A DNA stretch of 64,000 nt, taken from the NCBI GenBank assembly GCA_964455545.1, contig CAYVWQ010000010.1:23749-87748 (forward strand). The letters are read 5' to 3'. Each line of letters opens with the position of its first letter. Within the stretch, counting starts at the first letter, position 1. This document shows positions 1 to 64,000 of the stretch, piece by piece. The position numbers were made by a program, and so were the translations under genes. This DNA is from an uncultured Thermoleophilaceae bacterium (GTDB lineage Bacteria > Actinomycetota > Thermoleophilia > Solirubrobacterales > JACPNS01). The notes beneath the pieces are model-generated. The model had not been told where the DNA came from. It did not search any database and was given only the letters and a program-made list of their open reading frames with translations.

Positions 1-214
1 GTTCGGCGAACACCTCAAGCACGGTGTCGATCTCGATCAGCCCGAGCACAGAGGAGCCGACGATCGTGCCGGCGAGGATCTCGCCGATCACGACGGGCTG
101 ATGCAAACGCCGGCAGACCTCCTCGCCGACCTTTGCGGCCAGCAGAAGAATGAACAGATGGAGCAGCGCGTCCGATACCTCACTGGTTCCGGCGGCGAAC
201 GGGAGAATGTTCAT
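1..214 (-). CDS. cation:proton antiporter (CPA2/Kef-NapA type), N-terminal fragment cut by window edge
   Basis: Manual minus-strand translation from ATG at 214 gives MNILPFAAGTSEVSDALLHLFILLLAAKVGEEVCRRLHQPVVIGEILAGTIVGSSVLGLIE, typical first TM helices of Na+/H+ exchanger family. ATGA overlap with gatD stop. Confidence 0.55.
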   Translation of the reverse strand, partial: MNILPFAAGTSEVSDALLHLFILLLAAKVGEEVCRRLHQPVVIGEILAGTIVGSSVLGLIEIDTVLEVFAE

Positions 215-939
215 ACGCGAACCCCCGCTGCCCTGACCGCAGAAGCGTGTGCGAGGTCCTCGAGTCCGTCATCGAGGGGCTCGAGCTCGATTCCGCCGAG
301 CGCGAGCGAGGTCAGGTGGTCAGCAAACCAGGCATTCTTCGGCAGCAACGGTCCATGCAGATATGTGCCGAAGATGTTGTTGCGTCGCACGCCCTCGAAT
401 CCGTCCTTCCCGTTGTTGCCGAAGCCCTTCACCACCTTGCCAAGTGGTTCGGCGGACCCGCCGAGGTAGGTGCGCCCGCCGTGGTTCTCGAACCCTGCCA
501 GCTCGCGGCGTTCGCCTTCGACGTCGAACTCGATCATCACGTTGCCGATCAGCCGCTCGCCGGGTTCGCGGACCGTTCGCAGGTCGACGATTCCCAGACC
601 TTCGACCTTGCGGTCACCGAGCTCGTAGTACTCGCCGAGCAGCTGGTAGCCGCCACAGACGGCCAGCACCACTTTGCCGTCGTCGGCCGCCGCCGCGAGT
701 GAATCGCGTTTGGTTTCGAGCATGTCTCCGGCAATCTGTACCTGGTCGTTGTCCTGGCCGCCGCCGATGTAGAAAAGGTCGTGCGCACCCGGATCGACGG
801 AGTCACCGGCTTCGGCGGCGGTCAGTTCGAAGCCGATTCCGCGCGCCTCCGCGCGTCGCGCGAGCAGCAGCAGGTTGCCGCGGTCGGCGTAGATGTTCAT
901 CCGCGAGGGGTACAGGGCGCAGACCCGCAACGTGCTCAT
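211..939 (-). CDS. gatD: lipid II isoglutaminyl synthase, glutaminase subunit (CobQ/GatD-type amidotransferase)
   Basis: 242 aa. Has VCGGYQLLG nucleophile-Cys motif and a YLHGP His region. ATGA-coupled to murT upstream. Confidence 0.85.
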   Translation of the reverse strand: MSTLRVCALYPSRMNIYADRGNLLLLARRAEARGIGFELTAAEAGDSVDPGAHDLFYIGGGQDNDQVQIAGDMLETKRDSLAAAADDGKVVLAVCGGYQLLGEYYELGDRKVEGLGIVDLRTVREPGERLIGNVMIEFDVEGERRELAGFENHGGRTYLGGSAEPLGKVVKGFGNNGKDGFEGVRRNNIFGTYLHGPLLPKNAWFADHLTSLALGGIELEPLDDGLEDLAHASAVRAAGVRV

Positions 940-2327
940 GCGCCGCCCCAGTAGTCGGCTGCGTCACCGCGCCGGGCGATCGCGGTGCGCAGTTCGAGCA
1001 GCGCGGTGTAGGTCGGCAGAGCGAAGATCGGCGTGGCCGCCGCGATCGAGCCGGACACGGCAGAGTCGAAGGACTGCTCGATCGCGTTGTCGATCGCGAT
1101 CCGCGAGCGGTCGACTCCGGCATACGCAAGGCGCAGGGCCATTTCCTCGGCGCGGGTACCGGAGCACACCACGCGGCGCACCTTCCCGGCGAGCATCTCG
1201 AAATCGGCGTCCCAGACCCACGAAACATCGCGGCCGTCGGCGATCTTGTCATTCAGCGCGATCCAGAGGTCGAATGGGGGGTGCTCGGCGGTGATCGTGC
1301 GAAGGACCTCATTCGCGCCGGTCGGGTTTTTGATCAGCATGATCGCCACGTTCTGCCCGTTGATGTCGATCGTCTCGACGCGGCCGAAAACAGCGCGCGC
1401 AGAGGCGAGCCCGCCAGATATCGCGCTGGGCTCGAGATCGAGCGCCCAGGCCGCCGCCGTCGCGGCCACGGCGTTGTAGACGTTGTACAGACCTGGGATC
1501 GGCAGCTCGACGTGGAACGAACCGTCTGGAGTGGCGATCTCGATCGAGCTGCCTTCCATCCCGTGTGACTCGATCGACGAGGCGGCGATCTGTGGCTGGG
1601 GACGCTCGAAGTCGCCGTTGGGGCAGCGGTAGATGCCGAGATGCCCGAGTTGCACGGCCTCGTACTCCAGAGGCGCGCCGCATTTGCGGCAGAATTTCGA
1701 GTCGGCAGCGTGTCGCGGTGCGTCCTCGGACTGGGAGCGGTCGTCCAGTCCGAAGTAGACGACGTTTTCGCGGCCTTCGCCGATACCGGCGAGGAGTGGA
1801 TCGTCGGCATTCAGAACAACGCGCGTGTCGCCCGGGAGCGCGTTCACCATCTCCTTCCAGCGATCGGCGAGCGTCTCGAGCTCGCCGTAGCGGTCCAGCT
1901 GGTCGCGAAAGAGATTTCCGAGCAACACAACTTTGGGCCGGGTCTGGTCGACGATGTCGGTGGTCCACGCCTCGTCGACCTCGAATAGGCCGAGCTCGCC
2001 GGCAAGCTTGTCACGATGAGCCGCATCGAGCAGGGCCGTGGCGACTCCGCCGGCCATGTTCGCCCCGGCACGGTTGTGCACCGTCGAGATCCCCGAGCGA
2101 CGTAGAACGCCGGCCAGCAGCGAAGCGGTCGTGGTCTTGCCGTTGGTCGCCGAGATCACGACGGCGCCGCGCTCGAGTCGCTGGGACAGCCGTTCGATCG
2201 CGTCGGGCTGCAGTCGCAGCAGGACTTTGCCGGGGAGCGATGTGCCGCCGCCGCGCCCGGAAATCCGGCTCGCGGCACCGACGGATTTCGCGAGACCGAG
2301 CTTGAATGGCGAGACCGAGGCTTCCAT
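936..2327 (-). CDS. murT: lipid II isoglutaminyl synthase, Mur-ligase-like subunit MurT
   Basis: 463 aa. Has ATNGKTTT P-loop, a CRKCGAPL...CPNG zinc ribbon, and a C-terminal DUF1727-like region. Paired with gatD. Confidence 0.9.
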   Translation of the reverse strand: MEASVSPFKLGLAKSVGAASRISGRGGGTSLPGKVLLRLQPDAIERLSQRLERGAVVISATNGKTTTASLLAGVLRRSGISTVHNRAGANMAGGVATALLDAAHRDKLAGELGLFEVDEAWTTDIVDQTRPKVVLLGNLFRDQLDRYGELETLADRWKEMVNALPGDTRVVLNADDPLLAGIGEGRENVVYFGLDDRSQSEDAPRHAADSKFCRKCGAPLEYEAVQLGHLGIYRCPNGDFERPQPQIAASSIESHGMEGSSIEIATPDGSFHVELPIPGLYNVYNAVAATAAAWALDLEPSAISGGLASARAVFGRVETIDINGQNVAIMLIKNPTGANEVLRTITAEHPPFDLWIALNDKIADGRDVSWVWDADFEMLAGKVRRVVCSGTRAEEMALRLAYAGVDRSRIAIDNAIEQSFDSAVSGSIAAATPIFALPTYTALLELRTAIARRGDAADYWGGA

Positions 2328-2366
2328 CGAAGCCGTGATTATCGCGGGTGGAGTGACGGCAGTTGC

Positions 2367-3182
2367 CTATGCCAACGCAGTTGCGGACTCGCGCGCGAAG
2401 TTGGCCGCCCAGTCGCCGCGAGCTTCGCCGCGCAGCGCTGGATCAGGCTCAAGGCGCTCGATACGCGCGATCGCCGTCAGTTCGTCGCCGAGCAACCGTT
2501 CCGAGATCACCTCTTCAGGGCTTTCTGGATCGAGCGTGAGCAGCACGTCCTGCTGCACCGCGTGCCACACCTCGTCCGTCAGCGGCTCGCTGGCGACCAT
2601 CGCCACGCCGCGGCGGGTCGTCCACCAGAGCTCGAAGATCCCGAGTCGGTAGGCGTACAGCTTGAGGCCGTCACTGAACACAAAGTTGAGACCGGAGAAG
2701 GTGTGTCCGGCGACCAGCGCCGCGACCGTGCTGCGCATCGATCTGACGGGATCGGCCGGGTCGAAATCCGCCATCAGCCGCATGAAGAAGCACTCCGAGT
2801 CGGTTTCGCCGGCCGGCTCGCCCATCCCGGCGCGCAGCAGACGACGGCAGCCGAGGATCGTCCCGTTGTGGGCGAAGCTGTACGGGCCGTACTCAAACGG
2901 GTGGGTGTTCTCGTCCTTCAGGCCGCCCAGCGTGGCGCGGCGGACATGGACGTTGAACAGCCGGCCGCGGAGGTTCGTCGCAGTGTCGAAACGGGCGTCG
3001 TTGTGTGCAGCGACGGCGAAGCGCTCCGTCGCGGGGGCCGGTTGAAGCAACTCACGGTAGGCCGCCATACCCCATCCGGAGTCGTGACTCTCGGAGAGTC
3101 GGATCATCGGGTTGGTCGAGTCGACCAACTCATGCCGGACTGAAATCGGGTCCGACGAAACTGCTCCGAACACACGGCACAT
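2367..3182 (-). CDS. class II (Ntn) glutamine amidotransferase, YafJ/EgtC-like
   Basis: The ORF track gives 417 aa. I trimmed to MCRVFGAVSS (Met-Cys N-terminus typical of Ntn amidotransferases; cat at 3180-3182). The upstream 146 codons are low-complexity read-through. Confidence 0.7.
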   Translation of the reverse strand: MCRVFGAVSSDPISVRHELVDSTNPMIRLSESHDSGWGMAAYRELLQPAPATERFAVAAHNDARFDTATNLRGRLFNVHVRRATLGGLKDENTHPFEYGPYSFAHNGTILGCRRLLRAGMGEPAGETDSECFFMRLMADFDPADPVRSMRSTVAALVAGHTFSGLNFVFSDGLKLYAYRLGIFELWWTTRRGVAMVASEPLTDEVWHAVQQDVLLTLDPESPEEVISERLLGDELTAIARIERLEPDPALRGEARGDWAANFARESATALA

Positions 3183-3305
3183 CTCGGAAATCAAGATACA
3201 CCTTCGTCGCGGCGGTGCACTCCGACCCGATCGGTCCATTCCTCGCGTACACTGCGCTTCAACGGTGCTGGGGGGCGCCGGCAAATCTCGTTGGAGGATC
3301 AATCG

Positions 3306-4841
3306 ATGTCCCAGACCCCTGCAGTTTCCGACTACGACAGCGTCGACGTACTCGTCATCGGCTGCGGCGTTTCCGGCGTCAGCACCGGCGTGCACCTGAA
3401 GACCGATTCCCCGGGAACGACGTTCGTGATCCTGGAGGCGCGCGACAGCATCGGTGGAACCTGGGATTTCTTCAAGTATCCGGGCGTGCGCTCCGACTCT
3501 GACATGTTCACTTTCGGCTTTCGCTTCAAGCCGTGGCTCGGGGAGAAATCGTTGGCCGACGCCGGTTCGATCCTCGCGTACATCAACGAGACCGTCGATG
3601 AGTTCGGCCTGCGCAAGCACATCAGGGTCGCCACGAGGGTGATCGCGGCCGACTGGAACAGCGACGAGTCACGCTGGTTCGTCACCACGAAGAACTCCCA
3701 CACCGGCGAGGAGTCGCTGATCAAAGCTCGTGTACTGCACTCTGCCGCCGGTTACTACGCCTACGACGAGCCGCACACGCCAGAGTTCCCGGGCCGGGAC
3801 AATTTCAAAGGCGAGATCGTCCACCCGCAGAAGTGGCCCGAGGACCTCGACTACGCCGGCAAGAAGATGATCGTGATCGGCAGCGGCGCGACGGCGGTCA
3901 CCCTCGTGCCAGAGCTGGCAAAGGACGCCGAGCACGTGACGATGCTCCAACGTACGCCGACCTACATCCTTCCGATGCCGGCCGTCGACCCGCTCGCGAA
4001 GCCGATCCGCAAATACCTGCCGGAGAAGCTCGCTTACCGACTGATTCGCTGGAAGAACATCGGGCAGTTCATGGGCACGTTCTGGTTCAGCCGCAGATTC
4101 CCGAATCAGGCGAAGAAGTTGATCCGCTATTTCGCGGTGAAGTCCCTGCCCGAAGGGTTCGACGTCGACAAACACTTCAAGCCGCCGTACAACCCGTGGG
4201 AGCAGCGCCTTTGCGTCGTCCCGGACGGCGACTTCTTCAAGTCGATCAAGGAAGGATCCGTCGACGTGGTCACCGACCACATCAAGCAGTTCGACGAGAC
4301 CGGAATTCAGCTCGTCTCGGGCGAGCACATCGACGCCGACATCATCGTGACCGCCACGGGCTTCGACATCGAACTGTTCGGCGGAGCGAAGATCACCGTC
4401 GACGGCGAGGAGAAGCCCTACGGGGATCTCTACTCATACAAGGGACTCTCGGTCAGCGAGGTCCCGAACTTCACGTTCACGATCGGCTACACCAACGCTT
4501 CCTGGACGCTCAAGGCCGACCTCGTCTCCGAGTACCTCGCGCGCCTGGTCAATCACATGAAGGCCGGTGGCTACGACGAGTTCGTCGCAGTCCCGCCGGC
4601 CACATTCAAGGAGACCTCACCGTTCATCGACCTCTCGGCGGGCTACGTCCAGCGAGCGATCGACGACGCGCCGCGTCAGGGCGACGCCGTCCCGTGGCGG
4701 GTCTACCAGAGCTATCCCCGCGACGCGCGGATGTTTCGCCACGGCAAAATCGATGACGGCGCGATGACGTTCATCAAGCGGGCGCCGCGCGGGGAGGAAG
4801 CTCAGGTCGTTTCGGTCGCCGGTTCGCCTTCGGGTGCGTGA
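3306..4841 (+). CDS. flavin-containing / Baeyer-Villiger-type monooxygenase (EthA-like)
   Basis: Dinucleotide motifs VIGCGVSG and VIGSGATA. Fingerprint FKGEIVHPQKWPED matches FxGxxxHxxxWP. GGAGGA RBS lies 8 nt before ATG 3306, so the track start 3291 sits inside the RBS. Confidence 0.85.
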   Translation: MSQTPAVSDYDSVDVLVIGCGVSGVSTGVHLKTDSPGTTFVILEARDSIGGTWDFFKYPGVRSDSDMFTFGFRFKPWLGEKSLADAGSILAYINETVDEFGLRKHIRVATRVIAADWNSDESRWFVTTKNSHTGEESLIKARVLHSAAGYYAYDEPHTPEFPGRDNFKGEIVHPQKWPEDLDYAGKKMIVIGSGATAVTLVPELAKDAEHVTMLQRTPTYILPMPAVDPLAKPIRKYLPEKLAYRLIRWKNIGQFMGTFWFSRRFPNQAKKLIRYFAVKSLPEGFDVDKHFKPPYNPWEQRLCVVPDGDFFKSIKEGSVDVVTDHIKQFDETGIQLVSGEHIDADIIVTATGFDIELFGGAKITVDGEEKPYGDLYSYKGLSVSEVPNFTFTIGYTNASWTLKADLVSEYLARLVNHMKAGGYDEFVAVPPATFKETSPFIDLSAGYVQRAIDDAPRQGDAVPWRVYQSYPRDARMFRHGKIDDGAMTFIKRAPRGEEAQVVSVAGSPSGA

Positions 4842-6295
4842 GCGCCGTGCATCTCGGGGGCGTTCTCGCCCTTCACCACGAAGATCACCGCCAGGCAGCC
4901 GAGCACCAGGCACCCGGCGCCGATGATGTAGGCGAGCTGGAACCCCTCGACCAGGGCGTTGACCTGCGAAACGCCGTCGGCGAGAAGGTTCTCGGTCCGG
5001 GTCGCTGACAGCGTCGCGAGTACGGCCAGCCCCAGCGCTCCGCCGACTTGCGCGGAAGTGTTGATCATGCCCGAGGCAAGACCGGCGTCTTCGGCGGTGG
5101 ATGCCGACATCGCGAGCGTCATCAGCGAGGGGAAGGATGGGCCGATTCCGAGACCGAGGATCACCATGGCGGGGAAGATGTCGGTCCAGTAGTTGCCGTC
5201 GACGGGTGCCCGCGAGAAGTAGAGCAGTCCGAGGGCAATCGTCGCGGTCGAGGGGATGAGGATGCGCTTCGGGCCGAAACGCATGATCAGCGGCTCGGAG
5301 AATTTCAGCGAGATCGTGCCCATGATAAGCGTCGCCGGCAGGTAGGCGAGGCCGATCTCGAGCGGGTTGTAGCCGAGCACCTGCTCGAGATACAGCGCGC
5401 CGAGGAAGAACATGCCGAACATCCCAGCGACCATCAGGGCCTGAACGATGTTCGCACCGGACACGTCGCGCGAGCGGAAAATCCCGAGTGGAATCAGCGG
5501 CGTCTTCGCCGTCTGTTCTCTGACAATGAAGCCGATGAAAAGCGCGATCGCCACGGCGCCGAAGGCGAGGGTCTGCGTCGCGCCCCAGCCGTGATCGGCA
5601 GCCGGCTTCACGATCGTGTAGACGCCGAGCATCAATGCGCCGGTGATCAGGAACGCACCGGGCGCGTCCATCCCCTTGTCGATGCCGATGCCTGGGTCGC
5701 GCACGAGCAGGCGCTGCGCCATCAGACCGACGAAGAGGCCGATCGGGATGTTGATCATGAAGATCCAGTGCCAGCTGATCGATTCGGTGATCAGGCCGCC
5801 GAGGATCAGTCCGATTGACCCGCCGGCCGAAGCGACGAAGCCGAAGACCCCGATCGCCTTGGCCTGGTCGCCGGGGTCATTGAACATCAGAAAGATCATT
5901 CCGAGGATCACGGCCGAGGACAGCGCTCCTCCGACGCCCTGCAAAAGGCGGGCGGCGACGATCATTTCCTGGCTCTGGGCGAGGCCGCAGGCCAAGGACG
6001 CGACCGTGAAGACCACGAGCCCGGTCTGAAACACGAGCTTGCGGCCGAGCAGGTCGCCGAGTCGACCGGAGAGCAGCAGGAGGCCGCCGAACGTGATCAT
6101 GTAGGCGTTGACGACCCACGCCAAGCTCTGTTGCGTGAATCCGAGGTCCTCCTTGATCGACGGGAGAGCGACGTTCACGACTGTGGCGTCGAGCACGATC
6201 ATCAGCATCCCGGCGCAGAGCACGTAGAGCGCCACCCAAGGATTGCCGTTCACCTGCTCCGCCGGAGCTGAGTTCTGAGGAGCCGAATGATCCAT
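4802..6295 (-). CDS. MFS drug:H+ antiporter, DHA2 (EmrB/QacA, 14-TMS) family
   Basis: 497 aa, multiple TM helices. N-terminal LDATVVNVALPSI and GRLGDLLGRK motifs typical of DHA2. Confidence 0.85.
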   Translation of the reverse strand: MDHSAPQNSAPAEQVNGNPWVALYVLCAGMLMIVLDATVVNVALPSIKEDLGFTQQSLAWVVNAYMITFGGLLLLSGRLGDLLGRKLVFQTGLVVFTVASLACGLAQSQEMIVAARLLQGVGGALSSAVILGMIFLMFNDPGDQAKAIGVFGFVASAGGSIGLILGGLITESISWHWIFMINIPIGLFVGLMAQRLLVRDPGIGIDKGMDAPGAFLITGALMLGVYTIVKPAADHGWGATQTLAFGAVAIALFIGFIVREQTAKTPLIPLGIFRSRDVSGANIVQALMVAGMFGMFFLGALYLEQVLGYNPLEIGLAYLPATLIMGTISLKFSEPLIMRFGPKRILIPSTATIALGLLYFSRAPVDGNYWTDIFPAMVILGLGIGPSFPSLMTLAMSASTAEDAGLASGMINTSAQVGGALGLAVLATLSATRTENLLADGVSQVNALVEGFQLAYIIGAGCLVLGCLAVIFVVKGENAPEMHGAHAPEGEPATETT

Positions 6296-6314
6296 CGCAG
6301 GAACGTATCACACG

Positions 6315-6331
6315 ACTACGAAATAAGTAGT
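6315..6331. promoter_or_regulatory. inverted repeat ACTAC-N7-GTAGT in A/T-rich divergent MFS/HxlR intergenic region (candidate operator)
   Basis: Read directly: actacgaaataagtagt. Its position between divergent genes suggests an HxlR operator. No experimental or consensus support. Confidence 0.25.
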
Positions 6332-6371
6332 TACCGCTATGAAAAACTTACAAACGGGTTAGAGTAAGGGC

Positions 6372-7034
6372 ATGTCCAAGAGTTATCCGGACTCGTGCGC
6401 AGGCGCGCACGCGCTCGACATCGTGGGCGACAGATGGGCGTTGCTCGTCGTCAGAGAGCTGATGCTCGGTCCGCGACGCTACACAGATCTGAGCGAGTCG
6501 CTCGTCGGGATCAGTCCGAACGTGCTGAGCCAGAGACTGTCTGACCTGGCCGAAAACGGCGTGATCGTCAGGCGGACGCTACCGGCCCCTTACGGCGCGA
6601 CGGTCTATCAGCTGACCGAGTGGGGGAAGGGTCTCGAGCCGGTGCTCTGCGAGCTGGGTCGCTGGGGCGCGCGATCGCCTGGGCTACCCCGTGACAATCC
6701 ACTGAGTGTCAGTTCGATCGTTCTTTCGTACCGGACGATGTTTGACGCCGCGGCTGCGAAAGGCGTCAGCGTGGAGCTGGAGCTCCAGATTCCGGAGCGG
6801 CCGTTCCGCGTGAGCATCGAGGACGGAGTTCTCTCGATAGAGCCGGGCGAACACCCCGATCCGGAAGCCGTGATCAGTGGCGAGAGCGAGATCCTTGCTG
6901 CGGCGACGTACGACGGCGCCGAACTGCCCGATCTGATCGCGGCTGGTGATATCCGTATCGATGGCGACCGCAGCGCCGCGGAAAGGTTCTTCGCGTGTTT
7001 CTCGCTGCCGGCGCCGGCGACCATCGGAGGTTGA
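6372..7034 (+). CDS. HxlR-family winged-helix regulator with C-terminal SCP2-like domain
   Basis: N-terminus CAGAHALDIVGDRWALLVVRELMLGPRRYTDL is the HxlR signature. About 110 aa of C-terminal extension. Confidence 0.8.
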   Translation: MSKSYPDSCAGAHALDIVGDRWALLVVRELMLGPRRYTDLSESLVGISPNVLSQRLSDLAENGVIVRRTLPAPYGATVYQLTEWGKGLEPVLCELGRWGARSPGLPRDNPLSVSSIVLSYRTMFDAAAAKGVSVELELQIPERPFRVSIEDGVLSIEPGEHPDPEAVISGESEILAAATYDGAELPDLIAAGDIRIDGDRSAAERFFACFSLPAPATIGG

Positions 7035-7035
7035 A

Positions 7036-8028
7036 ATGACTTTGGCAAAGCGCAAGCTTGGCGCCTCTCTCGAGGTTTCCGAAATCGGACTCGGCTGCAT
7101 GGGCATGTCCGCGTTCTACGGGTCGACGGACGAGGCCGAGTCGCTCGCGACGATCGACCGAGCACTTGAGCTCGGCGTCGATTTCTTCGACACCGCCGAA
7201 ATGTACGGGCCACATGCCAATGAGGAACTCCTCGGGCGGGCGTTTGCCGGTCGCCGCGACGAGGTGAAGATCGCGACGAAGTTCGGCATCGTGACCGGAC
7301 GGCCCGGCGGAACGGCCGCCACGAACGGAGTCGACGGGAGCGCAGAAAACGTCAGACGTTCGATTGAAGGCTCGCTCAGCCGCCTGGGCACCGATCACGT
7401 CGATCTCTACTACCAGCACAGACCCGATCCCAATACCCCGATCGAGGAGACCGTAGGCGCGCTCGCGGAACTGGTCCAGGAGGGCAAGGTTCTCAACATC
7501 GGCCTGAGCGAGGCATCGCCTGAGCGGATCCGCACGGCCCACGCAGTCCATCCGATCGCCGCTGTGCAGACGGAATTCTCGCTCTGGTCGCGCGAGCCAC
7601 AGGCCGAGCTGCTGCCGCTGCTGCGCGAGCTCGGGATCGGGTTCGTCCCGTATTCGCCGCTTGGGCGCGGATTCTTGGCCGGCCGGTTCGATTCCCGCGA
7701 CGACATCGAGCAAGGGGACTTCCGCGCGCACAACCCACGCTTCTCCGAGGAGAACTTCGAAAAAAACCGCGCTCTCCTGAACGTGATCGAGTCGATCGCG
7801 GCAGAAAAGGGCGCGACGCCGGCGCAGCTTTCACTTGCGTGGGTCCTCGCCCAGGGCGACGACGTCGTCCCGATCCCGGGGACGAAGCGGCGCAGCTACC
7901 TGGAGCAGAATGTCGCGGCGGCGGACCTCGCGCTCAGCGAGGAGGAGCTCTCAGAGATCGAAACGTCGCTGCCGGATGTGTCAGACACCCGGTATGACGC
8001 CGCCGGCCTTGCGCGCCTGAATCTGTGA
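7036..8028 (+). CDS. aldo/keto reductase
   Basis: Trimmed to MTLAKRKLGASLEVSEIGLGCMGMS (ATG 7036, GGAGG RBS at 7026-7030). Has DTAEMYG, YYQHRPD and PIPGTKR motifs. Confidence 0.9.
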   Translation: MTLAKRKLGASLEVSEIGLGCMGMSAFYGSTDEAESLATIDRALELGVDFFDTAEMYGPHANEELLGRAFAGRRDEVKIATKFGIVTGRPGGTAATNGVDGSAENVRRSIEGSLSRLGTDHVDLYYQHRPDPNTPIEETVGALAELVQEGKVLNIGLSEASPERIRTAHAVHPIAAVQTEFSLWSREPQAELLPLLRELGIGFVPYSPLGRGFLAGRFDSRDDIEQGDFRAHNPRFSEENFEKNRALLNVIESIAAEKGATPAQLSLAWVLAQGDDVVPIPGTKRRSYLEQNVAAADLALSEEELSEIETSLPDVSDTRYDAAGLARLNL

Positions 8029-9669
8029 TTCCGACCCAAGGCGCGGGATGACGCCAAGCGCGTCGCGGGCAGTCGCCACGACCTCAGCGCCCTGCCCGTG
8101 CGCGTCGAGCGCGCCGACGTTCTCAAGTAGCTGCCGGTGGTCCGGACGCAGGCAGGACAGAATCACGCGTATACCGCGGTGCTCGAGCCGCGCGATCAAG
8201 TCTCCGAGCGCCTGTGCGCCGGTCGCGTCCAGAACCTGCAGACCGCGACAGCGCAGGAGCACCACGTCGACATCCGTCACCTGCGCGAGTTCGAGCAGAA
8301 ATCGCTGTGCGGCGGCGAAAAACAGTGAACCGTCAAGCCTGTAGGCGACGATGTGGTGCTGGAGGAGTTCGTGTTCGAGGTCGGGGTCGATCTCGACGTC
8401 GTCGAGGTCATCGCGATCGTAGGTCGAGGCGTTCGCGAAGTTCCGGAGTGCGAGCACACCGGCCAGGACCACACCTACCTCGACGGCCACAATCAGGTCG
8501 AAGGCCACCGTCGCGAGCGCGGTCGCGACCATCACCACCGCGTCGCCGCGTGTCGAGCGCGCGAGGCGCGTGACTTTGCCGAACTCGACCATGTGCACGG
8601 CCGTGACCATCAACACCGCGGAAAGCGCGGCGAGCGGAATGGCCGAGATAACCGGGGCCAGCGCGACAACGAACACGAGCAGCGTCAATGCGTGGATGAT
8701 GGTTGCCATCCGCGTGCGCGCCCCGGCGCGGACATTGACCGCGGTTCTGGCGATCGCGCCGGTAGCCGGCATTCCGCCGAAGAGTGCGGAAGCCACGCTC
8801 GCCACGCCCTGTCCCGCGAGCTCGCGATCGGGATCGTGCCGATGTTCGGTGTCGGCCATTCCGTCGGCCACTTCGGCTGAAAGCAGGCTCTCTATCGCTG
8901 CGAGGGTGGCGACGGCGAAGATCGCCGATGCGAGGGGCGCGAGGTCGGAGAAGTTGACGTGTGGCAGAGCTGGAGCGGCGAGCGTGTCGGCGATCGAACC
9001 GATCTGCGCGACGTTCAGCCCAAGCACGCTGGTGCCGAAGGTGGCGGCAGCAACGGCGACGAGCGCAGCGGGGAGAGTGCGGTGGAGCCGGGGCAGGACA
9101 AGCATCACCGCTGCCGTGAAGGCGCAGACGGCGACTGCCTGCCAGTTCCCAGCGGCGACGTTCAGCATGGCGTCGACGGCGCGCAAAGCCGTGTTGTCGA
9201 TGTCGGCAGGCGTCACCCCGAGTGCGGCAGGAACCTGCTGTAAGAAGATGATCGCGCCGATTCCGACGGTGAAGCCCTCGATTACCGGCCACGGGAGATA
9301 GGCCACGAAGCGTCCCATCTTCAGCGCCGCCGCGACGACGAGCAGCAGTCCGGCGGCGAGTGTCACGACCAGGACCGTCGAGGCGTCGTAGCGCGCCACG
9401 ATCGGCGCCAGGACGACAGTCATCGCACCGGTCGGACCGGAAACCTGGAAGTTCGAACCGCCGAAGACCCCAGCGACGATCCCTGCAACGACGGCTGTGA
9501 CAAGACCTGCACCGGCGCCGAGTCCGGAGGCGATTCCGAAGCCGAGGGCGAGGGGGAGGGCTACGACCGCGACGCTTATGCCGGCAAGCAGGTCGAAGCG
9601 CCAGTCCCGTGTCACTCCGCGGTAGTCCGAGCGGCGGGGCAGAAGGTCACGTAGCCGCGCGAAGATCAA
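7981..9669 (-). CDS. SulP-family anion transporter with C-terminal STAS domain
   Basis: 562 aa polytopic membrane protein. C-terminal STAS-like VVLLRCRGLQVLDATGAQALGDLI. Overlaps the arsR stop. Confidence 0.9.
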   Translation of the reverse strand: MIFARLRDLLPRRSDYRGVTRDWRFDLLAGISVAVVALPLALGFGIASGLGAGAGLVTAVVAGIVAGVFGGSNFQVSGPTGAMTVVLAPIVARYDASTVLVVTLAAGLLLVVAAALKMGRFVAYLPWPVIEGFTVGIGAIIFLQQVPAALGVTPADIDNTALRAVDAMLNVAAGNWQAVAVCAFTAAVMLVLPRLHRTLPAALVAVAAATFGTSVLGLNVAQIGSIADTLAAPALPHVNFSDLAPLASAIFAVATLAAIESLLSAEVADGMADTEHRHDPDRELAGQGVASVASALFGGMPATGAIARTAVNVRAGARTRMATIIHALTLLVFVVALAPVISAIPLAALSAVLMVTAVHMVEFGKVTRLARSTRGDAVVMVATALATVAFDLIVAVEVGVVLAGVLALRNFANASTYDRDDLDDVEIDPDLEHELLQHHIVAYRLDGSLFFAAAQRFLLELAQVTDVDVVLLRCRGLQVLDATGAQALGDLIARLEHRGIRVILSCLRPDHRQLLENVGALDAHGQGAEVVATARDALGVIPRLGSESQIQARKAGGVIPGV

Positions 9670-9986
9670 CGCGCCAGCAACCCGGACTGGGAAGCAGTGT
9701 GCATCTCGAGCAGCATCTCGCGTGCCAGCGCGAGCAATTCGGTGATGCGCGGTTCAGCGAGCCGGTAATAAACGTGAGAGCCGACGCGTCGCGATCCGAC
9801 GAGGCCGCCGCGGCGCAGAACTCCGAGTTGTTGCGACAGGTGGGACTGTTCGACGTCGATCTCGGACAGCAGTTCGGAAACGGCGAGTTCGTCGCTCTCG
9901 GAAAGCAGCTCCAAAACGCGAATTCGGATCGGGTGGGCCATCGAACGAAAAAACTCAGCCTTCAGCTGCGGGATATCTCTATACAT
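9666..9986 (-). CDS. ArsR/SmtB-family transcriptional regulator
   Basis: 106 aa. FFRSMAHPIRIRVLELL ... HLSQQLGVLRRGGLV HTH pattern. Confidence 0.85.
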   Translation of the reverse strand: MYRDIPQLKAEFFRSMAHPIRIRVLELLSESDELAVSELLSEIDVEQSHLSQQLGVLRRGGLVGSRRVGSHVYYRLAEPRITELLALAREMLLEMHTASQSGLLAR

Positions 9987-9989
9987 GGG

Positions 9990-10012
9990 GTTGATGATAT
10001 CCGCAAATCAAC
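9990..10012. promoter_or_regulatory. inverted repeat GTTGAT-N11-ATCAAC directly upstream of arsR (candidate operator)
   Basis: Read directly: gttgatgatatccgcaaatcaac, starting 4 nt from the arsR ATG. Confidence 0.25.
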
Positions 10013-10119
10013 ATATCGCTGATTTCGGGCGCTCGAATAGCCCGTTTCGGGTAGGAAATACCTCCGACGCGCGGAACACAATTGTCGGACTGTCAACTTC
10101 ACCCTGGAGGACGAGAAAA

Positions 10120-10500
10120 ATGTCTGCCAATCCAAACCGTGTCACCGGCTGGTGGGTACTCGCCGGTGTCCTTCTGTTCGTCGCCGGAGTGGCGAACATC
10201 ATTTACGGAATCGCCGCCGTCGGCGACTCGAAATTCTTCACTGAGAACGTCACCCTGATCGCGACGGATCTCAACACCTACGGATGGGTGATCCTGATCA
10301 TCGGCGTCATCCAGCTGACTGCCGGATTCTCTCTGTTCATGGGCGGGGGATGGGGCAGGTTCGTCGGCATCATCGCCGCTGGCCTGAACGCCATCGCGTA
10401 CCTGCTCACGATTCCAGCGGCGCCGTTCTGGTCGCTCTGCCTGTTCCTGCTGTCCGTCGTGATTCTCTACGAGCTCTCGAAGCCGAGCCCGCAGGATTAG
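10120..10500 (+). CDS. small 4-TM membrane protein (HdeD/DUF308-like)
   Basis: Trimmed to MSANPNRVTGWWVLAGVLLF (ATG 10120, GGAGG upstream). Four hydrophobic segments. Confidence 0.55.
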   Translation: MSANPNRVTGWWVLAGVLLFVAGVANIIYGIAAVGDSKFFTENVTLIATDLNTYGWVILIIGVIQLTAGFSLFMGGGWGRFVGIIAAGLNAIAYLLTIPAAPFWSLCLFLLSVVILYELSKPSPQD

Positions 10501-10535
10501 TCGCGTGTCGCTCCATCCGCCTGTATCGTGGGCGG

Positions 10536-10970
10536 ATGGAGCAGACCGAACAGGCCGTCGAGGTTGTGCGCGAATTTCTCCTCGCGCTGCAGGATGATGA
10601 TCTCGACCGCGCTCTCAGCTTTCTCACCGATGACGTGGCGTGGATCAACGTTTCGCTCCCGACGGTCCACGGTAAGCGGGGGATCGAGCGGATCTTCCGA
10701 CTCGCGCAGAAGGCCGGCGGCGGCTTCCGTGTCTACTTTCACGCCGTCGCCGCCGAGGGTGACGTGGTGCTGACGCAACGCACCGACGCGATGACGCTCG
10801 GTCGCTTCGATCAACGCTTCTGGGTCGCGGGCCGATTCGAGATCGTCGACGGACGGATCGCGGTCTGGCGCGACTCTTTTGACTGGCTCGATCTGCTCGT
10901 CGGTCTCATTCGCGGACTGGCAGGCGTGATTTCGCCGCGACTTAATCGCCCTTGGCCGTCCGACGCGTGA
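10536..10970 (+). CDS. limonene-1,2-epoxide hydrolase family (SnoaL-like fold) protein
   Basis: Trimmed to MEQTEQAVEVVREF. C-terminal FWVAGRFEIVDGRIAVWRDSFDW resembles the LEH WRDYFD signature. Confidence 0.7.
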   Translation: MEQTEQAVEVVREFLLALQDDDLDRALSFLTDDVAWINVSLPTVHGKRGIERIFRLAQKAGGGFRVYFHAVAAEGDVVLTQRTDAMTLGRFDQRFWVAGRFEIVDGRIAVWRDSFDWLDLLVGLIRGLAGVISPRLNRPWPSDA

Positions 10971-11395
10971 GCCAGCCCGCAGAGATTCACAACCGGTCCG
11001 CCAACGAACGGATCGTCTTCCGCGTGACTGCCGAGCAGTCGAACGGCTCGGCCTTGGAAATGGACGACTTCTGGGGCGACCCCGACCACGAGGTGGCGCT
11101 GCACCTTCATCCGACGATGGAAGAGACGTGGACGGTGATCGCCGGGGCGGTCGAGTTCACCGTCGGCGAAGAGGAGATCTTCGCCGGACCCGGTGATGTC
11201 GTGGTCGCGCCGGCCGGAGTGCGCCACAGCGCGCGGAACGTCGGCGGCCCGGCACACATACGCGTACAGATGACTCCTGCGCTGCGCTGGCAGGAGTTCG
11301 TCACCCGGTATTTCGAGCTCGAGAACGACTCGACCGCAACCGAAGACGGATTCGTCCGGTTGCTCGCCGAGTTCGGCGACGAGATCGAGATCTAG
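10952..11395 (+). CDS. cupin domain protein
   Basis: HLHPTMEETWTVIAGAVEF ... GDVVVAPAGVRH matches the two cupin motifs. An alternative GTG start at 10967 would give a GTGA overlap with the upstream stop. Confidence 0.7.
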   Translation: MAVRRVSQPAEIHNRSANERIVFRVTAEQSNGSALEMDDFWGDPDHEVALHLHPTMEETWTVIAGAVEFTVGEEEIFAGPGDVVVAPAGVRHSARNVGGPAHIRVQMTPALRWQEFVTRYFELENDSTATEDGFVRLLAEFGDEIEI

Positions 11396-12483
11396 CCGAA
11401 GCTGAGCGCGTAGCCGCGATCAGGGCGGCTCTCGCCGGCGAGCACGGATGCGTACACCGCTGAGATCTGCTCGACGCCTACGTGTTCCTCGATCGTGAGC
11501 CAGCTTTTGGTGGTGGGGGCAAAATCTCGCCAGGCCTGCTCGGCGAGTTCGAAGAAGCGCGTCGAGCCCCAGTCTTCGTTGCGCTTGAGGATCCAGGTGG
11601 GGAGGAAGAAGAACTCGGATCCGGGCCGGGGATTCAGCAGGCTGCGCTCACGGTCCTGCCAGTGGGTTGCGCCAAGGACGATCAGTTTGAGAAGGTTGTC
11701 GGTGGCGTGTTCTGTGAGGCGATCGAGCAACGCGTCGTCTCCCGATATGTCAACCACAGTGATCGGTCCGTTTCCGATGTCTGACAGAGAGTCGTAGGCG
11801 AGGACTCGGTCGTAGTAGCCGGTCCCTTCGGTGAACTCGACGTTCCCCGGAGAGGTGAGACCGACCAGTTCGACGCCGGGGTCGAGTTGGCGCATGCAGA
11901 AAGCAATGCCCATCGCCGTTTTGCTCGACGCGCTGGTGAGAACGAGCGTCGCCGCACCGAACATCCCGTTTTCCTTGAGGAAGTCGGCCGCGCCGTATGA
12001 GGTGACGAAAAGCGGCCGCCACAACGCCTCCTGGTCTTCCTGAGCGACGTCGGCTTCCCCGGCGCCGGCGACCCGGACGTAACGCTGGTAAACGGGCGGA
12101 AGTTCTGCACGATGCGGAGCGCCGTCGACGAATCCGCCGTCAGTGACCTTCACCGGACGTACAACAAGATGCGACGCGAGCGGGTAGTAGCCGAAATAGC
12201 GAGCACCCACCGGAACCTCCGGACAGCGTGATTCAACGACCTCTGCGTGACCCCAGACGGGAGTGAGTCCCCATCCATCTTCGGTCGGAAAGAAGCGCCA
12301 GTAGCCCATGTCGTCGCCGAGGGCGGCATAGGTGATGTTGTTGGCGCTGAAGCCGAAACGTTGGATCTCCATAACGACTTCGCCCTCATCGGCACTCGGC
12401 CGCACGCCGTGGGCTTCCTTCATTTGGGAGAGATCCTTGCGGTCGGCAAGCAGCGCTGTGAACGTGTCTGTTGAAGTCGTCAT
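11392..12483 (-). CDS. DUF2855-family protein (MDR-dehydrogenase-like)
   Basis: Trimmed to MTTSTDTF (cat at 12481-12483). FGFSANNITYAALGDDMGYWRFFP recalled as characteristic of DUF2855. Confidence 0.6.
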   Translation of the reverse strand: MTTSTDTFTALLADRKDLSQMKEAHGVRPSADEGEVVMEIQRFGFSANNITYAALGDDMGYWRFFPTEDGWGLTPVWGHAEVVESRCPEVPVGARYFGYYPLASHLVVRPVKVTDGGFVDGAPHRAELPPVYQRYVRVAGAGEADVAQEDQEALWRPLFVTSYGAADFLKENGMFGAATLVLTSASSKTAMGIAFCMRQLDPGVELVGLTSPGNVEFTEGTGYYDRVLAYDSLSDIGNGPITVVDISGDDALLDRLTEHATDNLLKLIVLGATHWQDRERSLLNPRPGSEFFFLPTWILKRNEDWGSTRFFELAEQAWRDFAPTTKSWLTIEEHVGVEQISAVYASVLAGESRPDRGYALSFG

Positions 12484-12607
12484 TTTTTCGGACCCTACAG
12501 CCAAGTCGAGTCTTAGGATCCGGCTGCGCATATCAGGGGGCGCCAGTTGGGCTGGCATCACGCCCAGGACGTGGCCCGTTCGGTGGAGTTGGGCGAGAGA
12601 CGTCCCA

Positions 12608-13087
12608 TCAGGGGCAGTCGTAGTCATAGTCAAGGCTCTCGTCGCAGTAGTCGTCGCCGGATAGGTCCTCGTTTGAGCTGCTTGACGAGCTGGTGCCGGA
12701 GGAGTCGGAATTTAGACCGTCGGTAAGTTCTTTGAAGCTGTCAAGTTGTTGGCCACAAAGAACTGTCCCAGAAATGTTTACGGCACAGTCTTTGACAGAA
12801 AGGCCAGCCGTGGCGAGCTGCCGGTCGAACGCGCCCGCAGCGTACAGTGAGATCGCTACGAGCCAAGCCGCGACAATGCTGACAAACAGGGACCATGCGG
12901 CAACCGCGTAAATGTTAGGTCGAGTGGTCTTTAGGGCGACCTCCAGATCGGCGATAGTGACGAGTCGCTCTTGGTCATGAGTGCTGTCATCCGCACGACC
13001 ATCGTCGACTTTTCCGGTGACGATGGCACTACTTGCCTGTGGTGAATTCCCGCCGGCCTCGTTCGTAGCGTCGTTGTCTTCAGACAC
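12608..13087 (-). CDS. hypothetical single-pass membrane protein with Ser/Asp-rich, 4-Cys C-terminal tail
   Basis: GTG start with AGGAGA RBS 4-5 nt upstream. One TM (IYAVAAWSLFVSIVAAWLVAISLYAAG). Visibly lower G+C than its neighbours. No recognisable family. Confidence 0.45.
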   Translation of the reverse strand: MSEDNDATNEAGGNSPQASSAIVTGKVDDGRADDSTHDQERLVTIADLEVALKTTRPNIYAVAAWSLFVSIVAAWLVAISLYAAGAFDRQLATAGLSVKDCAVNISGTVLCGQQLDSFKELTDGLNSDSSGTSSSSSSNEDLSGDDYCDESLDYDYDCP

Positions 13088-13297
13088 TGAATCTCCTGGC
13101 TTTCCCGAAAGTTGTACTACTGACTAGTCACCTTACCCAATATTCGACTGGATTTGTCGTGCGGGCCTGTTCCCGGGGTAACTGGGACGCCGCCTGCGGG
13201 CGCGTGCCTGGGAGTTCACATAACGTCAATTATCGTGCGTTCGATCAAAAAGCGGGGTCCCTTGTCGCCGAACGGCCCGTCCGATACCTTCCCGCGC

Positions 13298-14218
13298 GTG
13301 AATCTGACCGACCGGATCAGGGCTGGCGAAGGCGACTTTCTGCTGTTTGCGGTCACGCCGCCGTCACTTACGACCGAACCTGCGCGAGCCGATGAGATCG
13401 CGGCGGCGACGATGGAACGCCTTCAGTCGCTGGACGTCGACGGTCTGATTCTCTACGACATCGACGACGAGAGCGACCGCAATCCCGAGGAGCGGCCTTT
13501 TCCGTTCATGCCGACGATCGATCCGGCGAACTATCTCGCAGACCATCTCGGCGAGTGGCACAAGCCGGTGATCGTGTACCGCGCGGTGAGCAAGTACGAC
13601 CCGGATGAACTGCGCGAGTGGATATCGCGGCAAGATCCGGCCCAGCGGATGACGGTGTTTGTCGGAGCCCCGTCAAAGACGAAGGTTCCGCGAACTTCTC
13701 TCGCAGAAGCTCAGGCGCTCCGCCGCGAGGTCGACTCTCCCCTTCCGCTTGGCGGCGTGGCGATCCCGGAGCGTCATACGCAGCGCGAGGACGAGCACCT
13801 GAGGCTGCTGGCCAAGCAAGAGGCCGGCTGCCAGTTCTTCGTCACCCAGGTCGTCTACGACGTCAACGCGGCAAAGAACCTCGTCTCGGATTACCACTAT
13901 GAGTGTCAGGCGCGCGGGGTCACGGCCGTCCCTCTGGTTTTCACTTTCTCGGTGTGCGGGTCGATGAAGACTCTCGCGTTTCTGCGATGGCTCGGGGTCG
14001 ATGTGCCGCGGTGGATCGAGAACGACCTCGCCCACAGCGCCGATCCGCTCGAAGCTTCCTACCAGCAGGCGATCGACATCGCATCAGAGTTGATCGACTA
14101 CTGCCGCTCGATCGAGATGCCGTTCGGGATCAACGTCGAAAGCGTGTCGATCAGGCGGGTTGAGATCGAGGCAGCGGTTCGGCTTGCTGCAGAGCTGCGC
14201 ACGCGGATAGACGGCTAG
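13298..14218 (+). CDS. methylenetetrahydrofolate reductase family protein (MetF-like, possibly the noncanonical actinobacterial type)
   Basis: LLFAVTPP ... GLILYDIDDES ... GCQFFVTQVVYD ... TFSVCGSMKTLAFLRWLGVDVP resembles the MTHFR TIM barrel. The start at in-frame GTG 13298 is a guess. Confidence 0.6.
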   Translation: MNLTDRIRAGEGDFLLFAVTPPSLTTEPARADEIAAATMERLQSLDVDGLILYDIDDESDRNPEERPFPFMPTIDPANYLADHLGEWHKPVIVYRAVSKYDPDELREWISRQDPAQRMTVFVGAPSKTKVPRTSLAEAQALRREVDSPLPLGGVAIPERHTQREDEHLRLLAKQEAGCQFFVTQVVYDVNAAKNLVSDYHYECQARGVTAVPLVFTFSVCGSMKTLAFLRWLGVDVPRWIENDLAHSADPLEASYQQAIDIASELIDYCRSIEMPFGINVESVSIRRVEIEAAVRLAAELRTRIDG

Positions 14219-14226
14219 AGCCGCCG

Positions 14227-14490
14227 TCAAGGCTCGTCGGTCGGCTTCACTCCCGGCGGCAGAGTTGCCGGCGGACGGCGGTCGATTGACGTTACGGCCG
14301 TCTCGCGCACGTCGGGATCCTTGGGGGCGCCACGCCCCGGATACAGATACTCGAGTCCCGGCAGCGTCGGAGCGCTCGGCACCTGCCCAATCAACTGCAG
14401 CGCTTCCCCCGCTCGAATCCTCCGGCGGCGCACCACGAGCAGGATCAAAATGATCGGAACTGCGACGGCGAGTGCGACTCCCCAACCCAT
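14227..14490 (-). CDS. hypothetical small membrane protein
   Basis: Trimmed to MGWGVALAVAVPIILILLVVRRRR so it does not overlap the divergent gene. One TM, then a Pro-rich tail. Confidence 0.3.
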   Translation of the reverse strand: MGWGVALAVAVPIILILLVVRRRRIRAGEALQLIGQVPSAPTLPGLEYLYPGRGAPKDPDVRETAVTSIDRRPPATLPPGVKPTDEP

Positions 14491-14541
14491 GCTTCCAATT
14501 TTACGGCGGCGCGCCGGTGGAACGCGTTTATTCTCCGCAGC

Positions 14542-14787
14542 ATGACCAAACTCTTCGGACTCATCCTCGCCGCCACTGGAATCGCCCACTTCGTCCAGCC
14601 CGACCTGTTCAAGGACATCACGAAGCCGGCGTTCCCGGACAACACCGACCAGGCCATCCAGATCAACGGCGGCATCGAGACCGCGCTCGGCCTCGCGCTC
14701 GTCGCCGGCAAGAAGCGCTTCGCCGGCCTTGGCCTGCTCGCCTACGGCGGCTGGCTCGGCTTCAACGCGGCTCAGAACGCCAAGTAG
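14542..14787 (+). CDS. small 2-3 TM membrane protein (DoxX-like?)
   Basis: 81 aa, hydrophobic ends, G+C-rich third codon positions. Confidence 0.4.
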   Translation: MTKLFGLILAATGIAHFVQPDLFKDITKPAFPDNTDQAIQINGGIETALGLALVAGKKRFAGLGLLAYGGWLGFNAAQNAK

Positions 14788-14815
14788 GCATTCCGAGCCG
14801 CGCGAAAGCGCAGTT

Positions 14816-17119
<2,304 letters not shown>

Positions 17120-17132
17120 CTACGATCCCACC

Positions 17133-18293
17133 ATGCGACGACTGCTGATCGTGTGCTGCGCGTCGGCGTTCCTCGACGCCATGTTCTTCGCGGCGCTCGC
17201 GCCGATCCTCCCCGAACTGCGGGCCGAATACTCGTTGTCGACGGCCGGAGCCGGCCTCCTCTCGGGTAGTTACGCCGCCGGGGTGTTGCTGATCGCTCTG
17301 CCGAGCGGATGGTTCTGCGCGAGGTTCGGCCCGCGTAGAACGCTGATTCTCGGACTCGTCGGGATGGGAGTGTTCAGCACGATCTTCGGATTCGCGGACG
17401 CGCCCTGGCTGCTCGATTCCTCTCGCTTCATGCAAGGTGCCGGCGGCGCGTTGATGTGGGTCGGTGCGATGGCGTGGATCATCAACGCCGGACCTGCCGA
17501 GCGACGGGGCGCGCTCGTGGGGCTGCTCGTTGCCGCCGCGACGGTCGGCGAGCTCCTGGGAGCGCCAACAGGGGCCCTCGCGCACGCCGTCGGAATGGAG
17601 ATCGTCTTCAGCGTCGTCGGCGTCGTGTCGGCGATTCTGATGCTGATCGCGCTCGGAATTCCGGATGCGGCGCCAGAGAGGTCCCAGACATTTCACGAGG
17701 CGAGAGCAGCGTTCAGCGGCTGGGACCTTCCAGCGGCGATGTGGCTCGTCGCCGCAGCAGCGCTTGCTTTCGGCGCAACAACGGTCATCGCGCCATTGCA
17801 CCTCGACGAGCTCGGTGCGTCTGCCGCTGCGATTGCCGGCGGTTTCGCGGCCGGCTCGCTCGTCGAGACGATTCTCGGTCCGCAGATCGGGCGACTCAGC
17901 GACAGGATCGGGCGTACTCGGCCGTATCAGCTTGGGATCCTCACCGGTTCCGTAGCCGTCGTCCTATTGGCGGTACTGGAACAGCCGGCATTTGTGATCG
18001 CGGCGCTCGTGGCAACGTCGTTCTCAGCCGGCCTTCAGTTCACCCCGTCCTTGGCACTCGTTGCCGACGTCGCCGATGGCGCCAGCCTCGACCAGGGGTA
18101 CGCGTCCGCTGCAACCAACATCGCCTGGGGCGGCGGTCAGCTCACCGGGTCCCTTGGGGCCGGCGTGCTCGCGGGGGCCGGATACCTCCTCCCCGCCCTT
18201 GTCTGCGTGGTCGTGCTTGCCTCGGGCGCGGCAGTCGCCGGCCGACCAATCCGGTCGGCAGACCGACAGCGGGCGCCCGTCAGCGAACCTTGA
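17133..18293 (+). CDS. MFS transporter (12-TMS type)
   Basis: MRRLLIVCCASAFLDAMFF start, repeated TM pattern. The track start 17100 is a TTG 11 codons upstream. Confidence 0.8.
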   Translation: MRRLLIVCCASAFLDAMFFAALAPILPELRAEYSLSTAGAGLLSGSYAAGVLLIALPSGWFCARFGPRRTLILGLVGMGVFSTIFGFADAPWLLDSSRFMQGAGGALMWVGAMAWIINAGPAERRGALVGLLVAAATVGELLGAPTGALAHAVGMEIVFSVVGVVSAILMLIALGIPDAAPERSQTFHEARAAFSGWDLPAAMWLVAAAALAFGATTVIAPLHLDELGASAAAIAGGFAAGSLVETILGPQIGRLSDRIGRTRPYQLGILTGSVAVVLLAVLEQPAFVIAALVATSFSAGLQFTPSLALVADVADGASLDQGYASAATNIAWGGGQLTGSLGAGVLAGAGYLLPALVCVVVLASGAAVAGRPIRSADRQRAPVSEP

Positions 18294-19614
18294 TTCGAAC
18301 AACCTCGATTTTCCCGTTGCTTCGTTCATCGCTTGAGCGAACCGCACCTGCCGCGAGCATCCGGCTCGATGACACTCGCAGCGGAGAAGCAGCAGTACGC
18401 CATTCAGATTTAGACAACCGCAGAAACGGGTTCTTTTTGGAGTTGGGAATGAGGTTTCCCTTGGCGTCGTAGCGGCCGAAGCGGGTTATGTACTGCCCTG
18501 CGGTCGCGACAACGCTCGCGTATCCGCGTTGGCCAAGTCGTGTCAGAGACAGTCCGTACCCCAGCGACGGGCTTTCCTGCAACGGCTGCAGCATTCGTAC
18601 GCTCGTTTCGAGGACACCAGTTTTCGAAACGCTCAAGAGGTTGGTCCTTGGTTCGCCTCGCTTGTATCCGAGGTCGAGGTTTGCGGCCTGGACGCTCCAG
18701 CTCCCATTCGGATTTTCCCAGGCCTTCGAGCACAGATCCATCGACCACGGTCCTGGCGCGGTCCACGCAGATTCGTTGAACGTGCCGTCGACCGCGCCGG
18801 ATCCGGAAAGCCGGAAACCCATGCATCCGGCCTGGGCGCTCGTCGACCCTGTTCGTGAACCCGTCACAAGTAGGCCACCGTCCCGCGCCTGCGAAACCGT
18901 TCCGACGAAGGTCGACAGATCGGCGGCGGCCGACGGGATCTGAAACCCGCCACCGGCGAATCCGGTGTCAACAATGCCGTCGGACGTGAGTCGTACGACC
19001 CAACCGAGTGTGCGGTTTTCGCCGATGAAACTGGCGTTGAGCGTGACGAACACTCGCCCCTGCGAGTCCAACATGAGTTGATCCGGCTCCTGGGACACTT
19101 CTCCGTCGTGCGGCGGAAGTACGACCGATGCCGATCCGTCTCCATTGGGTCCAAAGCTGCCGTCGCGGCGGCCGTCTGGCAGGAACCGCGTGACTTTTGA
19201 GACCGCGGCAAACGTGTAGCTGCTCTCTGGCCTTGCGACGCCGAGTACGTATGTTCGATCGGACGAGTCGACGGCGATGTCGGCGACCACCTCTTGACCG
19301 TTCGATCCGATCGGATTCGGCACAACGCCGTCGCGAGAAAACGAGCGGTCGAGTCGCCCGGAACGCGTCAGCTGGATCAGGGCAGTCCCGCCGGAGTCGC
19401 CAAAGTGCTGGTATGTGGCAAGAATTCGAGATCGGCCCTGCTTTGCGCGACGGACGGCATCGACCGAGTCAACCGGCGATGCGAGAGCAACAAGCCTGGA
19501 ACCGCTGTGTCCAAAGCTGCGGTCCAGCGAGGTAACGGGACTGGCGTTTGCAGTTGTGACTGAGAAGAGGAACACGACTGCTGAGATGGTGAGCAACGAG
19601 CGAAATGTGAGCAT
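18280..19614 (-). CDS. secreted repeat protein, delta-60-repeat-like
   Basis: Signal peptide MLTFRSLLTISAVVFLFSVTTANA. Recurrent D-x-S/T-F-G/S-x-x-G units (LDRSFGHSG, LDRSFSRDG, RDGSFGPNG, VDTGFAGGG, VDGTFNES) roughly every 55-70 aa. Confidence 0.5.
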   Translation of the reverse strand: MLTFRSLLTISAVVFLFSVTTANASPVTSLDRSFGHSGSRLVALASPVDSVDAVRRAKQGRSRILATYQHFGDSGGTALIQLTRSGRLDRSFSRDGVVPNPIGSNGQEVVADIAVDSSDRTYVLGVARPESSYTFAAVSKVTRFLPDGRRDGSFGPNGDGSASVVLPPHDGEVSQEPDQLMLDSQGRVFVTLNASFIGENRTLGWVVRLTSDGIVDTGFAGGGFQIPSAAADLSTFVGTVSQARDGGLLVTGSRTGSTSAQAGCMGFRLSGSGAVDGTFNESAWTAPGPWSMDLCSKAWENPNGSWSVQAANLDLGYKRGEPRTNLLSVSKTGVLETSVRMLQPLQESPSLGYGLSLTRLGQRGYASVVATAGQYITRFGRYDAKGNLIPNSKKNPFLRLSKSEWRTAASPLRVSSSRMLAAGAVRSSDERSNGKIEVVRIKVR

Positions 19615-19677
19615 GAAGCTGAAAACTCAGCCGCTGCGCAGAAGTTGCGCGGACTTGGCACAGCGTTGCGCGTAGAA

Positions 19678-19712
19678 CAAAAACGCCCGACGACCTCGCG
19701 GCCGCCGGGCGG
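19678..19712 (-). terminator. rho-independent terminator downstream of the peroxiredoxin gene
   Basis: Minus strand reads CCGCCCGGCGgccgcgaggtCGTCGGGCG followed by TTTTTG. Confidence 0.5.
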
Positions 19713-19737
19713 ATTTCCAACAGGGTTGTTCGTGCCT

Positions 19738-20412
19738 CTAGGCGCTGACCTTCGCCTTCGGGTCCGGGACGATGCGCAGCCACGGGCGCGGCGCCTCCCA
19801 GCCGTCGGGGTACTTCTCCTTTGCGGCTTCGTCGCTGACGGAGCCGGCGATGATCACGTCGTCGCCCGGCTGCCACTGCGCCGGCGTTGCGACTGCTTCG
19901 GCCGAGGTGCGCTGAAGCGAGTCGATCACGCGGAGGATCTCGTCGAAGTTGCGCCCGGTCGTCATCGGGTACACGAGAATCAGCTTGATCTTCTTGTCGG
20001 GGCCGACGACGAAGACGTTGCGCAGCGTGGCGTTCTGGGCGGCCGTGCGGTCGGTCGAGTCGCCGTCCTCGAGCAGTTCGAGCATGCCGTAGAGGTTGCT
20101 GACGTTGTGGTCGGTGTCGGAGATCAGCGGGTAGTTGGGCTTGGTGCCCTGGGTCTCTTCGATGTCGTCGAACCACTTTTCGTGGTTGTCGAGCGGGTCA
20201 GTCGAGAGGCCGATGATCTTCACGCCGCGCTCGTCGAACGCCGGCTTGATGCTGGCGAGATAGCCGAGCTCGGTTGTGCAGACCGGAGTGAAGTCGCGCG
20301 GGTGCGAGAACAGTACGGCCCAGCTGTCGCCGATCCAGTCGTGGAAGTCGATCTCGCCTTCTGTTGTCTGTGCGGTGAAATTCGGGGCTTCAGAGCCGAT
20401 TGTGAGTGCCAT
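19738..20412 (-). CDS. 1-Cys peroxiredoxin (Prx6 subfamily)
   Basis: WAVLFSHPRDFTPVCTTELG active-site motif, 224 aa. Confidence 0.9.
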   Translation of the reverse strand: MALTIGSEAPNFTAQTTEGEIDFHDWIGDSWAVLFSHPRDFTPVCTTELGYLASIKPAFDERGVKIIGLSTDPLDNHEKWFDDIEETQGTKPNYPLISDTDHNVSNLYGMLELLEDGDSTDRTAAQNATLRNVFVVGPDKKIKLILVYPMTTGRNFDEILRVIDSLQRTSAEAVATPAQWQPGDDVIIAGSVSDEAAKEKYPDGWEAPRPWLRIVPDPKAKVSA

Positions 20413-20468
20413 GTTGAAACTCTCCTGGAGGGAAATGGGTAAATCCTGATCGGTTTACATGAGTATAG

Positions 20469-20484
20469 AGAGGTCGCGACCTCT
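20469..20484. promoter_or_regulatory. perfect 16-bp palindrome AGAGGTCGCGACCTCT abutting a TATACT -10-like hexamer upstream of the peroxiredoxin gene
   Basis: Read directly. It also covers the stop codon of the upstream membrane-protein gene, so it could be a terminator stem instead. Confidence 0.3.
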
Positions 20485-21271
20485 ACCCGTCAGTTGATCC
20501 TCCCGGCCGCTTCAGCGTCTTACCGTCGGCCTCCAGCTCCGCGTTTGTCTTACCGCCAACCGCGTTCACGAGCCACTGCTTGAAAGCATCGGTCCGGCGG
20601 TCGGTGAACCGCCGCTCCGATCGGGCCTGCTTTTTGGGGTTTCGCTTCGCGTAGAAGCGCTTGGCCCAGATCGAGTCGGGTTTGCCCAGGCGCACCGCGC
20701 CGTAGAGCGACACGAACGGGATCAAGAGGCCGATCAGCCCGTGCGAGATGCGCTTCTTCGAGAAGCAGACCAGCGCGAGGGCGAGGTTGAGGATCAGCGT
20801 CAGGAAGATCGCCCCTATCCCCTGTTCGCCCTCGAGCGGGTTGGCGCCGATCAGGATGAGACCGATGATCGCCGTCACGTAAAGCGCGGCGTCGATCGAT
20901 GCGCGTCCCTCGTGAGACCAGTAGACGTCCTTCAGGTAGATCCACAGCGCGAACTCGTCGATCGTCATACCCATGCCGATCCCGAAAAGCGCTGCGCAGA
21001 GGTAGAACCATCCGTCCTCAGTGTGCAGCGCGAAGGCCAGCACGCCGGACCCCATCATCAGGAAGATCCCCCAGACCAGGTGATGCAGGTGGAGGCCGTC
21101 GTCCGTCACGACGCTGCCGGGCCACCAGGTGGTGCTGCGGCCGAGGCGAGCGCTGGTGCGGATGAAAAGGAACGACCCAAGGAAACCAGCGAACACGAGA
21201 AATATCGACACGCGGTCGTTCGCGACGATCTGGTCCTGCCAGAAGTCGCCGATGAACCAGGCTCCGATCAT
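20483..21271 (-). CDS. hypothetical polytopic membrane protein
   Basis: 262 aa, about 6 TM, HLHHLVWG motif, basic C-terminal tail. ATGA-coupled to the upstream TMEM175-like gene. Confidence 0.55.
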   Translation of the reverse strand: MIGAWFIGDFWQDQIVANDRVSIFLVFAGFLGSFLFIRTSARLGRSTTWWPGSVVTDDGLHLHHLVWGIFLMMGSGVLAFALHTEDGWFYLCAALFGIGMGMTIDEFALWIYLKDVYWSHEGRASIDAALYVTAIIGLILIGANPLEGEQGIGAIFLTLILNLALALVCFSKKRISHGLIGLLIPFVSLYGAVRLGKPDSIWAKRFYAKRNPKKQARSERRFTDRRTDAFKQWLVNAVGGKTNAELEADGKTLKRPGGSTDG

Positions 21272-21873
21272 GCGGCGTCGACCCGTCTACGCCAAGCCTC
21301 GATCGGGCGCATCAGGAACAGGATCAGGAGTGAGAGCATGCCGACACCGGGCGCGAGCACCGAGATCGTCAGCGCGACGAGCATCAGTACCACGAGCATC
21401 GACGCGCTGACGAGGTCAAACGGTTCCGGCGGCGAGTCAGCGCGGTGCATCTGCGGGTGGCGGTCGACGATCCATGCCTGCGCGAATGCCGTGACCGAAA
21501 GCCAGAGCAGAGTGCCGATGTACAGGGCGTTGGCCAGCCCGTCCCGGACCTCTGAGTTCGAGATCAGCGCCGTGGGGTACGGCAGGACCACGATCCCGAG
21601 GATCCAAAGCAGCGCGGCGGCCCGCAGCGCCGTGTTGTAACCGACGAGGTTCTCGAACAGCTCGTGTTCGCGCATCCAGTAGACCGCGATCACGATGAAG
21701 CTGATGAGGAACGAGATGAAAGCGTCGCTCTGCTCATGGAAGAGCTTGCCGGTGGTGGTGTTGTGAAGCTCCGTGACCTGGTCGGCGAGCGGCAGGATCA
21801 GGATCGTGATCGCGATCGCGACGATTGCGTCGATGAACGATGCGAGGCGATCGAGGCTGCGTTCCGAGAGCAT
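21268..21873 (-). CDS. TMEM175/DUF1211-family potassium channel-like protein
   Basis: RLASFIDAIVAIAITILILPL resembles the RxxxFSD helix-1 signature. 6-TM layout, 201 aa. Confidence 0.65.
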   Translation of the reverse strand: MLSERSLDRLASFIDAIVAIAITILILPLADQVTELHNTTTGKLFHEQSDAFISFLISFIVIAVYWMREHELFENLVGYNTALRAAALLWILGIVVLPYPTALISNSEVRDGLANALYIGTLLWLSVTAFAQAWIVDRHPQMHRADSPPEPFDLVSASMLVVLMLVALTISVLAPGVGMLSLLILFLMRPIEAWRRRVDAA

Positions 21874-21922
21874 CGTCCAATCATGCCGCCGAATCCGGCA
21901 GAAGGCGGGTTACGATCGGGGG

Positions 21923-22288
21923 ATGCCGCAGCCCCGACCTAGTTTTGATCCCGGCTCACGCGTGGAGTTGCCGAAGGGCCTACGCCCGCCGTTCAGCGTT
22001 TACGTCAACGGCGTCGAACAGAAGGAAGGCGCCGATTACACGGTCGACGACGGGCATCTGCTGTTTCGCGCAGTGCTGGTGCGCGAGGGGCGACTGGGGT
22101 TCTGGCGCTGGTTCTCAATGTTTCTCGGTGTCGGCAACACCTATCGCGCCAACGACGGCGTGGATGTCACCACCCGCATCAACGGCCGACCCGTCGCCTT
22201 CACCGCCCTTCCGATCGAGACGCTCGGCGATCCGCGCAGCGATTTCGGTCAGCACGGCGCCGTTTCGTTTGATCCGGCGTCGCGTTGA
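21923..22288 (+). CDS. hypothetical protein
   Basis: Trimmed to MPQPRPSFDPG (ATG 21923). G+C-rich third codon positions. No family recognised. Confidence 0.4.
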   Translation: MPQPRPSFDPGSRVELPKGLRPPFSVYVNGVEQKEGADYTVDDGHLLFRAVLVREGRLGFWRWFSMFLGVGNTYRANDGVDVTTRINGRPVAFTALPIETLGDPRSDFGQHGAVSFDPASR

Positions 22289-22347
22289 CCGCACCTTCGG
22301 CCGCCCCCGGCGGTTATATCCTCGACCGCTCGGCGTGTCCGAAACCT

Positions 22348-23118
22348 ATGGCGCTTTCCCCCATCCAAATCCGCAGATCGCTGCCGTTCGTCACGGCCTG
22401 CCTGCTGCTGCTCGCGCTGACAGCGCCGGCGCACGCCCGCCAGGCGAACCCTTGGACGTTCCCGAACAAGCAGCCGAACACGGCCTACTTCTCGGCCTAC
22501 GGCGGTGACACCACGCGGGTCTCGACGGTTGTGCAGCCCTTCCGCACCTCTCCTCTTCGCATCACCTACACGTTGCCGGACGCGTTCAGGATCGGGCAGC
22601 GCACGACGGTCAAGGTGAAGTTCCAGTACGTCTCATCAACGGTGGTCGGCAACTACTGCGTGCAGGTCCCCTACGGACCGATCGGATGCGCGACGTCCGG
22701 CACGGGAGTGAACAACTCGTACAAGCGCACCTTCGGCAGCCGCAAGATCCAGGTTCGCGCGTTGCTGACCACTGACACCAACAGCTTCGTGAACGGTCAG
22801 TCCGAGAGCTACACCGGCCCGGGCAAGCGGGTATCGGTGAAGCCGGGTCACTCCGCGACGATGAGCTTCAAAGTCAAGTTCTCTCGCTGCTTCGACTGGC
22901 CCGCGACGTTTGCCAGCCCAGTGTTCAACGATTACGGGAACCGCCCGACGGTGCGCTGGACGGGATACGCCTGCGCTCCGGCCGGGCTCAACATCGCCTA
23001 CGACGCCGTCGCGCGCGGTGCGAAGAACGCAGCCAAGTGGACGCGCGGCCGCGTCGGCACGCGCACCGGCGAGTCGACGGGGTTGTTCAACCTCGTCTCG
23101 ATCAAGCTGCTGCCGTAG
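22348..23118 (+). CDS. hypothetical secreted protein
   Basis: Trimmed to MALSPIQIRRSLPFVTACLLLLALTAPAHA signal peptide. Beta-rich, Cys-containing mature part. Confidence 0.5.
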   Translation: MALSPIQIRRSLPFVTACLLLLALTAPAHARQANPWTFPNKQPNTAYFSAYGGDTTRVSTVVQPFRTSPLRITYTLPDAFRIGQRTTVKVKFQYVSSTVVGNYCVQVPYGPIGCATSGTGVNNSYKRTFGSRKIQVRALLTTDTNSFVNGQSESYTGPGKRVSVKPGHSATMSFKVKFSRCFDWPATFASPVFNDYGNRPTVRWTGYACAPAGLNIAYDAVARGAKNAAKWTRGRVGTRTGESTGLFNLVSIKLLP

Positions 23119-23124
23119 CGGTGA

Positions 23125-25569
23125 TCAGACCGCGCTGCCCGACTGGTGCGGGTAGTCGCCCTCGACCTCGAGCAGTGCGCCAGTGTCGTCGAGGTGCGTT
23201 CCGGTCGTCTTGATCTCGTCCGGGGCGCGACCCTTGGGCTGGTGCACGACCGGAGGCTTCGGGATCGGCTCGATCTTGCGCGTGATCGGTGCGTCGGCCT
23301 CGACGATCAGCGCCTCGCCGTAGTGGGTCAATTCCACGCCGTGCCCGCGGAGCAGGCTGTACGTCGCATCCTCCTTGCCGATGTCGACGCGCAGCGTGCT
23401 CTCTCCCAGTCGCAGGTTGAATGCCAGCCGCTCGAGCTGCGCCGGCAGGCGAGGCTCGAAGGACGGGTGCTCGTAGTAGTCACGAAACCCGCCGAAGCCG
23501 TTGACGAGACCCATCCAGGTGCCCGCCGACGCGGCCAGGTGCAGGCCGTCGCTCGTGTTGTGTGCGAGGTTGTGCAGGTCGACGAGCGCGGTCTCCTGGA
23601 GGTAGTCCCAAGCGAGATCGAGGTGGCCGGTCTCGGCCGCGACGACCGATTGTCCGCAGGCGGACAGTGACGAGTCCCGCACGGTCACGCCCTCGTAGTA
23701 CTCGAAGTTCCTGCGCTTCTGCTCCTTGGTGAAGTAGTCCCCGTTGGTGAAGAGGGCCAGCACCAGGTCGGCCTGCTTGACGACCTGCTTCCGGTAGAGG
23801 TCGAAGTACGGGTAGTTGAGCATCAGCGGATAGTCGGCCTGTTCCATGTCGTCGAACGGCCACAGCTCGTGGTGCGTGAAGTTGTCGGCCTGCGGATGAA
23901 CGCCGAGGCCGTCGTCGTAAGGGATGTGCATCGCGTCGGCGGCCGCGAGCCAGGCCTGGGGCTCATCGGGAAGCAGGCCGACTTCATCGGCCATCTCCGG
24001 GAACTTGAGCGCGACGTCGGCGGCGCCGCGCAGGTTGCGCGCCGCCATCAGGTTCGTGTAGACGTTGTTGTCGACGATCGCGCTGTACTCGTCCGGACCG
24101 GTCACGCCGGCGATGCGGAACTCGCCGCGGCTGTCGTGGGCGCCGAGCTTGCGCCACATCCGCGCCGTCTCGATCAGCACCGGCACGCCTACCTCGCGTT
24201 CAAAGTCTTCGTCACCGGTGGCACGGACGTAACGCAGGACCGCGTCGGCGACATCCGCGGAAACGTGGAAGGCCGCCGTGCTGGCCGGCCAGTAGCCCGA
24301 GCACTCGCGCCCGGCGATCGTCCGCCAGGGGAACGTCGCGCCGTCCAGGTTGAGCTGCTGCGCGCGCTCCCGTGCCAGATCGAGCGTCGCGTGGCGCCAA
24401 TGCAGCGCGTCGCGAGCCGCCGTCGGCCACGTGTAGGTGAGAACCGGGAGCACGAAAGTCTCGGTGTCCCAGAACGCATGGCCGTCGTAGCCAGAGCCGG
24501 TCAGGCCCTTGGCCGGGATCGCCCTGCGTTCGCCGCGGGCACTGGCCTGAAGCAGGTGAAACAGTCCGAATCGCACGGCCTGCTGCATCTCGTCGTCACC
24601 CTCGACGACAACATCGGCGTTGTCCCAGAACTCGGAGAGGAACTCGGTCTGGTCCTTGAGCAAACCGTCCCAGCCCGTGTGCCGGGCCTCCGAAAGCGAC
24701 CCGCGCACCTGTGCCCGCACGGACGAGATCGAGCGTCGGCCCGACCAGCCGTACGAGAGGTACTTGAGGACGCGAAGCTTCTTGCCGGCCTCGACGCGAG
24801 CCGTGACGGTGAGGCGACCGATGTCCGCGCCCGTCTCTCCCTCGATGAACATGTCCTCGGGACCCTCGATGTCGTGGTCCATCGCGGACGCGACTCGCAG
24901 CCCGCTCATCTCGGTGCGGTGGATCAGCATCGCCATTTCTTCGTGGAGGAAGTGCTCCTCGCTGATCAGTGGGTTCTCGAGCACCGCGGCCATGCGCGGA
25001 TCGTTGGGGTCGTGGTGGTCACTGCCGCCGTCGCTGTTCGCGACGAGCTCTGACTGGACGACGAGCTGCATGTCGCGGTTGAGCGGGGTGACCTCGTAAA
25101 GGATCGCGGCGACGCCGCGCTGCGAAAGCGAGACGATGCGCGAACTCTCGACCAGCACCTCCTGGCCCGTCGGCGAGCGCCAGTGCATCGAGCGCTTGAG
25201 CACCCCTTCGCGGAAGTCCAACACGCGTTCGTGGCGCAGAACCTCGCCGTAGCGGGCGTCCATCAGTTCGTCATCGACGAGCAGTCGGATCAGCTTGCCG
25301 TTCGGCACCGAGACGACCGTCTCCCCCGCCTCTGGATACCCGTAGGCGGTCTCCGCGTGCGGCAGAGGGCGGATCTCGTAAACGCCGTTGAGGAAGGTTC
25401 CGGCCACTCCGGTCGGTTCACCTTCGTCGAGATTGCCGCGCATTCCGATGTGACCGTTCGAGAGCGCGAACAGAGATTCGGCCTGCGCGAGCGCGCCGAT
25501 CCTCAGCTCGGTCTCACGCAGCGCCCATGGATCGACGTCCATTGCCGGCATTTCGTTTTGCGCCATCAT
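23125..25569 (-). CDS. glycoside hydrolase family 65 disaccharide phosphorylase (kojibiose/trehalose/maltose type)
   Basis: 814 aa. Central (alpha/alpha)6 region with GYDGHAFWDTE and the typical GH65 length. Overlaps the upstream beta-PGM gene. Confidence 0.88.
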   Translation of the reverse strand: MMAQNEMPAMDVDPWALRETELRIGALAQAESLFALSNGHIGMRGNLDEGEPTGVAGTFLNGVYEIRPLPHAETAYGYPEAGETVVSVPNGKLIRLLVDDELMDARYGEVLRHERVLDFREGVLKRSMHWRSPTGQEVLVESSRIVSLSQRGVAAILYEVTPLNRDMQLVVQSELVANSDGGSDHHDPNDPRMAAVLENPLISEEHFLHEEMAMLIHRTEMSGLRVASAMDHDIEGPEDMFIEGETGADIGRLTVTARVEAGKKLRVLKYLSYGWSGRRSISSVRAQVRGSLSEARHTGWDGLLKDQTEFLSEFWDNADVVVEGDDEMQQAVRFGLFHLLQASARGERRAIPAKGLTGSGYDGHAFWDTETFVLPVLTYTWPTAARDALHWRHATLDLARERAQQLNLDGATFPWRTIAGRECSGYWPASTAAFHVSADVADAVLRYVRATGDEDFEREVGVPVLIETARMWRKLGAHDSRGEFRIAGVTGPDEYSAIVDNNVYTNLMAARNLRGAADVALKFPEMADEVGLLPDEPQAWLAAADAMHIPYDDGLGVHPQADNFTHHELWPFDDMEQADYPLMLNYPYFDLYRKQVVKQADLVLALFTNGDYFTKEQKRRNFEYYEGVTVRDSSLSACGQSVVAAETGHLDLAWDYLQETALVDLHNLAHNTSDGLHLAASAGTWMGLVNGFGGFRDYYEHPSFEPRLPAQLERLAFNLRLGESTLRVDIGKEDATYSLLRGHGVELTHYGEALIVEADAPITRKIEPIPKPPVVHQPKGRAPDEIKTTGTHLDDTGALLEVEGDYPHQSGSAV

Positions 25570-26336
25570 CCGATCAACTCCTCCAGGTCGTCGACAACCT
25601 TGTCGGCGCCGTGTTCTTTCAGCGCCTCCGCCTGGCCGACGCGATTCACGCCGACCACATATCCGAATCCTCCAGCGCGGCCGGCTTCAACGCCCGCTAG
25701 CGCATCCTCGAAGACGACTGACTCCGAGAGCGAGGAGCCGATCGCCTCTGCCGCCGCGATGAACGTGTCGGGCGCCGGCTTGCCGGGGATGCCCCGTTCG
25801 GCGGCCACGACCCCGTCCATGATCTCTTCGAACTCGTCGAGCAGTCCGCAGCTTGTGAGGATCGCGCGGCAGTTGGCGCTAGACGACACGACGGCACGAT
25901 GCATGCCTGCGGATTCGGCCGCGGCGAGGTATTTGACGGTGCCGGCGTACGCCTCGACGCCGTCGCGCTTGATCAGCGCGCCGACCAGCTCGTTCTTGCG
26001 GTTTCCGAGCCCGCAGACCGTCTCCGCCTGCGGCGGATCTGACGGGTCGCCGTCCGGCAACGTGATGCCGCGCGAGGCAAGGAACGATCGAACGCCGTCG
26101 TAGCGCGGCTTTCCGTCCACGTACTTGTCGTAGTCAGTGCGCGGGTCAAAATCGGGCTGCGGTTCGCCACTCGCCGTCTCCTGCGTCTCGAGAAAGGCGT
26201 CGAACATCTCTTTCCATGCGGCCGCGTGTACCACCGCTGTCTTGGTTATGACCCCGTCGAGGTCGAACAGCAGCGTGGTGATCCCGTCGGGCAGGCCGAT
26301 AGCTGCGGGGTCGGGCTTCGTGCCGGTGTGGTGCAT
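25566..26336 (-). CDS. beta-phosphoglucomutase-family HAD hydrolase
   Basis: LLFDLDGVITKT (DxDG) motif and a C-terminal FEDALAGVEAGRAGG motif. Coupled to GH65. Confidence 0.8.
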   Translation of the reverse strand: MHHTGTKPDPAAIGLPDGITTLLFDLDGVITKTAVVHAAAWKEMFDAFLETQETASGEPQPDFDPRTDYDKYVDGKPRYDGVRSFLASRGITLPDGDPSDPPQAETVCGLGNRKNELVGALIKRDGVEAYAGTVKYLAAAESAGMHRAVVSSSANCRAILTSCGLLDEFEEIMDGVVAAERGIPGKPAPDTFIAAAEAIGSSLSESVVFEDALAGVEAGRAGGFGYVVGVNRVGQAEALKEHGADKVVDDLEELIG

Positions 26337-26389
26337 ATGGAACTCTCGCGGGGGTCGAATGTTCAGTTACGGCATTATGTCGTACGGAA

Positions 26390-27277
26390 TCAGCTTTCCA
26401 GCGGGCTGAGCATCAGAAGTTGCCGCGCCTGCACGAGCAGCTCTCCGTCGGCGGTGAAAACGAGTGAGTCCTGCTCGGCGAGTCCTTCGATCACGCCGCG
26501 CGTGGTGTTGCGTACGAGCAGCGGCTGATCCGGCAGACCACCGGCAGGCAGGGCACGACGGAAATGTGTGGTCAGGTCGAGCGTCGGCGACATCGCGGGG
26601 GCAGTCAGCGGCTGCAGAGCGGTCGGCCACAAGACGTCGACCAGAAAGGCAAGCCACGCGTGATCGATCGGTCGCGGCTGCGAGAGCTGCACCCAGCCTC
26701 CGTTCTCGCCGCCGGTCTGCGGATCTACGGGCGTCCCCGAGAACGGTGCGCTGCCGAACCGCGGCGAAACAAGGACCCGGTCGAAGTACTTCGGTCCGAA
26801 GTCACGCGGTGCCATCCAACCCTCAGATTCGAGCGACAACTCGCCGGCGTCGATCAGGGGTGCGTCGCGCGGCGGCGCCGGCTTGACGCCTGCCGGCGCG
26901 GGAGCCTCCCATGCGTCGGCCGCCGCGACCTCGTTCGACAACGTCGCGAGGACGGCGAGGCACGGTTTACCGCCCTGGGACATCGTCGCCCGCGCGGAGG
27001 CGAAGCGGCGCCCCCTGCGCAGGGGGTCGACGTCGACCACGACCTCACCGTCCGACGGGGCGCGCAGGTAATGACACGTGAGCGACCGCGGCTGGAGCGC
27101 CGGATCGTCGAACTCAGCAGCTATGGCCCGCAGCGCGATTGCGCCAAGGATTCCGCCGTGCGGGAAGAACGGTCCCGCCCAACTGGGTTGAACCACCCCT
27201 TTGTAGCGGCGGTCGCCGCCCGTCACCGCGACGGCAGCGGAGAAATCAACGGAGGTTGGACTCGGTGCGTCCTGCAT
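26390..27277 (-). CDS. acyl-CoA thioesterase, double hot-dog (TesB-like)
   Basis: 295 aa, with HGGILGAIALRA in the first half and a second hot-dog-like half. Family-level call only. Confidence 0.6.
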   Translation of the reverse strand: MQDAPSPTSVDFSAAVAVTGGDRRYKGVVQPSWAGPFFPHGGILGAIALRAIAAEFDDPALQPRSLTCHYLRAPSDGEVVVDVDPLRRGRRFASARATMSQGGKPCLAVLATLSNEVAAADAWEAPAPAGVKPAPPRDAPLIDAGELSLESEGWMAPRDFGPKYFDRVLVSPRFGSAPFSGTPVDPQTGGENGGWVQLSQPRPIDHAWLAFLVDVLWPTALQPLTAPAMSPTLDLTTHFRRALPAGGLPDQPLLVRNTTRGVIEGLAEQDSLVFTADGELLVQARQLLMLSPLES

Positions 27278-27334
27278 CGAGCGGCAGCCTAGTGGCCGCC
27301 GGCGCCGAAGCGCAAGCGGCCACCGGGCCTTCGC

Positions 27335-28087
27335 TCAGTGAGTGCTGTAGACCGTGCCGGTGCTGCCGAAGCCGAGCTTGTGCTTCAGGGCCGCCGTCAG
27401 GTCCCAGTCGCGGCCGGCGATGTACGGCCCGCGGTCGATGACTCGGGCGGTCACGGTGCGAGATCCCACCTTGAACGTGACCTGCGTCCCGCACGGGAGC
27501 GTCTTGTGCGCGACGCCGACGGTTGACGGCGAGAGGCGGCCGCCGCACGCAAGCCCTCCGCCATAGAGCCCGGGTCCGTAGTAGGACGCGAAGCTGCGGC
27601 GGAAGATGTAGGCGTTTCCGAGCGTGTCCGACACGACGCGGCCGGCCTTGTTCACGGTCAGGCGCGTGCGGTAGCGGCCCGGCTTGCCCTTCGTCCACTT
27701 CAAGGTGAAGTGGTGGCCGCCGCGCACGACCCGCGTCGCGACACTGTGCCAATTGTTGGTCCCGATGCGACGGACCTTCAGGCGCACACGAGCGCTTCCG
27801 CTCACCGCCCCGGTGACGATCCCTCGCACCTTGATCCCGCCGCGACCGGTCGCGCGGCGAGCCGTGAACCTGCCACTGATGTGAACCGCCTTCGACGCCT
27901 TCGAGCTCTTCTGGCTCGTGGCTCCGCCGGTCTTCTGACCGTCGGTACCGGCGGCGCGAGCGATCGGCACGGCCACTAGGACCAACGTCGCGAGAGCGAG
28001 CGGCACCACGCCGATCGGAAGTTTGATGGAGTTCAGCGTTGTCTGAGCGCGCAGAGCAATACCCCGCGTGCGGGCCTTCTTGTGCAT
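27335..28087 (-). CDS. RlpA-like double-psi beta-barrel (DPBB) cell-wall protein, membrane-anchored/secreted
   Basis: C-terminal SYYGPGLYGGGLACGGRL...AHKTLPCGTQVTF...ARVIDRGPYIAGRDWDL is a typical RlpA/DPBB domain. N-terminal TM/signal segment. Confidence 0.8.
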   Translation of the reverse strand: MHKKARTRGIALRAQTTLNSIKLPIGVVPLALATLVLVAVPIARAAGTDGQKTGGATSQKSSKASKAVHISGRFTARRATGRGGIKVRGIVTGAVSGSARVRLKVRRIGTNNWHSVATRVVRGGHHFTLKWTKGKPGRYRTRLTVNKAGRVVSDTLGNAYIFRRSFASYYGPGLYGGGLACGGRLSPSTVGVAHKTLPCGTQVTFKVGSRTVTARVIDRGPYIAGRDWDLTAALKHKLGFGSTGTVYSTH

Positions 28088-28097
28088 TCTTGAAAAT

Positions 28098-28242
28098 GCT
28101 CCTTCCAGCGCCTACGGAGTTAGCTGACGGGCTCGCGACGGTCTCTCCTCGAGTGTCGCTACGACCGGATCACCGGTCGATTCGCCCCAGGTGTGCATGA
28201 AGCACGTTGGGTCCCCCGTCCGACATGAGCGAGACGGTTCGG
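28098..28242 (-). promoter_or_regulatory. cyclic-di-AMP riboswitch (ydaO/yuaA class)
   Basis: The minus strand contains CUCGCUCAUGUCGGACGGGGGACCCA, CUGGGGCGAAUC and GAGCCCGUCAGCUAACUCCGUAGGCG in the ydaO order, compared by memory with the B. subtilis ydaO aptamer. The 3' end abuts the GGAAGGAG RBS (28099-28106) of the RlpA-like gene. Confidence 0.85.
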
Positions 28243-28371
28243 CGCCTGTTGTTTGAGTTGGCGGCGAAGAGTAGAGCCGCAATCAGATGGCTATGTGCGT
28301 TTCCTCACACAACACGCCGTTCGGGCGCAGAATCACGAAAATTGCAGAAAGTGCCTGCAAACAGCGGGTAT

Positions 28372-30159
28372 TCAGTCCGCGCGAGTCACGCGCGCGGCTT
28401 CCGCGAGCGACACGAATCCCTGGCGGACCCGGTCGAGCGCGGCATCGGCAAGGGTGACCATTCCCTGCTCCTGTGCGGCCTGCTCGATCGCTTTGGCCGG
28501 GAACTTCTCAAGCACCATCTCGCGGATGCGGTCATCGATCGTCAGTACCTCGAACAGCCCTGTGCGCCCGCGATAGCCGGTGTTCGAGCACCGCGCACAG
28601 CCCACGGCCTCGAACCCCTCGAACGAATCCTGCAGGTCGACGTCGTAGCCGGCTTCGAGCATCGCCGTCCCGTCGATCGTGACCGGACGACGGCATTCAG
28701 TGCAGAGTTTTCGCGCAAGGCGGCTGGCCACGACGCACTCGACCGAAGATGCGACCAGGTAGCGCTCGACGCCCATCTCGGTCAGGCGTGTCACCGCCGA
28801 CGCCGCGTTGTTGGTGTGCAGGGTGGTCAGCACGAGACGCCCGGTCAGGGCAGCCTCGATCGCCGTGCGCGCCGTTTCGTGGTCGCGGATCTCGCCGACC
28901 ATCACGACGTCGGGGTCGCTGCGGAGCATCGATCGCAGGCCGACGGAGAAGGTCAGCCCGCGCTTGTTGTTCACCTGAACCTGGCGCACGCCGACGAGCG
29001 GGTATTCGACCGGATCTTCGATCGTGATGATCGTGCGCTCAGGCTGGTTCAGTTCAGCCAGCGCCGCGTAAAGGGTTGTCGTCTTGCCCGACCCCGTGGG
29101 TCCGGTGGCCAGGATCGCTCCGTGCGGCTTGCGTAGTGCTCGCTCGAGCGCCTTCATTCCTTCCGGGTCCAGTCCAAGCCGGTCGAGCGGCGGAACGTTT
29201 TTTCGGTCGAGCACACGAACGGCGGCCGATTCCCCGTAGATCGTCGGCAGCGTCGCGATCCGCAGGGTCACCTGCTGACCGTCGGGCCCGAAGCTCGCGC
29301 GTCCGTCCTGCGGGAGCTGGCGGACGGAGATGTCCATTCCTCCGAGCAGTTTGAGCCGCGCGAACATGCGCCCACCGAGCTGCGCGGCGACGTTCGTCGT
29401 GTCGTGCGCGATGCCGTCGATCCGGTAGCGCACCCGGACGCTCCCGTTTTCCAGCGTGTCGAGGTGGATGTCCGATGCTCGCTGACGAAGTGCATTGGTC
29501 AAGAGCTGTTCGAGCAGGTTCGCGGATGCCGTCTCGTCCTCCCCGTCGGGCTCGCCGATGGCGGTGGCTACTCCCGACTTGCGGTGTGCGTCCTCTGTGG
29601 CGCGCTGGACGTCGTTCTTGCTCAACCGCGAAAGCAGCTCCTCGAGCTGCTCCTCGGTGGTCAGGGCGGCGCGCACGTTGAGGCCGGTCATCAGAGCGAT
29701 GTCGTCGACGGCCAAAACGTTCGATGGTTCGCTGATCGCGACCATCAGCGTGTCGTCGTCGACGTATTTCACGGGCACCGCGCGGTAGCGGGCGGCCGTG
29801 TTGCTGTCGATCGCGTTGAGCGCTCGCTCTTCGAGCTCGAGCCCGCGCAGATCTATGTAGGAAAGCTGCGTACGCGCCGCGATCGCCTGCGCCAGCTGAT
29901 CCTTCGTGATCGTCCCGCGATCGAACAGGACGCGTCCGGTCGGCCGACCGGATTCACGAGATTCCTCGACGGCGGAAGCAACCTCATCCTCGCTCGCGAA
30001 GCCGAGCGCGACCACGATCTCGCCGATCCTGCGACCGACGAGCGATTGAGGCGCCGCGACGCGTCGGGGCGCCTCGGGAATGATCTGGGGTATGTCGTGC
30101 TCCAGCTCGGGCTCATCCGCAGCCTGTAGCCGGACGCCTTCCAGGGGAGAAGTCATCAC
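28372..30159 (-). CDS. GspE/PilB-family type II/IV secretion ATPase (stand-alone)
   Basis: T2SSE_N-like N-terminus, Walker A GPTGSGKTT, Asp/His boxes, tetracysteine CTEC...CARC. 595 aa. Confidence 0.85.
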   Translation of the reverse strand: MMTSPLEGVRLQAADEPELEHDIPQIIPEAPRRVAAPQSLVGRRIGEIVVALGFASEDEVASAVEESRESGRPTGRVLFDRGTITKDQLAQAIAARTQLSYIDLRGLELEERALNAIDSNTAARYRAVPVKYVDDDTLMVAISEPSNVLAVDDIALMTGLNVRAALTTEEQLEELLSRLSKNDVQRATEDAHRKSGVATAIGEPDGEDETASANLLEQLLTNALRQRASDIHLDTLENGSVRVRYRIDGIAHDTTNVAAQLGGRMFARLKLLGGMDISVRQLPQDGRASFGPDGQQVTLRIATLPTIYGESAAVRVLDRKNVPPLDRLGLDPEGMKALERALRKPHGAILATGPTGSGKTTTLYAALAELNQPERTIITIEDPVEYPLVGVRQVQVNNKRGLTFSVGLRSMLRSDPDVVMVGEIRDHETARTAIEAALTGRLVLTTLHTNNAASAVTRLTEMGVERYLVASSVECVVASRLARKLCTECRRPVTIDGTAMLEAGYDVDLQDSFEGFEAVGCARCSNTGYRGRTGLFEVLTIDDRIREMVLEKFPAKAIEQAAQEQGMVTLADAALDRVRQGFVSLAEAARVTRAD

Positions 30160-30250
30160 CTCCCTTTTCGGCTGTTTCGCGGCGAAACGTTACGTCGACG
30201 GGTCCAATTGGACTTTTCCCCTCCTGAAAGTCGGGCAATAGGCTCTCCGC

Positions 30251-31966
30251 ATGGCCGACGACGCGACACCGAGGCTCGAGCTTGCCCTCGCCCAGATAAA
30301 CCCCGTCGTGGGCGACCTCGTCGGCAACGCCGAGATGATCATCGCGCAGCTCGAGTTGGCGAAAGAGCGCGGTGCGCAGATCGTGGTGTTTCCGGAACTT
30401 GCACTGAGCGGCTACCCGCCGGAGGACCTCGTTCTGCGCGAGGACTTTCTTGTGTCGGCCTCCCGCCAGCTCGAGCGGATCGCCGCTCGGGCCAGCGGCA
30501 TCGTCGCGTTGGTCGGATTTCCCGCGGCGCACCCAGAGGGGGTCGCGAACGCACTTGCCGTGCTCGCTGACGAGGAGATCGCACAGGTTTATCGCAAGCG
30601 GTTGCTCCCCAACTACGGCGTGTTCGATGAGCGGCGCTATTTCATTCCCGGCGACGAATCCGTCGTGATCGAGGCCGGTGGAATCCCCGTGGGCCTCTCT
30701 ATCTGCGAGGACGTCTGGTTCGACGAACCCGTCTGTTCCGAACTCGCGGCCAGGGGCGCCCGGGTGATCCTCAACGCATCGGCGTCGCCCTTTCACATCG
30801 GTAAATCGCGCGAGCGGGAAGAAATGCTCAGTTCCCGCGCCAAGCGGTTCGACACGCCGATCGCATACTGCAACCTCGTCGGCGGCCAGGACGAACTCGT
30901 CTTCGACGGGGCGAGTGTGGTGGTCGGGGCCGACGGGAGCGTCATCACCCGTGGCCCGCAGTTCGATTCCGCGCTGATCCGTTGCTCGCTCGACGTCGTG
31001 GAGCCCCCCTCCAGGCGCAATCCCGACTTCACCGCGGTGCCGCTACCGCCGGCCGGTGCGCCCGAGACGGACCCGCCGGCCGACACGCTCGCACCGCGCG
31101 AGCACGAGTCCTGGGCGGCGCTGATGACCGGCGTGCGCGATTACGTGGAGAAGAACGGTTTTCCGGGGGTTCTCGTCGGCGTCTCTGGAGGCATTGATTC
31201 GGCGGTCGTGCTCGCGCTTGCCTGCGACGCGCTCGGCCCCGAGCGGGTGACGGCGGTGACGATGCCCTCGCCTTACAACAGCCCCGAGACCCGCGGCGAC
31301 GGCGATGACCTGATCGCCCGGCTCGGCTGCGCGAGGTACGAATTCGCAATCAAACCGATGATGGATGAATTCGCGGCGGCGCTCGAACAGCCGTTCTCCG
31401 GTCGCGAGCCGGACCAGACAGAAGAGAACATCCAGGCACGGATTCGCGGGATCCTCCTGATGGCCCTGTCGAACAAGTTCGGTTCGATCGTTCTCACAAC
31501 CGGCAACAAGAGTGAGATGGCCGTCGGCTACGCGACGCTCTACGGCGACATGGCCGGCGGGTTCGCGGCGCTGAAGGACGTCCCCAAGCAGCTCGTCTTC
31601 GCGCTCGCCCGCTGGCGAAATGCGAGCAGCCCGGCCAACGGGCGCTCGTCGGCAGCGGACCCGATCCCGACGGGAATCATCGATCGACCGCCTTCCGCAG
31701 AACTCCGCCCGGACCAGACCGACGAAGCCTCCCTCGGTTCGTACGAAGTGCTCGACGACGTGATCGAGCGCTACATCGAACAGGATCAGGGTCTCGCCGA
31801 GATCGTGCAGTCAGGAGTCGACGAGGAGTTTGCCCGCCGAATCCTGCGAATGATCGACCTCGCCGAGTACAAGCGCCGTCAGGCTCCCCCGGGCGTGAAG
31901 ATCACCCACCGCGCGTTTGGCCGCGACCGGCGGATGCCGATCACCGCCCGGCGTCGCTACGAGTGA
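30251..31966 (+). CDS. nadE: glutamine-dependent NAD+ synthetase
   Basis: N-terminal nitrilase-like domain (FPELALSGYPPED, CEDVW) plus a C-terminal SGGIDS ATP-pyrophosphatase domain. 571 aa. Confidence 0.95.
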   Translation: MADDATPRLELALAQINPVVGDLVGNAEMIIAQLELAKERGAQIVVFPELALSGYPPEDLVLREDFLVSASRQLERIAARASGIVALVGFPAAHPEGVANALAVLADEEIAQVYRKRLLPNYGVFDERRYFIPGDESVVIEAGGIPVGLSICEDVWFDEPVCSELAARGARVILNASASPFHIGKSREREEMLSSRAKRFDTPIAYCNLVGGQDELVFDGASVVVGADGSVITRGPQFDSALIRCSLDVVEPPSRRNPDFTAVPLPPAGAPETDPPADTLAPREHESWAALMTGVRDYVEKNGFPGVLVGVSGGIDSAVVLALACDALGPERVTAVTMPSPYNSPETRGDGDDLIARLGCARYEFAIKPMMDEFAAALEQPFSGREPDQTEENIQARIRGILLMALSNKFGSIVLTTGNKSEMAVGYATLYGDMAGGFAALKDVPKQLVFALARWRNASSPANGRSSAADPIPTGIIDRPPSAELRPDQTDEASLGSYEVLDDVIERYIEQDQGLAEIVQSGVDEEFARRILRMIDLAEYKRRQAPPGVKITHRAFGRDRRMPITARRRYE

Positions 31967-31989
31967 TCCTCAACAATCCCCCAATCTGG

Positions 31990-32225
31990 GAAGACGTTTT
32001 CAGTTCGGCGTCACGGGGCACTTTCTAATAGGATCCTGCGCCGTAAAGGCGGGATCCGGGAGGAAACCGACCGCCCTGGGCAATGCGCCGCAACTTGCGC
32101 GGAAACCAAGGGTTAGAGGTGATGGACACAACGGGAGGAAGTCCCGATCTTTGGTCCACCATCTGGAATATCGGGACACAAGTCCATCCAAACCAATTGA
32201 GCAAGCCAGTTTTTGAGGAGGCTGC
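31990..32225 (+). promoter_or_regulatory. long structured 5' leader with mutually exclusive helices (unclassified candidate cis-regulatory RNA)
   Basis: Fold A: GATGGAC 32121-27 pairs GTCCATC 32182-88, and GTCCCGAT 32141-48 pairs ATCGGGAC 32170-77. Fold B: CGGGA 32132-36 pairs TCCCG 32142-46. GGATCC 32031-36 pairs GGATCC 32052-57 in either fold. Confidence 0.35.
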
Positions 32226-33005
32226 ATGCGTATCAAGCTAATTGCACTCGCGACGGTTGTCGCAGCGCTCGCCATCGGCGCGGGAACTGCCAACGCCGCC
32301 CTGCAGAACAGCGTTTCTGCCAAGGTCAAGTTCAGCAAGGCTGGCGGACCGGGTTCGATTGAGCTGAAGCTCAACAACATCGACGAGAGCGTTGGCACGC
32401 CTGGCTACGGCAAGGTCACCGAGCGCATCAAGCAGCTCGTCGTCAAGTCGAACTCCGTCGCCGTGAACAGCAAGGCCCTGCCTTACTGCAACATCACGAT
32501 TCCGACGAACGCCGCCGGCAACAACGACTCGACCCAGCGGACCTACATCCCGGGCAAGAGCAACTCTTCGGCCATCACGAAGGCCTGCCCGAAGAACTCG
32601 CTGATCGGTAAGGGCACGTTCACCGCCGTCGACGGAACCGTCGGCCAGGCCGCCGACTGCTCTCAGGCCGGTTGCATCAAGGGAAACCTCTACGCGTACA
32701 ACTTCAAGCCGCGTAGTGGCGACCGCCTCGGTACCGTCGTGCTGATCCAGTCCGACACCCCGGTGCCGAACGCGTACCAGTACATGTACACCGGTTGGAG
32801 CAAGTCCAACACGCTGACGGCCGACGTTCCGGCGTGGAGCGACCTGCCGCCGATCATCTCGCAGTACCTGCCGCAGGGCACCATCACGATGACGTCGATG
32901 ACCCTGAAGCTGACTGCGCCGAAGCCGAAGAAGGGCAAGAAGCCGATCTTCACGATCAAGAGCTTCAAGAACCTCGACGTCTTTGGTTCGATCGTCCGCG
33001 AGTAG
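32226..33005 (+). CDS. hypothetical secreted protein (probably abundant: strong RBS and terminator)
   Basis: Signal peptide MRIKLIALATVVAALAIGAGTANA, GAGGAGG RBS, lower G+C, Lys-rich C-terminus. No family recognised. Confidence 0.6.
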   Translation: MRIKLIALATVVAALAIGAGTANAALQNSVSAKVKFSKAGGPGSIELKLNNIDESVGTPGYGKVTERIKQLVVKSNSVAVNSKALPYCNITIPTNAAGNNDSTQRTYIPGKSNSSAITKACPKNSLIGKGTFTAVDGTVGQAADCSQAGCIKGNLYAYNFKPRSGDRLGTVVLIQSDTPVPNAYQYMYTGWSKSNTLTADVPAWSDLPPIISQYLPQGTITMTSMTLKLTAPKPKKGKKPIFTIKSFKNLDVFGSIVRE

Positions 33006-33032
33006 TTCCGGACAAGAAGTTCTGTTTGAGGA

Positions 33033-33066
33033 GGCCGGATCCGCACTGCGGGTCCGGCCTTTCTCG
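33033..33066. terminator. bidirectional stem-loop terminator between convergent genes
   Basis: GGCCGGATCCGC-act-GCGGGTCCGGCC (one G-U pair) followed by TTTCTCGTT. Confidence 0.6.
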
Positions 33067-33068
33067 TT

Positions 33069-33479
33069 CTAGGAGCGCATTTCGCGAACGGCGATCGTGA
33101 CGCGGCTGACCGCGACCGTACGGCCGTCGTCGCCGCTCATCGTCACGTCCCACACCCACGTCGTCGAGCCCTGCTGGATTGCGATGGCCTCCGCGGTCAC
33201 GCTGCCTTCGGACACGGGACGCAGAAACGTCGTGTTGTTGCTCATCCCCATCGCGATCTTGCCTTCTTTTCCGACGACGTAATAGGTGCCGACGGACGCG
33301 AGTGTCTCTGCGATCGCGGCGTGCGCTCCGCCGTGAACGATCCCGAAAGGCTGCTTCACCTGATCCTCAACGGCGAATCGGCCGGTCGCCCGGCCCTCCT
33401 CGAGGTCGTCGACCGTGATGCCGAGGGCGGCGTTCAGGCCTTTGTCGAGGGGCACTTTTGGTTCGGGGTAGTCACTCAT
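33069..33479 (-). CDS. PaaI-family hot-dog thioesterase
   Basis: 136 aa, with QPFGIVHGGAHAAIAETLAS core motif. Confidence 0.8.
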   Translation of the reverse strand: MSDYPEPKVPLDKGLNAALGITVDDLEEGRATGRFAVEDQVKQPFGIVHGGAHAAIAETLASVGTYYVVGKEGKIAMGMSNNTTFLRPVSEGSVTAEAIAIQQGSTTWVWDVTMSGDDGRTVAVSRVTIAVREMRS

Positions 33480-33518
33480 GGCCGGAGACGGTACCGGCGG
33501 GCTTAGGATTCCCGTTCG

Positions 33519-34022
33519 ATGGACGACGACCAGAAGGCCGCTGAACAGGCCCCTGACATCCGCAGGCGCCGCCTGATTCTCTACGCAGCCGCGTCGTTGG
33601 CCCTTGCCGCTGTGATCGTCGCGGGCGTTCTGACGCTTTCAGGAGGCACCAAGAAGCCGTCCGCCAAGCCGAAGCTGAAGGCGCCGGTCATCGTCGAACG
33701 CATCCCACTGAAGCCGGTGGACGGCTCGAGCGCGCGGGGCCTTGGCGAGCTCGTGCGACGTGAGGACAAGGACGGGTTCCGGGTGCTGGCGGTGCAGCTC
33801 AAGCCGTCGTCCGGCGACAACCAGGCCTACCAGCTGGTCCTGACCGGCGGTGAACCGGAGAAGCTTCTCGGCACCGAGGTGGTCGGAAAGGACGGCGCTT
33901 TTGTTGGTGAATCGCCGGTCTCGGCAACCGAGCTACACAGTTTCAAGCGCGTCGAGCTACGCCGCGTTACGCGTAAACCTGAGACCGCGAAAACGGTTCT
34001 GCGCGGGAAGATCCCGAACTAA
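33519..34022 (+). CDS. hypothetical membrane-anchored protein (anti-sigma RskA-C-like ectodomain?)
   Basis: Charged N-terminus, one TM (LILYAAASLALAAVIVAGVLTL), beta-rich ectodomain with a YQLVLTGG segment. Confidence 0.45.
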   Translation: MDDDQKAAEQAPDIRRRRLILYAAASLALAAVIVAGVLTLSGGTKKPSAKPKLKAPVIVERIPLKPVDGSSARGLGELVRREDKDGFRVLAVQLKPSSGDNQAYQLVLTGGEPEKLLGTEVVGKDGAFVGESPVSATELHSFKRVELRRVTRKPETAKTVLRGKIPN

Positions 34023-34816
34023 GGCCGCTGCTGGACCAGGCGACGCAGGTCGCGCACGAGCAGCAGGTGCTTGAGGTGCGAGGTGACGGCGGTGAGGTTT
34101 TCGAGCGCCTCAACGGCCTCACCCCTCGACTCGCGGCTGCGTGAGCGGAGTGCCGGCGCGAAGATCTGCTCGAGCAGTGCCGCCTCGCGGTCAGCGGAGG
34201 TCTTGAAGACGCGCAGATTGCGCCCACTGACGCCGTAACGGGCAAGTTCGGTGACGGCGCGGATGATTTCTCGCTCGCTCTCGTCGAAATATGTGGCGCC
34301 GGCGCGACGGGACCCGGTCACGAGACCGAAGTCGATCAGCTCTTTGACCAGCTCCGGCGCGGCCCCGGTGTCAGCGAGAACGTCGTCGGCGGCGTAGAGC
34401 GTCTGGGCCTGCTCGTCGGTGAGGCTGAACCTGCGTCCGCTGCTACGGCCTGAGGGCGCGGCAGATGGAGCGGGAATCTCGTCCTCGGAGCGCCCGGCGG
34501 AGAGCTCCTGACGGATCACGCGGAGCGGCAGGTATTCGTCGCGCTGCAGGCGCAGGATCGTGCGCAGACGCGCGACGTCGTTCTGCGAGTAGACGCGGTA
34601 GCCGCCTTCGGTGCGCTTGGGCGTGAGCAGCTTCTGGTCTTCGAGGTAGCGGATCTTGGAGATCGAGACGTCGCCGAATTCTTTTGCGAGCGTCTTGCGC
34701 ACCGCGCCGATCGTGAGCGCCTTCTCGCGCGGAGCGATGATCGGGTCGGCGGCGCCATTGCCATTTGTGGCGCTGGCGGCGGAAGCCACTCCGGTCTGCG
34801 AGTCGACGCCTGACAT
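34019..34816 (-). CDS. MerR-family regulator, FtsR/Rv1828-like two-domain type
   Basis: MerR HTH LTIGAVRKTLAKEFGDVSISKIRYLEDQKLLTPKRTEGGYRVYS plus a second MerR-like C-terminal half. Its start shares one base with the FHA gene stop. Confidence 0.8.
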   Translation of the reverse strand: MSGVDSQTGVASAASATNGNGAADPIIAPREKALTIGAVRKTLAKEFGDVSISKIRYLEDQKLLTPKRTEGGYRVYSQNDVARLRTILRLQRDEYLPLRVIRQELSAGRSEDEIPAPSAAPSGRSSGRRFSLTDEQAQTLYAADDVLADTGAAPELVKELIDFGLVTGSRRAGATYFDESEREIIRAVTELARYGVSGRNLRVFKTSADREAALLEQIFAPALRSRSRESRGEAVEALENLTAVTSHLKHLLLVRDLRRLVQQRP

Positions 34817-35277
34817 CAGCGCTCCAGAAAGGTCAGCTTGAACTTTCCGACCTGCAGCTCGTCGCCGTCGGCGAGATGATGCGACTCGATGCGCCGACGG
34901 TTGACATATGTGCCGTTGAGCGAACCGAGGTCGTCGATGTGCAGGCCGTCGGCGCGCTTGACGATCACCGCGTGATTGCGCGAGACGGTCACGTCGTCGA
35001 GAAAGACATCCGAGTCCGTGTCTCGGCCGACGGTGAACCGCTCTCCTTCAAGTGTGAAACTGTCGCCGGCGCGGCCGCCGGTCCGAATCACCAGTGAGGG
35101 TCCGCCAGCGCCGGCGTCGACGCTGCTGACGGCTTCGCCCTCGGTGGTCTCCCCCAGCTCGTACTGGGCCGTGGTCGAGCCCGGGCTCGCCTCGTCGGCC
35201 AGGTAGGCACCGCACTTCTGGCAGTAGTTCGCGCCAGGCGGGTTGACGAACCCGCATTCAGGACAGTGCAGCGCCAT
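34816..35277 (-). CDS. FHA-domain protein with N-terminal zinc ribbon (GarA/OdhI-like position)
   Basis: CPECGFVNPPGANYCQKCG ribbon. FHA core FTVGRDTDSDVFLDDVTVSRNHA...SLNGTYVN. Confidence 0.85.
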   Translation of the reverse strand: MALHCPECGFVNPPGANYCQKCGAYLADEASPGSTTAQYELGETTEGEAVSSVDAGAGGPSLVIRTGGRAGDSFTLEGERFTVGRDTDSDVFLDDVTVSRNHAVIVKRADGLHIDDLGSLNGTYVNRRRIESHHLADGDELQVGKFKLTFLER

Positions 35278-35283
35278 CTGGTT

Positions 35284-35844
35284 CTACTCGCCTTCGGCCG
35301 GCGCGGCCGCCTTGCCCGACAGGATCTCGGTGAGTTGTTCGATGTCCTCGCCCGTGATCGTCGCCTCGCCCTCCTCGCGCTGCGTGCGCATGCGGTTGAC
35401 GAGCTCGGCGCGGAGAATGTCGATCTTGCCGTGGAGGATGCGGCGCTGGTAGGAAATTTCGCGTTCCTCCTCGGTGAGCTTGCGGATCAGGTCCTTCAGC
35501 TCGGGATCGGAAAGCGCGCTGAGGTCGGGGAACCCCTGCTCCGTGTCGGCGGACACATCGACGTCGCCGTCGGCCTCTGCCAGCGGGCCGCCGGGCGAGG
35601 CGTCGCTCTCGGCGGTGGTGATCAGGTCCGTGAGCTTGGCCACGTCGGCGTCGGTGATCGACTCGTTGCCGGCGTCGTGGCGCGCGCGCAGGCGGTTGAC
35701 CAGCTCAGCGCGCAGAAGGTCGATCTTGCCGTGGAGAATGCGCCTGCTGTAGGAAATCTCCTGTTCGGTCGACGCGAGGTCACCGATCAATCCCTTGAGT
35801 TCGGCGTCGCTCATCGAGCCGATGTCTGAAACCCATTCCTCCAA
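35284..35844 (-). CDS. tandem-duplicated coiled-coil protein, RsiG-like (candidate cyclic-dinucleotide-binding anti-sigma-type protein)
   Basis: 186 aa, TTG start with GAGGGGAG RBS. Residues 11-86 and 111-186 are homologous. Both copies carry E-x3-S-x2-R-x3-H-x3-D (EQEISYSRRILHGKID, EREISYQRRILHGKID). The CDS is solid; the function is inferred. Confidence 0.6.
   Translation of the reverse strand: MEEWVSDIGSMSDAELKGLIGDLASTEQEISYSRRILHGKIDLLRAELVNRLRARHDAGNESITDADVAKLTDLITTAESDASPGGPLAEADGDVDVSADTEQGFPDLSALSDPELKDLIRKLTEEEREISYQRRILHGKIDILRAELVNRMRTQREEGEATITGEDIEQLTEILSGKAAAPAEGE
35287..35814 (-). repeat. intragenic tandem duplication, period exactly 300 nt (100 codons)
   Basis: For example, GCGGTTGAC at 35392-35400 and 35692-35700. 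The core is GTCGATCTTGCCGTGGAG in both copies. 23 of 27 residues are identical in the protein core by manual count. Confidence 0.8.
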
Positions 35845-35908
35845 CGCGGCGCTCCCCTCGAAATAAACACGTGTCCAGCAGGTTCAGGCAGTATAAGCAA
35901 ACAAATCC

Positions 35909-36562
35909 CTAAGGCTCGACCCTTGGTTGAGGTCTTGCGTTCTGGGCCTCCCGCTGCAGTTTCAAGCTCTCGCGCGCCGACTTGACGTAAAGCGCAGTCG
36001 CCGCGTAAGAACCAACCACTCCCACCCATACAAGCACGTTCGCGACCGGAGTGTCGGCGCACAGGGCGATGAATCCGCCGGCCATCAACGGCCAGACCGA
36101 CAGACGACCGATCCAGTTGACCTCGATCGAGATGTGGCGCCTAAGGGCGTAGAGCGACATCACCAGCATCAACCCCTCACGCACGAAGACGAGGATTATC
36201 AGGTAGCGCGGGAGCAGTTCGAACTTGTAGATGATGATCCCGGCGGCGATGATCAGGAGTCGGTCGATCAGCGGATCGAGCAGTTTTCCCATACGGCTGA
36301 ACTGGCCGGTCAGACGCGCGGCGAGGCCATCGAGGTAGTCGCTCGCTCCGCAGATGAACATCGCGATGTTCGCGGTCGTATCGCGGCCGTCAGGCGAGTT
36401 CCAGGCCAGCACGAAGAACACCGGGATCAGCAGCGCGCGGACGTAGCCGATCGCATTTGGAATGGTCCACGGTCGCAGTGGCTCGCTGTCGCCGGTGCGC
36501 GCGTCCGGGCCGCCGGAACGGTCGATTCCTGCGATCCGCTTCAGGTTGCGTTCGCGTGGCAT
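35909..36562 (-). CDS. CDP-alcohol phosphatidyltransferase (PgsA / actinobacterial cardiolipin-synthase type)
   Basis: Trimmed to MPRERNLKRI (cat at 36560-62). Perfect DG-x2-AR-x8-G-x3-D-x3-D motif in DYLDGLAARLTGQFSRMGKLLDPLIDRL. Confidence 0.8.
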   Translation of the reverse strand: MPRERNLKRIAGIDRSGGPDARTGDSEPLRPWTIPNAIGYVRALLIPVFFVLAWNSPDGRDTTANIAMFICGASDYLDGLAARLTGQFSRMGKLLDPLIDRLLIIAAGIIIYKFELLPRYLIILVFVREGLMLVMSLYALRRHISIEVNWIGRLSVWPLMAGGFIALCADTPVANVLVWVGVVGSYAATALYVKSARESLKLQREAQNARPQPRVEP

Positions 36563-36575
36563 CGCGTCGCCGTGC

Positions 36576-38276
36576 TCAATCGATCGTGGCAAGCCGCGAC
36601 GCGATCGCCGCGCAGGCGCCGTCGACCGGGATCGACTCTCCCGCCTGACCGCGACGAATCTGCAACTCCAACTCGCCGTTCTCAAGCCCGCGTTTGCCGA
36701 CTGTCACCCGCAGCGGGCACCCCAAAAGCTCGGCGTCAGCGAACTTCGCCCCCGGGCCGCCGTCGCGGTCGTCGTAGACAACTTCGACTCCTGCGCCGCG
36801 CAGCTCGTCGTAGAGGGCGTCAGCGACGCGCTGCTCCTCGGACCCCTCGCCCTTTGCGAGTGAAACGAGGTGAACCTGGAACGGCGCGATTGACTTCGGC
36901 CAGACGATGCCGGCGTCGTCGGCGAGTTGCTCGACTGCTGCGGCGGCCACACGCGCCGGGCCGATGCCGTAGCTGCCCATGACGATCGGGTGCTCTTTGC
37001 CCTGTTCGTCGAGGTAGGTCGCGCCGAGCGCCTCGCTGTAGCGCGTGCCGAGTTTGAAGATGTTTCCGATCTCGATCGCCGGGACGATCTCGATCGCTTC
37101 TCCCGAATCGGTGGTGTCGCCGGCCTCCACGCTACGAACGTCGGCGAACTCGGTCTGGAAATCGCGGCCGATCTCGACGCCCCGCAGGTGAGCGTCCGGC
37201 GTGTTCGCGCCGGTGATCCAGCCCTCTGGCTGGCCCTCGCACGCGCGGTCGGTGAGGACGCGTACAGAGGCCCCCACGGGGCCGGTGTACCCCGCGGCCG
37301 ACCCGAAGCGCGACGCGATCTCGTCCTCGCGTGCCTGGCGCATCGGCCTGCCAAGGGCGTTCTGGAGCTTGATCTCGTTCAGCGAGTGATCGCCCCGCAA
37401 CATCACGAGCAGCGGCGTTCCGTCCTCTTCGTCGATCATCGGCATCGCCTTGAGCAGCGTGCTGGCGTGCACGTCGAGCATGCCTGCGACCTCTTCGATC
37501 GTCGTCTTGCCCGGGGTGGAAACCTCTTCCGGGGCACTGAGCACGGGGCCGGCACTGCGCGGCTGAGCGGTCGCGGACGCGACTTCGACGTTGGCGGCGT
37601 AGCCCGGTGCCAGCGCCACGGAGTCCTCGCCAGCGGGGCAAGGGGCCATGAACTCATCCGCCCCCGATCCGCCCATCATCCCGACGTCGGACTCGACCAT
37701 GTACCACTCGAGGCCGGCACGGTCGAAGATCCGCTTGTAAGCAGCGGCCTGGGTCGCGTAGGAGCGCTCAAGCCCCTCGACGTCGCGATCAAAGCTGTAG
37801 GCGTCCTTCATCGTGAACTCCCGCGTGCGCAGCATCCCTGCGCGCGGACGCGGTTCATCGCGGCCCTTGGTCTGAAACTGGTAAAGCGTCAGGGGCAGGT
37901 CGCGATAGGAGCGCACCTCGCGTGCAACGTGATTCGTCACCGCCTCTTCGTGGGTCATCGCCAGGACGAGGTCGGCGTCCTTGCGGTCCTTCAGCTTGAA
38001 TAGCTCGGTGATCCCATATCGCCCGGTCTTCTGCCACAGCTCGGCCGGCTGGATCACGGGCATCAGCATCTCGATGGCGCCGGCTGCGTCCATCTCCTCG
38101 CGGATGATCTGTTCGACCTTGCGTTGAACGCGCCATCCGGCGGGCATGTACGTCCACAGGCCGGATCCGACCTGCCGGATCAATCCAGCCCGCACCATCA
38201 GCTTGTGCGAGATCGCCTCGGCGTCGGCCGGCGGTTGCTTCACGGTCGGGAGGAGATATTCGGAGAGGCGCGTCAT
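36576..38276 (-). CDS. proS: prolyl-tRNA synthetase (bacterial type with editing insertion)
   Basis: Trimmed to MTRLSEYLLPTVKQPPADAEAISHKLMVRAGLIRQ. Class II motifs present, 566 aa. Confidence 0.95.
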   Translation of the reverse strand: MTRLSEYLLPTVKQPPADAEAISHKLMVRAGLIRQVGSGLWTYMPAGWRVQRKVEQIIREEMDAAGAIEMLMPVIQPAELWQKTGRYGITELFKLKDRKDADLVLAMTHEEAVTNHVAREVRSYRDLPLTLYQFQTKGRDEPRPRAGMLRTREFTMKDAYSFDRDVEGLERSYATQAAAYKRIFDRAGLEWYMVESDVGMMGGSGADEFMAPCPAGEDSVALAPGYAANVEVASATAQPRSAGPVLSAPEEVSTPGKTTIEEVAGMLDVHASTLLKAMPMIDEEDGTPLLVMLRGDHSLNEIKLQNALGRPMRQAREDEIASRFGSAAGYTGPVGASVRVLTDRACEGQPEGWITGANTPDAHLRGVEIGRDFQTEFADVRSVEAGDTTDSGEAIEIVPAIEIGNIFKLGTRYSEALGATYLDEQGKEHPIVMGSYGIGPARVAAAAVEQLADDAGIVWPKSIAPFQVHLVSLAKGEGSEEQRVADALYDELRGAGVEVVYDDRDGGPGAKFADAELLGCPLRVTVGKRGLENGELELQIRRGQAGESIPVDGACAAIASRLATID

Positions 38277-38336
38277 CGGCGGTGATCCTAGTTGTAGGCG
38301 TGGCGGGAACTGGGTATGTAGGATCGGTCGACTTCT

Positions 38337-38382
38337 ACCGCCCGCGCGCCGCGCGCAACTTCTGAGCACGGGGCGGTTTTTT
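38337..38382 (+). terminator. orphan terminator-like hairpin plus T6 tract in the proS/GH divergent region
   Basis: ACCGCCC (38337-43) pairs GGGCGGT (38371-77), followed by TTTTTT. The loop contains self-complementary GCGCGCCGCGCGC. There is no upstream plus-strand gene to terminate. Confidence 0.3.
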
Positions 38383-38473
38383 GTTCGAACAAGGCTAAAT
38401 CTCGCGCACCCGGACTCGGAGCGCGGGCCTGACACGCGCTCTCGGTCGCGCCGCGGAGGACCATTTTCAATTC

Positions 38474-39940
38474 ATGCAGCTTCTCGCCCGCAAATCCACG
38501 CTTTTCATCGCCCTTCTCGCCCTGCTCGCTGCGGGCGTTTTCGTTTCGGCCGCATCCGCGTCGACATCTCAGGTGTCGGTGATCGAAGACCCGCGCCGGA
38601 TCTACAGCGCCGACCCGTCCCTGCAGACAGCGGCGATGGACGAGGTGAAGGCGCTGGGCGCGAAGATCGTCCGGATCGGCATTCCCTGGCGTTCGGTGGC
38701 TCCGGACTCCGAGAACACCGTCAAGCCAGGGCTTGATCTCACCAACCCCGACGCCTACCCGGCCGGTTCGTGGGCGATTCTTGACAACGCGGTGAAGCTC
38801 GCCGAAGAGCGTGGCCTGCGCCCCTGGCTCGTGATCACCGTCCCCGCCCCGCGATGGGCTGTGCGGCAGGAGTCGGGCTCGTATCAGGGCAATTACAAGC
38901 CGAGCCCGACCTATCTCGGCGAGTTCGCGAAGGCCGTCGGACGTCGCTTCCAGTCGGTGAACATGTTCTCGATCTGGAACGAGGTGAACCTTCAGCGCTA
39001 CATCCAGCCGCAGCGCTCCGGCTCGAAGGTCTACTCGGCCATCCATTACCGCAAGATGTATCTCGCGGCGTACAACGGGCTCGTCTCATCGGGCCACAGC
39101 AAATCTTCGATCCTGATGGGCGAACTGCTGCCGCGCACCGGCACCGTGAAGTCGCCGACGGCAACCCCGCCGGTCACTTTCCTTCGCGCCTTCTTCTGCA
39201 TTGACAGCAAGGGCCGCAAGCTCAAGGGCAGCGCCGCGCGCAAGCAGGAGTGTTCGCACTTCAAGACGATCCGCGCCACCGGCCTCGCCTACCACCCGTA
39301 TTTCAACGCCTCCGGTCCCCTCTTCAAGGAGCCGTACTCCGAGAACGCGCCGATCATCTATCTGAAGCGAATCGAGAAGATCCTCGACCAGGCATATGCG
39401 GCCAAGCGCATCAAGACCAAGCGCATGAAGATCTACAACAGCGAGTTCGGTGTGCAGACGAATCCGCCGGACAAGTACACCGGGGTCTCGCTCAAGAAAG
39501 CCCCCGGATACCTCAACCTCAGCGAATACATCACCTGGGCCGACAAGCGCATCGCGACCTACTCGCAATACCTGCTGATCGACGACGTGGACATAAGCGC
39601 CTTCCAGTCTGGCCTGCGCTTCGACAACGGCGAGAAGAAGCCCGGCCTCTACGAGGCCTACCAGAACCCGCTCGTCGTGTTCAAGACCTCAAGCTCGAGC
39701 AAGGTGTACGTCTGGGGCGCCCTACGGGCGAAGGGCTCGGGCACCGCGGTCGCGCAGATCCAGACGAAGAACGGCGACAGCTGGTCGACGGTCGCAAACG
39801 TGTCTGTGAAGAGTTCGCAGGGGTACTTCTCGACCAACCTCAAGCTCAGCAACGCCAAGTCGAAGACCTACCGCATCCTCTGGGACGGCGGCACGAGCCG
39901 AGAGGCCAAGCCGCAGACGAAGCCGCGCGCGCGGAGCTGA
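38474..39940 (+). CDS. secreted glycoside-hydrolase-like protein (clan GH-A TIM barrel plus C-terminal beta domain), family uncertain
   Basis: Signal peptide MQLLARKSTLFIALLALLAAGVFVSAASA. VRIGIPW and FSIWNEVNL (an NE acid/base-like motif). Lower G+C than flanking genes. Confidence 0.5.
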   Translation: MQLLARKSTLFIALLALLAAGVFVSAASASTSQVSVIEDPRRIYSADPSLQTAAMDEVKALGAKIVRIGIPWRSVAPDSENTVKPGLDLTNPDAYPAGSWAILDNAVKLAEERGLRPWLVITVPAPRWAVRQESGSYQGNYKPSPTYLGEFAKAVGRRFQSVNMFSIWNEVNLQRYIQPQRSGSKVYSAIHYRKMYLAAYNGLVSSGHSKSSILMGELLPRTGTVKSPTATPPVTFLRAFFCIDSKGRKLKGSAARKQECSHFKTIRATGLAYHPYFNASGPLFKEPYSENAPIIYLKRIEKILDQAYAAKRIKTKRMKIYNSEFGVQTNPPDKYTGVSLKKAPGYLNLSEYITWADKRIATYSQYLLIDDVDISAFQSGLRFDNGEKKPGLYEAYQNPLVVFKTSSSSKVYVWGALRAKGSGTAVAQIQTKNGDSWSTVANVSVKSSQGYFSTNLKLSNAKSKTYRILWDGGTSREAKPQTKPRARS

Positions 39941-41227
39941 TCAGTTGCGGGCAAAGCGTCGCCCCGCCTGGGGTGACGCGGCCTCGTCGATCACGACGGG
40001 CTTGACCTGGGGCAGCTCAGCGGGATCGGTGAAGTCCTCGCCCTCGCGAGCCTTCGCAGCCTCGAGTGCGGCGAGCTTCTCCGGGGTGAGGTCGCCCGCG
40101 TTCTCCTCTTCGATCTTGCGGATGAACTCGGCGCCTTCGGCGGATGCCGCTTCGTCAAACTCGACCTTGCCACCCATCGCGAGCGACTTGTCGATCTCCG
40201 CGAAAAGCTCGTCCACGAGGCGCGGCGTCGGGACCTTGCGAATCGCCTTGCCCTGGGCGAAGATCACGCCCTCATTCTTGGCGCCGGCGATCCCGAAGTC
40301 CGCGGCCGCGGCTTCGCCGATTCCGTTGACGGCGCATCCCAGCACGGCGACCTCGATCGGCTCTTCATAGCTCTCGAGGCGCTGCTCAATTTCGGCGACG
40401 ACCGTGTCCATGTCGAACTGCAGGCGACCGCAGGTCGGGCAGGCGATCAGGACCGGGCCCTTCTCACGCAGTTGTAGCGCCTTGAGAATCTCCCAGGCGA
40501 CTTTGACCTCTTCCTCGGCGTGGAACGTCGAGAGCGAGATGCGAATCGTGTCACCGATGCCGTCGGCAAGCAGCGTGCCGAGCCCGACGCTCGACTTCAG
40601 CGATCCCGACCACTTGGTGCCGGACTCGGTGATGCCGAGGTGCAGCGGGTAGTCGATCTTCTCCGAGAGCAGGCGGTTCGACGCGATCGTGTTCGGCACG
40701 TTCGTCGACTTGATCGAGACCTTGAAGTTCTCGAAGTCGAGACGCTCCATCAACTCGACGAACTCGGTGGCTGCGGTGACGAGTGCTTCGACGGAGTTTT
40801 CCTTTTCGAGCTCGTGCAGATGCTTCGGCAACGAGCCGGAGTTGACGCCGATGGGCATCGGCGTGCCCTTCTCCTTGGCCTTCGCGACCACCTCAGCGAC
40901 CTTCTCGGGACCGCCGATGTTGCCGGGGTTCAGGCGGATCGCGTGTGCGCCGGCATCGATCGCCTTGAGCGCGAGCGTGTGGTTGAAGTGGATGTCGGCG
41001 ATAACGGGAATCGGCGACTGGACGACGATGTCCTTCAGCGCGACGACATCCTCGTCACGCGGGACCGCGCAGCGGACGATCTCGCAGCCAGCCTCGTGCA
41101 TGCGTTGGATCTGGTCGAGAGTCGCCTGCTTGTTGGCGGTCTCGGTCTTGGTCATCGACTGCACGACAACGGGCGCGCCGCCGCCGATCGGCACGTTGCC
41201 GACCCAGATCTGTTTCTTTGAGGCCAT
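39941..41227 (-). CDS. ispG: 4-hydroxy-3-methylbut-2-enyl diphosphate synthase
   Basis: GcpE pattern VQSMTKT, IVRCAVP, IRLNPGNIG, and a C-terminal CPTCGR Fe-S motif. About 60 aa of acidic C-terminal extension. Confidence 0.95.
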   Translation of the reverse strand: MASKKQIWVGNVPIGGGAPVVVQSMTKTETANKQATLDQIQRMHEAGCEIVRCAVPRDEDVVALKDIVVQSPIPVIADIHFNHTLALKAIDAGAHAIRLNPGNIGGPEKVAEVVAKAKEKGTPMPIGVNSGSLPKHLHELEKENSVEALVTAATEFVELMERLDFENFKVSIKSTNVPNTIASNRLLSEKIDYPLHLGITESGTKWSGSLKSSVGLGTLLADGIGDTIRISLSTFHAEEEVKVAWEILKALQLREKGPVLIACPTCGRLQFDMDTVVAEIEQRLESYEEPIEVAVLGCAVNGIGEAAAADFGIAGAKNEGVIFAQGKAIRKVPTPRLVDELFAEIDKSLAMGGKVEFDEAASAEGAEFIRKIEEENAGDLTPEKLAALEAAKAREGEDFTDPAELPQVKPVVIDEAASPQAGRRFARN

Positions 41228-41254
41228 GCCCTGAGGGTAGGTGGTCGGGGCCCG

Positions 41255-42334
41255 TCAGGGCCCGAAACCGCCGTTGGTGAATCGGTCGATGTCGTTCGTC
41301 AGTCCGATCGCGAACAGGACGCCGATCAAGGCGATTCCGACGATGCTGGCGCGCTCGAGAACCGGCACCGGGATTGGTTTGCCGCGCACCTTCTCGGCCA
41401 GCGCCCAGAAGATGTGTCCGCCGTCGAGCGGGAGGAACGGGAAGAGGTTGATGATCGCGAGACTGAGAGAGATCAGTGCGATAACGAGAATCGTCGTCTC
41501 TGTGTTGGTCTTGAAGGCCTGCTGTGTGCTCTTGTACCCGCCCGCGACGCTTGAAATCTGCTTGCGCTGTTCGTCGTTGAAGATGCGCGCCGGCAGAGAC
41601 AGCGTCAGCTTCGTCACGCGCCAGATCCCGTCAATCGAGTGGGTGAACGCCGCCGGGATCGACTGCGTCTCGGTGATGCTTCCGAATTGAATCCCGAGCC
41701 GCATTCGCTTGACCTCGGCGTCGTAGCGCGGGACTGCGTCGAAGGTGATCGTTTTTCCGCCGCGCTCGATCGTCACCTGGACCGGCTCTGAGGCCTTGCA
41801 ACCGTTCGTCTTTGCCCCCGCGCACTTCGACCTGGCGAGCTCCTTGACAAGCGTCTCCGGCGTCCCCTTGACGCCGTTGACGGCCTTGAGCGTGTCCCCT
41901 TGTCGGATCTGAGCCGCGGTCGAACCCGAAGGATCGACCTGGGCCACGCGGTTGGAGACTCCGGTGCTGGTTCCGATGAACGCGTACAGGACGAAGAGCA
42001 GGACGAAGGCGATCAGAACGTTCATCGCGGGTCCGGCGGCGATCACGACGATTCGCTTCCAGACCGGTTGCTTGAAGTACGCGCGCGGAAGATCCTCGAC
42101 CGGGATCTCCTCTTCGGGGTTCATGCCGGTGATCTTCACGAAGCCGCCGAGCGGGATCGCGCCGATCTCGTAGGTCGTCTCGCTGTTCTTCGGCTTGTAC
42201 TTGAAGAGTGCGGGTGGGAAGAACAGCGAGAACCGCGTCGCCTGCATGCCGACGGACTTGGCCGCGATGAAGTGCCCCCACTCATGGAGTACGACGAGCG
42301 CTGCGAATGCGACGAATGCGTAGAACCAACTCAT
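41255..42334 (-). CDS. rseP: RIP site-2 metalloprotease (M50, RseP/Rip1-like) with PDZ domain
   Basis: HEWGHF zinc motif at the N-terminus and a PFLPLDGG motif near the C-terminus. Confidence 0.85.
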   Translation of the reverse strand: MSWFYAFVAFAALVVLHEWGHFIAAKSVGMQATRFSLFFPPALFKYKPKNSETTYEIGAIPLGGFVKITGMNPEEEIPVEDLPRAYFKQPVWKRIVVIAAGPAMNVLIAFVLLFVLYAFIGTSTGVSNRVAQVDPSGSTAAQIRQGDTLKAVNGVKGTPETLVKELARSKCAGAKTNGCKASEPVQVTIERGGKTITFDAVPRYDAEVKRMRLGIQFGSITETQSIPAAFTHSIDGIWRVTKLTLSLPARIFNDEQRKQISSVAGGYKSTQQAFKTNTETTILVIALISLSLAIINLFPFLPLDGGHIFWALAEKVRGKPIPVPVLERASIVGIALIGVLFAIGLTNDIDRFTNGGFGP

Positions 42335-42341
42335 CTGCGAC

Positions 42342-43493
42342 CTACAACACGGTTTCGGCGATTGAGTTCCTCGCCTTTATCCGGGCCTCTTCGTCGATCG
42401 CGGCCAGCTGCGAGAAATGGCCGATCGGCGCGACCTCGACGGACTCCATGGTGCGTTCAATCACCTCGGCGATCGCCAGGAACGGGATCTCGCCGGCCAG
42501 AAAGGCCGCCACGGCGACCTCGTTCGCGGCGTTCATCGTGCAGGGCATCGAACCGCCTGCGCGACCGGCCGCCTCAGCGAGCGCCAGGCAGGCGAACGCT
42601 TCGCGGTCAGGCCGTTCAAAGGTCAGCGCGCCGACGGACGCAAGATCAAGCCGTTCAAGCGGCACGTCCGCGCGCGCCGGGTAGTTGAGCGCGTACGAGA
42701 TCGGCACGCGCATGTCGGGATAGCCGAGGTGAGCGAGCGTGGCGCCGTCATTCAGATCGATCAACGAGTGCACGATCGACTGCGGGTGCACCACTGCGTC
42801 GATCTGGTCGTAGTCAAGGCCGAAGAGATGGTGGGCCTCGATGATCTCGAGCCCCTTGTTCATGAGCGTTGCCGAATCGATCGTGATCTTTCCGCCCATG
42901 TCCCACGTCGGGTGCGCCAACGCGTCCTCGATCGACACCTCCCCAAGCTCGTCGCGCGTACGCCCGCGGAACGGCCCGCCGGAGGCCGTCAGGACGATCC
43001 GGTCGACCGAACCCGGCTGCTGGCCATCGATCAGCTGAAACAGCGCCGAGTGTTCCGAGTCGACGGGAATCAGATCCGCTCCCGTGCCCTCTGCAAGCTG
43101 CGTCACGAGGTCGCCGCCCACCACCAGCGACTCCTTGTTCGCGAGCGCCAGGTCGATCCCCTCGCCGAGCGTGGCGATCGTCGGTCCCAGCCCGGCCGAG
43201 CCGACTATTGCGTTCAGGACGATGTCGCACTCGGTCTCGGCGATCAGCTGGATGATTCCTTCGTGACCACTTCGCACGGTTCCGCGGTCCCACTGCTCGC
43301 TGGCGCGGGCTGCGGCGTGCGGGTCGGCGAGCGCGATCGTCTCGACGCGGTGCTTCTCGGCCTGTGCGACCAGCGCGTCGACGTCGCTGCCGGCCGAGAG
43401 ACCGACGACGATCAGGTCGTTGTTGCGCTCGATCACGTCGAGCGCCTGGGTTCCGATCGACCCCGTCGATCCGAGTATCAAGACCCTGCGCAT
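42342..43493 (-). CDS. dxr: 1-deoxy-D-xylulose-5-phosphate reductoisomerase
   Basis: ILGSTGSIGTQALDV NADPH motif, LANKESLV, 383 aa. Confidence 0.95.
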   Translation of the reverse strand: MRRVLILGSTGSIGTQALDVIERNNDLIVVGLSAGSDVDALVAQAEKHRVETIALADPHAAARASEQWDRGTVRSGHEGIIQLIAETECDIVLNAIVGSAGLGPTIATLGEGIDLALANKESLVVGGDLVTQLAEGTGADLIPVDSEHSALFQLIDGQQPGSVDRIVLTASGGPFRGRTRDELGEVSIEDALAHPTWDMGGKITIDSATLMNKGLEIIEAHHLFGLDYDQIDAVVHPQSIVHSLIDLNDGATLAHLGYPDMRVPISYALNYPARADVPLERLDLASVGALTFERPDREAFACLALAEAAGRAGGSMPCTMNAANEVAVAAFLAGEIPFLAIAEVIERTMESVEVAPIGHFSQLAAIDEEARIKARNSIAETVL

Positions 43494-43514
43494 GCGCCTT
43501 CCGAAGGTAGGCGG

Positions 43515-44450
43515 TCAGGACGCCAGAGGCGCCATCGCGAACCAGATGTAGTAGCCGACGACGATCGTGAACAGCGCCGCGTCGGCGCGATCCATTGCAC
43601 CGCCGTGCGCGCCGAAGGCCTTGCCGCTGTCTTTCACGCCGAAATCGCGCTTGATGTAGCTCTCGAAGACGTCGCCGAGCGGGGCTGCGATCGCCACGCC
43701 CATTCCGAGGAGCAGGGCGTTCTGCCCGGTGATCCAGTCCTGGTAGAGACCGGCGAACCAGACTGTGAGCGTCGCACCGACCATGCCGATGACGAGCCCC
43801 TCCACCGTCTTGTTCGGGGAGATCGCCGGCGCCATCTTCGTGCGTCCGAACATGCGGCCTCCGGCGTAGGCGAACGTGTCGCCGATGAACGTGCCGAGCA
43901 GGATGTCGATGATGATCATTTCGCCGTGCGGGAGCTGCTGCAGCCAAAGCGCGTGGGCGAGCGGGATTCCGAGCCAGAAGGCCCCGAAAAGCGTGAAGGA
44001 CATTCCGAACGTCGCGTTCTCACGCGCGCCGGTGAGCGCGCTGAGCAGGAACACCACAGGGAAGGACGCTGCGATCACGGCGACCAGCTGGAACTGGTCA
44101 CCCCAAAGTCCGACAAGGATCAGGGCGATCAGCGTGAGAAAGCCCGCCGCACGGATCGGCTGGACCTCGTGACCCATCACATAGAGCTCGTGCAGGGCGA
44201 CGGCGCCGACCACGAGCACGAGAGCCGTGAGGGTCTCCGGCGAAGTGAGGATGCAGATCAGGGCGAGGATCCCGGCCGGGACCGCGACCACGATACGACC
44301 GACGAGGTTCGATCGCGGACCCCTCATCCTCGGCGGCCTCGGTTCACGTGGCTCCGCGGGGCGCTCGCGCTCCGGGCGCGGCGGCCGGCTCCGGCGTGGC
44401 CGGGGTTCGTCAGCGGGCGCCAAAACGCCTCCCTCGCTGCTCGAAGTCAT
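43515..44450 (-). CDS. cdsA: phosphatidate cytidylyltransferase
   Basis: C-terminal SYIKRDFGVKDSGKAFGAHGGAMDRAD signature. An Arg/Pro-rich N-terminal extension overlaps the uppS end by 41 nt, so a later start (ATG 44327) is possible. Confidence 0.85.
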   Translation of the reverse strand: MTSSSEGGVLAPADEPRPRRSRPPRPERERPAEPREPRPPRMRGPRSNLVGRIVVAVPAGILALICILTSPETLTALVLVVGAVALHELYVMGHEVQPIRAAGFLTLIALILVGLWGDQFQLVAVIAASFPVVFLLSALTGARENATFGMSFTLFGAFWLGIPLAHALWLQQLPHGEMIIIDILLGTFIGDTFAYAGGRMFGRTKMAPAISPNKTVEGLVIGMVGATLTVWFAGLYQDWITGQNALLLGMGVAIAAPLGDVFESYIKRDFGVKDSGKAFGAHGGAMDRADAALFTIVVGYYIWFAMAPLAS

Positions 44451-45084
44451 CGAGCGCCGCTACCAGCTCGCTCTCGTCGAAGTCAGGCCAGAGCGCATCG
44501 GTGAAATACAGCTCGGAATAGGCGGTCTGCCAGAGCAGATAGTTCGACAGGCGGTGTTCGCCGCTGGTGCGAATCACGAGATCCGGATCGGTCATGTCCG
44601 GCGCGTACAGCAGCGCAGCGAACTCCTCCTCGGTCTCTCCGTCGAACCGTTTGGCGGCGTCGACCAGCTCGGCCCTGCCGCCGTAGTTGAAAGCCACGAA
44701 GAGCTTCAGGCGGTCGTTCTCGGCCGTCTCGGTCGTCGCCCAGTCCATCATGTCGCGAAGTTCGGCAGACAGGCCTTGCCTGCGACCGATGAACTGCATC
44801 CGCACGCCCTCTTCCTTCAACTCCGGCGTCTCGCTGCGCAGCAGTTCGGCGAACATCGCCATCAGGCCCTTGACCTCGTCGTCCGGGCGGGACCAGTTCT
44901 CGGTCGAGAAGGCGTACACCGTCAGCTCGTCGAGCCCGAGACGGACGGCATCCTTCACCGTGCGTTTCAAGGCCTGCGCGCCCTCGCGGTGGCCGTCGAG
45001 CGTCGAAACGCCCTCCTTGGCAGCCCAGCGAGCGTTGCCGTCCATGATGATCGCGACGCAACGCGCGCGCGTGGCGGCCTCCAT
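44410..45084 (-). CDS. uppS: isoprenyl (undecaprenyl-type) diphosphate synthase
   Basis: AIIMDGNARWA, FSTENWSRP and RTSGEHRLSNYLLWQ motifs. Confidence 0.9.
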   Translation of the reverse strand: MEAATRARCVAIIMDGNARWAAKEGVSTLDGHREGAQALKRTVKDAVRLGLDELTVYAFSTENWSRPDDEVKGLMAMFAELLRSETPELKEEGVRMQFIGRRQGLSAELRDMMDWATTETAENDRLKLFVAFNYGGRAELVDAAKRFDGETEEEFAALLYAPDMTDPDLVIRTSGEHRLSNYLLWQTAYSELYFTDALWPDFDESELVAALDDFEQRGRRFGAR

Positions 45085-45650
45085 CAGACCTCTAGGAGAT
45101 CGGCTTCTTTGTTCTTGAGCTGGCTGTCGACCTCGCCGATGTGGCGGTCGGTCAGCTTCTGGAGGTCGTCCTCGCCGCGCTTCTCGTCGTCCTCGCCGAC
45201 GTCGCCGCCGGTGCGTAGTTCTTTCAGCTCGTGCATGATGTCGCGGCGTACGTTGCGGATCGCGACGCGACCCTCCTCGGCGAGGTGGCGCGCCTGCTTG
45301 ACCATCTCATTGCGGCGCTCCTCGGTCAGTTCGGGGATCTGGATGCGTACGACGTTTCCGTCATTGTTCGGCGTGAGGCCGAGGTCCGAGTCCTGGATCG
45401 CCTTCTCGATCGACGGCAACGAGGACTTGTCGTATGGGGAGATCGTCAGCAGCCTTGCTTCGGCGGCGGCGATGTTGGCCATCTGGTTGAGCGGGGTCTG
45501 GGTGCCGTAGTAGTCGACCTGAATGCGGTCGAGCAGCGCCGGGCTGGCGCGGCCCGTCCGGACCGTGCCGAACTTCTCACTCGTGTTCTGCACCGACTTG
45601 ACCATGCGCTCGTCGGCGTCGGACAGCAATGCGTCGATCAGCTCGCTCAC
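45084..45650 (-). CDS. frr: ribosome recycling factor
   Basis: 188 aa, with the typical GRASPALLD and IRNVRRD segments. Confidence 0.95.
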
Positions 45651-46366
45651 GTGGCGACCACCGTTCCCACTCGCTCACCGTCGAGGATGCGCGAGATGTT
45701 CTGTTCGTCGTTCATGTTGAAAACATAGATCGGCAGGCGGTTGTCCATGCACAGCGACAGCGCCGTAACGTCCATCACTTTGAGCTCGCGCGCGATCGCC
45801 TCGTGGTGGCTGATCTCCTCGATCAGCTTCGCATCCGGGTTGCTGCGCGGGTCGCTGTCGAGCACGCCCTCCACGCCGTTCTTGGCCATCAGGATCGCGT
45901 CGGCGTGGATCTCGAGCGCGCGCAGGGCGGCGGCTGTGTCGGTGGTGAAGAACGGGTTTCCGGTGCCTGCGGCGAAGATCACAGCCCGCCCCTTCTCGAG
46001 GTGCCGGATCGCGCGTCGGCGGATGTACGGCTCTGCCACTTCAGCCATGGTGATGGCGCTGAGCACGCGCGTGTGGGTTCCCTGGCGTTCGAGTGCGTCC
46101 TGCAGCGCGATGCCGTTCAGTACGGTCGCGATCATTCCCATGTAGTCGGCGGTCGCTCGGTCCATGCCGGCCGCCGCGCCACTCATGCCGCGGTAGATGT
46201 TTCCGGCACCGACGACGACGGCCACCTCCACCCCGCGCTCGACGACGTCGTGAACCTGCTTGGCGACCTCGTCGATGCGTTCGGGGTCGACGCCGTAGTC
46301 CTGGTCGCCCTGAAGGGCTTCGCCCGAGAGTTTCAGGAGTATTCGCTTGAAAGCCGGCGCGCTCAT
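45647..46366 (-). CDS. pyrH: UMP kinase
   Basis: [12 protein letters not shown] and [11 protein letters not shown] motifs. Confidence 0.95.
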
Positions 46367-46379
46367 GCCGACGCGTAGC

Positions 46380-46979
46380 TTACGCGCCGACCTGGAAACG
46401 TGCGAAGCGGCGGATCACCACGTTCTCGCCGGTCTTGGCGGCGAAAGCGGCGCGGATCTGCTCGATCGTCTGACCGTCGTGCTTCTCGGGGTTGACGTGC
46501 GGCTGCTTGAGCAGCACGACCTCCTCGAGCCATTTGTTCAGCTTGCCCTCGACGATCTTTTCGCGGATGTTCTCGGGCTTGTCGGCGGCCTGCTCGGCGA
46601 AGATCTTGCTCTCGGCGGCCTTGGCCTCCTCGGGCACCTCGTCCTCGCTGACGTACTCGGGCGCCGCGGCGGCGATGTGCAGCGCGATGTCCTTCGCAAA
46701 CGCCGCGAAGTCCTCGTTGCGTGCGACGAAGTCGGTCTCGCAGTTGACCTCGACCATCACGCCGATCTTGCCGTTGGCGTGGATGTATTCGGCGATCAGA
46801 CCCTCGGAGGCCTCACGGTCGCCGCGTTTGGCGGCCGAGGCCGCTCCCTTCACGCGCAGCGCCTCGATCGCCTTGTCGACGTCGCCGCCGGCCTCGACGA
46901 GTGCCTTCTTGCAGTCCATCATCGCGGCGCCGGTCTGGTCGCGCAGCGCCTTCACGTCTGCAGCAGTGATCTCTGCCAT
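46380..46979 (-). CDS. tsf: elongation factor Ts (short form)
   Basis: [27 protein letters not shown]-like N-terminus, 199 aa. Confidence 0.9.
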
Positions 46980-46984
46980 GGGGT

Positions 46985-48010
46985 TCAGCTCTCCTCACCC
47001 TTCGGGGTCTCTTCAGTCTTCTCTGCCGGCGCCTCAGCGGCTGCCTCAGGCGCGGCCTCGGCCGCAGGCGCCTCCTCGCGGCGCGGGCCACGTCCGCGTC
47101 CTCCGCGGCCACCGCGCGGCGGCAGTTCCGGGTCTTCCTTCGGGGCTTCGCCCTGCCAGGTCGCCTCGGGGGCCTCTTCGGGCACTTCCTCGCCGGCGGC
47201 CTTCGCGGCCTCGCGGCGAGCTTTCTCCTCGGCTTCCTTGGCGGCGCGCGCCTCTTCCTCCTGCTTGCGGCGCTCGGCCTCGGCGGCCTTCTGCGCCTCG
47301 AACTCGGTGCGCCACTCGCCGTGACGGTCGGCGATCACGGCGCCGAGGGCGCCGAGCACGACCTTGCAGGAGCGGATCGCGTCGTCATTGCCCGGGATCA
47401 CGTAATCGATCGGGTCGGGGTCGCAGTTGGTGTCGACGAGCGCCACGACCGGAATTCGCAGGCGGTTGGCCTCCTTGACGGCGATCTCCTCGGCATTGAC
47501 GTCGATCACGACGATCGCGTCGGGAATGCGCGTCATGTCTTTTACGCCACCGAGGTTGGCGTTGAGCTTCTCGAGCTCCTTGAAGGCCTTGATCCGCTCC
47601 TTCGTCGGAAGCAGCTGGAGCTTGCCCTCCTTCTTGAGGTCCTCGAGCTGGTGCAGGCGCTTGATGCGCTTGTTGATCGTCTCGAAGTTGGTCAGCACTC
47701 CGCCGAGCCAGCGGTGGTTGACGTAGGGCATGTTCGCGGCGCCGGCAACCTCGGCGATCGAGTCGCGCGCCTGCTTCTTTGTGCCGACAAACAGCACGGT
47801 GCCGCCCTTGCGGGCGATCTGGCCGAGGAACGTGCTGGCGTCGGTCAGCAGCTGCTCGGTCTGGACAAGGTCGATGACGTAGATGCCGCCGGCCTCGCCG
47901 TGGATGTAGCGGCGCATCTTCGGGTTCCAGCGGCGCGTCTGGTGGCCGTAGTGGACGCCTGCCTGAAGCAGGTCTTTGAGATCAGGGGTAACTGCGGCTG
48001 GAGTAGCCAA
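46985..48010 (-). CDS. rpsB: 30S ribosomal protein S2 with Glu/Ala/Lys/Arg-rich C-terminal extension
   Basis: LLQAGVHYGHQTRRWNPKM signature. TTG start with an AAGGAG RBS 9 nt upstream. Confidence 0.95.
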   Translation of the reverse strand: MATPAAVTPDLKDLLQAGVHYGHQTRRWNPKMRRYIHGEAGGIYVIDLVQTEQLLTDASTFLGQIARKGGTVLFVGTKKQARDSIAEVAGAANMPYVNHRWLGGVLTNFETINKRIKRLHQLEDLKKEGKLQLLPTKERIKAFKELEKLNANLGGVKDMTRIPDAIVVIDVNAEEIAVKEANRLRIPVVALVDTNCDPDPIDYVIPGNDDAIRSCKVVLGALGAVIADRHGEWRTEFEAQKAAEAERRKQEEEARAAKEAEEKARREAAKAAGEEVPEEAPEATWQGEAPKEDPELPPRGGRGGRGRGPRREEAPAAEAAPEAAAEAPAEKTEETPKGEES

Positions 48011-48184
48011 TGTGAAAAGCTCCTTGAGTTCTTGCTTGAAAGTGTCCGTACCGCGCGGATCACGCAGCTGTGCTGCGCAGGAGACTCCGCACTGCCGAGC
48101 GCTTATCGCTCTCGAACCAGGACTCCAGTTGCTTTTGGGGCCCCGTTCGACGGGCAGCGGGCACGGGTTGATTGAGAGGGAATC

Positions 48185-49096
48185 TTAGCCCGTCTGCCGG
48201 GCTTTCCCGAGCGCCGACGCGAGATCGGCGGGCAGTTGCGACGCGAACACCATCAGTTCGCCGGTCGCGGGATGGTGAAAGCTGAGCTCGCTGGCGTGCA
48301 GAAACTGCCGTTCGAGCCCGAGATCCCCCTCCGGGCCGTACTGAGGGTCACCGCACACCGGCAGTCCGATTGCGGCGAGATGCACGCGAATCTGATGCGT
48401 CCTGCCGGTCTCGAGCCGCACATGGAGCAGCGCTCGAGGGCCGAGCTGTTCAACGACCTCGAAATGCGTGATCGCTGGGCGCTCCGAGTCGTTCCGGACC
48501 GCGATCAGCTCGGGGTTGCGGCGATCTCGGCCGAGCGGCGCGTCGATCGTTCCGCCGGCGGAGTCGGGAACGCCGCGCACCAGCGCTGTGTACTGCCGGT
48601 GGACTTCGCGCTTTTGAAGCGCCTGTTGAAGGGCGCGCAGCGTTGCATCGTCTCGGGCGACGACGAGCAGACCCGAGGTTTCCTTGTCAAGGCGGTGAAC
48701 GATTCCGGGCCGCTCGGCATCGCCGCCGCCCGCCTTGCCGGCCAGCGCCTGCGAGAGGGTTCCAGTGCGATTGCCGGGGGCCGGATGCACGACCAGGCCG
48801 GCGGGTTTGTCGACCACGAGCAGGTGCGCATCCTCAAACACGATCTCGAACGGGATCGCCGGGACCTGCGGGTCGCCCGAGAACTCGCCGACGGCTTCGC
48901 GGACGACGATCACCTGGCCGGCTTCGACCTTGGTGCTCTTTCGGGCGCGGGCGCCATCGAGTTCGACGTGGCCGTCCTCGATCAGTTTCGCGGCGCGCGC
49001 ACGTGAGCCGACTTCCTCGATCGTCGCAACCACCGCATCTAGTCGGCGGCCGGCCGAGGACGCGTCGACCACGAGTTCGATGTCAGGGCTGCTCAT
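48185..49096 (-). CDS. rluD: RluA-family 23S rRNA pseudouridine synthase (RluD-like)
   Basis: S4-like N-terminus. HRLDKETSGLLVVA catalytic motif. Confidence 0.85.
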   Translation of the reverse strand: MSSPDIELVVDASSAGRRLDAVVATIEEVGSRARAAKLIEDGHVELDGARARKSTKVEAGQVIVVREAVGEFSGDPQVPAIPFEIVFEDAHLLVVDKPAGLVVHPAPGNRTGTLSQALAGKAGGGDAERPGIVHRLDKETSGLLVVARDDATLRALQQALQKREVHRQYTALVRGVPDSAGGTIDAPLGRDRRNPELIAVRNDSERPAITHFEVVEQLGPRALLHVRLETGRTHQIRVHLAAIGLPVCGDPQYGPEGDLGLERQFLHASELSFHHPATGELMVFASQLPADLASALGKARQTG

Positions 49097-49568
49097 CCTG
49101 TGGCCCCTCGGGGGTCTCGTCGCCTTTGCCGACCTGATCCACCGCCAGCACCAGCACGACCACCCCGACGGTGATCGCGATGTCGGCCACGTTGAACGAC
49201 GGGAAATGCGGGAACTCGATGAAGTCGCGTACGTAGCCGAGCGTTATCCGGTCGATCGCGTTGCCGATCGCCCCTCCGAGCAGCAGCCCGGTCGCAAGCC
49301 AGAGGCCGGAACGGTCCCGGTTACGCAGATAGAAGCCGAGCAGCACCGCCAGCGCGATCGCCATCAGCGTGAACACGATGGCGGGCCGGCCAGCGAATAC
49401 ACCGAAGGCGATCCCGTCATTACGCGTCTGCCCGAAGCTGAGAAACGGAAGCACCTCGACGCTCTCGCCCGGCGAGAGCTTGTGGAACGCCAACCACTTG
49501 GTCGCCTGGTCGGCGGCGACCACCAGCACGGCCGTGATCAGCGCCCGGTCAGGCCGCCAACGCACCAC
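49083..49568 (-). CDS. lspA: lipoprotein signal peptidase II
   Basis: 161 aa, 4 TM. NDGIAFG and IGNAIDR / FNVADIAI motifs. Confidence 0.85.
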   Translation of the reverse strand: MVRWRPDRALITAVLVVAADQATKWLAFHKLSPGESVEVLPFLSFGQTRNDGIAFGVFAGRPAIVFTLMAIALAVLLGFYLRNRDRSGLWLATGLLLGGAIGNAIDRITLGYVRDFIEFPHFPSFNVADIAITVGVVVLVLAVDQVGKGDETPEGPQDEQP

Positions 49569-49836
49569 GAACCTCCGCCGCGCTCATGCCGCTCACGTGC
49601 ACACGCTTCTGGCGCGCGGTATGACCAGAAACGACGGTCACCCTGCTTGTCCCCACGCCCAGCGCGTCAGCGAGCAGCCGCTCGGCAGCCTTGTTCGCCC
49701 GCCCGGATTCTGGGGCGGCCGTGACGCGCACGTCGAGCCTCCCGGCCCGCTCGCCGCCAAGCCGGTCGTGCGAAGCGCGCGGCGTCACCTTCACCGCCAG
49801 GTCGCAACCGTCTCCTTTGTCCGTGAGCCAGGTCAC
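49549..49836 (-). CDS. DUF167 (YggU-like) protein
   Basis: Only the C-terminal 96 codons of the 210-aa track ORF look real: VTWLTDKGDGCDLAVKVTPRASHDRL...GRANKAAERLLADALGV. GTG start at 49836 chosen by hand. Confidence 0.6.
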   Translation of the reverse strand: MTWLTDKGDGCDLAVKVTPRASHDRLGGERAGRLDVRVTAAPESGRANKAAERLLADALGVGTSRVTVVSGHTARQKRVHVSGMSAAEVRGALAA

Positions 49837-49850
49837 GAGAGCAAAAGACC

Positions 49851-50150
49851 TCAGCCGTGAACGATGCTGACGACGATTCCGCCGACGATCTGGAGGACCA
49901 ACACGGCGACGATCACGCTGATGTCGATCAGCACCCCGCCGGTGTTGATCGGCGGTATAACGCGCCTGAAGAGCGCCAGATACGGCTCCGTCACGTCCTC
50001 GATGAAGCCGACGATCGGGCGCAGCACGGGGTTGTCCGGAAGGCTCGGCACCCAGGTGAGAAGGATGCGAATCAGGATCAGGATCGTGTAGATCCAGAGC
50101 AGCGCGCTGAGATACGCGGCGATGTCGACTCGGGTGATGGCGAGGGTCAT
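49851..50150 (-). CDS. YggT-family membrane protein
   Basis: 99 aa. ILIRILLTWVP ... YLALFRRVIPP pattern. Confidence 0.8.
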   Translation of the reverse strand: MTLAITRVDIAAYLSALLWIYTILILIRILLTWVPSLPDNPVLRPIVGFIEDVTEPYLALFRRVIPPINTGGVLIDISVIVAVLVLQIVGGIVVSIVHG

Positions 50151-50881
50151 TCGCCGAGGACGGTAGCGACAGCCCGGTCAACCGTCGCCCCCAACCCGGA
50201 AGCAGCGAAGCTCTCGAGCGCCTTCTCGGTCAGACCACCGGGCGATGCGACGGCGTCCATCGTCGCCTGAGTGTCGACGCCGTTCACCCGCAACAGCGCG
50301 CCCGTGCCGGCCAGCGTCTCTGCAACGACGATCTTGGCCTGTTCGTGATCCAGCCCACGCGCCGTTGCGGCCGCGATCAGCTCTTTGGCGAACAGGGCGA
50401 AGAACGCCGGTGCACACCCGCCAACCGCGGTCACGGCCTCGAAATCGGCCTCAGGCGTGGTTACGACGGTTCCGAGGCGCCCCAACAGGCGCTCGACTTC
50501 GCTTGAGGGGTCGCTCTCCGCCGCTATTGCCGTGACGCCGGCGTGCAGCTCCACGGGCGTGTTCGGCATGATTCGAACGACCGTCGCCTCCTGGTACGCC
50601 GATCGCAGCTGGTCGAGCGTCGTGGCAGCCAACACCGACACGACGGTGCCGGTGTAGCCCCCGATCTCGCCGGCAACCTCACCGAGTTGCTTCGGTTTGT
50701 GGCAGAGGAAAAGGACGTCCGCACCCGCTGCGACCTCGGCGATCGAACCGGCGGTGCCGTTCACCTCGCGCGCAAGCGCCTGTGCACGCCCGGAACCGCT
50801 GTCGCAGAACGACGCCGGCTGACCGATTCCCACGGCTATCGCGCGGGCCATGTTCCCGCTGCCGATGAAGCCGAGAGTCAT
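50147..50881 (-). CDS. proC: pyrroline-5-carboxylate reductase
   Basis: LGFIGSGNMARAI Rossmann start and a C-terminal SPGGLTEKAL motif. Confidence 0.85.
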   Translation of the reverse strand: MTLGFIGSGNMARAIAVGIGQPASFCDSGSGRAQALAREVNGTAGSIAEVAAGADVLFLCHKPKQLGEVAGEIGGYTGTVVSVLAATTLDQLRSAYQEATVVRIMPNTPVELHAGVTAIAAESDPSSEVERLLGRLGTVVTTPEADFEAVTAVGGCAPAFFALFAKELIAAATARGLDHEQAKIVVAETLAGTGALLRVNGVDTQATMDAVASPGGLTEKALESFAASGLGATVDRAVATVLGE

Positions 50882-50885
50882 GGCC

Positions 50886-51410
50886 TCAGGCCTGGTTGAA
50901 GAAGCCGCGCTCCATCAGGCGCGCACGCTCCTCGGCGGAGAAATGCACGTTGCGCGGCGTGAGCAGGAAGGTCTTGTCGGCGATTCGCTGCATGCCGCCG
51001 TCGAGCGCGTAGGTCAGTCCGCTCGCGAAATCGATCAGGCGCTTGGCCATGTCGGTGTCGGTCTCCTGCAGGTTGAGGATGACCGGGACCTGATTCTTGA
51101 ACTTGTCCGCGATCTGCTGGGCTTCATTGAAGCTCTGCGGCGCAGAGAAGTGCATCTGTCCGCTGTTTTTTGGCGAAACCGACTTCAGCGTGCGCGTAGG
51201 CGTGTCGCCGACGTCCTCGGCGAAGATGTCGTCGAAGTCGTCGCGCTTGCGGCGGGAGCTGATACGGCGGACGTTCGGCCGCTCGTCGTAGGACTGCTGG
51301 AGCTCCTGCTCGGGCTCGTAGAAGTCGTCCTCCTCGTCGTAGTAGTCGTGGTTCGACTCGGCAAGACCGAAGTAGACGAGCGCTTTGTGCCAGTTGTCTT
51401 TAACAGCCAT
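50886..51410 (-). CDS. sepF: cell division protein SepF
   Basis: N-terminal WHKALVYFGL membrane-binding helix. C-terminal PVILNLQETD...RLIDFASG domain. Confidence 0.85.
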   Translation of the reverse strand: MAVKDNWHKALVYFGLAESNHDYYDEEDDFYEPEQELQQSYDERPNVRRISSRRKRDDFDDIFAEDVGDTPTRTLKSVSPKNSGQMHFSAPQSFNEAQQIADKFKNQVPVILNLQETDTDMAKRLIDFASGLTYALDGGMQRIADKTFLLTPRNVHFSAEERARLMERGFFNQA

Positions 51411-51455
51411 TTGCAGCGGTGTTCGCGAGGGGTTCGCGATCTCCTGCCGGCCAGT

Positions 51456-52121
51456 CTATTGAGGATCGCGGTCAAACAGCACGGACCCGACACGGATCAG
51501 CGTGGCGCCCTCTTCGACTGCGACCACATAGTCCTGACTCGTGCCCATCGATAGCTCCGTGAGGCCGCGCTCTGCGGCGAGCTCCGCGAGGCGGCGAAAA
51601 TGCGGCCGAGCCGCCTCGGGGTCGACCGTCGCCGGCGGCATCGTCATCAAGCCCGCGACCGGCACGGGCGAACCGGCGATGAACTCGTCCAGGTCCGTCG
51701 GCGCAACCCCCTGTTTTGACTCTTCCCCCGAGACGTTCACCTGCACCAGAACGCGTGGCGGATCGTCAACACCGGCCAGCTTGTCGCGCGCCGACTCGCT
51801 GGCAAGCGAATGGATCATCGACACGCGCGATGCGATCTCCGGGATCTTGCGGGACTGGATCGCTCCGATGAAATGCCAGTCGAAGGCGTCGGCGAAGCGC
51901 TCCTGCTTGGCGACCATGTCCTGCAGGCGGTTCTCCGCCGCAACCCGTACGCCGGCCTCGCGGAGAATTTCAAGGCCCGCTTCGTCGACGTACTTGGTCG
52001 CGACGCAGACCGTCACCGAGGAGCGGTCGCGTCCGGCTCGATCACAGGCAGCGGAAACTTCACTCTCGACACGCTCGAGGTTGGCGCGCACGGTCGCCAG
52101 ATCGGCGCTCAGACCAGCCAC
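51456..52121 (-). CDS. YggS-family pyridoxal-phosphate homeostasis protein
   Basis: CVATKYV (PLP Lys), AENRLQD, WHFIGAIQSRK. Confidence 0.85.
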   Translation of the reverse strand: MAGLSADLATVRANLERVESEVSAACDRAGRDRSSVTVCVATKYVDEAGLEILREAGVRVAAENRLQDMVAKQERFADAFDWHFIGAIQSRKIPEIASRVSMIHSLASESARDKLAGVDDPPRVLVQVNVSGEESKQGVAPTDLDEFIAGSPVPVAGLMTMPPATVDPEAARPHFRRLAELAAERGLTELSMGTSQDYVVAVEEGATLIRVGSVLFDRDPQ

Positions 52122-52789
52122 GCGACACCCGCCTGCCGTCCGGTCACGCCGCCGTCCCGGCGATGCGAGAAAAAGACATCCGGTTCGCAGAACGTGCAGC
52201 GCTCGACCACGTGGACCGAGCCCGCGCCGCAGCGCTCGAGCCGTGCGCGGATCACGCCGGTGAGATCGAGTTGTCGGCCGCTGCTGTGCAGCTCGCCGTC
52301 GCGCCCCATAGCCTCGATCACCTCGGGGCCGACCTCGAAGTGGTCCCGGCAGATCCCAGGACCGATCACCGCTTCAAACCCGTCCTTGAACAGTTCGCCC
52401 CCGGCCTCGACGATCCCGTCGGCGACCGGGCGCCAGCCGCAGTGGATCGCGGCGAGGCGCTCGCCGTCGCTCAGGAAGACAGTGGGGCAGTCGGCGCCGG
52501 TGATCAAGATCGGGATCTCGCGCTCGCTGGTGTATCCGCCGTCGGCGATCGGAGTCTCCGCGAGCGAGTGAGCCCCGAACTCGTGCAGTTCCGCCCCGTG
52601 GACCTGGCGCAGCAATTGCATGCCGGTCAAGCCGAATCCCTCCGCGAGCCGGCTGATGTTCTCACGGACGGTTTGCGTGTCGTCGTCGGTGAAAATCCCG
52701 AGGTTCCGCGACGCGTACGGACCCGCGCTCTGCCCCCCGGTCCGCGTCGTGAACACGGCCCGCGCACCGGTCAGGGGTGCCTCGATCAC
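52109..52789 (-). CDS. pgeF: YfiH/PgeF-family (laccase-domain) peptidoglycan editing factor
   Basis: VFTTRTGG, ITGADCPTVFL and AAIHCGWRP motifs. Confidence 0.8.
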   Translation of the reverse strand: MIEAPLTGARAVFTTRTGGQSAGPYASRNLGIFTDDDTQTVRENISRLAEGFGLTGMQLLRQVHGAELHEFGAHSLAETPIADGGYTSEREIPILITGADCPTVFLSDGERLAAIHCGWRPVADGIVEAGGELFKDGFEAVIGPGICRDHFEVGPEVIEAMGRDGELHSSGRQLDLTGVIRARLERCGAGSVHVVERCTFCEPDVFFSHRRDGGVTGRQAGVAWLV

Positions 52790-53868
52790 GAGCCCACCGT
52801 GGCGCGGAGCGCCTCACGCACGCGCTCGGCCGAATCGGCCGATGCACCGGGCAGGGCGAATGCGAATCCGATCGTCTCCGGCGCCAGGTCGCGGACTTCG
52901 GCGCTGACTGCGCCGTCGTCGGAAGACGCGACGCGCGCGAGCAGGCCAGGCCCTTCGGCCACGGCCTCTCGCACGATCTTTGAATCCGCTTTCGCCAGAC
53001 CGAGGTGCGTCGTCCATTCCTTGAGCGTGTCCGCGTCCATCCCACGTGAGCACAGCGCCAGCAGCATCAGTTCCTGGCGTGCAGCAGCAGGCGGGTCGAG
53101 CAACGCCCGCGAGACGACGTACTCATCGGCATCAAACTTCGGATGCAGCGCGCGGTCGAGGCCCAGCGCGTACATCGACTCAACCGAGACGACGGCGGCC
53201 CGCTCGCCGAGCAGGTCGAGCAGCTCGTCCCGGATCCGCGCCCCGCTGACCGTGGACGGCGCGCCGGACTCGACGGCTGCACGCGCCAGGTCCTCCGTGT
53301 GAGGTTCGGCGGTGAAACCCAGACGTGCGCCGTAGCGCAGCAAGCGCAGCAAACGCGTCGGGTCGTCGATGAAGCTCTCGTCGTGCGTCACACGCAGGAC
53401 GCGCGCCATCAGGTCTGCGTCTGCGTCGTCGAACTGATGCAGTTCGCCGAAACGGTCGCTCCAGAGGCTCAGTGCCATCGCATTTATCGAGAAGTCGCGG
53501 CGGATGAGGTCGTGTTCGAGGTCCGATTTCGTCACCTCGGGTAGCGCGCCGGGAGCCGGGTAGCGCTCGGTGCGCGCCGTCGCGATGTCGACCGAGAGAC
53601 CGCCCCCGGCCGGCGTGAACGTCGCGGTCAAGAAGCGGTCGTGACGCTTGACCTCGCCGCCGATGCGTTCGGCCAGCAACTCGGCCAGTGCACCGGCGTC
53701 GGATTCTGTCATCAGGTCGAAATCGAACTGGGCGAAGCCGAGCATGAGGTCTCGCACGGCGCCTCCGACCAGGTAGGTCCCTGGTTGATCGGCGACCGCT
53801 TCCAGCAGCTGCGCGACGCCGGGGATGTTTCTCAGCGCTTCGGTCTTTGCTTCCGGCAGATAGGGCAT
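52786..53868 (-). CDS. class II tRNA nucleotidyltransferase / poly(A) polymerase family protein (short, no HD domain)
   Basis: Trimmed to MPYLPEAKTE (cat at 53866-68). GGAVRDLMLG...DFDL, RRDFSINAM and FIDDPTRLLR motifs. Confidence 0.7.
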   Translation of the reverse strand: MPYLPEAKTEALRNIPGVAQLLEAVADQPGTYLVGGAVRDLMLGFAQFDFDLMTESDAGALAELLAERIGGEVKRHDRFLTATFTPAGGGLSVDIATARTERYPAPGALPEVTKSDLEHDLIRRDFSINAMALSLWSDRFGELHQFDDADADLMARVLRVTHDESFIDDPTRLLRLLRYGARLGFTAEPHTEDLARAAVESGAPSTVSGARIRDELLDLLGERAAVVSVESMYALGLDRALHPKFDADEYVVSRALLDPPAAARQELMLLALCSRGMDADTLKEWTTHLGLAKADSKIVREAVAEGPGLLARVASSDDGAVSAEVRDLAPETIGFAFALPGASADSAERVREALRATVGS

Positions 53869-53945
53869 GACGCGAACATAGCGTTGCCGAAAACTCCGCA
53901 CCGCGTCCCGGCAGGTGTGCCCGAGGCTGCGCCTATCGTGCCCCT

Positions 53946-55271
53946 GTGCCCAAGAAACGCATCGACGGACTGGTCCGCCTGGCCTCATTGATCTTCGCTG
54001 TCGGCGCGCTGGCGCTGATCGCTTACCTCTGGATCGCGGGCAAGAACTCCGACGTCACCAACTCCGATGTGGAGTTCAACGCCCCTCAGAAGCAGAGCGG
54101 GATCAAGATCCGCCCCGAAACCTTCGTCTGGCCGATCTACGGGCGCAAGTCGGTGCGCACGCGCGACCTCGTCGCCGACGTCAAGCCGCCGTTTCGCCCA
54201 CTCTGGCGCTTCAACGCCAACCAACTGTTGGAATTTTCCCCGATCCTGGTGCGCGGCACGCTCTACGTCGTCCGCAAGGACGCTCGCGTGTACGCGATCG
54301 ACGCAAAGACCGGCAAGCAACGCTGGACCCACAAAGTCGGCAGTCTCTCGGCCGCGTCCCCGGCGTACGACGACGGCAGAATCTTCGTCGTGACGCTGAG
54401 CGGACGAATCGTGGCCATGGACGCCGAAACCGGCAACATAAAGTGGGCGAAGAAGCTCGGATCGCGATCCGAATCATCCCCGATGATCCTCGGCGACAGC
54501 GTGATTTTCGGATCCGAGAGCGGCAAGCTTTACCGCCTGCGCCAGAAAGACGGGCGCACCGAGTGGACCTACGACGCGGGCGGGGCGATCAAGGGAGGCG
54601 CCGCGTACGCGAACGGCAAGGTCTATGTCGGCGCATACGGTGGAAGCGTGCACGCCGTGCGCGCGTCCAACGGACGCCGCGTCTGGCGCGCGACCACCAG
54701 CGGTGCCCGCTTCGGGTTCGGCTCCGGCAACTTCTATGCCACCCCCGCCGTCGCGTACGGGCGCGTCTACATCGGCAATACCGACGGCAAGATGTACTCG
54801 TTCTCGACCAAGAACGGCCGCCTCGGCTGGTCGCGCGGCACCGGCTCCTACGTCTACGGCGCCGTCGCCGTGGACAACGTCGAAAACCTCGGACCGACGG
54901 TGTTCTTCGGTTCCTACAGCGGCAAGTTCTACGCGCTCAATGCCGCGAACGGAAACACGCGCTGGGTCTATGACTCTGGCGGCGAGATCTCCGGCGCTCC
55001 CACCGTCGTCGGCAAGGTCGTCTACTTCTCGACGATCGACACGACGAACACGTACGGCCTGAGCACGACCAACGGTCATCGACGGATGTATCGCGGGAGC
55101 GGTGCATACAACCCCGTGATCTCAGACGGGAACCGGATCTACTGGACGGGCTACGAGTCGATCTCGGCGCTCGTCGAGCGCAAGGACTACGCCCGCGAGG
55201 CTCGCGAACGACGAGCGGCGCTACGCAAAGAGGAGCGCGAAAAACGCGAGGCGAAGCGGAAGAGCCGCTAG
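53946..55271 (+). CDS. membrane-anchored PQQ-like beta-propeller repeat protein (BamB-like fold)
   Basis: N-terminal TM. Repeated G-x-[VL]-Y-[AV]-[ILV]-[DN]-x-x-[TN]-G-x-x-x-W units ([78 protein letters not shown]). Confidence 0.8.
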
Positions 55272-56056
55272 GCCGGTTCGACCATGCGCACGCTGATGCC
55301 GGCGTCCTGCATCGCGTGTTTCGCCTCGGCCACCGAGTACTCGCCGAAATGGAACAGCGACGCCACCAGCACCGCATCGGCGTTGCCCTCGGCAACTCCG
55401 GCGACCATGTGGCCCAGCGTGCCCGCGCCGCCGGAGGCGATCACCGGCACAGACACGGCCTCGGCGACGGCGCGCGTCAGTTCAAGGTCGTAGCCGTCTT
55501 TGGTCCCGTCCCGGTCCATGCTTGTGAGCAGGATCTCCCCCGCCCCGCGCTCGACGGCCTCGACCGCCCAGGCGACCGCGTCAAGTCCGGTCGGATTGCG
55601 GCCTCCGGCCGTGAAGACCTCCCATCCGGAGCGCCCGTGGATCGACTCCTCGGTGCGCTTCGCGTCGATCGCAAGCACCACGCACTGGCTGCCGAACACT
55701 TCGGCCATTTCGCCGATCAGGCCCGGGCGTTTGACCGCGGCCGAGTTGATGGCGACCTTGTCCGCGCCGGCATCGAGCACTGCCTGGGCGTCCTCGACCG
55801 AGCGGATTCCGCCGCCGATCGTGAACGGGATAAAGACGTTGTCGGCAGCGCGCCGCGCCAACTCGACGATCGTCTCGCGGTCGTCCGAGGTGGCGGTGAT
55901 GTCGAGAAACACCACCTCGTCGGCACCTTCGGAGTCGTAGCGCTCCGCCAACTCGACGGGATCGCCGGCGTCGCGAAGATCGACGAAGTTGGTGCCCTTG
56001 ACGACGCGACCGTTGTCGACGTCGAGACAGGGGATTATGCGCTTGAGCGGCGGCAT
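55268..56056 (-). CDS. hisF: imidazole glycerol phosphate synthase, cyclase subunit
   Basis: [16 protein letters not shown]-like (DEVVFLDI), and [11 protein letters not shown]. Confidence 0.95.
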
Positions 56057-56058
56057 GA

Positions 56059-56781
56059 TCAGAGCGTACGCAGTCCCTCAGCGAGCGTGAAGCGTCGCTC
56101 GTAAAGCGCCTTTCCGGCGATCACTCCTTCAAGATTCGAGAGCCCAAGGTCGGCCAGCGCACGAAGATGGGCCAACTCGCCTACTCCGCCGGAGGCGATC
56201 ACGTTCGCGTCGCCGGCCGCCCGCGAAACCTCCCGCAGTCCGTCGAGGTCGGTCCCGACCAGCATGCCGTCGCGAGCGATGTCGGTGTAGACGAAGGTCT
56301 TCACGCCGGCTTGGGCGAGACTCTCGACGGCGTCGGTCACGGGGATGTCGGTCGCCTCTGTCCAGCCCTGGGCGGCGATCCGGCCCTCGCGGGCGTCGGC
56401 CGAAACGACGATCGCATCGCCGAACTGATCGAGCGCCTGTTCGACGAAAGCCCGGTCTCGGAACGCCGCCGTGCCGATCACGGCGCGCCATGCACCGGCG
56501 TCGAGCGCGGACTCGACCGATTCGAGGTCCCGCAGCCCGCCGCCGTACTGGACCGGCAGCCCGGTCTCGGAGGCGATCCTGCGCAGGTGCTCGAGATTTC
56601 GCCGCTCGCCGCTGAGCGCCCCGTCGAGATCGACCACGTGAAGGTGCGTCGCCCCCTGCTGGGCCCAGTCGCTAGCCGCGTCGAGCGGGTCGTCGTTGTA
56701 GACCTGCTCGCGGTCGTAGTCGCCCTGCGTGAGCCGTACGGCCCGGCCGTCACGAATGTCAACTGCAGGGAAAAGGATCAT
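56059..56781 (-). CDS. hisA: ProFAR isomerase (HisA; PriA-type bifunctionality cannot be judged)
   Basis: [24 protein letters not shown], 240 aa. Confidence 0.9.
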
Positions 56782-56784
56782 CGG

Positions 56785-57453
56785 TCAGGCCTGCACGGCG
56801 GCCTTGACCTCGAGGCAGATCTTGGCGAAGTTCGCCAGCAACTGCAGGCCGTGCGTACTCGACTTCTCGGGGTGAAATTGCGCGCCGTAGAGCGGCGCGC
56901 GCTCGACGACGGCGGTGAAGGGATTGCCGTAGTCGGACTGGCCGAGCAGATCGTCGGAGTTGAGCACCTGGGCAGAGAACGAGTTGGCGAAGTAGAAGTA
57001 TCCGGGTTCGGGGAGCCCCTCGATCAGCGGCGACTGGCGCGTCCAGTGCACCTCGTTCCACCCGAGCTGCGGAACCTTCAGGTCGCCGGCCGGAAGATCG
57101 TCCACGCGGCCCTGCAGCAGTCCGAGTCCCCACGCACCCTCATGCTCGCTCGAGCTCTCGAACAACACCTGCATGCCGAGGCAGATCCCGAGGACCGGCT
57201 TGCCGCTGGCGAGGAATTCCGGAATCAGCTCGTCGTAGTGCGCGTCGCGGATGCGGCGCATCGCTTCCGGGAAGGCCCCGACGCCGGGAAGGATCAGGCC
57301 GTCCGCAGCGTGTGCGGCGTCTGCGTTGTCGACGATCGGTGCACGCACGCCGACGTGTTCGAGCGCCTTCTCGACGGAACGGAGGTTTCCCATCCCGTAG
57401 TCGAGAATCGCGATTTCAAGGTCGGAGTTTTCCAGCGGGGACAGCGCAGTCAT
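56785..57453 (-). CDS. hisH: imidazole glycerol phosphate synthase, glutaminase subunit
   Basis: LILPGVGAF, GICLGMQVLF (Cys nucleophile), and QFHPEKS. Confidence 0.9.
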   Translation of the reverse strand: MTALSPLENSDLEIAILDYGMGNLRSVEKALEHVGVRAPIVDNADAAHAADGLILPGVGAFPEAMRRIRDAHYDELIPEFLASGKPVLGICLGMQVLFESSSEHEGAWGLGLLQGRVDDLPAGDLKVPQLGWNEVHWTRQSPLIEGLPEPGYFYFANSFSAQVLNSDDLLGQSDYGNPFTAVVERAPLYGAQFHPEKSSTHGLQLLANFAKICLEVKAAVQA

Positions 57454-57477
57454 TGCAAGGGCACCGTCCGCGTCAGA

Positions 57478-58074
57478 TCAGTCGGTGAGAGTGCCCTTGG
57501 TTGAAGGTACTCCGTCCTGAGCGGGATCGATCGAAACGGCTGTACGCAGCGACCGCGCGAGCGCCTTGAACGCAGCTTCGACGATGTGATGGGCGTTCGT
57601 ACCCGCCTCGATCGTCAGGTGAAGCGTGAGGTTCGAGTTGTTGGCGAAGGCGCGCAGAAACTCCTCCGTCAGCTCGCTGTCGAAGTCCGCGATCATCACC
57701 TTCCCGAGTCCGCCGTCATCGAAAGCCACGTACGGACGGCCCGAGATGTCGATGCTGCAGGTGGCGCGCGCTTCGTCCATCGGAATCGTCGCGGTCGCGT
57801 AACGCGTGATGCCGCTCCGGTCGCCGAGCGCTTCGTCGAAAGCCTGTCCGAGGACTATCCCTACGTCCTCGACGGTGTGGTGTGATCCGGTCTTCAGATC
57901 GCCCGTCGCCTTGACGGTCAGATCGAAGTGGCCGTGGCGGGCGAAGAGGTCGAGCATGTGGTCGAGAAAGCCGACACCCGTGTCGCGCGACCCGCTGCCG
58001 TCGCCGTCCAAGCCCAGCTCGAGACGGACGTCTGTTTCGCCGGTCTTGCGTGAGATTTCTGCCGTACGGCTCAT
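57478..58074 (-). CDS. hisB: imidazoleglycerol-phosphate dehydratase (monofunctional)
   Basis: GFLDHML, HHTVEDVGI and NAHHIVEAAFKA motifs. Confidence 0.95.
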   Translation of the reverse strand: MSRTAEISRKTGETDVRLELGLDGDGSGSRDTGVGFLDHMLDLFARHGHFDLTVKATGDLKTGSHHTVEDVGIVLGQAFDEALGDRSGITRYATATIPMDEARATCSIDISGRPYVAFDDGGLGKVMIADFDSELTEEFLRAFANNSNLTLHLTIEAGTNAHHIVEAAFKALARSLRTAVSIDPAQDGVPSTKGTLTD

Positions 58075-58091
58075 GTCTGCCTGTCTGCCTT

Positions 58092-59324
58092 TCAGTCCTT
58101 CTCGGCGCGCGCTTCCATCGAGCGGGCGTGCCAGTTGAAACCTTCGCCGCGGGCGATCGTCGCTCCTGCATCGGCGAGCGCGGGCAGGGCGTCGTCCGGA
58201 ATGCTCACCTCGGCCATACGCCTGCGGAAAGTCGCGGCCGAAAGGGCACTCGAGAAGCGAGCGGACCCGCCGGTCGGGAGCACGTGATTGGAGCCGGTCA
58301 CATAGTCACCGAACGCCGTAGCCGCGTTCTGGCCGATGAACAGGCAACCGGCCGTGGTGATCAGCGGCGACAGTTCGGCTCCGAGACTGCCCGCGACGAT
58401 CAACTGGAGGTGTTCGGGCGCGATTTCGTTGGCGAGCGCGATGCCCGCCTGCAGATCCGGCACCTCGACCAGCGCCAACGACGCGGTGATGTCCGCGCAG
58501 CGCTCGGCGACTGCGTCGATCAACGGCCTGTCGTTGGTGATCAGCGCGACAAGCGAATCGGGTCCGTGCTCGCCCTGTGCAAGCAGGTCAAGTGCGACGA
58601 GTTCTGGATCGGCGCTCGCGTCGGCAACCACGACAAGCTCACTCGGCCCTGCGACGGAGTCGATTCCCACCGTTCCGACGAGCTGGCGTTTGGCCTCCGA
58701 AACCCACGCATTGCCAGGCCCGACCACGACATCAACAGGGGTGATCGACTCCGTTCCCAGCGCCGCGGCGGCAATTGCTTGGGCTCCGCCGACCGCGTAC
58801 ACCTCGTAGACGCCGAGCAGGTCGCAGACTGCCAACACGGCCGAGTCGACTTCGCCGTTTTCGCGTACCGGGCTGAAGACGCAGAGCGATTCGACACCGG
58901 CGGCAACGGCTGTCGTCAGGCACATCACGGCGGTCGAGGGGTAGGAGCCGCGTCCACCGGGAACGTAGGCCGCCGCCCGGGCGACCGGCAGGTCGCGATA
59001 CGCGACCGTCTGTCCTTGGCGCAGCTTCACACTCGGCGCCTCGGCCAGTGAGGCCGCCGCGACATCGCGAACGTTCGCGATCGCCAGGCGGAGGGCCTGC
59101 AGGAGGTCGACGTCGATCTCGCCTGGCGCCGCCTTGATCTTTTCGCTGGGAACGCGCAACGCCGCGGGAGCTGATCCGTGTTTCGCCTCGAGCTCAAGGA
59201 CCGCCGCGTCTCCGCCGGCACGGACGGCCGCGATGATCTCTTCGACGTCGCGGGTCGGCGGCTCCGGCGTCATCGCCCGGATCGCTTCCGCGCCGACGTC
59301 GGCCGGGAAGCGCTCGACTGGCAT
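58092..59324 (-). CDS. hisD: histidinol dehydrogenase
   Basis: GPGNAWV, LLAQGEHGPDS and DYVTGSNHVLPTGGSARF motifs. Confidence 0.95.
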   Translation of the reverse strand: MPVERFPADVGAEAIRAMTPEPPTRDVEEIIAAVRAGGDAAVLELEAKHGSAPAALRVPSEKIKAAPGEIDVDLLQALRLAIANVRDVAAASLAEAPSVKLRQGQTVAYRDLPVARAAAYVPGGRGSYPSTAVMCLTTAVAAGVESLCVFSPVRENGEVDSAVLAVCDLLGVYEVYAVGGAQAIAAAALGTESITPVDVVVGPGNAWVSEAKRQLVGTVGIDSVAGPSELVVVADASADPELVALDLLAQGEHGPDSLVALITNDRPLIDAVAERCADITASLALVEVPDLQAGIALANEIAPEHLQLIVAGSLGAELSPLITTAGCLFIGQNAATAFGDYVTGSNHVLPTGGSARFSSALSAATFRRRMAEVSIPDDALPALADAGATIARGEGFNWHARSMEARAEKD

Positions 59325-59326
59325 GG

Positions 59327-59983
59327 TCAGGCCCCTTCCGCGGGCGCGACGAGCGCGTTCAAGTCGTCGACGATCCTGTCGATCGCCTCGGACTTCAGGC
59401 GGTAAGACCCGGGGTTGACGATCAGACGGGCGGTGCAGTCGGCGATGTGTTCACTGATCACCAGGCCGTTCTCGCGCAATGTGGTGCCGGTGGCCGTGAG
59501 GTCGACGATGGCGTCTGCGAGGCCGGCGATCGCCGCGAGCTCGACCGAACCCTTGACCTCGACCAGTTCGACCTGACGGCCGGTCGCCCCGAAGTAGTTC
59601 TGCGTGATCTTCGGGTACTTGGTGGCTACGCGCAGCGTCCCGCGCCGGCGAAGCTGCGCCTCGGTCGCGTGTTCGCTCCCGTCGACGATCGCCACGACCA
59701 TGCTGCAAGCGCCGAAGTCAAGGTCGACCACTTCGTAAAGATCGCGGTCGGACTGTTCCATCAGAACGTCCTTGCCGACGATGCCGACGTCGGCGACGCC
59801 GCGCTCGACGTATGTCGGCACGTCGCTCGGTCGCATGGTGATCAGTGCCTGCTCGTCGAAGAACAGCTTGCGATCGTTCTCGCGCACCTCGTCGACGTCG
59901 TATCCGATGCGCTCGAGCAGGTCGAGGCTGTCCCCCATCAGCGTTCCGCGCGGGACCGCCGCAACAACGCGTTCGCTGGTCAC
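59327..59983 (-). CDS. hisG: ATP phosphoribosyltransferase, short (HisZ-dependent) form
   Basis: 218 aa, with no C-terminal regulatory domain. DVGIVGKDVL and DLTATGTTLRENGL motifs. Confidence 0.9.
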   Translation of the reverse strand: MTSERVVAAVPRGTLMGDSLDLLERIGYDVDEVRENDRKLFFDEQALITMRPSDVPTYVERGVADVGIVGKDVLMEQSDRDLYEVVDLDFGACSMVVAIVDGSEHATEAQLRRRGTLRVATKYPKITQNYFGATGRQVELVEVKGSVELAAIAGLADAIVDLTATGTTLRENGLVISEHIADCTARLIVNPGSYRLKSEAIDRIVDDLNALVAPAEGA

Positions 59984-60996
59984 GAGGCGACCTCCTGCTC
60001 GGCGAGCACCGCGAGGTGCAGGCGCTCCATGTTGAGCGAGAAGCCGAACGCGGCCAGGTCGCGCCCGAACCGGGCGACGAGACTGTCGTATCGGCCACCG
60101 CCGCCGAGGGGAAAGCCGCTGCTCGGCGCGTAGACCTCAAGGACGGTGCCGGTGTAGTAATTCAGAGGCCGCACGAGACCGAGGTCGTAGATGACTTGTT
60201 CTGCGACCCCGGAAGCCTGCAGACGTGAGTCAAGCTCGAGCAAGGCCGAGGCCCCTTCGCGCTCGAGCAGCTCCCGTCCGCCACGGGCCACGGCGAGCGA
60301 CTCGATCGCGGCTTCGGCCTCGTCGCCGATCGAAGCATCGTGCAGGATCCGTCGGAATCCCACGAGGTCGCGCGTGTGCATTTCGTGCAGGGCCTGGTCC
60401 GCGGTCGCGCCCTCGATGCCGGCGGCCGCGAGCCGCTGCGCGAAGAACGAAACGTCGCCGACGGCGATCTTGAAGTCGCTCAGCCCCGCCGCCCGCAGCA
60501 CGGCGACGAGCAGCTCAATCGCCTCTGCGTCACCACCGGGCGCCGACTCCCCGAGCAGCTCCATGCCGATCTGGAGAAACTGGCGCGACTGAGCCCGCTT
60601 GGGCTCGATCGCCCGGTAGACGTGTTGCATGTAACAAAAGCGCAGTGGCGGCTCGGCGGCGCGATAGCGCGTCGCGGCGAGCCGGGCGATCGGCACCGTC
60701 GAGTCGAATCGCAACGTCAAGACCTGGCCGTCCTTGTCGGGAACGCGGTAGACGTTGTCGCTCAGGTCCGTCCCCGCCAGCCTCATCGTCTCCTCGAACT
60801 CAAGCGCAGGCGTGGCGATCTCGCCGTAGCCTGCGTCGGTGAAGACGCGCAGGGCCTTGCCGGAGATCTCGCGCAGCTCCGCCATCTCCTCGGGCAGAAC
60901 GTCGCGGGTCCCCATCGGAACGGGGATCGTGTCGGGAATCGGGGCGGCCGCAGGCGTCGCGGCGGCGCCCATCGCTGTGGGCTCGTTTGCGGTCAT
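59980..60996 (-). CDS. hisZ: ATP phosphoribosyltransferase regulatory subunit (HisRS paralogue)
   Basis: PMGTRDVLPEE, LRFDSTVPIAR and GGGGRYDSL motifs. Start set to ATG 60996 so it does not overlap the murA end. Confidence 0.8.
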   Translation of the reverse strand: MTANEPTAMGAAATPAAAPIPDTIPVPMGTRDVLPEEMAELREISGKALRVFTDAGYGEIATPALEFEETMRLAGTDLSDNVYRVPDKDGQVLTLRFDSTVPIARLAATRYRAAEPPLRFCYMQHVYRAIEPKRAQSRQFLQIGMELLGESAPGGDAEAIELLVAVLRAAGLSDFKIAVGDVSFFAQRLAAAGIEGATADQALHEMHTRDLVGFRRILHDASIGDEAEAAIESLAVARGGRELLEREGASALLELDSRLQASGVAEQVIYDLGLVRPLNYYTGTVLEVYAPSSGFPLGGGGRYDSLVARFGRDLAAFGFSLNMERLHLAVLAEQEVAS

Positions 60997-61009
60997 TGCA
61001 GGGGAAAGA

Positions 61010-62308
61010 CTACGCGTGGACCGGCTCTGTCGAGACTCGCTCGATATGAGCCCCGAGGTCACGCAGGCGCTGGTCGATGTTCTCGTACCCGCGGTCGATC
61101 TGGCGGATGTTGCCGATCTCGGAAGTCCCCTTGGCGCAGAGTGCTGCGATCAGCAGCGCCATGCCCGCGCGGATGTCCGGGCTCTCAAGCCGCTCACCAC
61201 GCAGACGCGAACGCCCGATGACGATCGCGCGGTGCGGATCGCAGAGCGTGATGTTCGCCCCCATCGCGACGAGCTTGTCGACGAAGAAGAGGCGGTTTTC
61301 GAACATCTTCTCGTGGATCATCACGCTGCCCTGCGCCTGTGTTGCGAGCGCGAGCGCGATGCTCGTGAGGTCGGCCGGGAAGGCCGGCCACGGGCCGTCC
61401 TCGATCTTGGGCATCATCTCGCCGGCGTCGTACTTGACCAGCATCTCCTGGTCGGCAGGGACGATCGTGTCGTCGCCGTCGAAGTCGATCTGCACGCCGA
61501 GGCGCTCGAAACCGAGCCGCGTCATGCGCAGATCCTCGGGAGCCGAATCCTTGATGCGCAGCTCCCCGCCGGTCGCGGCGGCGAGCGCGATGAAGCTGCC
61601 GACCTCGATGTGGTCGGGGGAAATGCGGTGGTTGACGCCGTGGAGCTTCTCGGCTCCGTGGACGTGCATCACGTTCGAGCCGATTCCAGCGATCTCCGCG
61701 CCCATCCCCTCGAGCATTCGCGCGAGGTTGACGACGTGCGGCTCGCTGGCAGCGTTGCGGATGATCGTCTCGCCCGGCACCATCGCCGCAGCCAGGAGCG
61801 CGTTCTCGGTCGCCATCACAGAAGGCTCGTCCATCATGAAGTCGCAGGAGCGCAGGCCGTTCGGGCTCTCGATCTTGATCCAGCGGTCGACTTCGATCTC
61901 GGCACCGAGCGCGCGGAAGGCGTCGAGGTGCGGATCGAGCCGGCGGCGGCCGATCACGTCGCCGCCCGGCGGCGGCATCTCGGCGCGCCCGAAGCGGGCC
62001 AGCAACGGGCCGGCCAGCAGGAAGGAGGCGCGGATGCGGTTGGCGAGATCTTTGTCGACGTCCTGGTGGTCGACGGCCGAAGCGTTCATCACAAGCTGGT
62101 GGTCGCCGCGCCACTCGATCGTCACGCCGAGGTTTTCGAGCAGCGCGAGCATCGCGTCGACGTCGCGGATGCGCGGCACGTTCTCGAGCACCACCTCGTC
62201 CTCGGTCAGAAGCGCGGCGGCGATGCACGGCAGCGCGGCATTCTTGTTGCCGGCCGGCACGATCGTTCCTGACAGCGGCTGGCCGCCTTCGATTACGAGC
62301 TTCTGCAC
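61010..62308 (-). CDS. murA: UDP-N-acetylglucosamine 1-carboxyvinyltransferase
   Basis: GTG 62308 preceded by an [20 protein letters not shown]. Active-site loop is [16 protein letters not shown], with Asp where E. coli has Cys115. Confidence 0.95.
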
Positions 62309-62477
62309 CTTGCGATCTCCTTGGCGAACGGTCTCTCGGACGCTGCGGTGGACACTCGGGGAGCCGAGCGAATCAACCGCTTCCTGGGGGTTTTCGGCGC
62401 CGTTCGCGGCGCTTGACAGCGGGTTTTCGAGGTTAACACGCATGCTCATGTATTCGCGTTGCCGCTGCCTCCATCCT

Positions 62478-62819
62478 TCAACTGCGCGCCCACGGCCCAC
62501 CGGACGAAGCCCACGACCTGAGCGCCTCCACGTCTTCGAACGCTTCAGTGGCGACGGTCCCGGCGCGGTGCCGTTCAACGATCACGCCGCCGTTTGCCGC
62601 ACGCTCCGGCTCGTCGACCTCCCAAGGACGTTCGATCTGCCAGGCGGCCCCCCGGAGCACCCAGGCGACGATGTGTTCGACGCGGCAGATCGCGGCAGCG
62701 CCCGGCCCTTCGCCATCGCGGATCAGATAGTGGTCTGCAGGATCCGTTGCACGCCCGCAGCGGGCGCAAACCGCTTGGGAATCGGGTTTTTCAGGCATCG
62801 TCGGTCGGTCCTCGGTCAT
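62478..62819 (-). CDS. hypothetical protein with CxxC, probable SOS-regulated
   Basis: 113 aa from ATG 62819, or 106 aa from ATG 62798, which has a GAGGA RBS. A LexA-type box lies immediately upstream. No family recognised. Confidence 0.5.
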
Positions 62820-62820
62820 A

Positions 62821-62834
62821 CGAACAGTTGTTCG
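62821..62834. promoter_or_regulatory. LexA (Cheo-type) SOS box CGAACAGTTGTTCG
   Basis: Perfect GAAC-N4-GTTC with CG/CG flanks, matching the Gram-positive/actinobacterial consensus CGAACRNRYGTTYC. Confidence 0.6.
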
Positions 62835-62865
62835 TGTCTTTCCATCCGGACGCGCGCGCAGGATA

Positions 62866-62879
62866 CGAACATACGTTCT
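62866..62879. promoter_or_regulatory. LexA (Cheo-type) SOS box CGAACATACGTTCT
   Basis: GAAC-N4-GTTC, 45 bp centre-to-centre from the first box and 34 nt upstream of the plus-strand small ORF ATG. Confidence 0.6.
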
Positions 62880-62912
62880 TGCCAGATCTTGAATCGCGAA
62901 GGAAACACCGCA

Positions 62913-63152
62913 ATGTCAAACGCAGCCGCAACTCCGCTTCTGAAGGGCCTCGACCTCGTCGTCGACTTCGCCACGCTCGGCGAGTACCGAGTCGTCACCG
63001 AGGTCGAGCGCCGTCCGGTGAAAGATGGCGATGTCTGGGCCGAGGACATCGAATGGTCGGCGCCCCCGCGCCGCCGCGCGAGCACAGAGACGACCTGCTC
63101 GCTCCCCCGCGCGCGTGACCGCCGGTTCGCGCGCGAGCGCGTTCGCGGATAG
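62913..63152 (+). CDS. hypothetical small protein (79 aa) with basic C-terminus, candidate SOS-induced gene
   Basis: This is the last 79 codons of a long shadow ORF. ATG 62913 is preceded by GAAGGA. G+C-rich third positions in the first 50 codons. Unverified. Confidence 0.4.
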   Translation: MSNAAATPLLKGLDLVVDFATLGEYRVVTEVERRPVKDGDVWAEDIEWSAPPRRRASTETTCSLPRARDRRFARERVRG

Positions 63153-63950
63153 TCAGACATCAATCTCACCGCGCGCGAACGTCGTGCACGTGCCGCTCAG
63201 TTCCACCCGTTCATCCTCGGGCCGGTAGGTGCAGGTCAGGTAGCCGCCGCGCTCCGAGGCCTGGAACGAACGCAGCGTGTCTTTGCCGAGCCGCTCGGAC
63301 CAGAACGGCGCCAAGGCGCAGTGCGCCGAGCCCGTCGCGGGGTCTTCCGGGATGCCCACCCCAGGCGCGAACATCCGCGCGCAGATGTCGTAGTCCGACG
63401 ACTGCGACGGAGCGCTGACCAGCAGGTCGCCGCGCGGCAGTCTCGCCACGGCGGCCAGGTCTGGCTCGAGCGCGACGACGTCCCGCTCTGTGGTCAGCAC
63501 CAGAAACGCGTAGCCGGCCGTGAAGAGCACCTCACCGGCGTCGACGCCGGCCGCGGCCAAGGTCGCCTCCACCACCTCCGGATCGGCCTGACCGACGGAA
63601 TACGCGGGGAAGTCCATCGCATACCCCCCCGAAGCCCTGCGGACCACCAGCGTGCCGCTCATCGTCTCGAAACGAAGCTCGGCGGCCTCCGAGGCGAGCT
63701 CCGCGTAAATCACGTGCGCCGTCGCCAAAGTCGCGTGGCCACATAGGGCAATCTCGGCGGCCGGCGTGAACCACCGCAGACGAATCGAGTCACCTTCAGA
63801 GACGAAGAACGCCGTCTCGGAGAGATTGTTCTGAGCGCCGATCGCCTGCAGCACCTCGTCCGGAAGCCACTCATCCAGTGGCACGACCGCCGCTGGATTC
63901 CCGGTGAACGGGCCACGGTCGAAGGCGTTGACGATGAACTGGCTGAGCAC
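63153..63950 (-). CDS. PhzF-family isomerase/epimerase-like protein
   Basis: FTGNPAAVV, NLSETAFF, LCGHATLA and a second-half CAL/GSAHC motif. Confidence 0.85.
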   Translation of the reverse strand: MLSQFIVNAFDRGPFTGNPAAVVPLDEWLPDEVLQAIGAQNNLSETAFFVSEGDSIRLRWFTPAAEIALCGHATLATAHVIYAELASEAAELRFETMSGTLVVRRASGGYAMDFPAYSVGQADPEVVEATLAAAGVDAGEVLFTAGYAFLVLTTERDVVALEPDLAAVARLPRGDLLVSAPSQSSDYDICARMFAPGVGIPEDPATGSAHCALAPFWSERLGKDTLRSFQASERGGYLTCTYRPEDERVELSGTCTTFARGEIDV

Positions 63951-64000
63951 CCGGCCACCCTACTCCGAGATGTTGCGGCAACGGTCGCCTCTCACCTCGC

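Follow-up and report, generated by a model that had tools for sequence, protein, structure and literature searches.

The 259-nt spacer that separates nadE from the gene of a 259-aa secreted protein is, judged from its sequence, a real functional element. We consider the chances about even that this spacer holds the gene's own promoter followed by a 5' untranslated leader of approximately 185–197 nt (predicted start). With a similar, evenly balanced confidence, we propose that the leader is a dedicated, largely constitutive 5' UTR that stabilises the mRNA and sets its translation, that it carries a putative recognition site, and that it is not a two-state switch. The conserved elements follow one another in the order promoter region, hairpin P1, an orphan Shine-Dalgarno (SD)-like sequence GGAGGAAAC, hairpin P2 with its loop CGCAACUU, a GUGUUAC junction, P3, P4 and P5. 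As the alignments indicate, the leader is conserved in a small group of uncultured Solirubrobacterales, where it belongs to one subfamily of the orphan secreted-protein gene.

Conservation of the locus and the downstream gene

In the window, by which we mean the whole 64,000-nt stretch of DNA analysed, nadE stops at position 31966 and the ATG of the downstream ORF is found at 32226, as read from the sequence; these coordinates agree with the spacer length of 259 nt given in the original prediction. The order nadE, spacer, secreted ORF and thioesterase gene is kept in 21 of 21 distinct homologous loci, and blocks of the spacer are invariant across them, with encoded proteins down to about 41% identity. 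It is chiefly this conservation, which we regard as decisive, that sets the spacer apart from chance. The covariance model of the leader gave exactly one match per locus in 19 of the 21 loci, a metagenome scan for the locus returned one locus only, and the leader is absent from the distant family member P0076 (locus L034). No hidden ORF was found across the conserved blocks, whose spacings fall in all classes modulo 3. Since these spacings vary in this way, a leader peptide encoded by a 52-aa ORF (32083–32241) or by the minus-strand ORFs is not conservable and was rejected.

The ORF itself (32226–33005, + strand, as are all the sites and hairpins given below) encodes a secreted protein with a Sec-type signal peptide; the protein is basic and all-beta and belongs to an orphan family. 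The signal peptide announced in the original prediction can be read by eye (MRIKLIALATVVAALAIGAGTANA, cut before A), and AlphaFold leaves residues 1–24 disordered. The mature protein, of about 25 kDa, contains 23 K and 5 R against 9 D and 4 E. Searches in Pfam, NCBIfam and PDB sequences gave no match. On the AlphaFold model (pLDDT 85, pTM 0.83), for which the best Foldseek match in the PDB has an E value of 0.026, the protein is without a recognisable fold relative among solved structures. The family amounts to 65 clusters at 90% identity, in which all source names shown are Solirubrobacterales, and a search of 1.84 billion proteins gave 38 clusters of it at the 50% identity level. The lower G+C noticed earlier is real (61.3% compared with about 66% in the neighbouring genes) and results from the K/N/S/T-rich composition, and the GC3 of 87.7% is second only to that of RsiG (88.2%) among eight genes compared. 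High expression would agree with this GC3 value, with the strong SD and with an initiation region that is highly conserved. Downstream of the ORF, the strong terminator was also recovered: an intrinsic terminator (33033–33069) made of GGCCGGAUCCGC and GCGGGUCCGGCC, which form a 12-bp stem at 33033–33059, then a U-rich tail, UUUCUCGUUC (−37.4 kcal/mol including flanks). It stands between the ORF and the convergent thioesterase gene.

Promoter region and architecture of the leader

Looking at the upstream part of the spacer, we found a SigB/SigF-type promoter look-alike at 31996–32021, with a −35 sequence GTTTTC (31996–32001), a spacer of 13–14 nt and a −10 sequence GGGGCA/GGGCAC (32015–32021). 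The consensus for the search was drawn from two published descriptions, GTTT-N14-19-GGGTA for SigF/SigB-dependent actinobacterial promoters (PMC4694148) and GTTTGC-N14-GGGTAC for the SCO3557p promoter (PMC8346170). In the 64-kb window, GTTT-N14-17-GGGYA has a single match where 1.1 are expected, which is not significant on the window alone. Among the homologues, a strict match lies 8–12 nt upstream of the hexamer TAGGAT in 12 of the 21 loci, and a relaxed match in about 15. The likeness to SigF/SigB promoters thus consists of GTTT(T/G)C, the 13–14-nt spacer and GGG(T/C)A in 12–15 loci; however, six loci without the motif still have TAGGAT.

This hexamer (32029–32034) reads TAnnAT in all 21 loci and TAGGAT in 16 of them, and we take it to fit the actinobacterial −10 element. 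As the −10 sequence of a housekeeping-sigma promoter, it would place the start near 32041 and leave P1 outside the transcript; alternatively, transcription would begin near 32029, and the hexamer would supply the opening bases of the RNA along with the 5' arm of P1. In a distant relative without the leader, TGTAGAGT sits 10 nt upstream of the ATG. The promoter scan gave no sigma-70-type site, and a second promoter of this type built from AACTTGC and GTGTTACA was discarded, its 12–14-nt spacing and its hexamers being a misfit.

Hairpin P1 (32031–32057) pairs GGAUCCUGC (32031–39) with GCGGGAUCC (32049–57) around a loop at 32040–48 and covers the two GGATCC sequences, which are present as predicted at 32031–36 and 32052–57. 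P1 belongs to the minimum free energy (MFE) fold of the window, and its folding z-score is −4.2 in the window and about −2.3 on average in 15 loci. In the model-based alignment, 85.8% of its cells are paired, three pairs have both sides changed and 22 cells are G-U, which argues for an RNA read from the + strand. P1 is followed by the orphan SD-like polypurine sequence GGGAGGAAAC (32058–32067), whose core GGAGG (32059–63) is complementary to the anti-SD CCUCC and lies 163 nt before the ATG. The form GGAGGAAAC is invariant in 15 of the 21 loci and mostly single-stranded in the MFE folds; in none of these 15 is an AUG, GUG or UUG found 4–14 nt downstream.

The long hairpin P2 (32073–32113), the GC hairpin that the original prediction had seen enclosed by CCCTGG...CCAAGGG, has an outer helix GCCCUGG/CC-A-AGGGU and an inner helix UGCGC (32084–88)/GCGCG (32097–101). 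In the model alignment, the inner helix is 80.6% paired and the outer one 60.7%, the latter value being low because the register differs between clades; the outer helix is probable only, and its support comes from the folds of single sequences in place of this alignment. The loop CGCAACUU (32089–96) is identical in 18 of the 21 loci and one base off in the other three. Behind P2 comes the junction GGUUA (32112–32116), the window's version of the family-invariant G(U)GUUAC(A), of which GTT shows no variation in alignments A3 and A4; most loci read GTGTTAC here.

These two blocks raise the possibility, which we hold tentatively, that a putative trans-acting factor (RNA-binding protein or small RNA) reads the CGCAACUU loop and/or GUGUUAC, and that the leader is its translational operator, through which the factor would control decay or the access of ribosomes. 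In L025, L027 and L028, the loop has kept its sequence although the local partner with which it pairs is different, which indicates sequence-specific recognition and not pairing alone. The geometry is fixed as well, since the loop lies 56–62 nt from TAGGAT in 20 of the 21 loci and 32–34 nt from the UGGAC arm of P3 in all of them. The P3 stem bases are almost invariant, and each locus has a single leader, which in every case precedes this gene, a pattern typical of gene-specific operators. Yet the encoded protein is exported, which makes classical autoregulation unlikely. A conserved complement to either block was found neither in the leader nor among the first codons, no pairing partner was found for the GUGUUAC junction, and the pairings tried by eye are broken in variants. 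Thus, a pseudoknot between ACUUG of the P2 loop and CAAGU upstream of P3 was rejected, as the loop is fixed and the junction varies (CAGGU, AGAGU, CAAAU and others), and so was a pairing of CUUGC with GCAAG of P5, broken without compensation in L006, L009, L017, L020 and L030.

The P3 domain (32117–32164) is closed by AGGUG-A-UGGAC (32117–27) and GUCCA-C-CAUCU (32154–64), with a pair probability of 0.97 in the window. Over the 21 loci, UGGAC/GUCCA is 94.4% paired, with GC as the closing R-Y pair in 10 loci, GU in 5 and AU in 4. The domain has a negative z-score in all 21 loci (mean about −2.5), and forcing P3 costs less than 1 kcal/mol in 15 of the 21 homologues and never more than 8 kcal/mol. 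Its interior is variable, with none to two hairpins: the window has CGGGA (32132–36)/UCCCG (32142–46), and most relatives have P3b, GCRGC-NNN-GCUGC, which is 92.2% paired and missing in the window. The mini-hairpin P4 (32174–32185) pairs GGAC (32174–77) with GUCC (32182–85) around ACAA, with a pair probability of 0.91–0.97 in the window. By inspection, about 13 of the 21 loci have a hairpin of unrelated sequence in its place and the others have none; an AGGAC-like motif upstream in the P4 region is kept in most loci.

P5 (32201–32229) is the hairpin of the ribosome binding site. Its 5' arm GCA-A-GC-C-AGUUUU (32201–13) and its 3' arm GAGGCU-GC-A-UGC (32218–29) flank a UGAG loop, so that the U-tract and GCAAGCC pair with the 3' half of the SD and with the AUG (32226–28). 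The SD is the GAGGAGG already pointed out by the original prediction, at 32215–21 and 4 nt before the ATG. P5 has an energy of −7.6 kcal/mol and is 89.4% paired in the 21 loci, with U-G changed into C-G in L025 and L027; GAGGAGGCTGCATGCGTA is almost invariant. The U-tract/SD pairing could be that of a FourU-like RNA thermometer that melts when warmed, a reading to which we give hardly any weight. In common with FourU thermometers, four U (U210–213) are predicted to pair with G218–G221 of the SD, and the short hairpin so formed also touches the AUG. The predicted AGUUUU/GAGGCU pairs are G-U-rich and kept in most loci, and they are strengthened by the C-G pairs of L025 and L027. In contrast, predicted melting is outside the physiological range, the hairpin being predicted as intact from 10 to 55°C with an unpaired probability of the SD that rises only from 0.22 to 0.40, and the hairpin is part of a much larger conserved leader. 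In addition, initiation regions in the window are on average as stable as this one, and the gene is not of a heat-shock or virulence type. A translational enhancer would be just as likely to have a U-tract upstream of the SD.

As a whole, the spacer folds better than its shuffles (z = −2.0 for 31967–32240, and −2.1 for the leader alone), and the z-scores of the whole leader are negative in 20 of the 21 loci. The covariation score of the paired helices P1, P3, P3b and P5 exceeds 498–500 of 500 shuffles and all slid controls; the 21 leaders are kin, with an effective sequence number of 2.47 in the covariance model, and these shuffle controls therefore overstate the significance. RNAalifold independently recovered P3, P3b and P5, and P3 on eight loci. 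On the raw MAFFT alignment it also proposed long-range pairs, CGCA with UGCG of the start codon and UGCAG-UCC-ACC with the SD region, which we did not adopt because their columns are invariant and the few variants uncompensated (CGAAACUU in L022, CCGCAG/CUGUAUG in L019 and CUUUGG in the window).

These helices also bear on the idea that the conserved blocks act as DNA (promoter, operators or a roadblock site) and that the RNA folds are incidental. The invariance of TAGGAT and its presumed fit to a −10 element, the GGATCC...GGATCC inverted repeat that overlaps it and the near-palindrome GCGCAACTTGCGC of 13 of the 21 loci are in line with this idea, but the G-U cells of P1, and those in which P3b and P5 are rich, would count as mismatches both in DNA and in the complementary strand. 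Moreover, only the left half of the palindrome CGCAACTT is conserved, and the P3 arms are 17–52 nt apart with variable sequence between them, which is what one would expect of a helix, not of a site bound by protein. We thus hold the DNA-level explanation to be unlikely.

Alternative folds and the proposed switch

The original prediction rested on mutually exclusive helices. In Fold A, which uses the bases of P4, GATGGAC (32121–27) pairs with GTCCATC (32182–88) outside an 8-bp stem, GTCCCGAT (32141–48)/ATCGGGAC (32170–77); in Fold B, CGGGA pairs with TCCCG as in the P3 interior of the window, and GATGGAC finds its partner in GGTCCACCATC (32153–63). All these elements are located where they had been described, but a switch between the two folds is not supported. 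Fold B is the MFE structure of the window (−29.9 kcal/mol, probability about 0.97), and Fold A, at −26.5 kcal/mol and about 0.02–0.03, represents merely 2–3% of the ensemble and is not conserved. Its inner 8-bp stem is confined to the window and missing from all the other loci, even from L010 and L012, which are the closest relatives, and its outer stem is possible solely in the three-member clade of the window. In contrast, the helices of Fold B are conserved in the orthologous leaders, and the family-wide helix is the one first put forward as an alternative, GATGGAC with GGTCCACC. When the conserved P3 helix was blocked in silico, no consistent shift in SD/AUG accessibility was observed across the 21 homologues; the GUCCA arm, with its normal partner blocked, is predicted to be able to pair with the conserved downstream AGGAC or with the SD. 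What stands of the switch-like leader is a long, structured and conserved leader of a secreted-protein gene, and what lacks support is the two-fold switch.

We found no conserved attenuator terminator inside the leader. The sole terminator-like site in the window's leader (32132–46, then AUCUUUGG) is not conserved, and the conserved U-tract has no adjacent stem before it. That the leader could not be matched to a known riboswitch class was borne out by Rfam 15, where it matches no family at gathering thresholds or E ≤ 10; for 31900–32300, an E value of 10 brought up solely an lncRNA fragment and mir-379, the latter scoring 15.8 bits where the threshold is 56. No Rfam family was matched in 17 homologous loci either. 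The sole Rfam match in the window is a c-di-AMP riboswitch at 28094–28254.

A new riboswitch class for a metabolite or second messenger, in the spirit of the original prediction, with P2 and P3 as the aptamer and P5 as the expression platform, would account for this absence from Rfam, and for the multi-stem layout with invariant junction and loop nucleotides, the variable peripheral hairpins and the alternative partners of the GUCCA arm. We nevertheless judge it very improbable: the leader is found only before one gene family, of a non-metabolic and non-transport type, it is without a conserved terminator, the change in SD/AUG accessibility between the two constraint states is inconsistent, and the P3-containing fold dominates without ligand, Fold A not being conserved. 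A further reading, which is possible if doubtful, is that P2 and P3 with CGCAACUU and GUGUUAC form a new Solirubrobacterales-restricted sensor. This sensor would bind a small ligand or a dedicated RNA-binding protein. The GUCCA arm would compete for UGGAC, AGGAC or the SD, and the sensor would thereby gate how an envelope protein that depends on a stress sigma factor is translated or how its message decays.

Proposed function and comparison with known leaders

In the stabilising and translation-setting leader that we propose, the terminal hairpin P1 would protect the 5' end of the mRNA, and the SD-like GGAGGAAAC next to it, with no start codon directly following, would let a 30S subunit dock; together, subunit and hairpin would block 5'-end-dependent RNases, in the manner of the 5' stabilisers of Bacillus aprE and cryIIIA (STAB-SD). 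P5, a weak conserved hairpin, would present the true SD and AUG with the U-tract just upstream and so set the initiation rate. The energy of the initiation region (−9.6 kcal/mol) is ordinary compared with neighbouring genes of this genome. In P2 and P3, the single-stranded CGCAACUU and GUGUUAC would be recognised by a partner, as their invariance points to sequence-specific recognition. GGAGGAAAC is missing in six of the 21 leaders, which keep P2, P3 and P5, and the stabiliser module is thus not the whole function. Likewise, on the alignments, the invariance of CGCAACUU, GUGUUAC and UGGAC/GUCCA exceeds the needs of a passive stabiliser.

In Bacillus, mRNAs are stabilised by 5' stem-loops and by polypurine or STAB-SD sequences, and a polypurine sequence acts likewise in mycobacteria (PMC2358910 and references therein). 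The stabiliser of the aprE leader consists of a 5' stem-loop and ribosome binding, and that of cryIIIA is a STAB-SD (PMC2358910). We compared the leader with the B. subtilis aprE leader, the B. thuringiensis cryIIIA STAB-SD, the ermC/polypurine stabiliser and the mycobacterial katG polypurine. The features shared with these are a hairpin, possibly at the very 5' end, followed in 15 of the 21 loci by a remote SD-like polypurine, and a long leader before a presumably strongly expressed exported protein. As in a STAB-SD, the SD-like sequence of the 5' UTR is far from the start codon and has no start of its own. On the other hand, there is no sequence relationship, the leader is three to four times longer than that of aprE, it contains the extra invariant hairpins P2 and P3, and the polypurine is missing in six relatives.

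Genes for S-layer and major surface proteins, such as slpA of Lactobacillus and of Thermus, have long structured 5' UTRs. The present locus resembles them in its dedicated (predicted) promoter, long folded leader, strong SD, signal peptide and strong terminator; unlike them, it encodes a small protein not known as a surface layer, and there is no homology. Our literature search turned up nothing on how Solirubrobacterales or Thermoleophilia regulate their genes, nor on the biology of their surface, and the clade is known here from metagenome bins alone.

The leader is a clean candidate for an RNA motif outside Rfam, with a defined architecture and one copy per genome locus, strictly tied to an orphan, basic, all-beta secreted protein. 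If the stabiliser reading is true, the strategy of a terminal hairpin and an orphan SD, known from Firmicutes, is also used in a lineage that branches deeply within the actinobacteria. Should a binding site be what the invariant loop and junction form, the leader would define a new regulator-RNA pair. In practical terms, in either case the leader would be of use as a portable cassette for strong expression and secretion, and it could serve as a metagenome marker for the clade.

The secreted-protein gene and its neighbourhood

The nadE gene, whose product carries CN_hydrolase and NAD_synthase domains, ends at 31966 and is separated by a 259-nt spacer from the start of a 259-aa ORF (32226 to 33005, + strand). 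Direct reading of the sequence located all the elements listed in the original prediction, including the GAGGAGG ribosome-binding site 4 nt 5' of the ATG, a Sec-type N-terminus that would serve as signal peptide and, 3' of the ORF, a terminator made of a 12-bp GC-rich stem and a U-rich tail (33033-33069). The lower G+C that had been noticed was also found (61.3% overall) and is due to amino-acid composition; the mature protein is strongly basic (K23 + R5 versus D9 + E4). GC3 reaches 87.7%, exceeded among eight genes compared only by RsiG (88.2%), and the gene is a native one with a strong codon bias, not a foreign one.

No sequence match to the protein was found in Pfam, NCBIfam or PDB, and eight distant family members were devoid of Pfam domains too. 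AlphaFold, run with a 39-sequence alignment, gave a confident all-beta model (pLDDT 85, pTM 0.83; residues 1-24 disordered) for which Foldseek returned no convincing solved relative (best E = 0.026, TM 0.21). The family is tiny: it forms 65 clusters at 90% identity and only 38 at 50% among 1.84 billion proteins, and all source-supplied names are Solirubrobacterales metagenome bins.

Scans of genomes and metagenomes, together with searches for the exact proteins, yielded 21 non-identical loci with the upstream region. Wherever the contig was long enough the gene order was kept (28372-36685 in the window): MshEN/T2SSE ATPase (-), nadE (+), spacer and ORF (+), 4HBT thioesterase (-), a ~165-aa ORF with faint anti-sigma similarity (+), MerR/Rv1828-like (-), FHA (-), RsiG (-) and CDP-alcohol phosphatidyltransferase (-). 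Signalling proteins are encoded by several members of this cluster, and MshEN and RsiG are linked to c-di-GMP. Short contigs from the closest relatives (L011, L013, L014, L015 and L016) start 2-14 nt 5' of the ATG, within the invariant GAGGAGGCTGCATGCGTATCAAGCT block; k-mer assemblies likely break at an identical ~30-nt stretch common to co-occurring strains or paralogues. As a result, too few leaders from the nearest relatives are represented.

A conserved and folded leader

The spacer contains a conserved, folded, gene-specific 5' leader. The 21 spacers could be aligned along their entire length with 41 invariant columns, while protein identity drops to about 41%. The conserved blocks are TAGGAT (32029-32034), the single-stranded orphan Shine-Dalgarno (SD) GGAGGAAAC, that is an SD-like polypurine stretch lacking a start codon, then GCGCAACTT, G(T)GTTAC, TGGAC ... 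(GCTGCA)GTCCA and, at the 3' end, AGCAAGCCAG-TTTTT-GAGGAGGCTGCATGCGTATCAAG. The distance from TAGGAT to CGCAACTT is fixed at 56-62 nt in 20 of the 21 loci, and that from CGCAACTT to TGGAC at 32-34 nt in all of them. Since inter-block spacings fall in all classes modulo 3 across the 21 loci, an ORF on either strand was ruled out as an explanation of the blocks. Beyond the orphan GGGAGGAAAC, the window leader has two more SD-like stretches, GAGGUGAU (32116-32123) and GGGAGGAAG (32133-32141, in the P3a loop), and several relatives carry GGAGGCU inside P3a, repeating the sequence of the actual SD region.

A common architecture was drawn from single-sequence folds of the 21 leaders and from the alignments. 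The P1 hairpin (32031-39/32049-57) has a 5' arm starting inside TAGGAT; P2 (32073-32113) is long and irregular, with CGCAACUU as its cap; the GUGUUAC junction leads to P3, a closing helix UGGAC/GUCCA whose interior ranges from nothing to two hairpins, with the small hairpin P3b (GCRGC-NNN-GCUGC) in most loci. A CA-rich stretch 3' of P3 terminates in AGGAC, P4 is an optional hairpin of unrelated sequence between loci, and in P5 (32201-32229) GCAAGCC and the U-tract are base-paired to the SD (its 3' half), the spacer and two bases of the AUG, U and G. In L012, the sole locus outside the TAGGAT-to-loop range (71 nt), P2 (about 1030-1045) has a ~12-nt insertion whose UGCG, in the MFE fold, displaces the usual downstream UGCG as partner of the invariant CGCA.

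Paired cells amounted to 85.8% for P1 (three pairs changing on both sides, 22 G-U cells), 80.6% for inner and 60.7% for outer P2 (register differing between clades), 94.4% for P3 (closing pair GC in 10, GU in 5, AU in 4), 92.2% for P3b (double changes at three pairs) and 89.4% for P5 (one-sided changes only, U-G to C-G). Because G-U pairs are so frequent, the structure is assigned to + strand RNA. In both counts the covariation score exceeded 498-500 of 500 shuffles and all slid controls, and P3, P3b and P5 also emerged from an independent RNAalifold run on eight 3' halves; outer P2 and P4 are supported by recurring hairpins, not by column statistics. A covariance model built on the leader's 5' half matched once per locus in 19 of the 21 loci and nowhere else across 202 kb. 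The sequences are related (effective number 2.47 in the model), and much of the signal reflects conservation instead of covariation. As predicted, the spacer is structured, folding better than dinucleotide shuffles (z = -2.0); P1 modules averaged a z of about -2.3 and P3 modules one of about -2.5, and whole leaders were below zero in 20 of 21. The leader has no Rfam relative, in keeping with the initial failure to assign a riboswitch class; it belongs to no curated RNA family and can best be classed as a structured 5' UTR motif, specific to this clade, upstream of an orphan secreted protein.

Fold A and Fold B

The original prediction set two mutually exclusive folds against each other. The conserved architecture in the window corresponds to its Fold B together with the pairing GATGGAC/GGTCCACC, which it had called alternative; Fold B is the MFE structure (-29.9 kcal/mol, pair probability 0.97). 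Fold A (GATGGAC/GTCCATC plus GTCCCGAT/ATCGGGAC) is 3.4 kcal/mol worse and makes up 2-3% of the ensemble. The 8-bp inner stem of Fold A is missing from every other locus, including L010 and L012, the leader-bearing loci closest to the window, and its outer stem is feasible only in the three-member clade formed by these and the window, where P4 happens to be GGAC/GUCC; Fold A is thus a by-product of repeated GGAC/GUCC words. One of the two folds thus holds and is conserved, the other is not, and the proposed two-state switch is unsupported. When the UGGAC arm was blocked in silico in the 21 leaders, GUCCA found a new partner, the AGGAC further downstream in roughly half of them and the SD in the remainder, with no consistent direction of change in SD or AUG accessibility. 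The energy cost of imposing P3 stayed below 1 kcal/mol in 15 of the 21 homologues; the remaining ones needed at most 8 kcal/mol. No conserved internal terminator was found in the leaders, and we regard a new riboswitch as very unlikely. A FourU-type thermometer seems even less credible, the P5 hairpin of the initiation region being predicted to stay closed from 10 to 55 C. This region (-30 to +15) has an ordinary folding energy of -9.6 kcal/mol, eleven window genes ranging from -6.8 to -20.5. The evidence suggests an ordinary role for this new, well-defined motif.

Transcription start and possible function

Two overlapping putative promoters can be read in the sequence. A SigF/SigB-type motif, GTTT(T/G)C, 13-14 nt, GGG(T/C)A, lies at 31996-32021 as the sole match in 64 kb, where 1.1 would be expected; it is strict in 12 of the 21 loci (about 15 when relaxed), always 8-12 nt 5' of TAGGAT. 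The SigF/SigB-type consensus is that described in mycobacteria and in Streptomyces (PMC4694148; PMC8346170), one instance being SCO3557p, GTTTGC-N14-GGGTAC (PMC8346170). From this promoter the RNA would start at about 32029, with P1 at its extreme 5' end. Alternatively, TAGGAT itself would be a housekeeping -10: all 21 loci have TAnnAT, the six without the SigF/SigB-type motif among them. In locus L034 (1-300), a distant member of the family (P0076, 246 aa) has no long leader and carries TGTAGAGT 10 nt 5' of its ATG, which also speaks for the -10 reading; this mRNA probably has little or no leader. With TAGGAT as -10, transcription would begin close to 32041, and P1 could not form. In favour of the SigF/SigB-type start are the P1 pairing statistics and G-U content; hexamer invariance favours the -10, and both promoters may be used; with either start, at least 185 nt of conserved leader would be transcribed. 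DNA-level operators are an improbable explanation of the blocks.

The most readily interpreted module is P1 and the orphan SD. P1 is directly followed by the SD-like sequence, 3' of which there is never a start codon, a layout resembling that of Gram-positive 5' stabilisers, in which a 5' stem-loop and/or a polypurine STAB-SD keeps a 30S subunit in place and so prevents 5'-end-dependent decay; a polypurine stabiliser has a precedent in mycobacteria (PMC2358910). The overall layout recalls the long leaders of surface-protein genes. By this analogy the best explanation, to which we give an even chance, would be a stabilising and translation-setting element for a strongly expressed exported protein. 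It does not account for six relatives that lack the orphan SD yet keep all else, nor for the invariance of CGCAACUU, GUGUUAC and the P3 stem. The conservation of CGCAACUU even where its local pairing partner differs (L025, L027, L028) points to recognition by a protein or RNA partner, the main rival, which is compatible with a stabilising role.

The long leader is restricted to one subfamily of the secreted-protein family. L022 has two tandem paralogues (1916-2749 and 2886-3737); the second has its own 137-nt terminator-promoter spacer and a short leader only, which retains GAGCAAGC 5' of the SD GAGGGGG, the long leader not being duplicated. Elsewhere in the window, a full-length c-di-AMP (ydaO) riboswitch (28094-28254, - strand; 76 bits) lies directly 5' of a 250-aa ORF (27335-28087, - strand) with a DPBB_1 lytic-transglycosylase-like domain, and the association of this riboswitch with a cell-wall hydrolase is the usual pairing in actinobacteria.

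Follow-up and report, generated by a model that had tools for sequence, protein, structure and literature searches.

The window, by which the whole 64-kb stretch of DNA analysed here is meant, contains a block of genes in the order proS-pgsA-rsiG-FHA-ftsR (Table 1), in which the rsiG product is built from two homologous units. The open reading frame had been described in an earlier note made from the sequence, and every numerical claim of that note was reproduced, including the size of the product, the offset and identity counts of the two units and the positions of the two ligand motifs. For rsiG, the TTG start is preferred over an ATG at residue 11, since the N-terminal EEWVSDIGS segment is kept in about 60 homologues, many of which have M as the first residue. 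An assembly artefact was considered for the doubled gene and was ruled out, because the identical protein is also encoded on an independent Logan contig (L001) and about 60 distinct doubled homologues were identified in independent metagenomes and MAGs. The form also recurs in many samples, and its two units are only 51% identical and both under selection.

Table 1. Genes and features of the rsiG locus (positions refer to the window).
Feature	Position	Strand	Description and basis
rsiG, doubled form	35284..35844	-	186-aa RsiG-family protein; TTG start, TAG stop; ORF, Pfam, PDB sequence matches, AlphaFold2 and Foldseek
Shine-Dalgarno-like GAGGGGAG	35852-35859	-	7 nt upstream of the rsiG TTG; read off the sequence
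Unit 1, diverged copy	35611..35844	-	aa 1-78; N-terminal extension, coiled-coil helix aa 13-57, short C-terminal helix aa 65-80
c-di-GMP motif 1, EQEISYSRRILHGKID	35719..35766	-	aa 27-42; E27-S31-R34-H38-D42
Inter-unit linker, acidic	35533..35610	-	aa 79-104; variable length, predicted disordered
Unit 2, ancestral-like copy	35284..35532	-	aa 105-186 and stop; FPDL N-terminal extension, coiled-coil helix aa 113-158, C-terminal helix aa 165-176
c-di-GMP motif 2, EREISYQRRILHGKID	35419..35466	-	aa 127-142; E127-S131-R134-H138-D142
Zinc-ribbon and FHA protein, GarA/OdhI-like	34816..35277	-	begins 6 nt past the rsiG stop; Pfam FHA 71.9 bits and Zn_Ribbon_1
ftsR, MerR-family regulator	34019..34816	-	1-nt overlap of its start with the FHA stop; NCBIfam TF_FtsR_Actino 218.9 bits, cut-off 150
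CDP-alcohol phosphatidyltransferase, pgsA/clsA-like	35909..36562	-	64 nt upstream of rsiG; Pfam CDP-OH_P_transf 101.8 bits; 217-aa gene call in L001
proS, prolyl-tRNA synthetase	36576..38276	-	bounds the conserved block upstream; L001 gene call with tRNA-synt_2b, tRNA_edit and HGTP_anticodon

The two units are offset by exactly 100 amino acids (300 nt), and GCGGTTGAC is present twice, at 35392-35400 and at 35692-35700. Between residues 11-80 and 111-180, 37 of 70 residues are identical, and 23 of 27 in the core (27-53 and 127-153). In the full comparison of unit 1 with unit 2, 40 of 86 residues were found to be identical, a count which 10,000 shuffles of unit 2 never reached (maximum 18), and the DNA of the two halves is identical at 163 of 261 positions. 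The proposal of a clean duplication of a whole unit was borne out, with both ligand motifs intact. Both units are under purifying selection (dN/dS 0.06-0.16 in unit 1, 0.04-0.09 in unit 2), and on these values both appear to be functional. The linker is free to evolve: its dN/dS of 0.3-1.4 corresponds to near-neutral evolution, and its length and sequence vary among the doubled homologues.

By profile, by solved structures and by its motifs, the window gene is clearly assigned to the RsiG family, as had been proposed. The Pfam RsiG profile (PF22802) gave a significant match of 125.6 bits (cut-off 27) in two stretches of the protein. A phmmer search against the PDB sequences aligned both units to S. 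venezuelae RsiG (6pfj, E=3.9e-13) and also identified Rubrobacter RsiG (7lq2-4, E=2e-10). EQEISYSRRILHGKID and EREISYQRRILHGKID each match E-x3-S-x2-R-x3-H-x3-D. Among 24 doubled homologues, E27, S31, R34, H38 and D42 show no variation; E127, S131, R134 and D142 are likewise invariant, and H138 is nearly so, being replaced by Q in P0067 and P0064.

The AlphaFold2 model of the doubled protein alone has a mean pLDDT of 76.6 and a pTM of 0.65. The helices 13-57 and 113-158 were modelled with a pLDDT above 90 and residues 79-103 with a value below 50. In a Foldseek search against the PDB, the top four matches were S. venezuelae RsiG, with 6pfv/6pfj first (probability 1.00, TM 0.42-0.51, E about 4e-3). 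The structural check suggested with the original assignment therefore yielded two confident long helices with RsiG as the best match, and the antiparallel packing of these helices is a prediction. The moderate TM-scores and weak E-values count against a fused-dimer RsiG. Lower Foldseek matches were long coiled-coil proteins, for example p85 iSH2 and Rad50.

The known single-motif RsiGs closest to the window protein are RsiGCw (Cwoe_3492), RsiGPm, RsiGTa and RsiGRr, the structures being PDB 7LQ2-7LQ4 (Schumacher et al. 2021). In the literature, the RsiGs of other Thermoleophilia and of Rubrobacter are described as proteins of 84-118 aa with one motif, which form a homodimer as an antiparallel coiled coil. 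The window protein departs from this one-motif-per-chain type (about 85-120 aa, homodimer), having two motifs and two complete units within 186 aa. It shares two motifs in one chain with the Streptomyces type, and in place of the long ordered inter-helix loop of the latter it has a variable connector (aa 79-104) with a pLDDT below 50. For the orthologue RsiGCw, binding of both c-di-GMP and WhiG has been demonstrated, RsiGCw was shown to co-purify with WhiGCw and to interact with itself, and for RsiGRr a crystal structure is available (PMC8325347).

It is likely that the rsiG product works as an RsiG-type anti-sigma factor which depends on c-di-GMP and has the form of a fused dimer, with c-di-GMP binding and WhiG as partner being presumed. 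An in-frame tandem duplication of the whole unit, comprising the N-terminal extension, the motif helix and the C-terminal helix, would have placed both halves of the dimer in one chain, and the protein would act as a monomer. The halves would be joined by a disordered acidic linker of about 25 residues, and the helices aa 13-57 and aa 113-158 are predicted to pack antiparallel, by which both motifs would be brought together to bind (c-di-GMP)2. In an antiparallel pair like that of the published dimer structure, helix 1 would end on the side where helix 2 begins, so that a short linker would be enough. Since the two halves no longer have to be identical, unit 1 would have had room to diverge, with unit 2 keeping an ancestral-like state, and each half may in this way become specialised for one domain of the sigma factor.

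The published cloning primers correspond to MDTFPDL(G)...VPGGEPN for RsiGCw and to MEDTFPD... for RsiGPm. A Conexibacter arvalis protein reading MDTFPDLG...VPGGEQS is located in proS-pgsA-rsiG-FHA-ftsR, and the window gene, which occupies the identical slot, is by position the orthologue of the validated RsiGCw. Among the Thermoleophilia loci, the doubled form is shared only by L002, L003 and L082, and 78 loci are single-unit; in the genome scan, 78 of 80 loci have a single-unit gene at the same position. The mean identity to the single-unit RsiGs of Thermoleophilia (n=78) is 72% for unit 2 and 56% for unit 1; the unit means against the units of other doubled families are 45% and 39%. In L082, the flanking genes are 75-82% identical to those of the window, but its RsiG (P0067) has just 49% identity and has rapidly diverged, so that the constraint on RsiG is not uniform within the lineage, a point against the fused-dimer reading. 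Thermoleophilia have been reported to contain only single-motif RsiG, and the doubled RsiG in a small Solirubrobacterales lineage is a new point for this class.

The duplication is probably specific to this lineage, an origin which is favoured by similarity, signature residues and synteny, with the unit tree giving no clear verdict. Unit 2 keeps nine of ten Thermoleophilia-specific residue states and unit 1 five. A phylogeny of the halves against the single-motif homologues, as had been suggested, gave a divided result: unit 2 nests within the single-unit RsiGs, but unit 1 was poorly placed. In neighbour-joining on a 74-column unit alignment, unit 1 was monophyletic in 161-187 and unit 2 in 158-163 of 200 bootstraps. 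Unit 1 is on a long deep branch with a poorly supported attachment, and its position within the Thermoleophilia group has a support of only about 20-55%.

The function may be the same with another origin, namely that the doubling goes back to the same ancient duplication as in Streptomyces and other Actinomycetota with twin-motif RsiGs, and that the single units of Thermoleophilia result from secondary loss. The deep position of unit 1, outside the cluster of unit 2 and the single units, is in line with this, as is the finding that the two units were exclusive sisters in 0 of 200 bootstraps. Many further doubled RsiG-like proteins are present in metagenomes, and the second unit of S. venezuelae RsiG likewise retains the N-terminal 'LSDL...EEL' segment. 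However, the 78 single-unit loci at the same slot would require at least one unit loss, and unit 1 has 56% identity to the single units of Thermoleophilia and at most 45-47% to any other unit, just as its five signature states exceed the three or fewer found in every outgroup unit. Compared to S. venezuelae RsiG, unit 2 is nearer to helix alpha-1 (49%) than to alpha-5 (34%) and unit 1 has no preference (39% and 38%), which contradicts an orthology of the unit order. In addition, P0064 represents a second doubled form at the same locus, with its own units being sisters in 166 of 200 bootstraps, and the duplication therefore recurs at the rsiG locus. An ancient origin of the doubling is unlikely.

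The genes around rsiG have a conserved order. The arrangement proS-pgsA-rsiG-FHA-ftsR was present in all 80 Thermoleophilia genome loci that were fetched, and it is also found in the isolate genome of Conexibacter arvalis. The rsiG-FHA-ftsR core, with rsiG directly upstream of FHA and ftsR, was in addition identified next to a Rubrobacter-type rsiG, by a search with a Rubrobacter RsiG fragment which gave three short-contig relatives and none of the isolate genomes. The earlier note had regarded the pgsA/FHA/FtsR setting as undescribed for RsiG. No mention of it was found in the RsiG literature searched, but it is not a peculiarity of the window, being standard in Thermoleophilia. The linkage of rsiG, FHA and ftsR is conserved in two basal actinobacterial classes, and no description of it was found in the same literature. 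The FHA protein reached 113.9 bits with NCBIfam OdhI, which is under the equivalog cut-off of 200, and the gene is to be called OdhI-like by its domain and its position upstream of ftsR only. Within the block, neither a terminator nor a promoter consensus was found, and rsiG is probably co-transcribed with the GarA/OdhI-like FHA gene and ftsR.

No sigma-70-family gene was identified in the 64-kb window, either by a regular expression for sigma region 2 or in Pfam scans of 56 ORFs, and the same scans of the window ORFs revealed no GGDEF or EAL domain. In Bacillus and Streptomyces, sigD/whiG is located upstream of rpsB. The region upstream of rpsB in the window was considered as a site for whiG and was dismissed, the genes there being rluD, lspA, yggT, proC and sepF. 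The absence of an adjacent sigma factor gene, pointed out in the earlier note, need not be unusual. In Streptomyces, rsiG and whiG are unlinked. According to the literature, RsiG always co-occurs with WhiG. WhiG-type promoters (TAAA-N16-GCCGATAA, up to two mismatches) were searched for as well, with three matches against 1.0 expected, which is too weak to be used. One of these matches lies just upstream of a gene for a PilB/MshEN ATPase and has no conserved counterpart in L002.

The linkage to FHA and ftsR, which is both tight and old, points to a possible role outside the WhiG model. RsiG might have kept c-di-GMP binding and have been retargeted to the FHA protein or FtsR, or have acquired one of them as a second target, by which c-di-GMP would be coupled to Ser/Thr-kinase signalling and ftsZ transcription instead of, or besides, the sequestration of WhiG. 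The close packing of the three genes, the uninterrupted block and the occurrence of the linkage in both Thermoleophilia and Rubrobacter-type loci are in agreement with such a partner, and FtsR has been described to be always downstream of odhI/garA in Actinobacteria, with its signal being unknown (PMC6683498). Yet binding to WhiGCw was shown for RsiGCw (PMC8325347), whose genus has the same operon, and a neighbourhood by itself is no proof of a physical interaction. Database entries with RsiG-FHA fusions (P0086, P0094, P0110 and P0112; PF22802 and FHA) were rejected as interaction evidence, being frameshifted gene calls with the zinc ribbon out of frame. A target of this kind is distinctly unlikely. 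In a joint reading, RsiG duplication would be a recurrent process instead of the one ancient event put forward in 2021: the window type and the P0064 type would stand for at least two events in Thermoleophilia-type RsiG, and there would be more doubled families elsewhere. At the same time, rsiG would be an integral, possibly translationally coupled first gene of an FHA(GarA/OdhI-like)-ftsR operon in the basal classes, wiring the c-di-GMP/WhiG switch to Ser/Thr-kinase signalling and ftsZ transcription, possibly via a second RsiG partner. As a whole, this combination is unlikely.

In both motifs, His is present at the position of Gln, which, according to the earlier note, could mean an altered specificity or a loss of binding. 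This exchange, the feature that had seemed the most striking, is already explained. His was found at this position in all 84 motifs of 81 related loci. According to Schumacher et al. 2021 (PMC8325347), Gln is often exchanged for His in RsiG homologues, and the stacking contact can be made by His as well; in the window protein, it would stack on guanine. His at this position is the ordinary state in Thermoleophilia and was previously tested in RsiGCw of Conexibacter woesei, so that the novelty is limited to the duplication and the gene neighbourhood. That the exchange abolishes or alters nucleotide binding, leaving a ligand-independent coiled coil or a sensor of another dinucleotide, pH or a metal, is very improbable despite the chemical difference between His and Gln and its presence in both motifs, since His-type RsiGCw binds c-di-GMP with a Kd of 25 +/- 2 uM compared to 12 uM for Gln-type RsiGRr, His is often present in helix alpha-1 of characterised-type RsiGs and is universal in the class, and the residues that confer guanine specificity, Arg and Asp (PMC8325347), are both invariant in the doubled homologues.

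To our knowledge, RsiG is the only c-di-GMP-armed anti-sigma factor. It is also a textbook example of a symmetric homodimer turned into an asymmetric monomer via internal duplication. A young and clean fused dimer, found at the locus which its single-unit orthologues also occupy and composed of a conserved and a diverging half, represents a natural intermediate for testing the duplication model. The rsiG-FHA-ftsR linkage, which is kept in two basal actinobacterial classes, offers an inexpensive clue to how c-di-GMP might connect to the control of cell division and metabolism.

In comparison to the single-motif homodimeric RsiGs of Thermoleophilia and Rubrobacteria, the window protein belongs to the same Pfam family, has the same E-x3-S-x2-R-x3-(H/Q)-x3-D motif, in which it shares the His of RsiGCw, and has the N-terminal FPDL segment and the C-terminal helix in common with them. 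The gene occupies the same proS-pgsA-rsiG-FHA-ftsR slot, and unit 2 is 68-78% identical to these proteins. In contrast to them, it consists of two complete units in one chain with a disordered acidic linker, which would make the dimer covalent and asymmetric, and its unit 1 is down to 56% identity.

With the twin-motif RsiG of Streptomyces (S. venezuelae RsiG/AmfC, 6PFJ, 6PFV; Gallagher et al. 2020), it shares two motifs on two helices, in what is here a predicted intramolecular antiparallel coiled coil, and one chain replaces the homodimer; this protein is also its best structural and a significant sequence match. However, the window units are far more alike (51% compared to 32% over the aligned helices), and each has both flanking segments. 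The connector is short, variable, disordered and acidic, whereas the Streptomyces protein has a long ordered loop which shields c-di-GMP and contacts WhiG (PMC8325347). Both window motifs contain His, and the gene is part of the FHA-ftsR operon. The duplication in the window is most likely separate from that of Streptomyces RsiG.

As in the odhI/garA-ftsR cluster of Actinobacteria (Kraxner et al. 2019, PMC6683498), the FHA gene is directly followed by a gene for the MerR-type FtsR. Unlike in this cluster, rsiG is located immediately upstream, both in the window and in Rubrobacter-type loci, and the FHA protein carries a zinc ribbon at its N-terminus and does not reach the equivalog cut-off for OdhI. 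In contrast to the Corynebacterium cluster, the ftsR gene of the window is not followed by genes for a bifunctional nuclease and a second MerR protein.

The start codon TTG of rsiG is preceded at a distance of 7 nt by the ribosome-binding sequence GAGGGGAG, as read from the sequence, and is supported by the first ten residues of the protein, which are kept in homologues, many of which start with methionine. The duplication described in the earlier note was confirmed. Recomputation reproduced the offset of exactly 100 residues between the two units and identities of 37/70 (residues 11-80 versus 111-180) and 23/27 in the core, and the 9-mer repeat GCGGTTGAC is present at both positions reported for it. 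The motifs EQEISYSRRILHGKID (residues 27-42) and EREISYQRRILHGKID (residues 127-142) both match E-x3-S-x2-R-x3-H-x3-D. Overall, 40 of 86 positions are identical between the units; the best of 10,000 shuffles reached 18.

The proposed membership in the RsiG family was borne out by profile and structure searches. The protein scored 125.6 bits on PF22802, the Pfam RsiG family (cut-off 27 bits), with two matched stretches, and RsiG proteins were the sole significant matches in the PDB sequence search, with S. venezuelae RsiG (6pfj/6pfv; E=3.9e-13) aligned to both units and Rubrobacter radiotolerans RsiG (7lq2-7lq4) found at E=2e-10. An AlphaFold2 model based on an alignment of 24 doubled homologues had a mean pLDDT of 76.6 and a pTM of 0.65, with long helices at 13-57 and 113-158 above a pLDDT of 90 and a connector at 79-103 below 50. 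For this model, the best four Foldseek matches in the PDB were all S. venezuelae RsiG (probability 1.00, TM 0.42-0.51), and long coiled-coil proteins like p85 iSH2 and Rad50 were found lower in the list. From the Foldseek and PDB matches, the helices are predicted to pack antiparallel.

The replacement of glutamine by histidine in the motif, which the earlier note had highlighted, is already known and characterized. The glutamine "is frequently replaced by a histidine" in RsiG homologues, and histidine can stack on guanine in the same manner (PMC8325347). For Conexibacter woesei RsiG (RsiGCw), which carries E(X)3S(X)2R(X)3H(X)3D, a Kd of 25 +/- 2 uM was determined for a c-di-GMP probe, and for the Gln-type R. 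radiotolerans RsiG a Kd of 12 uM (PMC8325347). Guanine specificity originates from the Arg and Asp of the motif (PMC8325347), and both are invariant across the doubled RsiG family. Histidine was found in 84/84 motifs from the 81 loci examined.

With one genome per species, a scan yielded 80 loci, each carrying a Thermoleophilia name or belonging to an unclassified Actinomycetota MAG. By tblastn with the neighbours of the window gene, the order proS - pgsA-like - rsiG - zinc-ribbon/FHA - ftsR was identical in all of them. The doubled form was found at two loci only (L002 and L003), while the other 78 code for a single unit of 84-94 amino acids with the N-terminus M(E)DTFPDLG. The same N-terminus is found in characterized proteins: the RsiGCw forward primer ATGGACACCTTCCCGGATCTGG encodes MDTFPDL(G) and the reverse primer ...VPGGEPN*, and the N-terminus of another RsiG, RsiGPm, is MEDTFPD by its primer (PMC8325347, supplementary primer table). 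The isolate genome of Conexibacter arvalis encodes an 84-aa His-type protein, MDTFPDLG...VPGGEQS, in the context ispG-...-proS-pgsA-rsiG-FHA-ftsR. Genomes contain one RsiG each, except for two in Acidothermus cellulolyticus 11B (PMC8325347). Together, the primer-encoded ends, the C. arvalis locus and the single RsiG per genome identify RsiGCw and the window gene as syntenic orthologues. RsiGCw was shown to copurify with WhiGCw and to interact with itself in two-hybrid assays (PMC8325347).

At another locus (L083, protein P0131), a Rubrobacter-type, single-unit rsiG with a Gln motif (QGRID) overlaps the start of a zinc-ribbon/FHA gene, which is followed by an ftsR homologue, and the gene on the 5' side is phosphoglucomutase-like instead of pgsA. 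The rsiG-FHA-ftsR core is thus present with both Thermoleophilia-type and Rubrobacter-type rsiG, beyond the Thermoleophilia-type loci. In actinobacteria, ftsR is always located 3' of odhI/garA, and the region 5' of odhI is variable (PMC6683498). No mention of the rsiG-FHA-ftsR context was found in the two RsiG papers, nor, in the literature searched, any paper combining RsiG with FtsR, OdhI or GarA, or with Solirubrobacter; to this extent, the conserved arrangement is a new point. Database proteins in which RsiG appears to be fused to an FHA, a zinc-ribbon or a pgsA domain (P0086, P0094, P0110, P0112, P0078) were rejected as gene calls through frameshifts, the zinc ribbon being out of frame in these proteins from ENA metagenome assemblies; the calls nonetheless confirm the gene order.

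In the window, 64 nt separate the pgsA-like gene from the start of rsiG, the distance from the rsiG stop codon to the FHA gene is 6 nt, and the longest ftsR reading frame overlaps the FHA stop codon by one base. Inside the block, matches to promoter or terminator consensus sequences did not exceed chance. The block is therefore likely to be cotranscribed. The FHA protein scored 113.9 bits on NCBIfam OdhI, under the cut-off of 200, and we take its Thr-rich stretch to resemble the phospho-acceptor ETTS region of GarA/OdhI.

In Bacillus and Streptomyces, sigD/whiG is located just 5' of rpsB. No sigma factor gene was found 5' of rpsB in the housekeeping block of the window, which is followed by one gene of unknown function and then by proS-pgsA-rsiG-FHA-ftsR. 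The earlier note had remarked that rsiG has no adjacent sigma gene; that this is unusual was not established. No WhiG was found within the 64-kb window.

In the Rubrobacter complex, an antiparallel coiled coil of two identical chains holds (c-di-GMP)2, and one chain alone is touched by sigma-4 (PMC8325347). A head-to-tail fusion would connect unit 1, through its C-terminal extension, with the N-terminal extension of unit 2; the two extensions would lie at the same end of the antiparallel pair, so that a flexible linker of 25 residues would suffice. Fusion would remove the need for dimerization and permit divergence of the halves; unit 1 alone has diverged. A monomeric, c-di-GMP-armed anti-sigma factor is thus the most likely function, and with reasonable confidence the window protein is predicted to act in this way on WhiG.

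The MshEN domain of a PilB-like ATPase encoded in the window belongs to a family known as c-di-GMP receptors. The site 5' of its gene deviates at two positions from the WhiG consensus TAAA-N16-GCCGATAA; three matches of this grade were observed in the window, with 1.0 expected. The motif is not conserved 5' of the orthologue in L002, and the PilB-like gene is absent at L003. In Rubrobacter, type IV pili are controlled by the RsiG-WhiG switch (PMC8325347). The first-codon-position GC of three plus-strand reading frames is markedly below that of their neighbours; two have signal-peptide-like N-termini, and the one of 259 amino acids has homologues in the same place at L002 and L003 only.

Features of the window and of three related loci
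Feature	Location	Strand	Remarks
ORF without Pfam match	22285-23118	+	first-codon-position GC 0.49-0.55 (range of the three ORFs)
PilB-like type II/IV secretion ATPase	28372-30159	-	N-terminal MshEN domain; ~5 kb downstream of rsiG
TAAC-N16-GCCGAAAA	30165-30192	-	directly 5' of PilB-like gene start
ORF without Pfam match	32226-33005	+	as above
Zinc-ribbon/FHA protein	34816-35277	-	N-terminal zinc ribbon CPECG...CQKCG; Thr-rich stretch STTAQYELGETTEGE
rsiG, doubled	35284-35844	-	186 aa, TTG start
ORF without Pfam match	38474-39940	+	as above
Housekeeping block	39941-51410	-	sepF, proC, yggT, lspA, rluD, rpsB, tsf, pyrH, frr, uppS, cdsA, dxr, rseP-like M50 protease, ispG
P0067, doubled RsiG	L082 2031-2588		unit 2: Gln, Rubrobacter-like QGRID, LVNRMR segment lost
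P0131, single-unit rsiG, with its FHA and ftsR neighbours	L083 1012-2557		
P0064, doubled RsiG	L087 329-859		NCBI MAG GCA_030155225.1

The first protein search identified about 60 doubled homologues of 175-195 amino acids with 70-90% identity, the named sources being Solirubrobacterales MAGs, followed by hundreds of single-unit proteins in which one unit matched at 60-80%. In a later search, at least 7,979 single-unit clusters were recovered at E 1e-10 or better, which makes this family very large. Doubled RsiG-like proteins of 143-182 aa formed at least 14 more clusters in metagenomes (P0195, P0198, P0204, P0213, P0215, P0217, P0220, P0233, P0235, P0241, P0246, P0249, P0263, P0268); in these 14, an (F/L)PDL-type segment stands at the start of both units, and His as well as Gln is found in the motifs. 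This suggests that doubled forms are diverse, and they may have more than one origin.

Among the window, L002 and L003, dN/dS was 0.06-0.16 for unit 1, 0.04-0.09 for unit 2 and 0.3-1.4 for the linker, the length of which varies among doubled homologues; by these sequence comparisons, both halves are maintained. P0067 is a more divergent doubled member with the extended gene order of the window. While its flanking genes are 75-82% identical to those of the window, its RsiG is only 49% identical, showing that RsiG can evolve fast in this lineage. The divergence at this locus is unusually fast and concerns one sub-lineage.

With the 78 single-unit proteins, unit 2 shares a mean identity of 72% (68-78%), as close as these proteins are among themselves (72-76% in the pairs compared), and unit 1 shares 56% (53-62%); the two units of the window protein are 51% identical. 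In neighbour-joining trees, the unit 2 set was monophyletic in 158-163/200 bootstraps and nested among the single-unit proteins. The unit 1 set was monophyletic in 161-187/200. Its branch was long and arose deep in the tree, grouping with Thermoleophilia in some 20-55% of the replicates, and the units were never exclusive sisters. Less probably, an older duplication would be ancestral to the doubled form, the single-unit state elsewhere being the result of unit loss. In comparison to S. venezuelae RsiG, unit 2 is closer to alpha-1 (49%) than to alpha-5 (34%) and unit 1 is without preference (39% versus 38%), which disagrees with a common duplication in which the order of the units was kept. 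To the units of the 14 other metagenomic doubled proteins, unit 1 showed a mean identity of 39% (best 45%) and unit 2 of 45%. Ten alignment columns carry signature states that are almost fixed in the single-unit proteins of Thermoleophilia and rare outside this group. Unit 2 retains nine of these states and unit 1 five, compared to a median of one and a maximum of three in 36 outgroup units. Probably, a small Solirubrobacterales lineage inherited the doubled form from an ancestor in which a tandem duplication took place, and unit 1 changed faster thereafter.

P0064 is another doubled RsiG, distinct from the window type, at the same pgsA - rsiG - FHA position, with His in one motif and Gln in the other. 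Its units were each other's sisters in 166/200 bootstraps, which indicates that duplication recurs at the rsiG locus. For the class Thermoleophilia, only single-motif forms of RsiG have been reported. The presence of an apparently young doubled RsiG in this class is new, and its origin was probably independent.

Follow-up and report, generated by a model that had tools for sequence, protein, structure and literature searches.

A conserved small-protein gene of Solirubrobacterales preceded by two LexA-type boxes and a putative PafBC-type promoter

Solirubrobacterales and Thermoleophilia are abundant soil actinobacteria, and we know of no experimental study of their DNA-damage response; our literature search likewise found nothing on LexA regulation in Thermoleophilia. 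The locus considered here belongs to a 64,000-nt stretch of DNA from an uncultured Thermoleophilaceae bacterium (hereafter the window), in which the spacer between two divergent small genes located next to murA (ATG 62819 on the minus strand, ATG 62913 on the plus strand) holds two palindromes. This arrangement raises the question of whether these palindromes are LexA operators, which of the two genes they serve, and what kind of protein is placed under their control. The coordinates and sequences of both boxes, their 45-bp start-to-start distance and the 93-nt length of the spacer, as given by the first-pass annotation, all proved correct when the sequence was read anew (Table 1).

Table 1. 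Features of the locus in window coordinates
Feature	Position	Strand	Remarks
murA (UDP-N-acetylglucosamine 1-carboxyvinyltransferase)	61010..62446	-	TIGR01072 483 bits, PF00275; context only
CxxC...CxxxH protein, 106 aa	62478..62798	-	From ATG 62798 (probable start); conserved murA neighbor
LexA (Cheo-type) operator box 1, CGAACAGTTGTTCG	62821..62834	.	Perfect palindrome; PWM rank 2
PafBC-type "-26 element" position, cATCCG	62843..62848	+	Fixed place in alignment A4
Predicted -10 hexamer CAGGAT (family pattern cAnnAT / TAnnnT)	62859..62864	+	Alignment A4
LexA (Cheo-type) operator box 2, CGAACATACGTTCT	62866..62879	.	PWM rank 1
Shine-Dalgarno-like GAAGGAAA	62898..62905	+	7 nt 5' of ATG 62913, read from sequence
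79-aa "DFATLGEY" family protein	62913..63152	+	46 homologues, coding substitution pattern
PhzF-family isomerase	63153..63950	-	PF02567 E = 2.5e-56; convergent with the 79-aa gene; context only

LexA-type boxes and the promoter motif between them

Compared with CGAAC-N4-GTTCG, box 1 is perfect and box 2, which ends 33 nt before the start codon of the 79-aa ORF, deviates only in the last base. Counted over both strands, the pattern CGAACNNNNGTTCK has 4 matches in the window against 0.76 expected (at least 4 in 3 of 100 shuffles), and the shorter GAAC-N4-GTTC occurs at three sites in the whole 64 kb, of which two are the boxes and the third (~31385) lies within an NAD-synthetase-like coding sequence and was judged irrelevant. 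Scanning the window with a LexA position weight matrix (PWM) built from 38 imuB operators of related genomes placed box 2 first (23.3 bits) and box 1 second (16.2 bits), the next-best site (12.8 bits) falling inside a coding sequence. The boxes are read as LexA-type operators, as was suggested in the first pass, because an imuB/imuB-C/dnaE2 cassette carries ATACGAACATAYGTTCG right at the start codon of its ImuB-like gene in 38 of 38 related loci; box 2 with its flanks (ATACGAACATACGTTCT) is identical to this imuB operator (ATACGAACATACGTTCG, 38 loci) in 16 of 17 positions. According to surveys by Erill and co-workers, the imuB/dnaE2 cassette is reportedly the most widely conserved LexA target. 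Across 11 orthologous loci (alignment A4), the half-sites of both boxes are invariant and keep a spacing of 44-45 bp, ATACGAACATAYGTTCTT of box 2 being unchanged in 11 of 11, and the rest of the spacer is variable, unlike the boxes, TTCCGTCCG and the A and AT of the -10 hexamer. Sequence comparison supports well that the boxes are genuine, conserved LexA-type operators of a predicted DNA-damage-responsive promoter. tblastn with E. coli RecA and LexA queries gave no match in the window and 56 loci. Other Cheo-like boxes were noticed in non-coding DNA at position 13259 of locus L007 and position 14528 of locus L009, beside a LAGLIDADG homing-endonuclease ORF, in a stretch which we take to be an rRNA intron, and were judged irrelevant.

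The segment between the boxes has the same order in the 11 orthologous loci: box 1, TTCCGTCCG, N10, cAnnAT and box 2, with TTCCGTCCG invariant or nearly so and the hexamer keeping A at position 2 and AT at positions 5-6. No sigma-70 -35/-10 pair was found in the spacer, and the inter-box motif agrees in sequence and position with the published mycobacterial PafBC consensus tGTCgg(N10)tA(N3)T, which is situated at -23 to -28 and recognized by sigma adaptation (PMC8635444). Throughout the family, GTC[CT][GT]-N10-nAnnnT stands in fixed register in 53 of 57 loci, its background frequency being 0.2 per kb per strand, or 0.03 expected per 160 nt. An in-frame ATG or GTG located 7-8 nt 3' of the hexamer in 45 related loci implies leaderless mRNAs and would fix the start site; in L007, L008 and L010, the sole available start codon is an ATG within box 2, and in L001-L005, AAGGAG or GAAGGAG occupies the place of the window's GAAGGAAA. 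The -26 element reads cGTC(C/T)G in 10 of 10 orthologous loci versus cATCCG in the window, the same G-to-A change being present in a contig of the same species (L057). Since ATC thereby takes the place of GTC, reportedly a strictly conserved triplet in PafBC recognition, and the first base of the -10 hexamer is C instead of T, control by the activator may be weak or lost in the window. No pafBC was recognized among the genes of the window or of the related loci, and an Rfam scan of the region gave no match.

With these elements in place, the following scheme may be proposed. The 79-aa gene would be transcribed from a promoter devoid of a -35 hexamer and composed of the PafBC-type -26 element, N10 and the -10 hexamer, with a predicted start at ~62871, inside box 2. 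LexA dimers on box 2 (-5 to +9) would cover the start site and those on box 1 (-50 to -37) would sit immediately 5' of the activator element, so that the gene is expected to stay silent until LexA cleavage is stimulated by RecA, after which a WYL-type activator would probably raise transcription by means of sigma adaptation. The divergent CxxC gene, whose core promoter or 5' end coincides with box 1, would be co-repressed as a by-product in the window's clade, where alone box 1 is common to both genes.

The two small genes and their neighbors

All 46 homologues of the 79-aa protein belong to Solirubrobacterales. Differences in the coding sequence amount to 933 at third codon positions versus 532 at first and 305 at second ones. 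Judged from this substitution pattern, the ORF is genuinely coding and evolves under purifying selection. The alignment contains 21 invariant residues. The N-terminal half of the protein is acidic (pI 4.8) and includes the invariant stretch D18-FATLGEY-R26, and the C-terminal half is basic (pI 11.4), with W42, W48, C62, LPRAR..R..AR and a predicted helix at the end. The AF2 model has low confidence (pLDDT 63.6) and consists mostly of coil with a helix at 67-78; no membrane segment was detected, the maximum 19-residue Kyte-Doolittle hydropathy being 1.22. In accordance with the earlier remark that neither small protein is of a recognized family, searches of Pfam, NCBIfam, PADLOC, PHROGs and PDB sequences gave nothing significant, the 79-aa protein having no match in Pfam, NCBIfam (E <= 1), PADLOC, PHROG or PDB sequences. 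A profile search of 1.84 billion representatives matched 28 clusters, three of which (P0053, P0054 and P0071) are large repeat proteins and not family members; P0053 and P0054 are Ig-like repeat surface proteins having the strand pattern "DFxTVVDFxTxGDYTV" in common, a likeness judged spurious. DFATLGEY is nowhere mentioned in the literature searched, no member of the family was found in viral contigs, and a contig look-up with the exact 79-aa protein returned one 3-kb contig only. A comparison of DFATLGEY with a RecA N-terminal-like docking motif was rejected (hhalign probability 0.3%). Within the reach of these searches, DFATLGEY proteins are a previously undescribed family restricted to Solirubrobacterales/Thermoleophilia. 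Its subfamily with most members has the PafBC-type promoter and no LexA box, and subfamilies 2-4 possess an extra TGCAAG-N6-TGCA repeat of unassigned role.

For the CxxC protein, two starts had been considered, and that at 62798 (106 aa) is probably the right one, since homologues begin at the position of Met8 and the gene caller also predicts 106 aa in L057, at variance with the 113-aa product of ATG 62819. The TGGAAA-N18-TATGAC promoter and the GAGGA ribosome-binding site suggested earlier for this gene are both present on the minus strand but are inconsistent as a pair, because TATGAC would start transcription downstream of GAGGA. Its AF2 model (pLDDT 72) contains two hairpin-plus-helix repeats and gave no Foldseek match in PDB with E <= 0.001; the homologue in L011 carries the CxxC...CxxxH unit twice, with weak matches to zinc-ribbon and DUF7576. 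In the window and L001-L005, the distance between box 1 and the start of the CxxC gene is 23 nt. Among 37 loci with CxxC homologues, however, a LexA box is found within 200 nt in 11 and is lacking in 26. Of the candidate SOS module proposed in the first-pass annotation, the 79-aa gene is supported as a real, conserved and uncharacterized gene of SOS type.

The neighboring murA is syntenic in related loci, where the genes follow in the order hisZ-murA-p113-...-imuB-dnaE2-small gene, and the PhzF-family gene is syntenic in L001-L010 except L005 and L008. As gene order indicates, the adjacency of murA is inherited synteny, and murA stands outside the module.

The DnaE2 cassette and the possible role of the 79-aa protein

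The family gene follows dnaE2 on the same strand in 40 of 56 species loci, at a distance of 116-3635 nt (less than 300 nt in 13 of these 40), murA being several kb away from it. The neighboring cassette consists of a short Y-family protein, ImuB-C and DnaE2, a type described earlier (PMC12926913); ImuB-C is encoded by a separate ORF or, in L036 and L053, is fused. The 79-aa protein was also considered as a split-off ImuB-C, and this was rejected, given that ImuB-C is already present in the cassettes and has no similarity to it. The adjacency to dnaE2 persists across deep divergence, with identity of ImuB-like proteins down to about 50%. The family gene is always under its own promoter, and in about 20 loci an oppositely oriented hydrolase gene separates it from dnaE2. 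The remaining 16 of 56 loci, including the window's ten orthologues, are without a nearby cassette: neither imuB nor dnaE2 occurs in the DNA around the family gene in the window and these 16 loci of subfamilies 1 and 3. Genomes of subfamily 3 in which the family gene has no cassette nearby include OY970300.1 and OY969802.1. tblastn with ImuB-C gave no match in the window, and MAGs of the window's clade, identified by locus-tag prefix, were absent among the best 120 of 6606 imuB profile matches. Since the largest subfamily has no LexA box, the family gene and the cassette are not under joint regulation throughout.

On balance, we favor the view that the spacer is a DNA-damage-inducible promoter and the 79-aa protein a damage-tolerance factor tied to split-ImuB/DnaE2. 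The regulation of the gene is well supported, and for the protein we infer a function from its features and genomic partners. The product would be a soluble, largely disordered 9-kDa protein whose N-terminal DFATLGEY motif may dock on a conserved partner, with an arginine-rich helix at the C-terminus; the likeliest partner machinery would be the LexA-controlled split-ImuB (Y-family / ImuB-C) / DnaE2 found beside the family in most Solirubrobacterales.

A different assignment, less likely but quite possible, is that the protein acts as a damage effector independently of the DnaE2 cassette, for instance as a DinI- or RecX-like modulator of RecA/LexA or as a nucleic-acid binder using its Arg-rich tail, so that the adjacency to dnaE2 would be inherited synteny of a "damage island". 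Consistent with this are the gene's own promoter, its maintenance together with LexA boxes in the 16 loci devoid of imuB/dnaE2 nearby, the PafBC-type promoter of the main subfamily as against LexA control of the cassette, the small-subunit slot already filled by ImuB-C and the strongly basic C-terminal half. Against it, the proximity to dnaE2 survives deep divergence, the shortest gap being 116 nt, and the 79-aa protein is unlike DinI, RecX or any known family. The role suggested earlier on account of murA, that of an SOS inhibitor of division or a wall checkpoint similar to YneA/ChiZ/DivS/SidA, appears improbable: the small size of the gene, its confinement to one lineage, its LexA boxes and its distance of 370 nt to murA and ~9-12 kb to ftsZ/sepF in the window would suit it, and a SulA-like cytoplasmic mode may be imagined, but the protein has no membrane segment, LysM or other domain, the adjacency of murA is explained by gene order, and it is dnaE2 that precedes the gene in 40 species. 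That the boxes chiefly control the CxxC gene, the 79-aa ORF being incidental or non-coding, or that LexA does not act on the palindromes, is very improbable, since, despite the conserved 23-nt distance of box 1 from the CxxC start in six loci, L010 keeps both boxes without a CxxC gene, most CxxC homologues have no box, the ORF shows a coding substitution pattern with its invariant residues, and the imuB/dnaE2 cassette has this operator in front of it too.

Returning to the tie with split-ImuB/DnaE2, a more specific version may be offered only tentatively, and we regard it as rather unlikely: DFATLGEY proteins would be an unrecognized extra component or regulator of the split-ImuB/DnaE2/RecA translesion complex of Thermoleophilia, induced via both arms of the actinobacterial damage response, LexA and a PafBC-like activator, and in the window's clade the gene would have persisted on its own under double LexA control once the polymerase genes had moved or been lost. 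To our knowledge, the split-ImuB/DnaE2 mutasome type is known from comparative genomics only, and if the 79-aa protein does work with ImuB-like/ImuB-C/DnaE2, it would add a new component to it. If the link to DnaE2 is wrong, the protein would still be a clean lineage-specific damage effector and its promoter a compact natural system in which to study how a repressor and a -35-replacing activator act together. In either case, the locus supplies the first regulatory map for the order in the form of a directly testable LexA operator, evidence for a PafBC-type sigma-adaptation promoter far outside mycobacteria, and an orphan small-protein family apparently wired to LexA and PafBC-type inputs.

Comparison with known systems

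Tandem LexA operators of the actinobacterial and Gram-positive Cheo-box type (TCGAAC-N4-GTTCGA) resemble the present ones in their half-sites, in overlapping the promoter and in the occurrence of the motif before the dnaE2 cassette of the same order; here, in contrast, the two predicted LexA-binding sites are fixed 44-45 bp apart and bracket a -35-less promoter, and one of them is shared with a divergent gene. Mycobacterial damage genes such as recA are under dual control of LexA and PafBC. The PafBC-dependent (RecA-NDp) promoters of mycobacteria (PMC8635444) share GTC(C/T)G, a 10-nt spacer, nAnnnT and the lack of a -35 with those of most family loci, whereas the consensus is CCGTCCG here, LexA boxes stand on both sides, the window carries ATC instead of GTC, and subfamilies 2-4 add the TGCAAG-N6-TGCA repeat. 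Small subunits of SOS mutasomes (UmuD', YolD/YqjX, ImuA' and ImuB-C) are small, damage-regulated and encoded beside a Y-family/DnaE2 cassette, as would apply to the 79-aa family in most species loci, and the yolD of S. aureus, which is separated from its polymerase yet has its own LexA box (PMC6511836), parallels the ability of the 79-aa gene to stand apart from the polymerase with a LexA box of its own. Unlike these subunits, the 79-aa protein has no sequence similarity to them and its prediction shows mostly disorder and no beta-barrel, its gene has its own promoter, and the cassette already includes ImuB-C. Finally, YneA, ChiZ (Rv2719c), DivS and SidA are membrane proteins, and the 79-aa gene is similarly small, lineage-specific and equipped with LexA boxes, but its product has neither a transmembrane/LysM segment nor homology to them, and its genomic partner is dnaE2 rather than division genes.

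Conserved small gene behind two probable operators

The two putative LexA boxes, whose coordinates in the first-pass annotation proved correct on re-reading of the sequence, lie 45 bp apart inside the 93-nt gap bounded by ATG 62819 (minus) and ATG 62913 (plus), a spacer of ~59% G+C vs ~67% for the window. Only three GAAC-N4-GTTC sites occur in the 64 kb, the third (31385) falling within a 571-aa NAD-synthetase-like coding sequence, and the pattern CGAACNNNNGTTCK gave 4 strand-matches against 0.76 expected.

Features of the small-gene locus; positions in the last-but-one column are relative to the predicted transcription start
Feature	Coordinates	Strand	Sequence	Relative position	Basis
murA	61010-62446	minus			
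CxxC protein gene	62478-62819 or 62478-62798	minus			
Box 1	62821-62834		CGAACAGTTGTTCG	-50 to -37	read from sequence
-26 element	62843-62848			-28 to -23	
-10 hexamer	62859-62864		CAGGAT		predicted
Box 2	62866-62879		CGAACATACGTTCT	-5 to +9	read from sequence
Transcription start	~62871				predicted, ~7 nt past CAGGAT
Shine-Dalgarno	62898-62905		GAAGGAAA		ahead of ATG 62913
79-aa ORF	62913-63152	plus			
PhzF-family gene	63153-63950	minus			

The 79-aa ORF is well supported as a real, conserved, unannotated gene. Its 46 homologues, all "hypothetical" and all from Solirubrobacterales MAGs or metagenomes, keep D14, D18-F-A-T-L-G-E-Y-R26, W42, W48, R55, C62, L64-P-R-A67, R70, A73 and R74 invariant, and differences between 11 orthologues are concentrated at third codon positions (933, with 532 at first and 305 at second), 629 of the 1227 differing codon pairs being synonymous. 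The impression of an unfamiliar family stood, nothing matching in Pfam, NCBIfam, PADLOC, PHROG, PDB, viral contigs or literature. When the family profile was run against a single genome of each species, 56 loci were obtained; every one belongs to Solirubrobacterales or Thermoleophilia, and ten (L001-L010) are orthologous to the window gene. A profile search across 1.84 billion representatives returned 28 protein clusters only, namely the same small proteins and spurious Ig-repeat matches. Among the latter, P0053 and P0054, very large surface proteins of Gram-positive bacteria that contain 14-21 Ig-like repeats, were rejected as family members; they match the profile via "SDFATVVDFxTxGDYTVTL", a resemblance hinting that the DFATLGEYRVV segment is a beta-hairpin. 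Also discarded was a 691-aa ORF (61077-63152, plus) having the 79-aa gene as its tail, a high-GC artefact antisense to both murA and the CxxC gene.

Neither lexA nor recA was found in the window or in the family loci. The expectation that the same motif should precede canonical SOS genes was borne out at polymerase cassettes: in 38 loci a short Y-family (ImuB-like, PF00817) gene is followed by dnaE2, and a perfect (g)tATACGAACATAYGTTCG adjoins the Y-family start codon in every one. This cassette is said, from the surveys of Erill and Abella, to be the most widely conserved bacterial LexA target. Between its box (L011 4133-4149; likewise in 37 further loci) and the ATG there are 0-1 nt, so that the leader must be very short or missing. 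Flank included, box 2 (ATACGAACATACGTTCT) is identical to the cassette operator at 16 of 17 positions, and a symmetrised PWM built from the 38 cassette sites ranks box 2 first (23.3 bits) and box 1 second (16.2 bits) in the window, the next site (12.8 bits) lying inside a coding sequence.

All 11 sequences share the arrangement cGAACAnnTGTTCg - (5-6 nt, T-rich) - TTCCGTCCG - N10 - cAnnAT - ACGAACATAYGTTCTT, in which no variation is seen in either box's half-sites, in TTCC-T-C-G or in the hexamer's A and AT, box spacing is kept at 44-45 bp, and the N10 stretch and outer flanks vary freely. Since L010, where the CxxC gene is absent and murA directly divergent, keeps both boxes, these belong to the 79-aa gene. 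As judged from sequence, they are well supported as bona fide SOS-type operators gating a conserved real small gene, at which LexA would bind and through which DNA damage would induce expression. Perfect Cheo-like palindromes occur as well at L007 13259 and L009 14528, in a conserved, apparently non-coding stretch that adjoins an ORF for a LAGLIDADG homing endonuclease and resembles part of an rRNA intron; they probably have nothing to do with SOS.

Predicted promoter elements within the spacer

Neither a sigma-70-type -35/-10 pair nor an Rfam match was found in the spacer. GTC[CT][GT]-N10-nAnnnT occupies one fixed register in 53 of the 57 family loci (background 0.2 per kb per strand), and in 45 of these 53 an in-frame ATG or GTG follows 7-8 nt past the hexamer, an arrangement characteristic of leaderless mRNAs in actinobacteria. 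The pattern equals the published motif of PafBC promoters, tGTCgg(N10)tA(N3)T, whose 5' part, with strictly conserved GTC, spans -23 to -28 and stands in for the -35 element by "sigma adaptation" (PMC8635444). A -35-less promoter of PafBC type between the boxes is well supported in the orthologues by this agreement of motifs; PafBC would bind its -26 element. In L007, L008 and L010 the sole possible start codon is an ATG within box 2 (GAACATATGTTC), where the window reads ACG, and several database homologues have been mis-called with a "YEHMF" N-terminus that is translated box 2. The otherwise invariant GTC triplet reads ATC in the window (62844) and likewise in another contig from this species (L057, ~704); the activator arm may have been lost or weakened there, in which case LexA derepression would be the main switch.

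Operator number differs among the four subfamilies: two LexA boxes in subfamily 1 (window and L001-L010), none in subfamily 2 (~30 loci; PafBC-type promoter and TGCAAG-N6-TGCA repeat), one over the start codon in subfamily 3 (six loci) and one fused to the -26 element in subfamily 4 (~eight loci). The direct repeat, TGCAAG-N6-(C/T)TGCA(A/G), is conserved in subfamilies 2-4 just upstream of the CCGTCCG element (L011 9930-9960, equivalents in L012-L056; in L036 and L052, for example, ~30-50 nt ahead of the -26 element). The window's subfamily lacks the repeat, box 1 standing in its place; an additional regulator may bind the repeat.

For the divergent CxxC gene, ATG 62798 (106 aa, GAGGA ahead) is the likelier start because homologues begin at the Met8 position; of the two starts offered in the first-pass annotation the 113-aa version from 62819 is thus the less likely. 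With the TATGAC -10 proposed to feed the GAGGA site, transcription would start downstream of GAGGA, so the two proposals are mutually incompatible. The orthologue of the CxxC gene seems to be leaderless in L001-L004, where a TAGnTT hexamer precedes it 6 nt past box 1, and the distance from box 1 to the gene start is conserved at 23 nt in six loci. Whichever reading is taken, box 1 overlaps the core promoter or the 5' end of the CxxC gene, so LexA would also repress it in this clade. The gene is primarily murA-linked, 26 of 37 homologues having no box within 200 nt. The fold predicted for its product comprises two hairpin-plus-helix units, for which no structural neighbour was found in the PDB; distant homologues carry two CxxC...CxxxH sites with weak similarity to zinc ribbons and DUF7576. 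In the homologue at L011 1410-1742 (minus) there are two CxxCG...FCxxxH units, the window protein (62478-62798, minus) having lost the second-unit cysteines.

The dnaE2 cassette and possible function

In 40 of the 56 species loci dnaE2 is followed on its own strand, 116-3635 nt downstream, by the family gene. The gap is <300 nt in 13 of these, where the dnaE2 stop codon and the start of the promoter are thus tens of nt apart; an oppositely oriented alpha/beta-hydrolase gene intervenes in ~20 loci. Cassette types have been described (PMC6511836, PMC12926913), and that of the family loci, composed of a short Y-family protein, ImuB-C and DnaE2, is the "split ImuB" type of PMC12926913. [quoted passage not shown] A standalone ImuB-C-like ORF of ~80 aa separates the Y-family gene from dnaE2 in L011 (5379-5606), L016 (6146-6418) and ~36 other loci, and forms a fusion with the Y-family protein in L036 (6074-6373) and L053 (6343-6570), a natural split/fused series within one order. 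The 79-aa protein is unrelated to ImuB-C, and as the cassette has its own, the known small-subunit role is already filled.

Gene order in the genomes with the cassette is hisZ-murA-CxxC-(IDH)-(phosphoesterase)-[LexA box]-Y-family-ImuB-C-dnaE2-(hydrolase)-small gene-peptidase; the CxxC and Y-family genes of L016 diverge from either side of the LexA box. The window, where hisZ, hisG, hisD, hisB and hisF are located further upstream, reads most simply as the same block minus the polymerase genes, which would explain the proximity of murA with no functional link required. A group of ftsZ, ylmD/ylmE-like, sepF and yggT-like genes, identified by eye from N-termini only, lies 9-13 kb upstream (49851-53988).

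Only one protein element, (phi)DL(phi)(phi)DFATLGEY at the N-terminus, is universally conserved; tails vary among subfamilies and are Arg-rich in all. The N-terminal half is acidic (pI 4.8) and the C-terminal half very basic (pI 11.4); the AF2 model is of low confidence (pLDDT 63.6), largely coil apart from a helix at the C-terminus (residues 67-78). We prefer to see here a damage-tolerance factor docking via the DFATLGEY motif. Conserved adjacency and shared damage control suggest a link to the Y-family/ImuB-C/DnaE2 machinery, a tentative assignment that we consider rather unlikely to be right. An independent damage effector, e.g., a RecA/LexA modulator or nucleic-acid binder, is about as likely as that link. 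The division or cell-wall checkpoint proposed earlier from murA proximity has little support, synteny accounting for that adjacency and no membrane segment, hence no anchor, being found in the 79-aa protein, although a SulA-like cytoplasmic mode would be compatible with it.

Small lineage-specific proteins under SOS control are a familiar class, and joint control by LexA and PafBC has precedent in mycobacteria. New are a protein family without relatives or literature, its association with the split-ImuB/DnaE2 cassette, the fixed architecture of two operators and a -26 element, and the first LexA operator and PafBC-type promoter inferred for Thermoleophilia.
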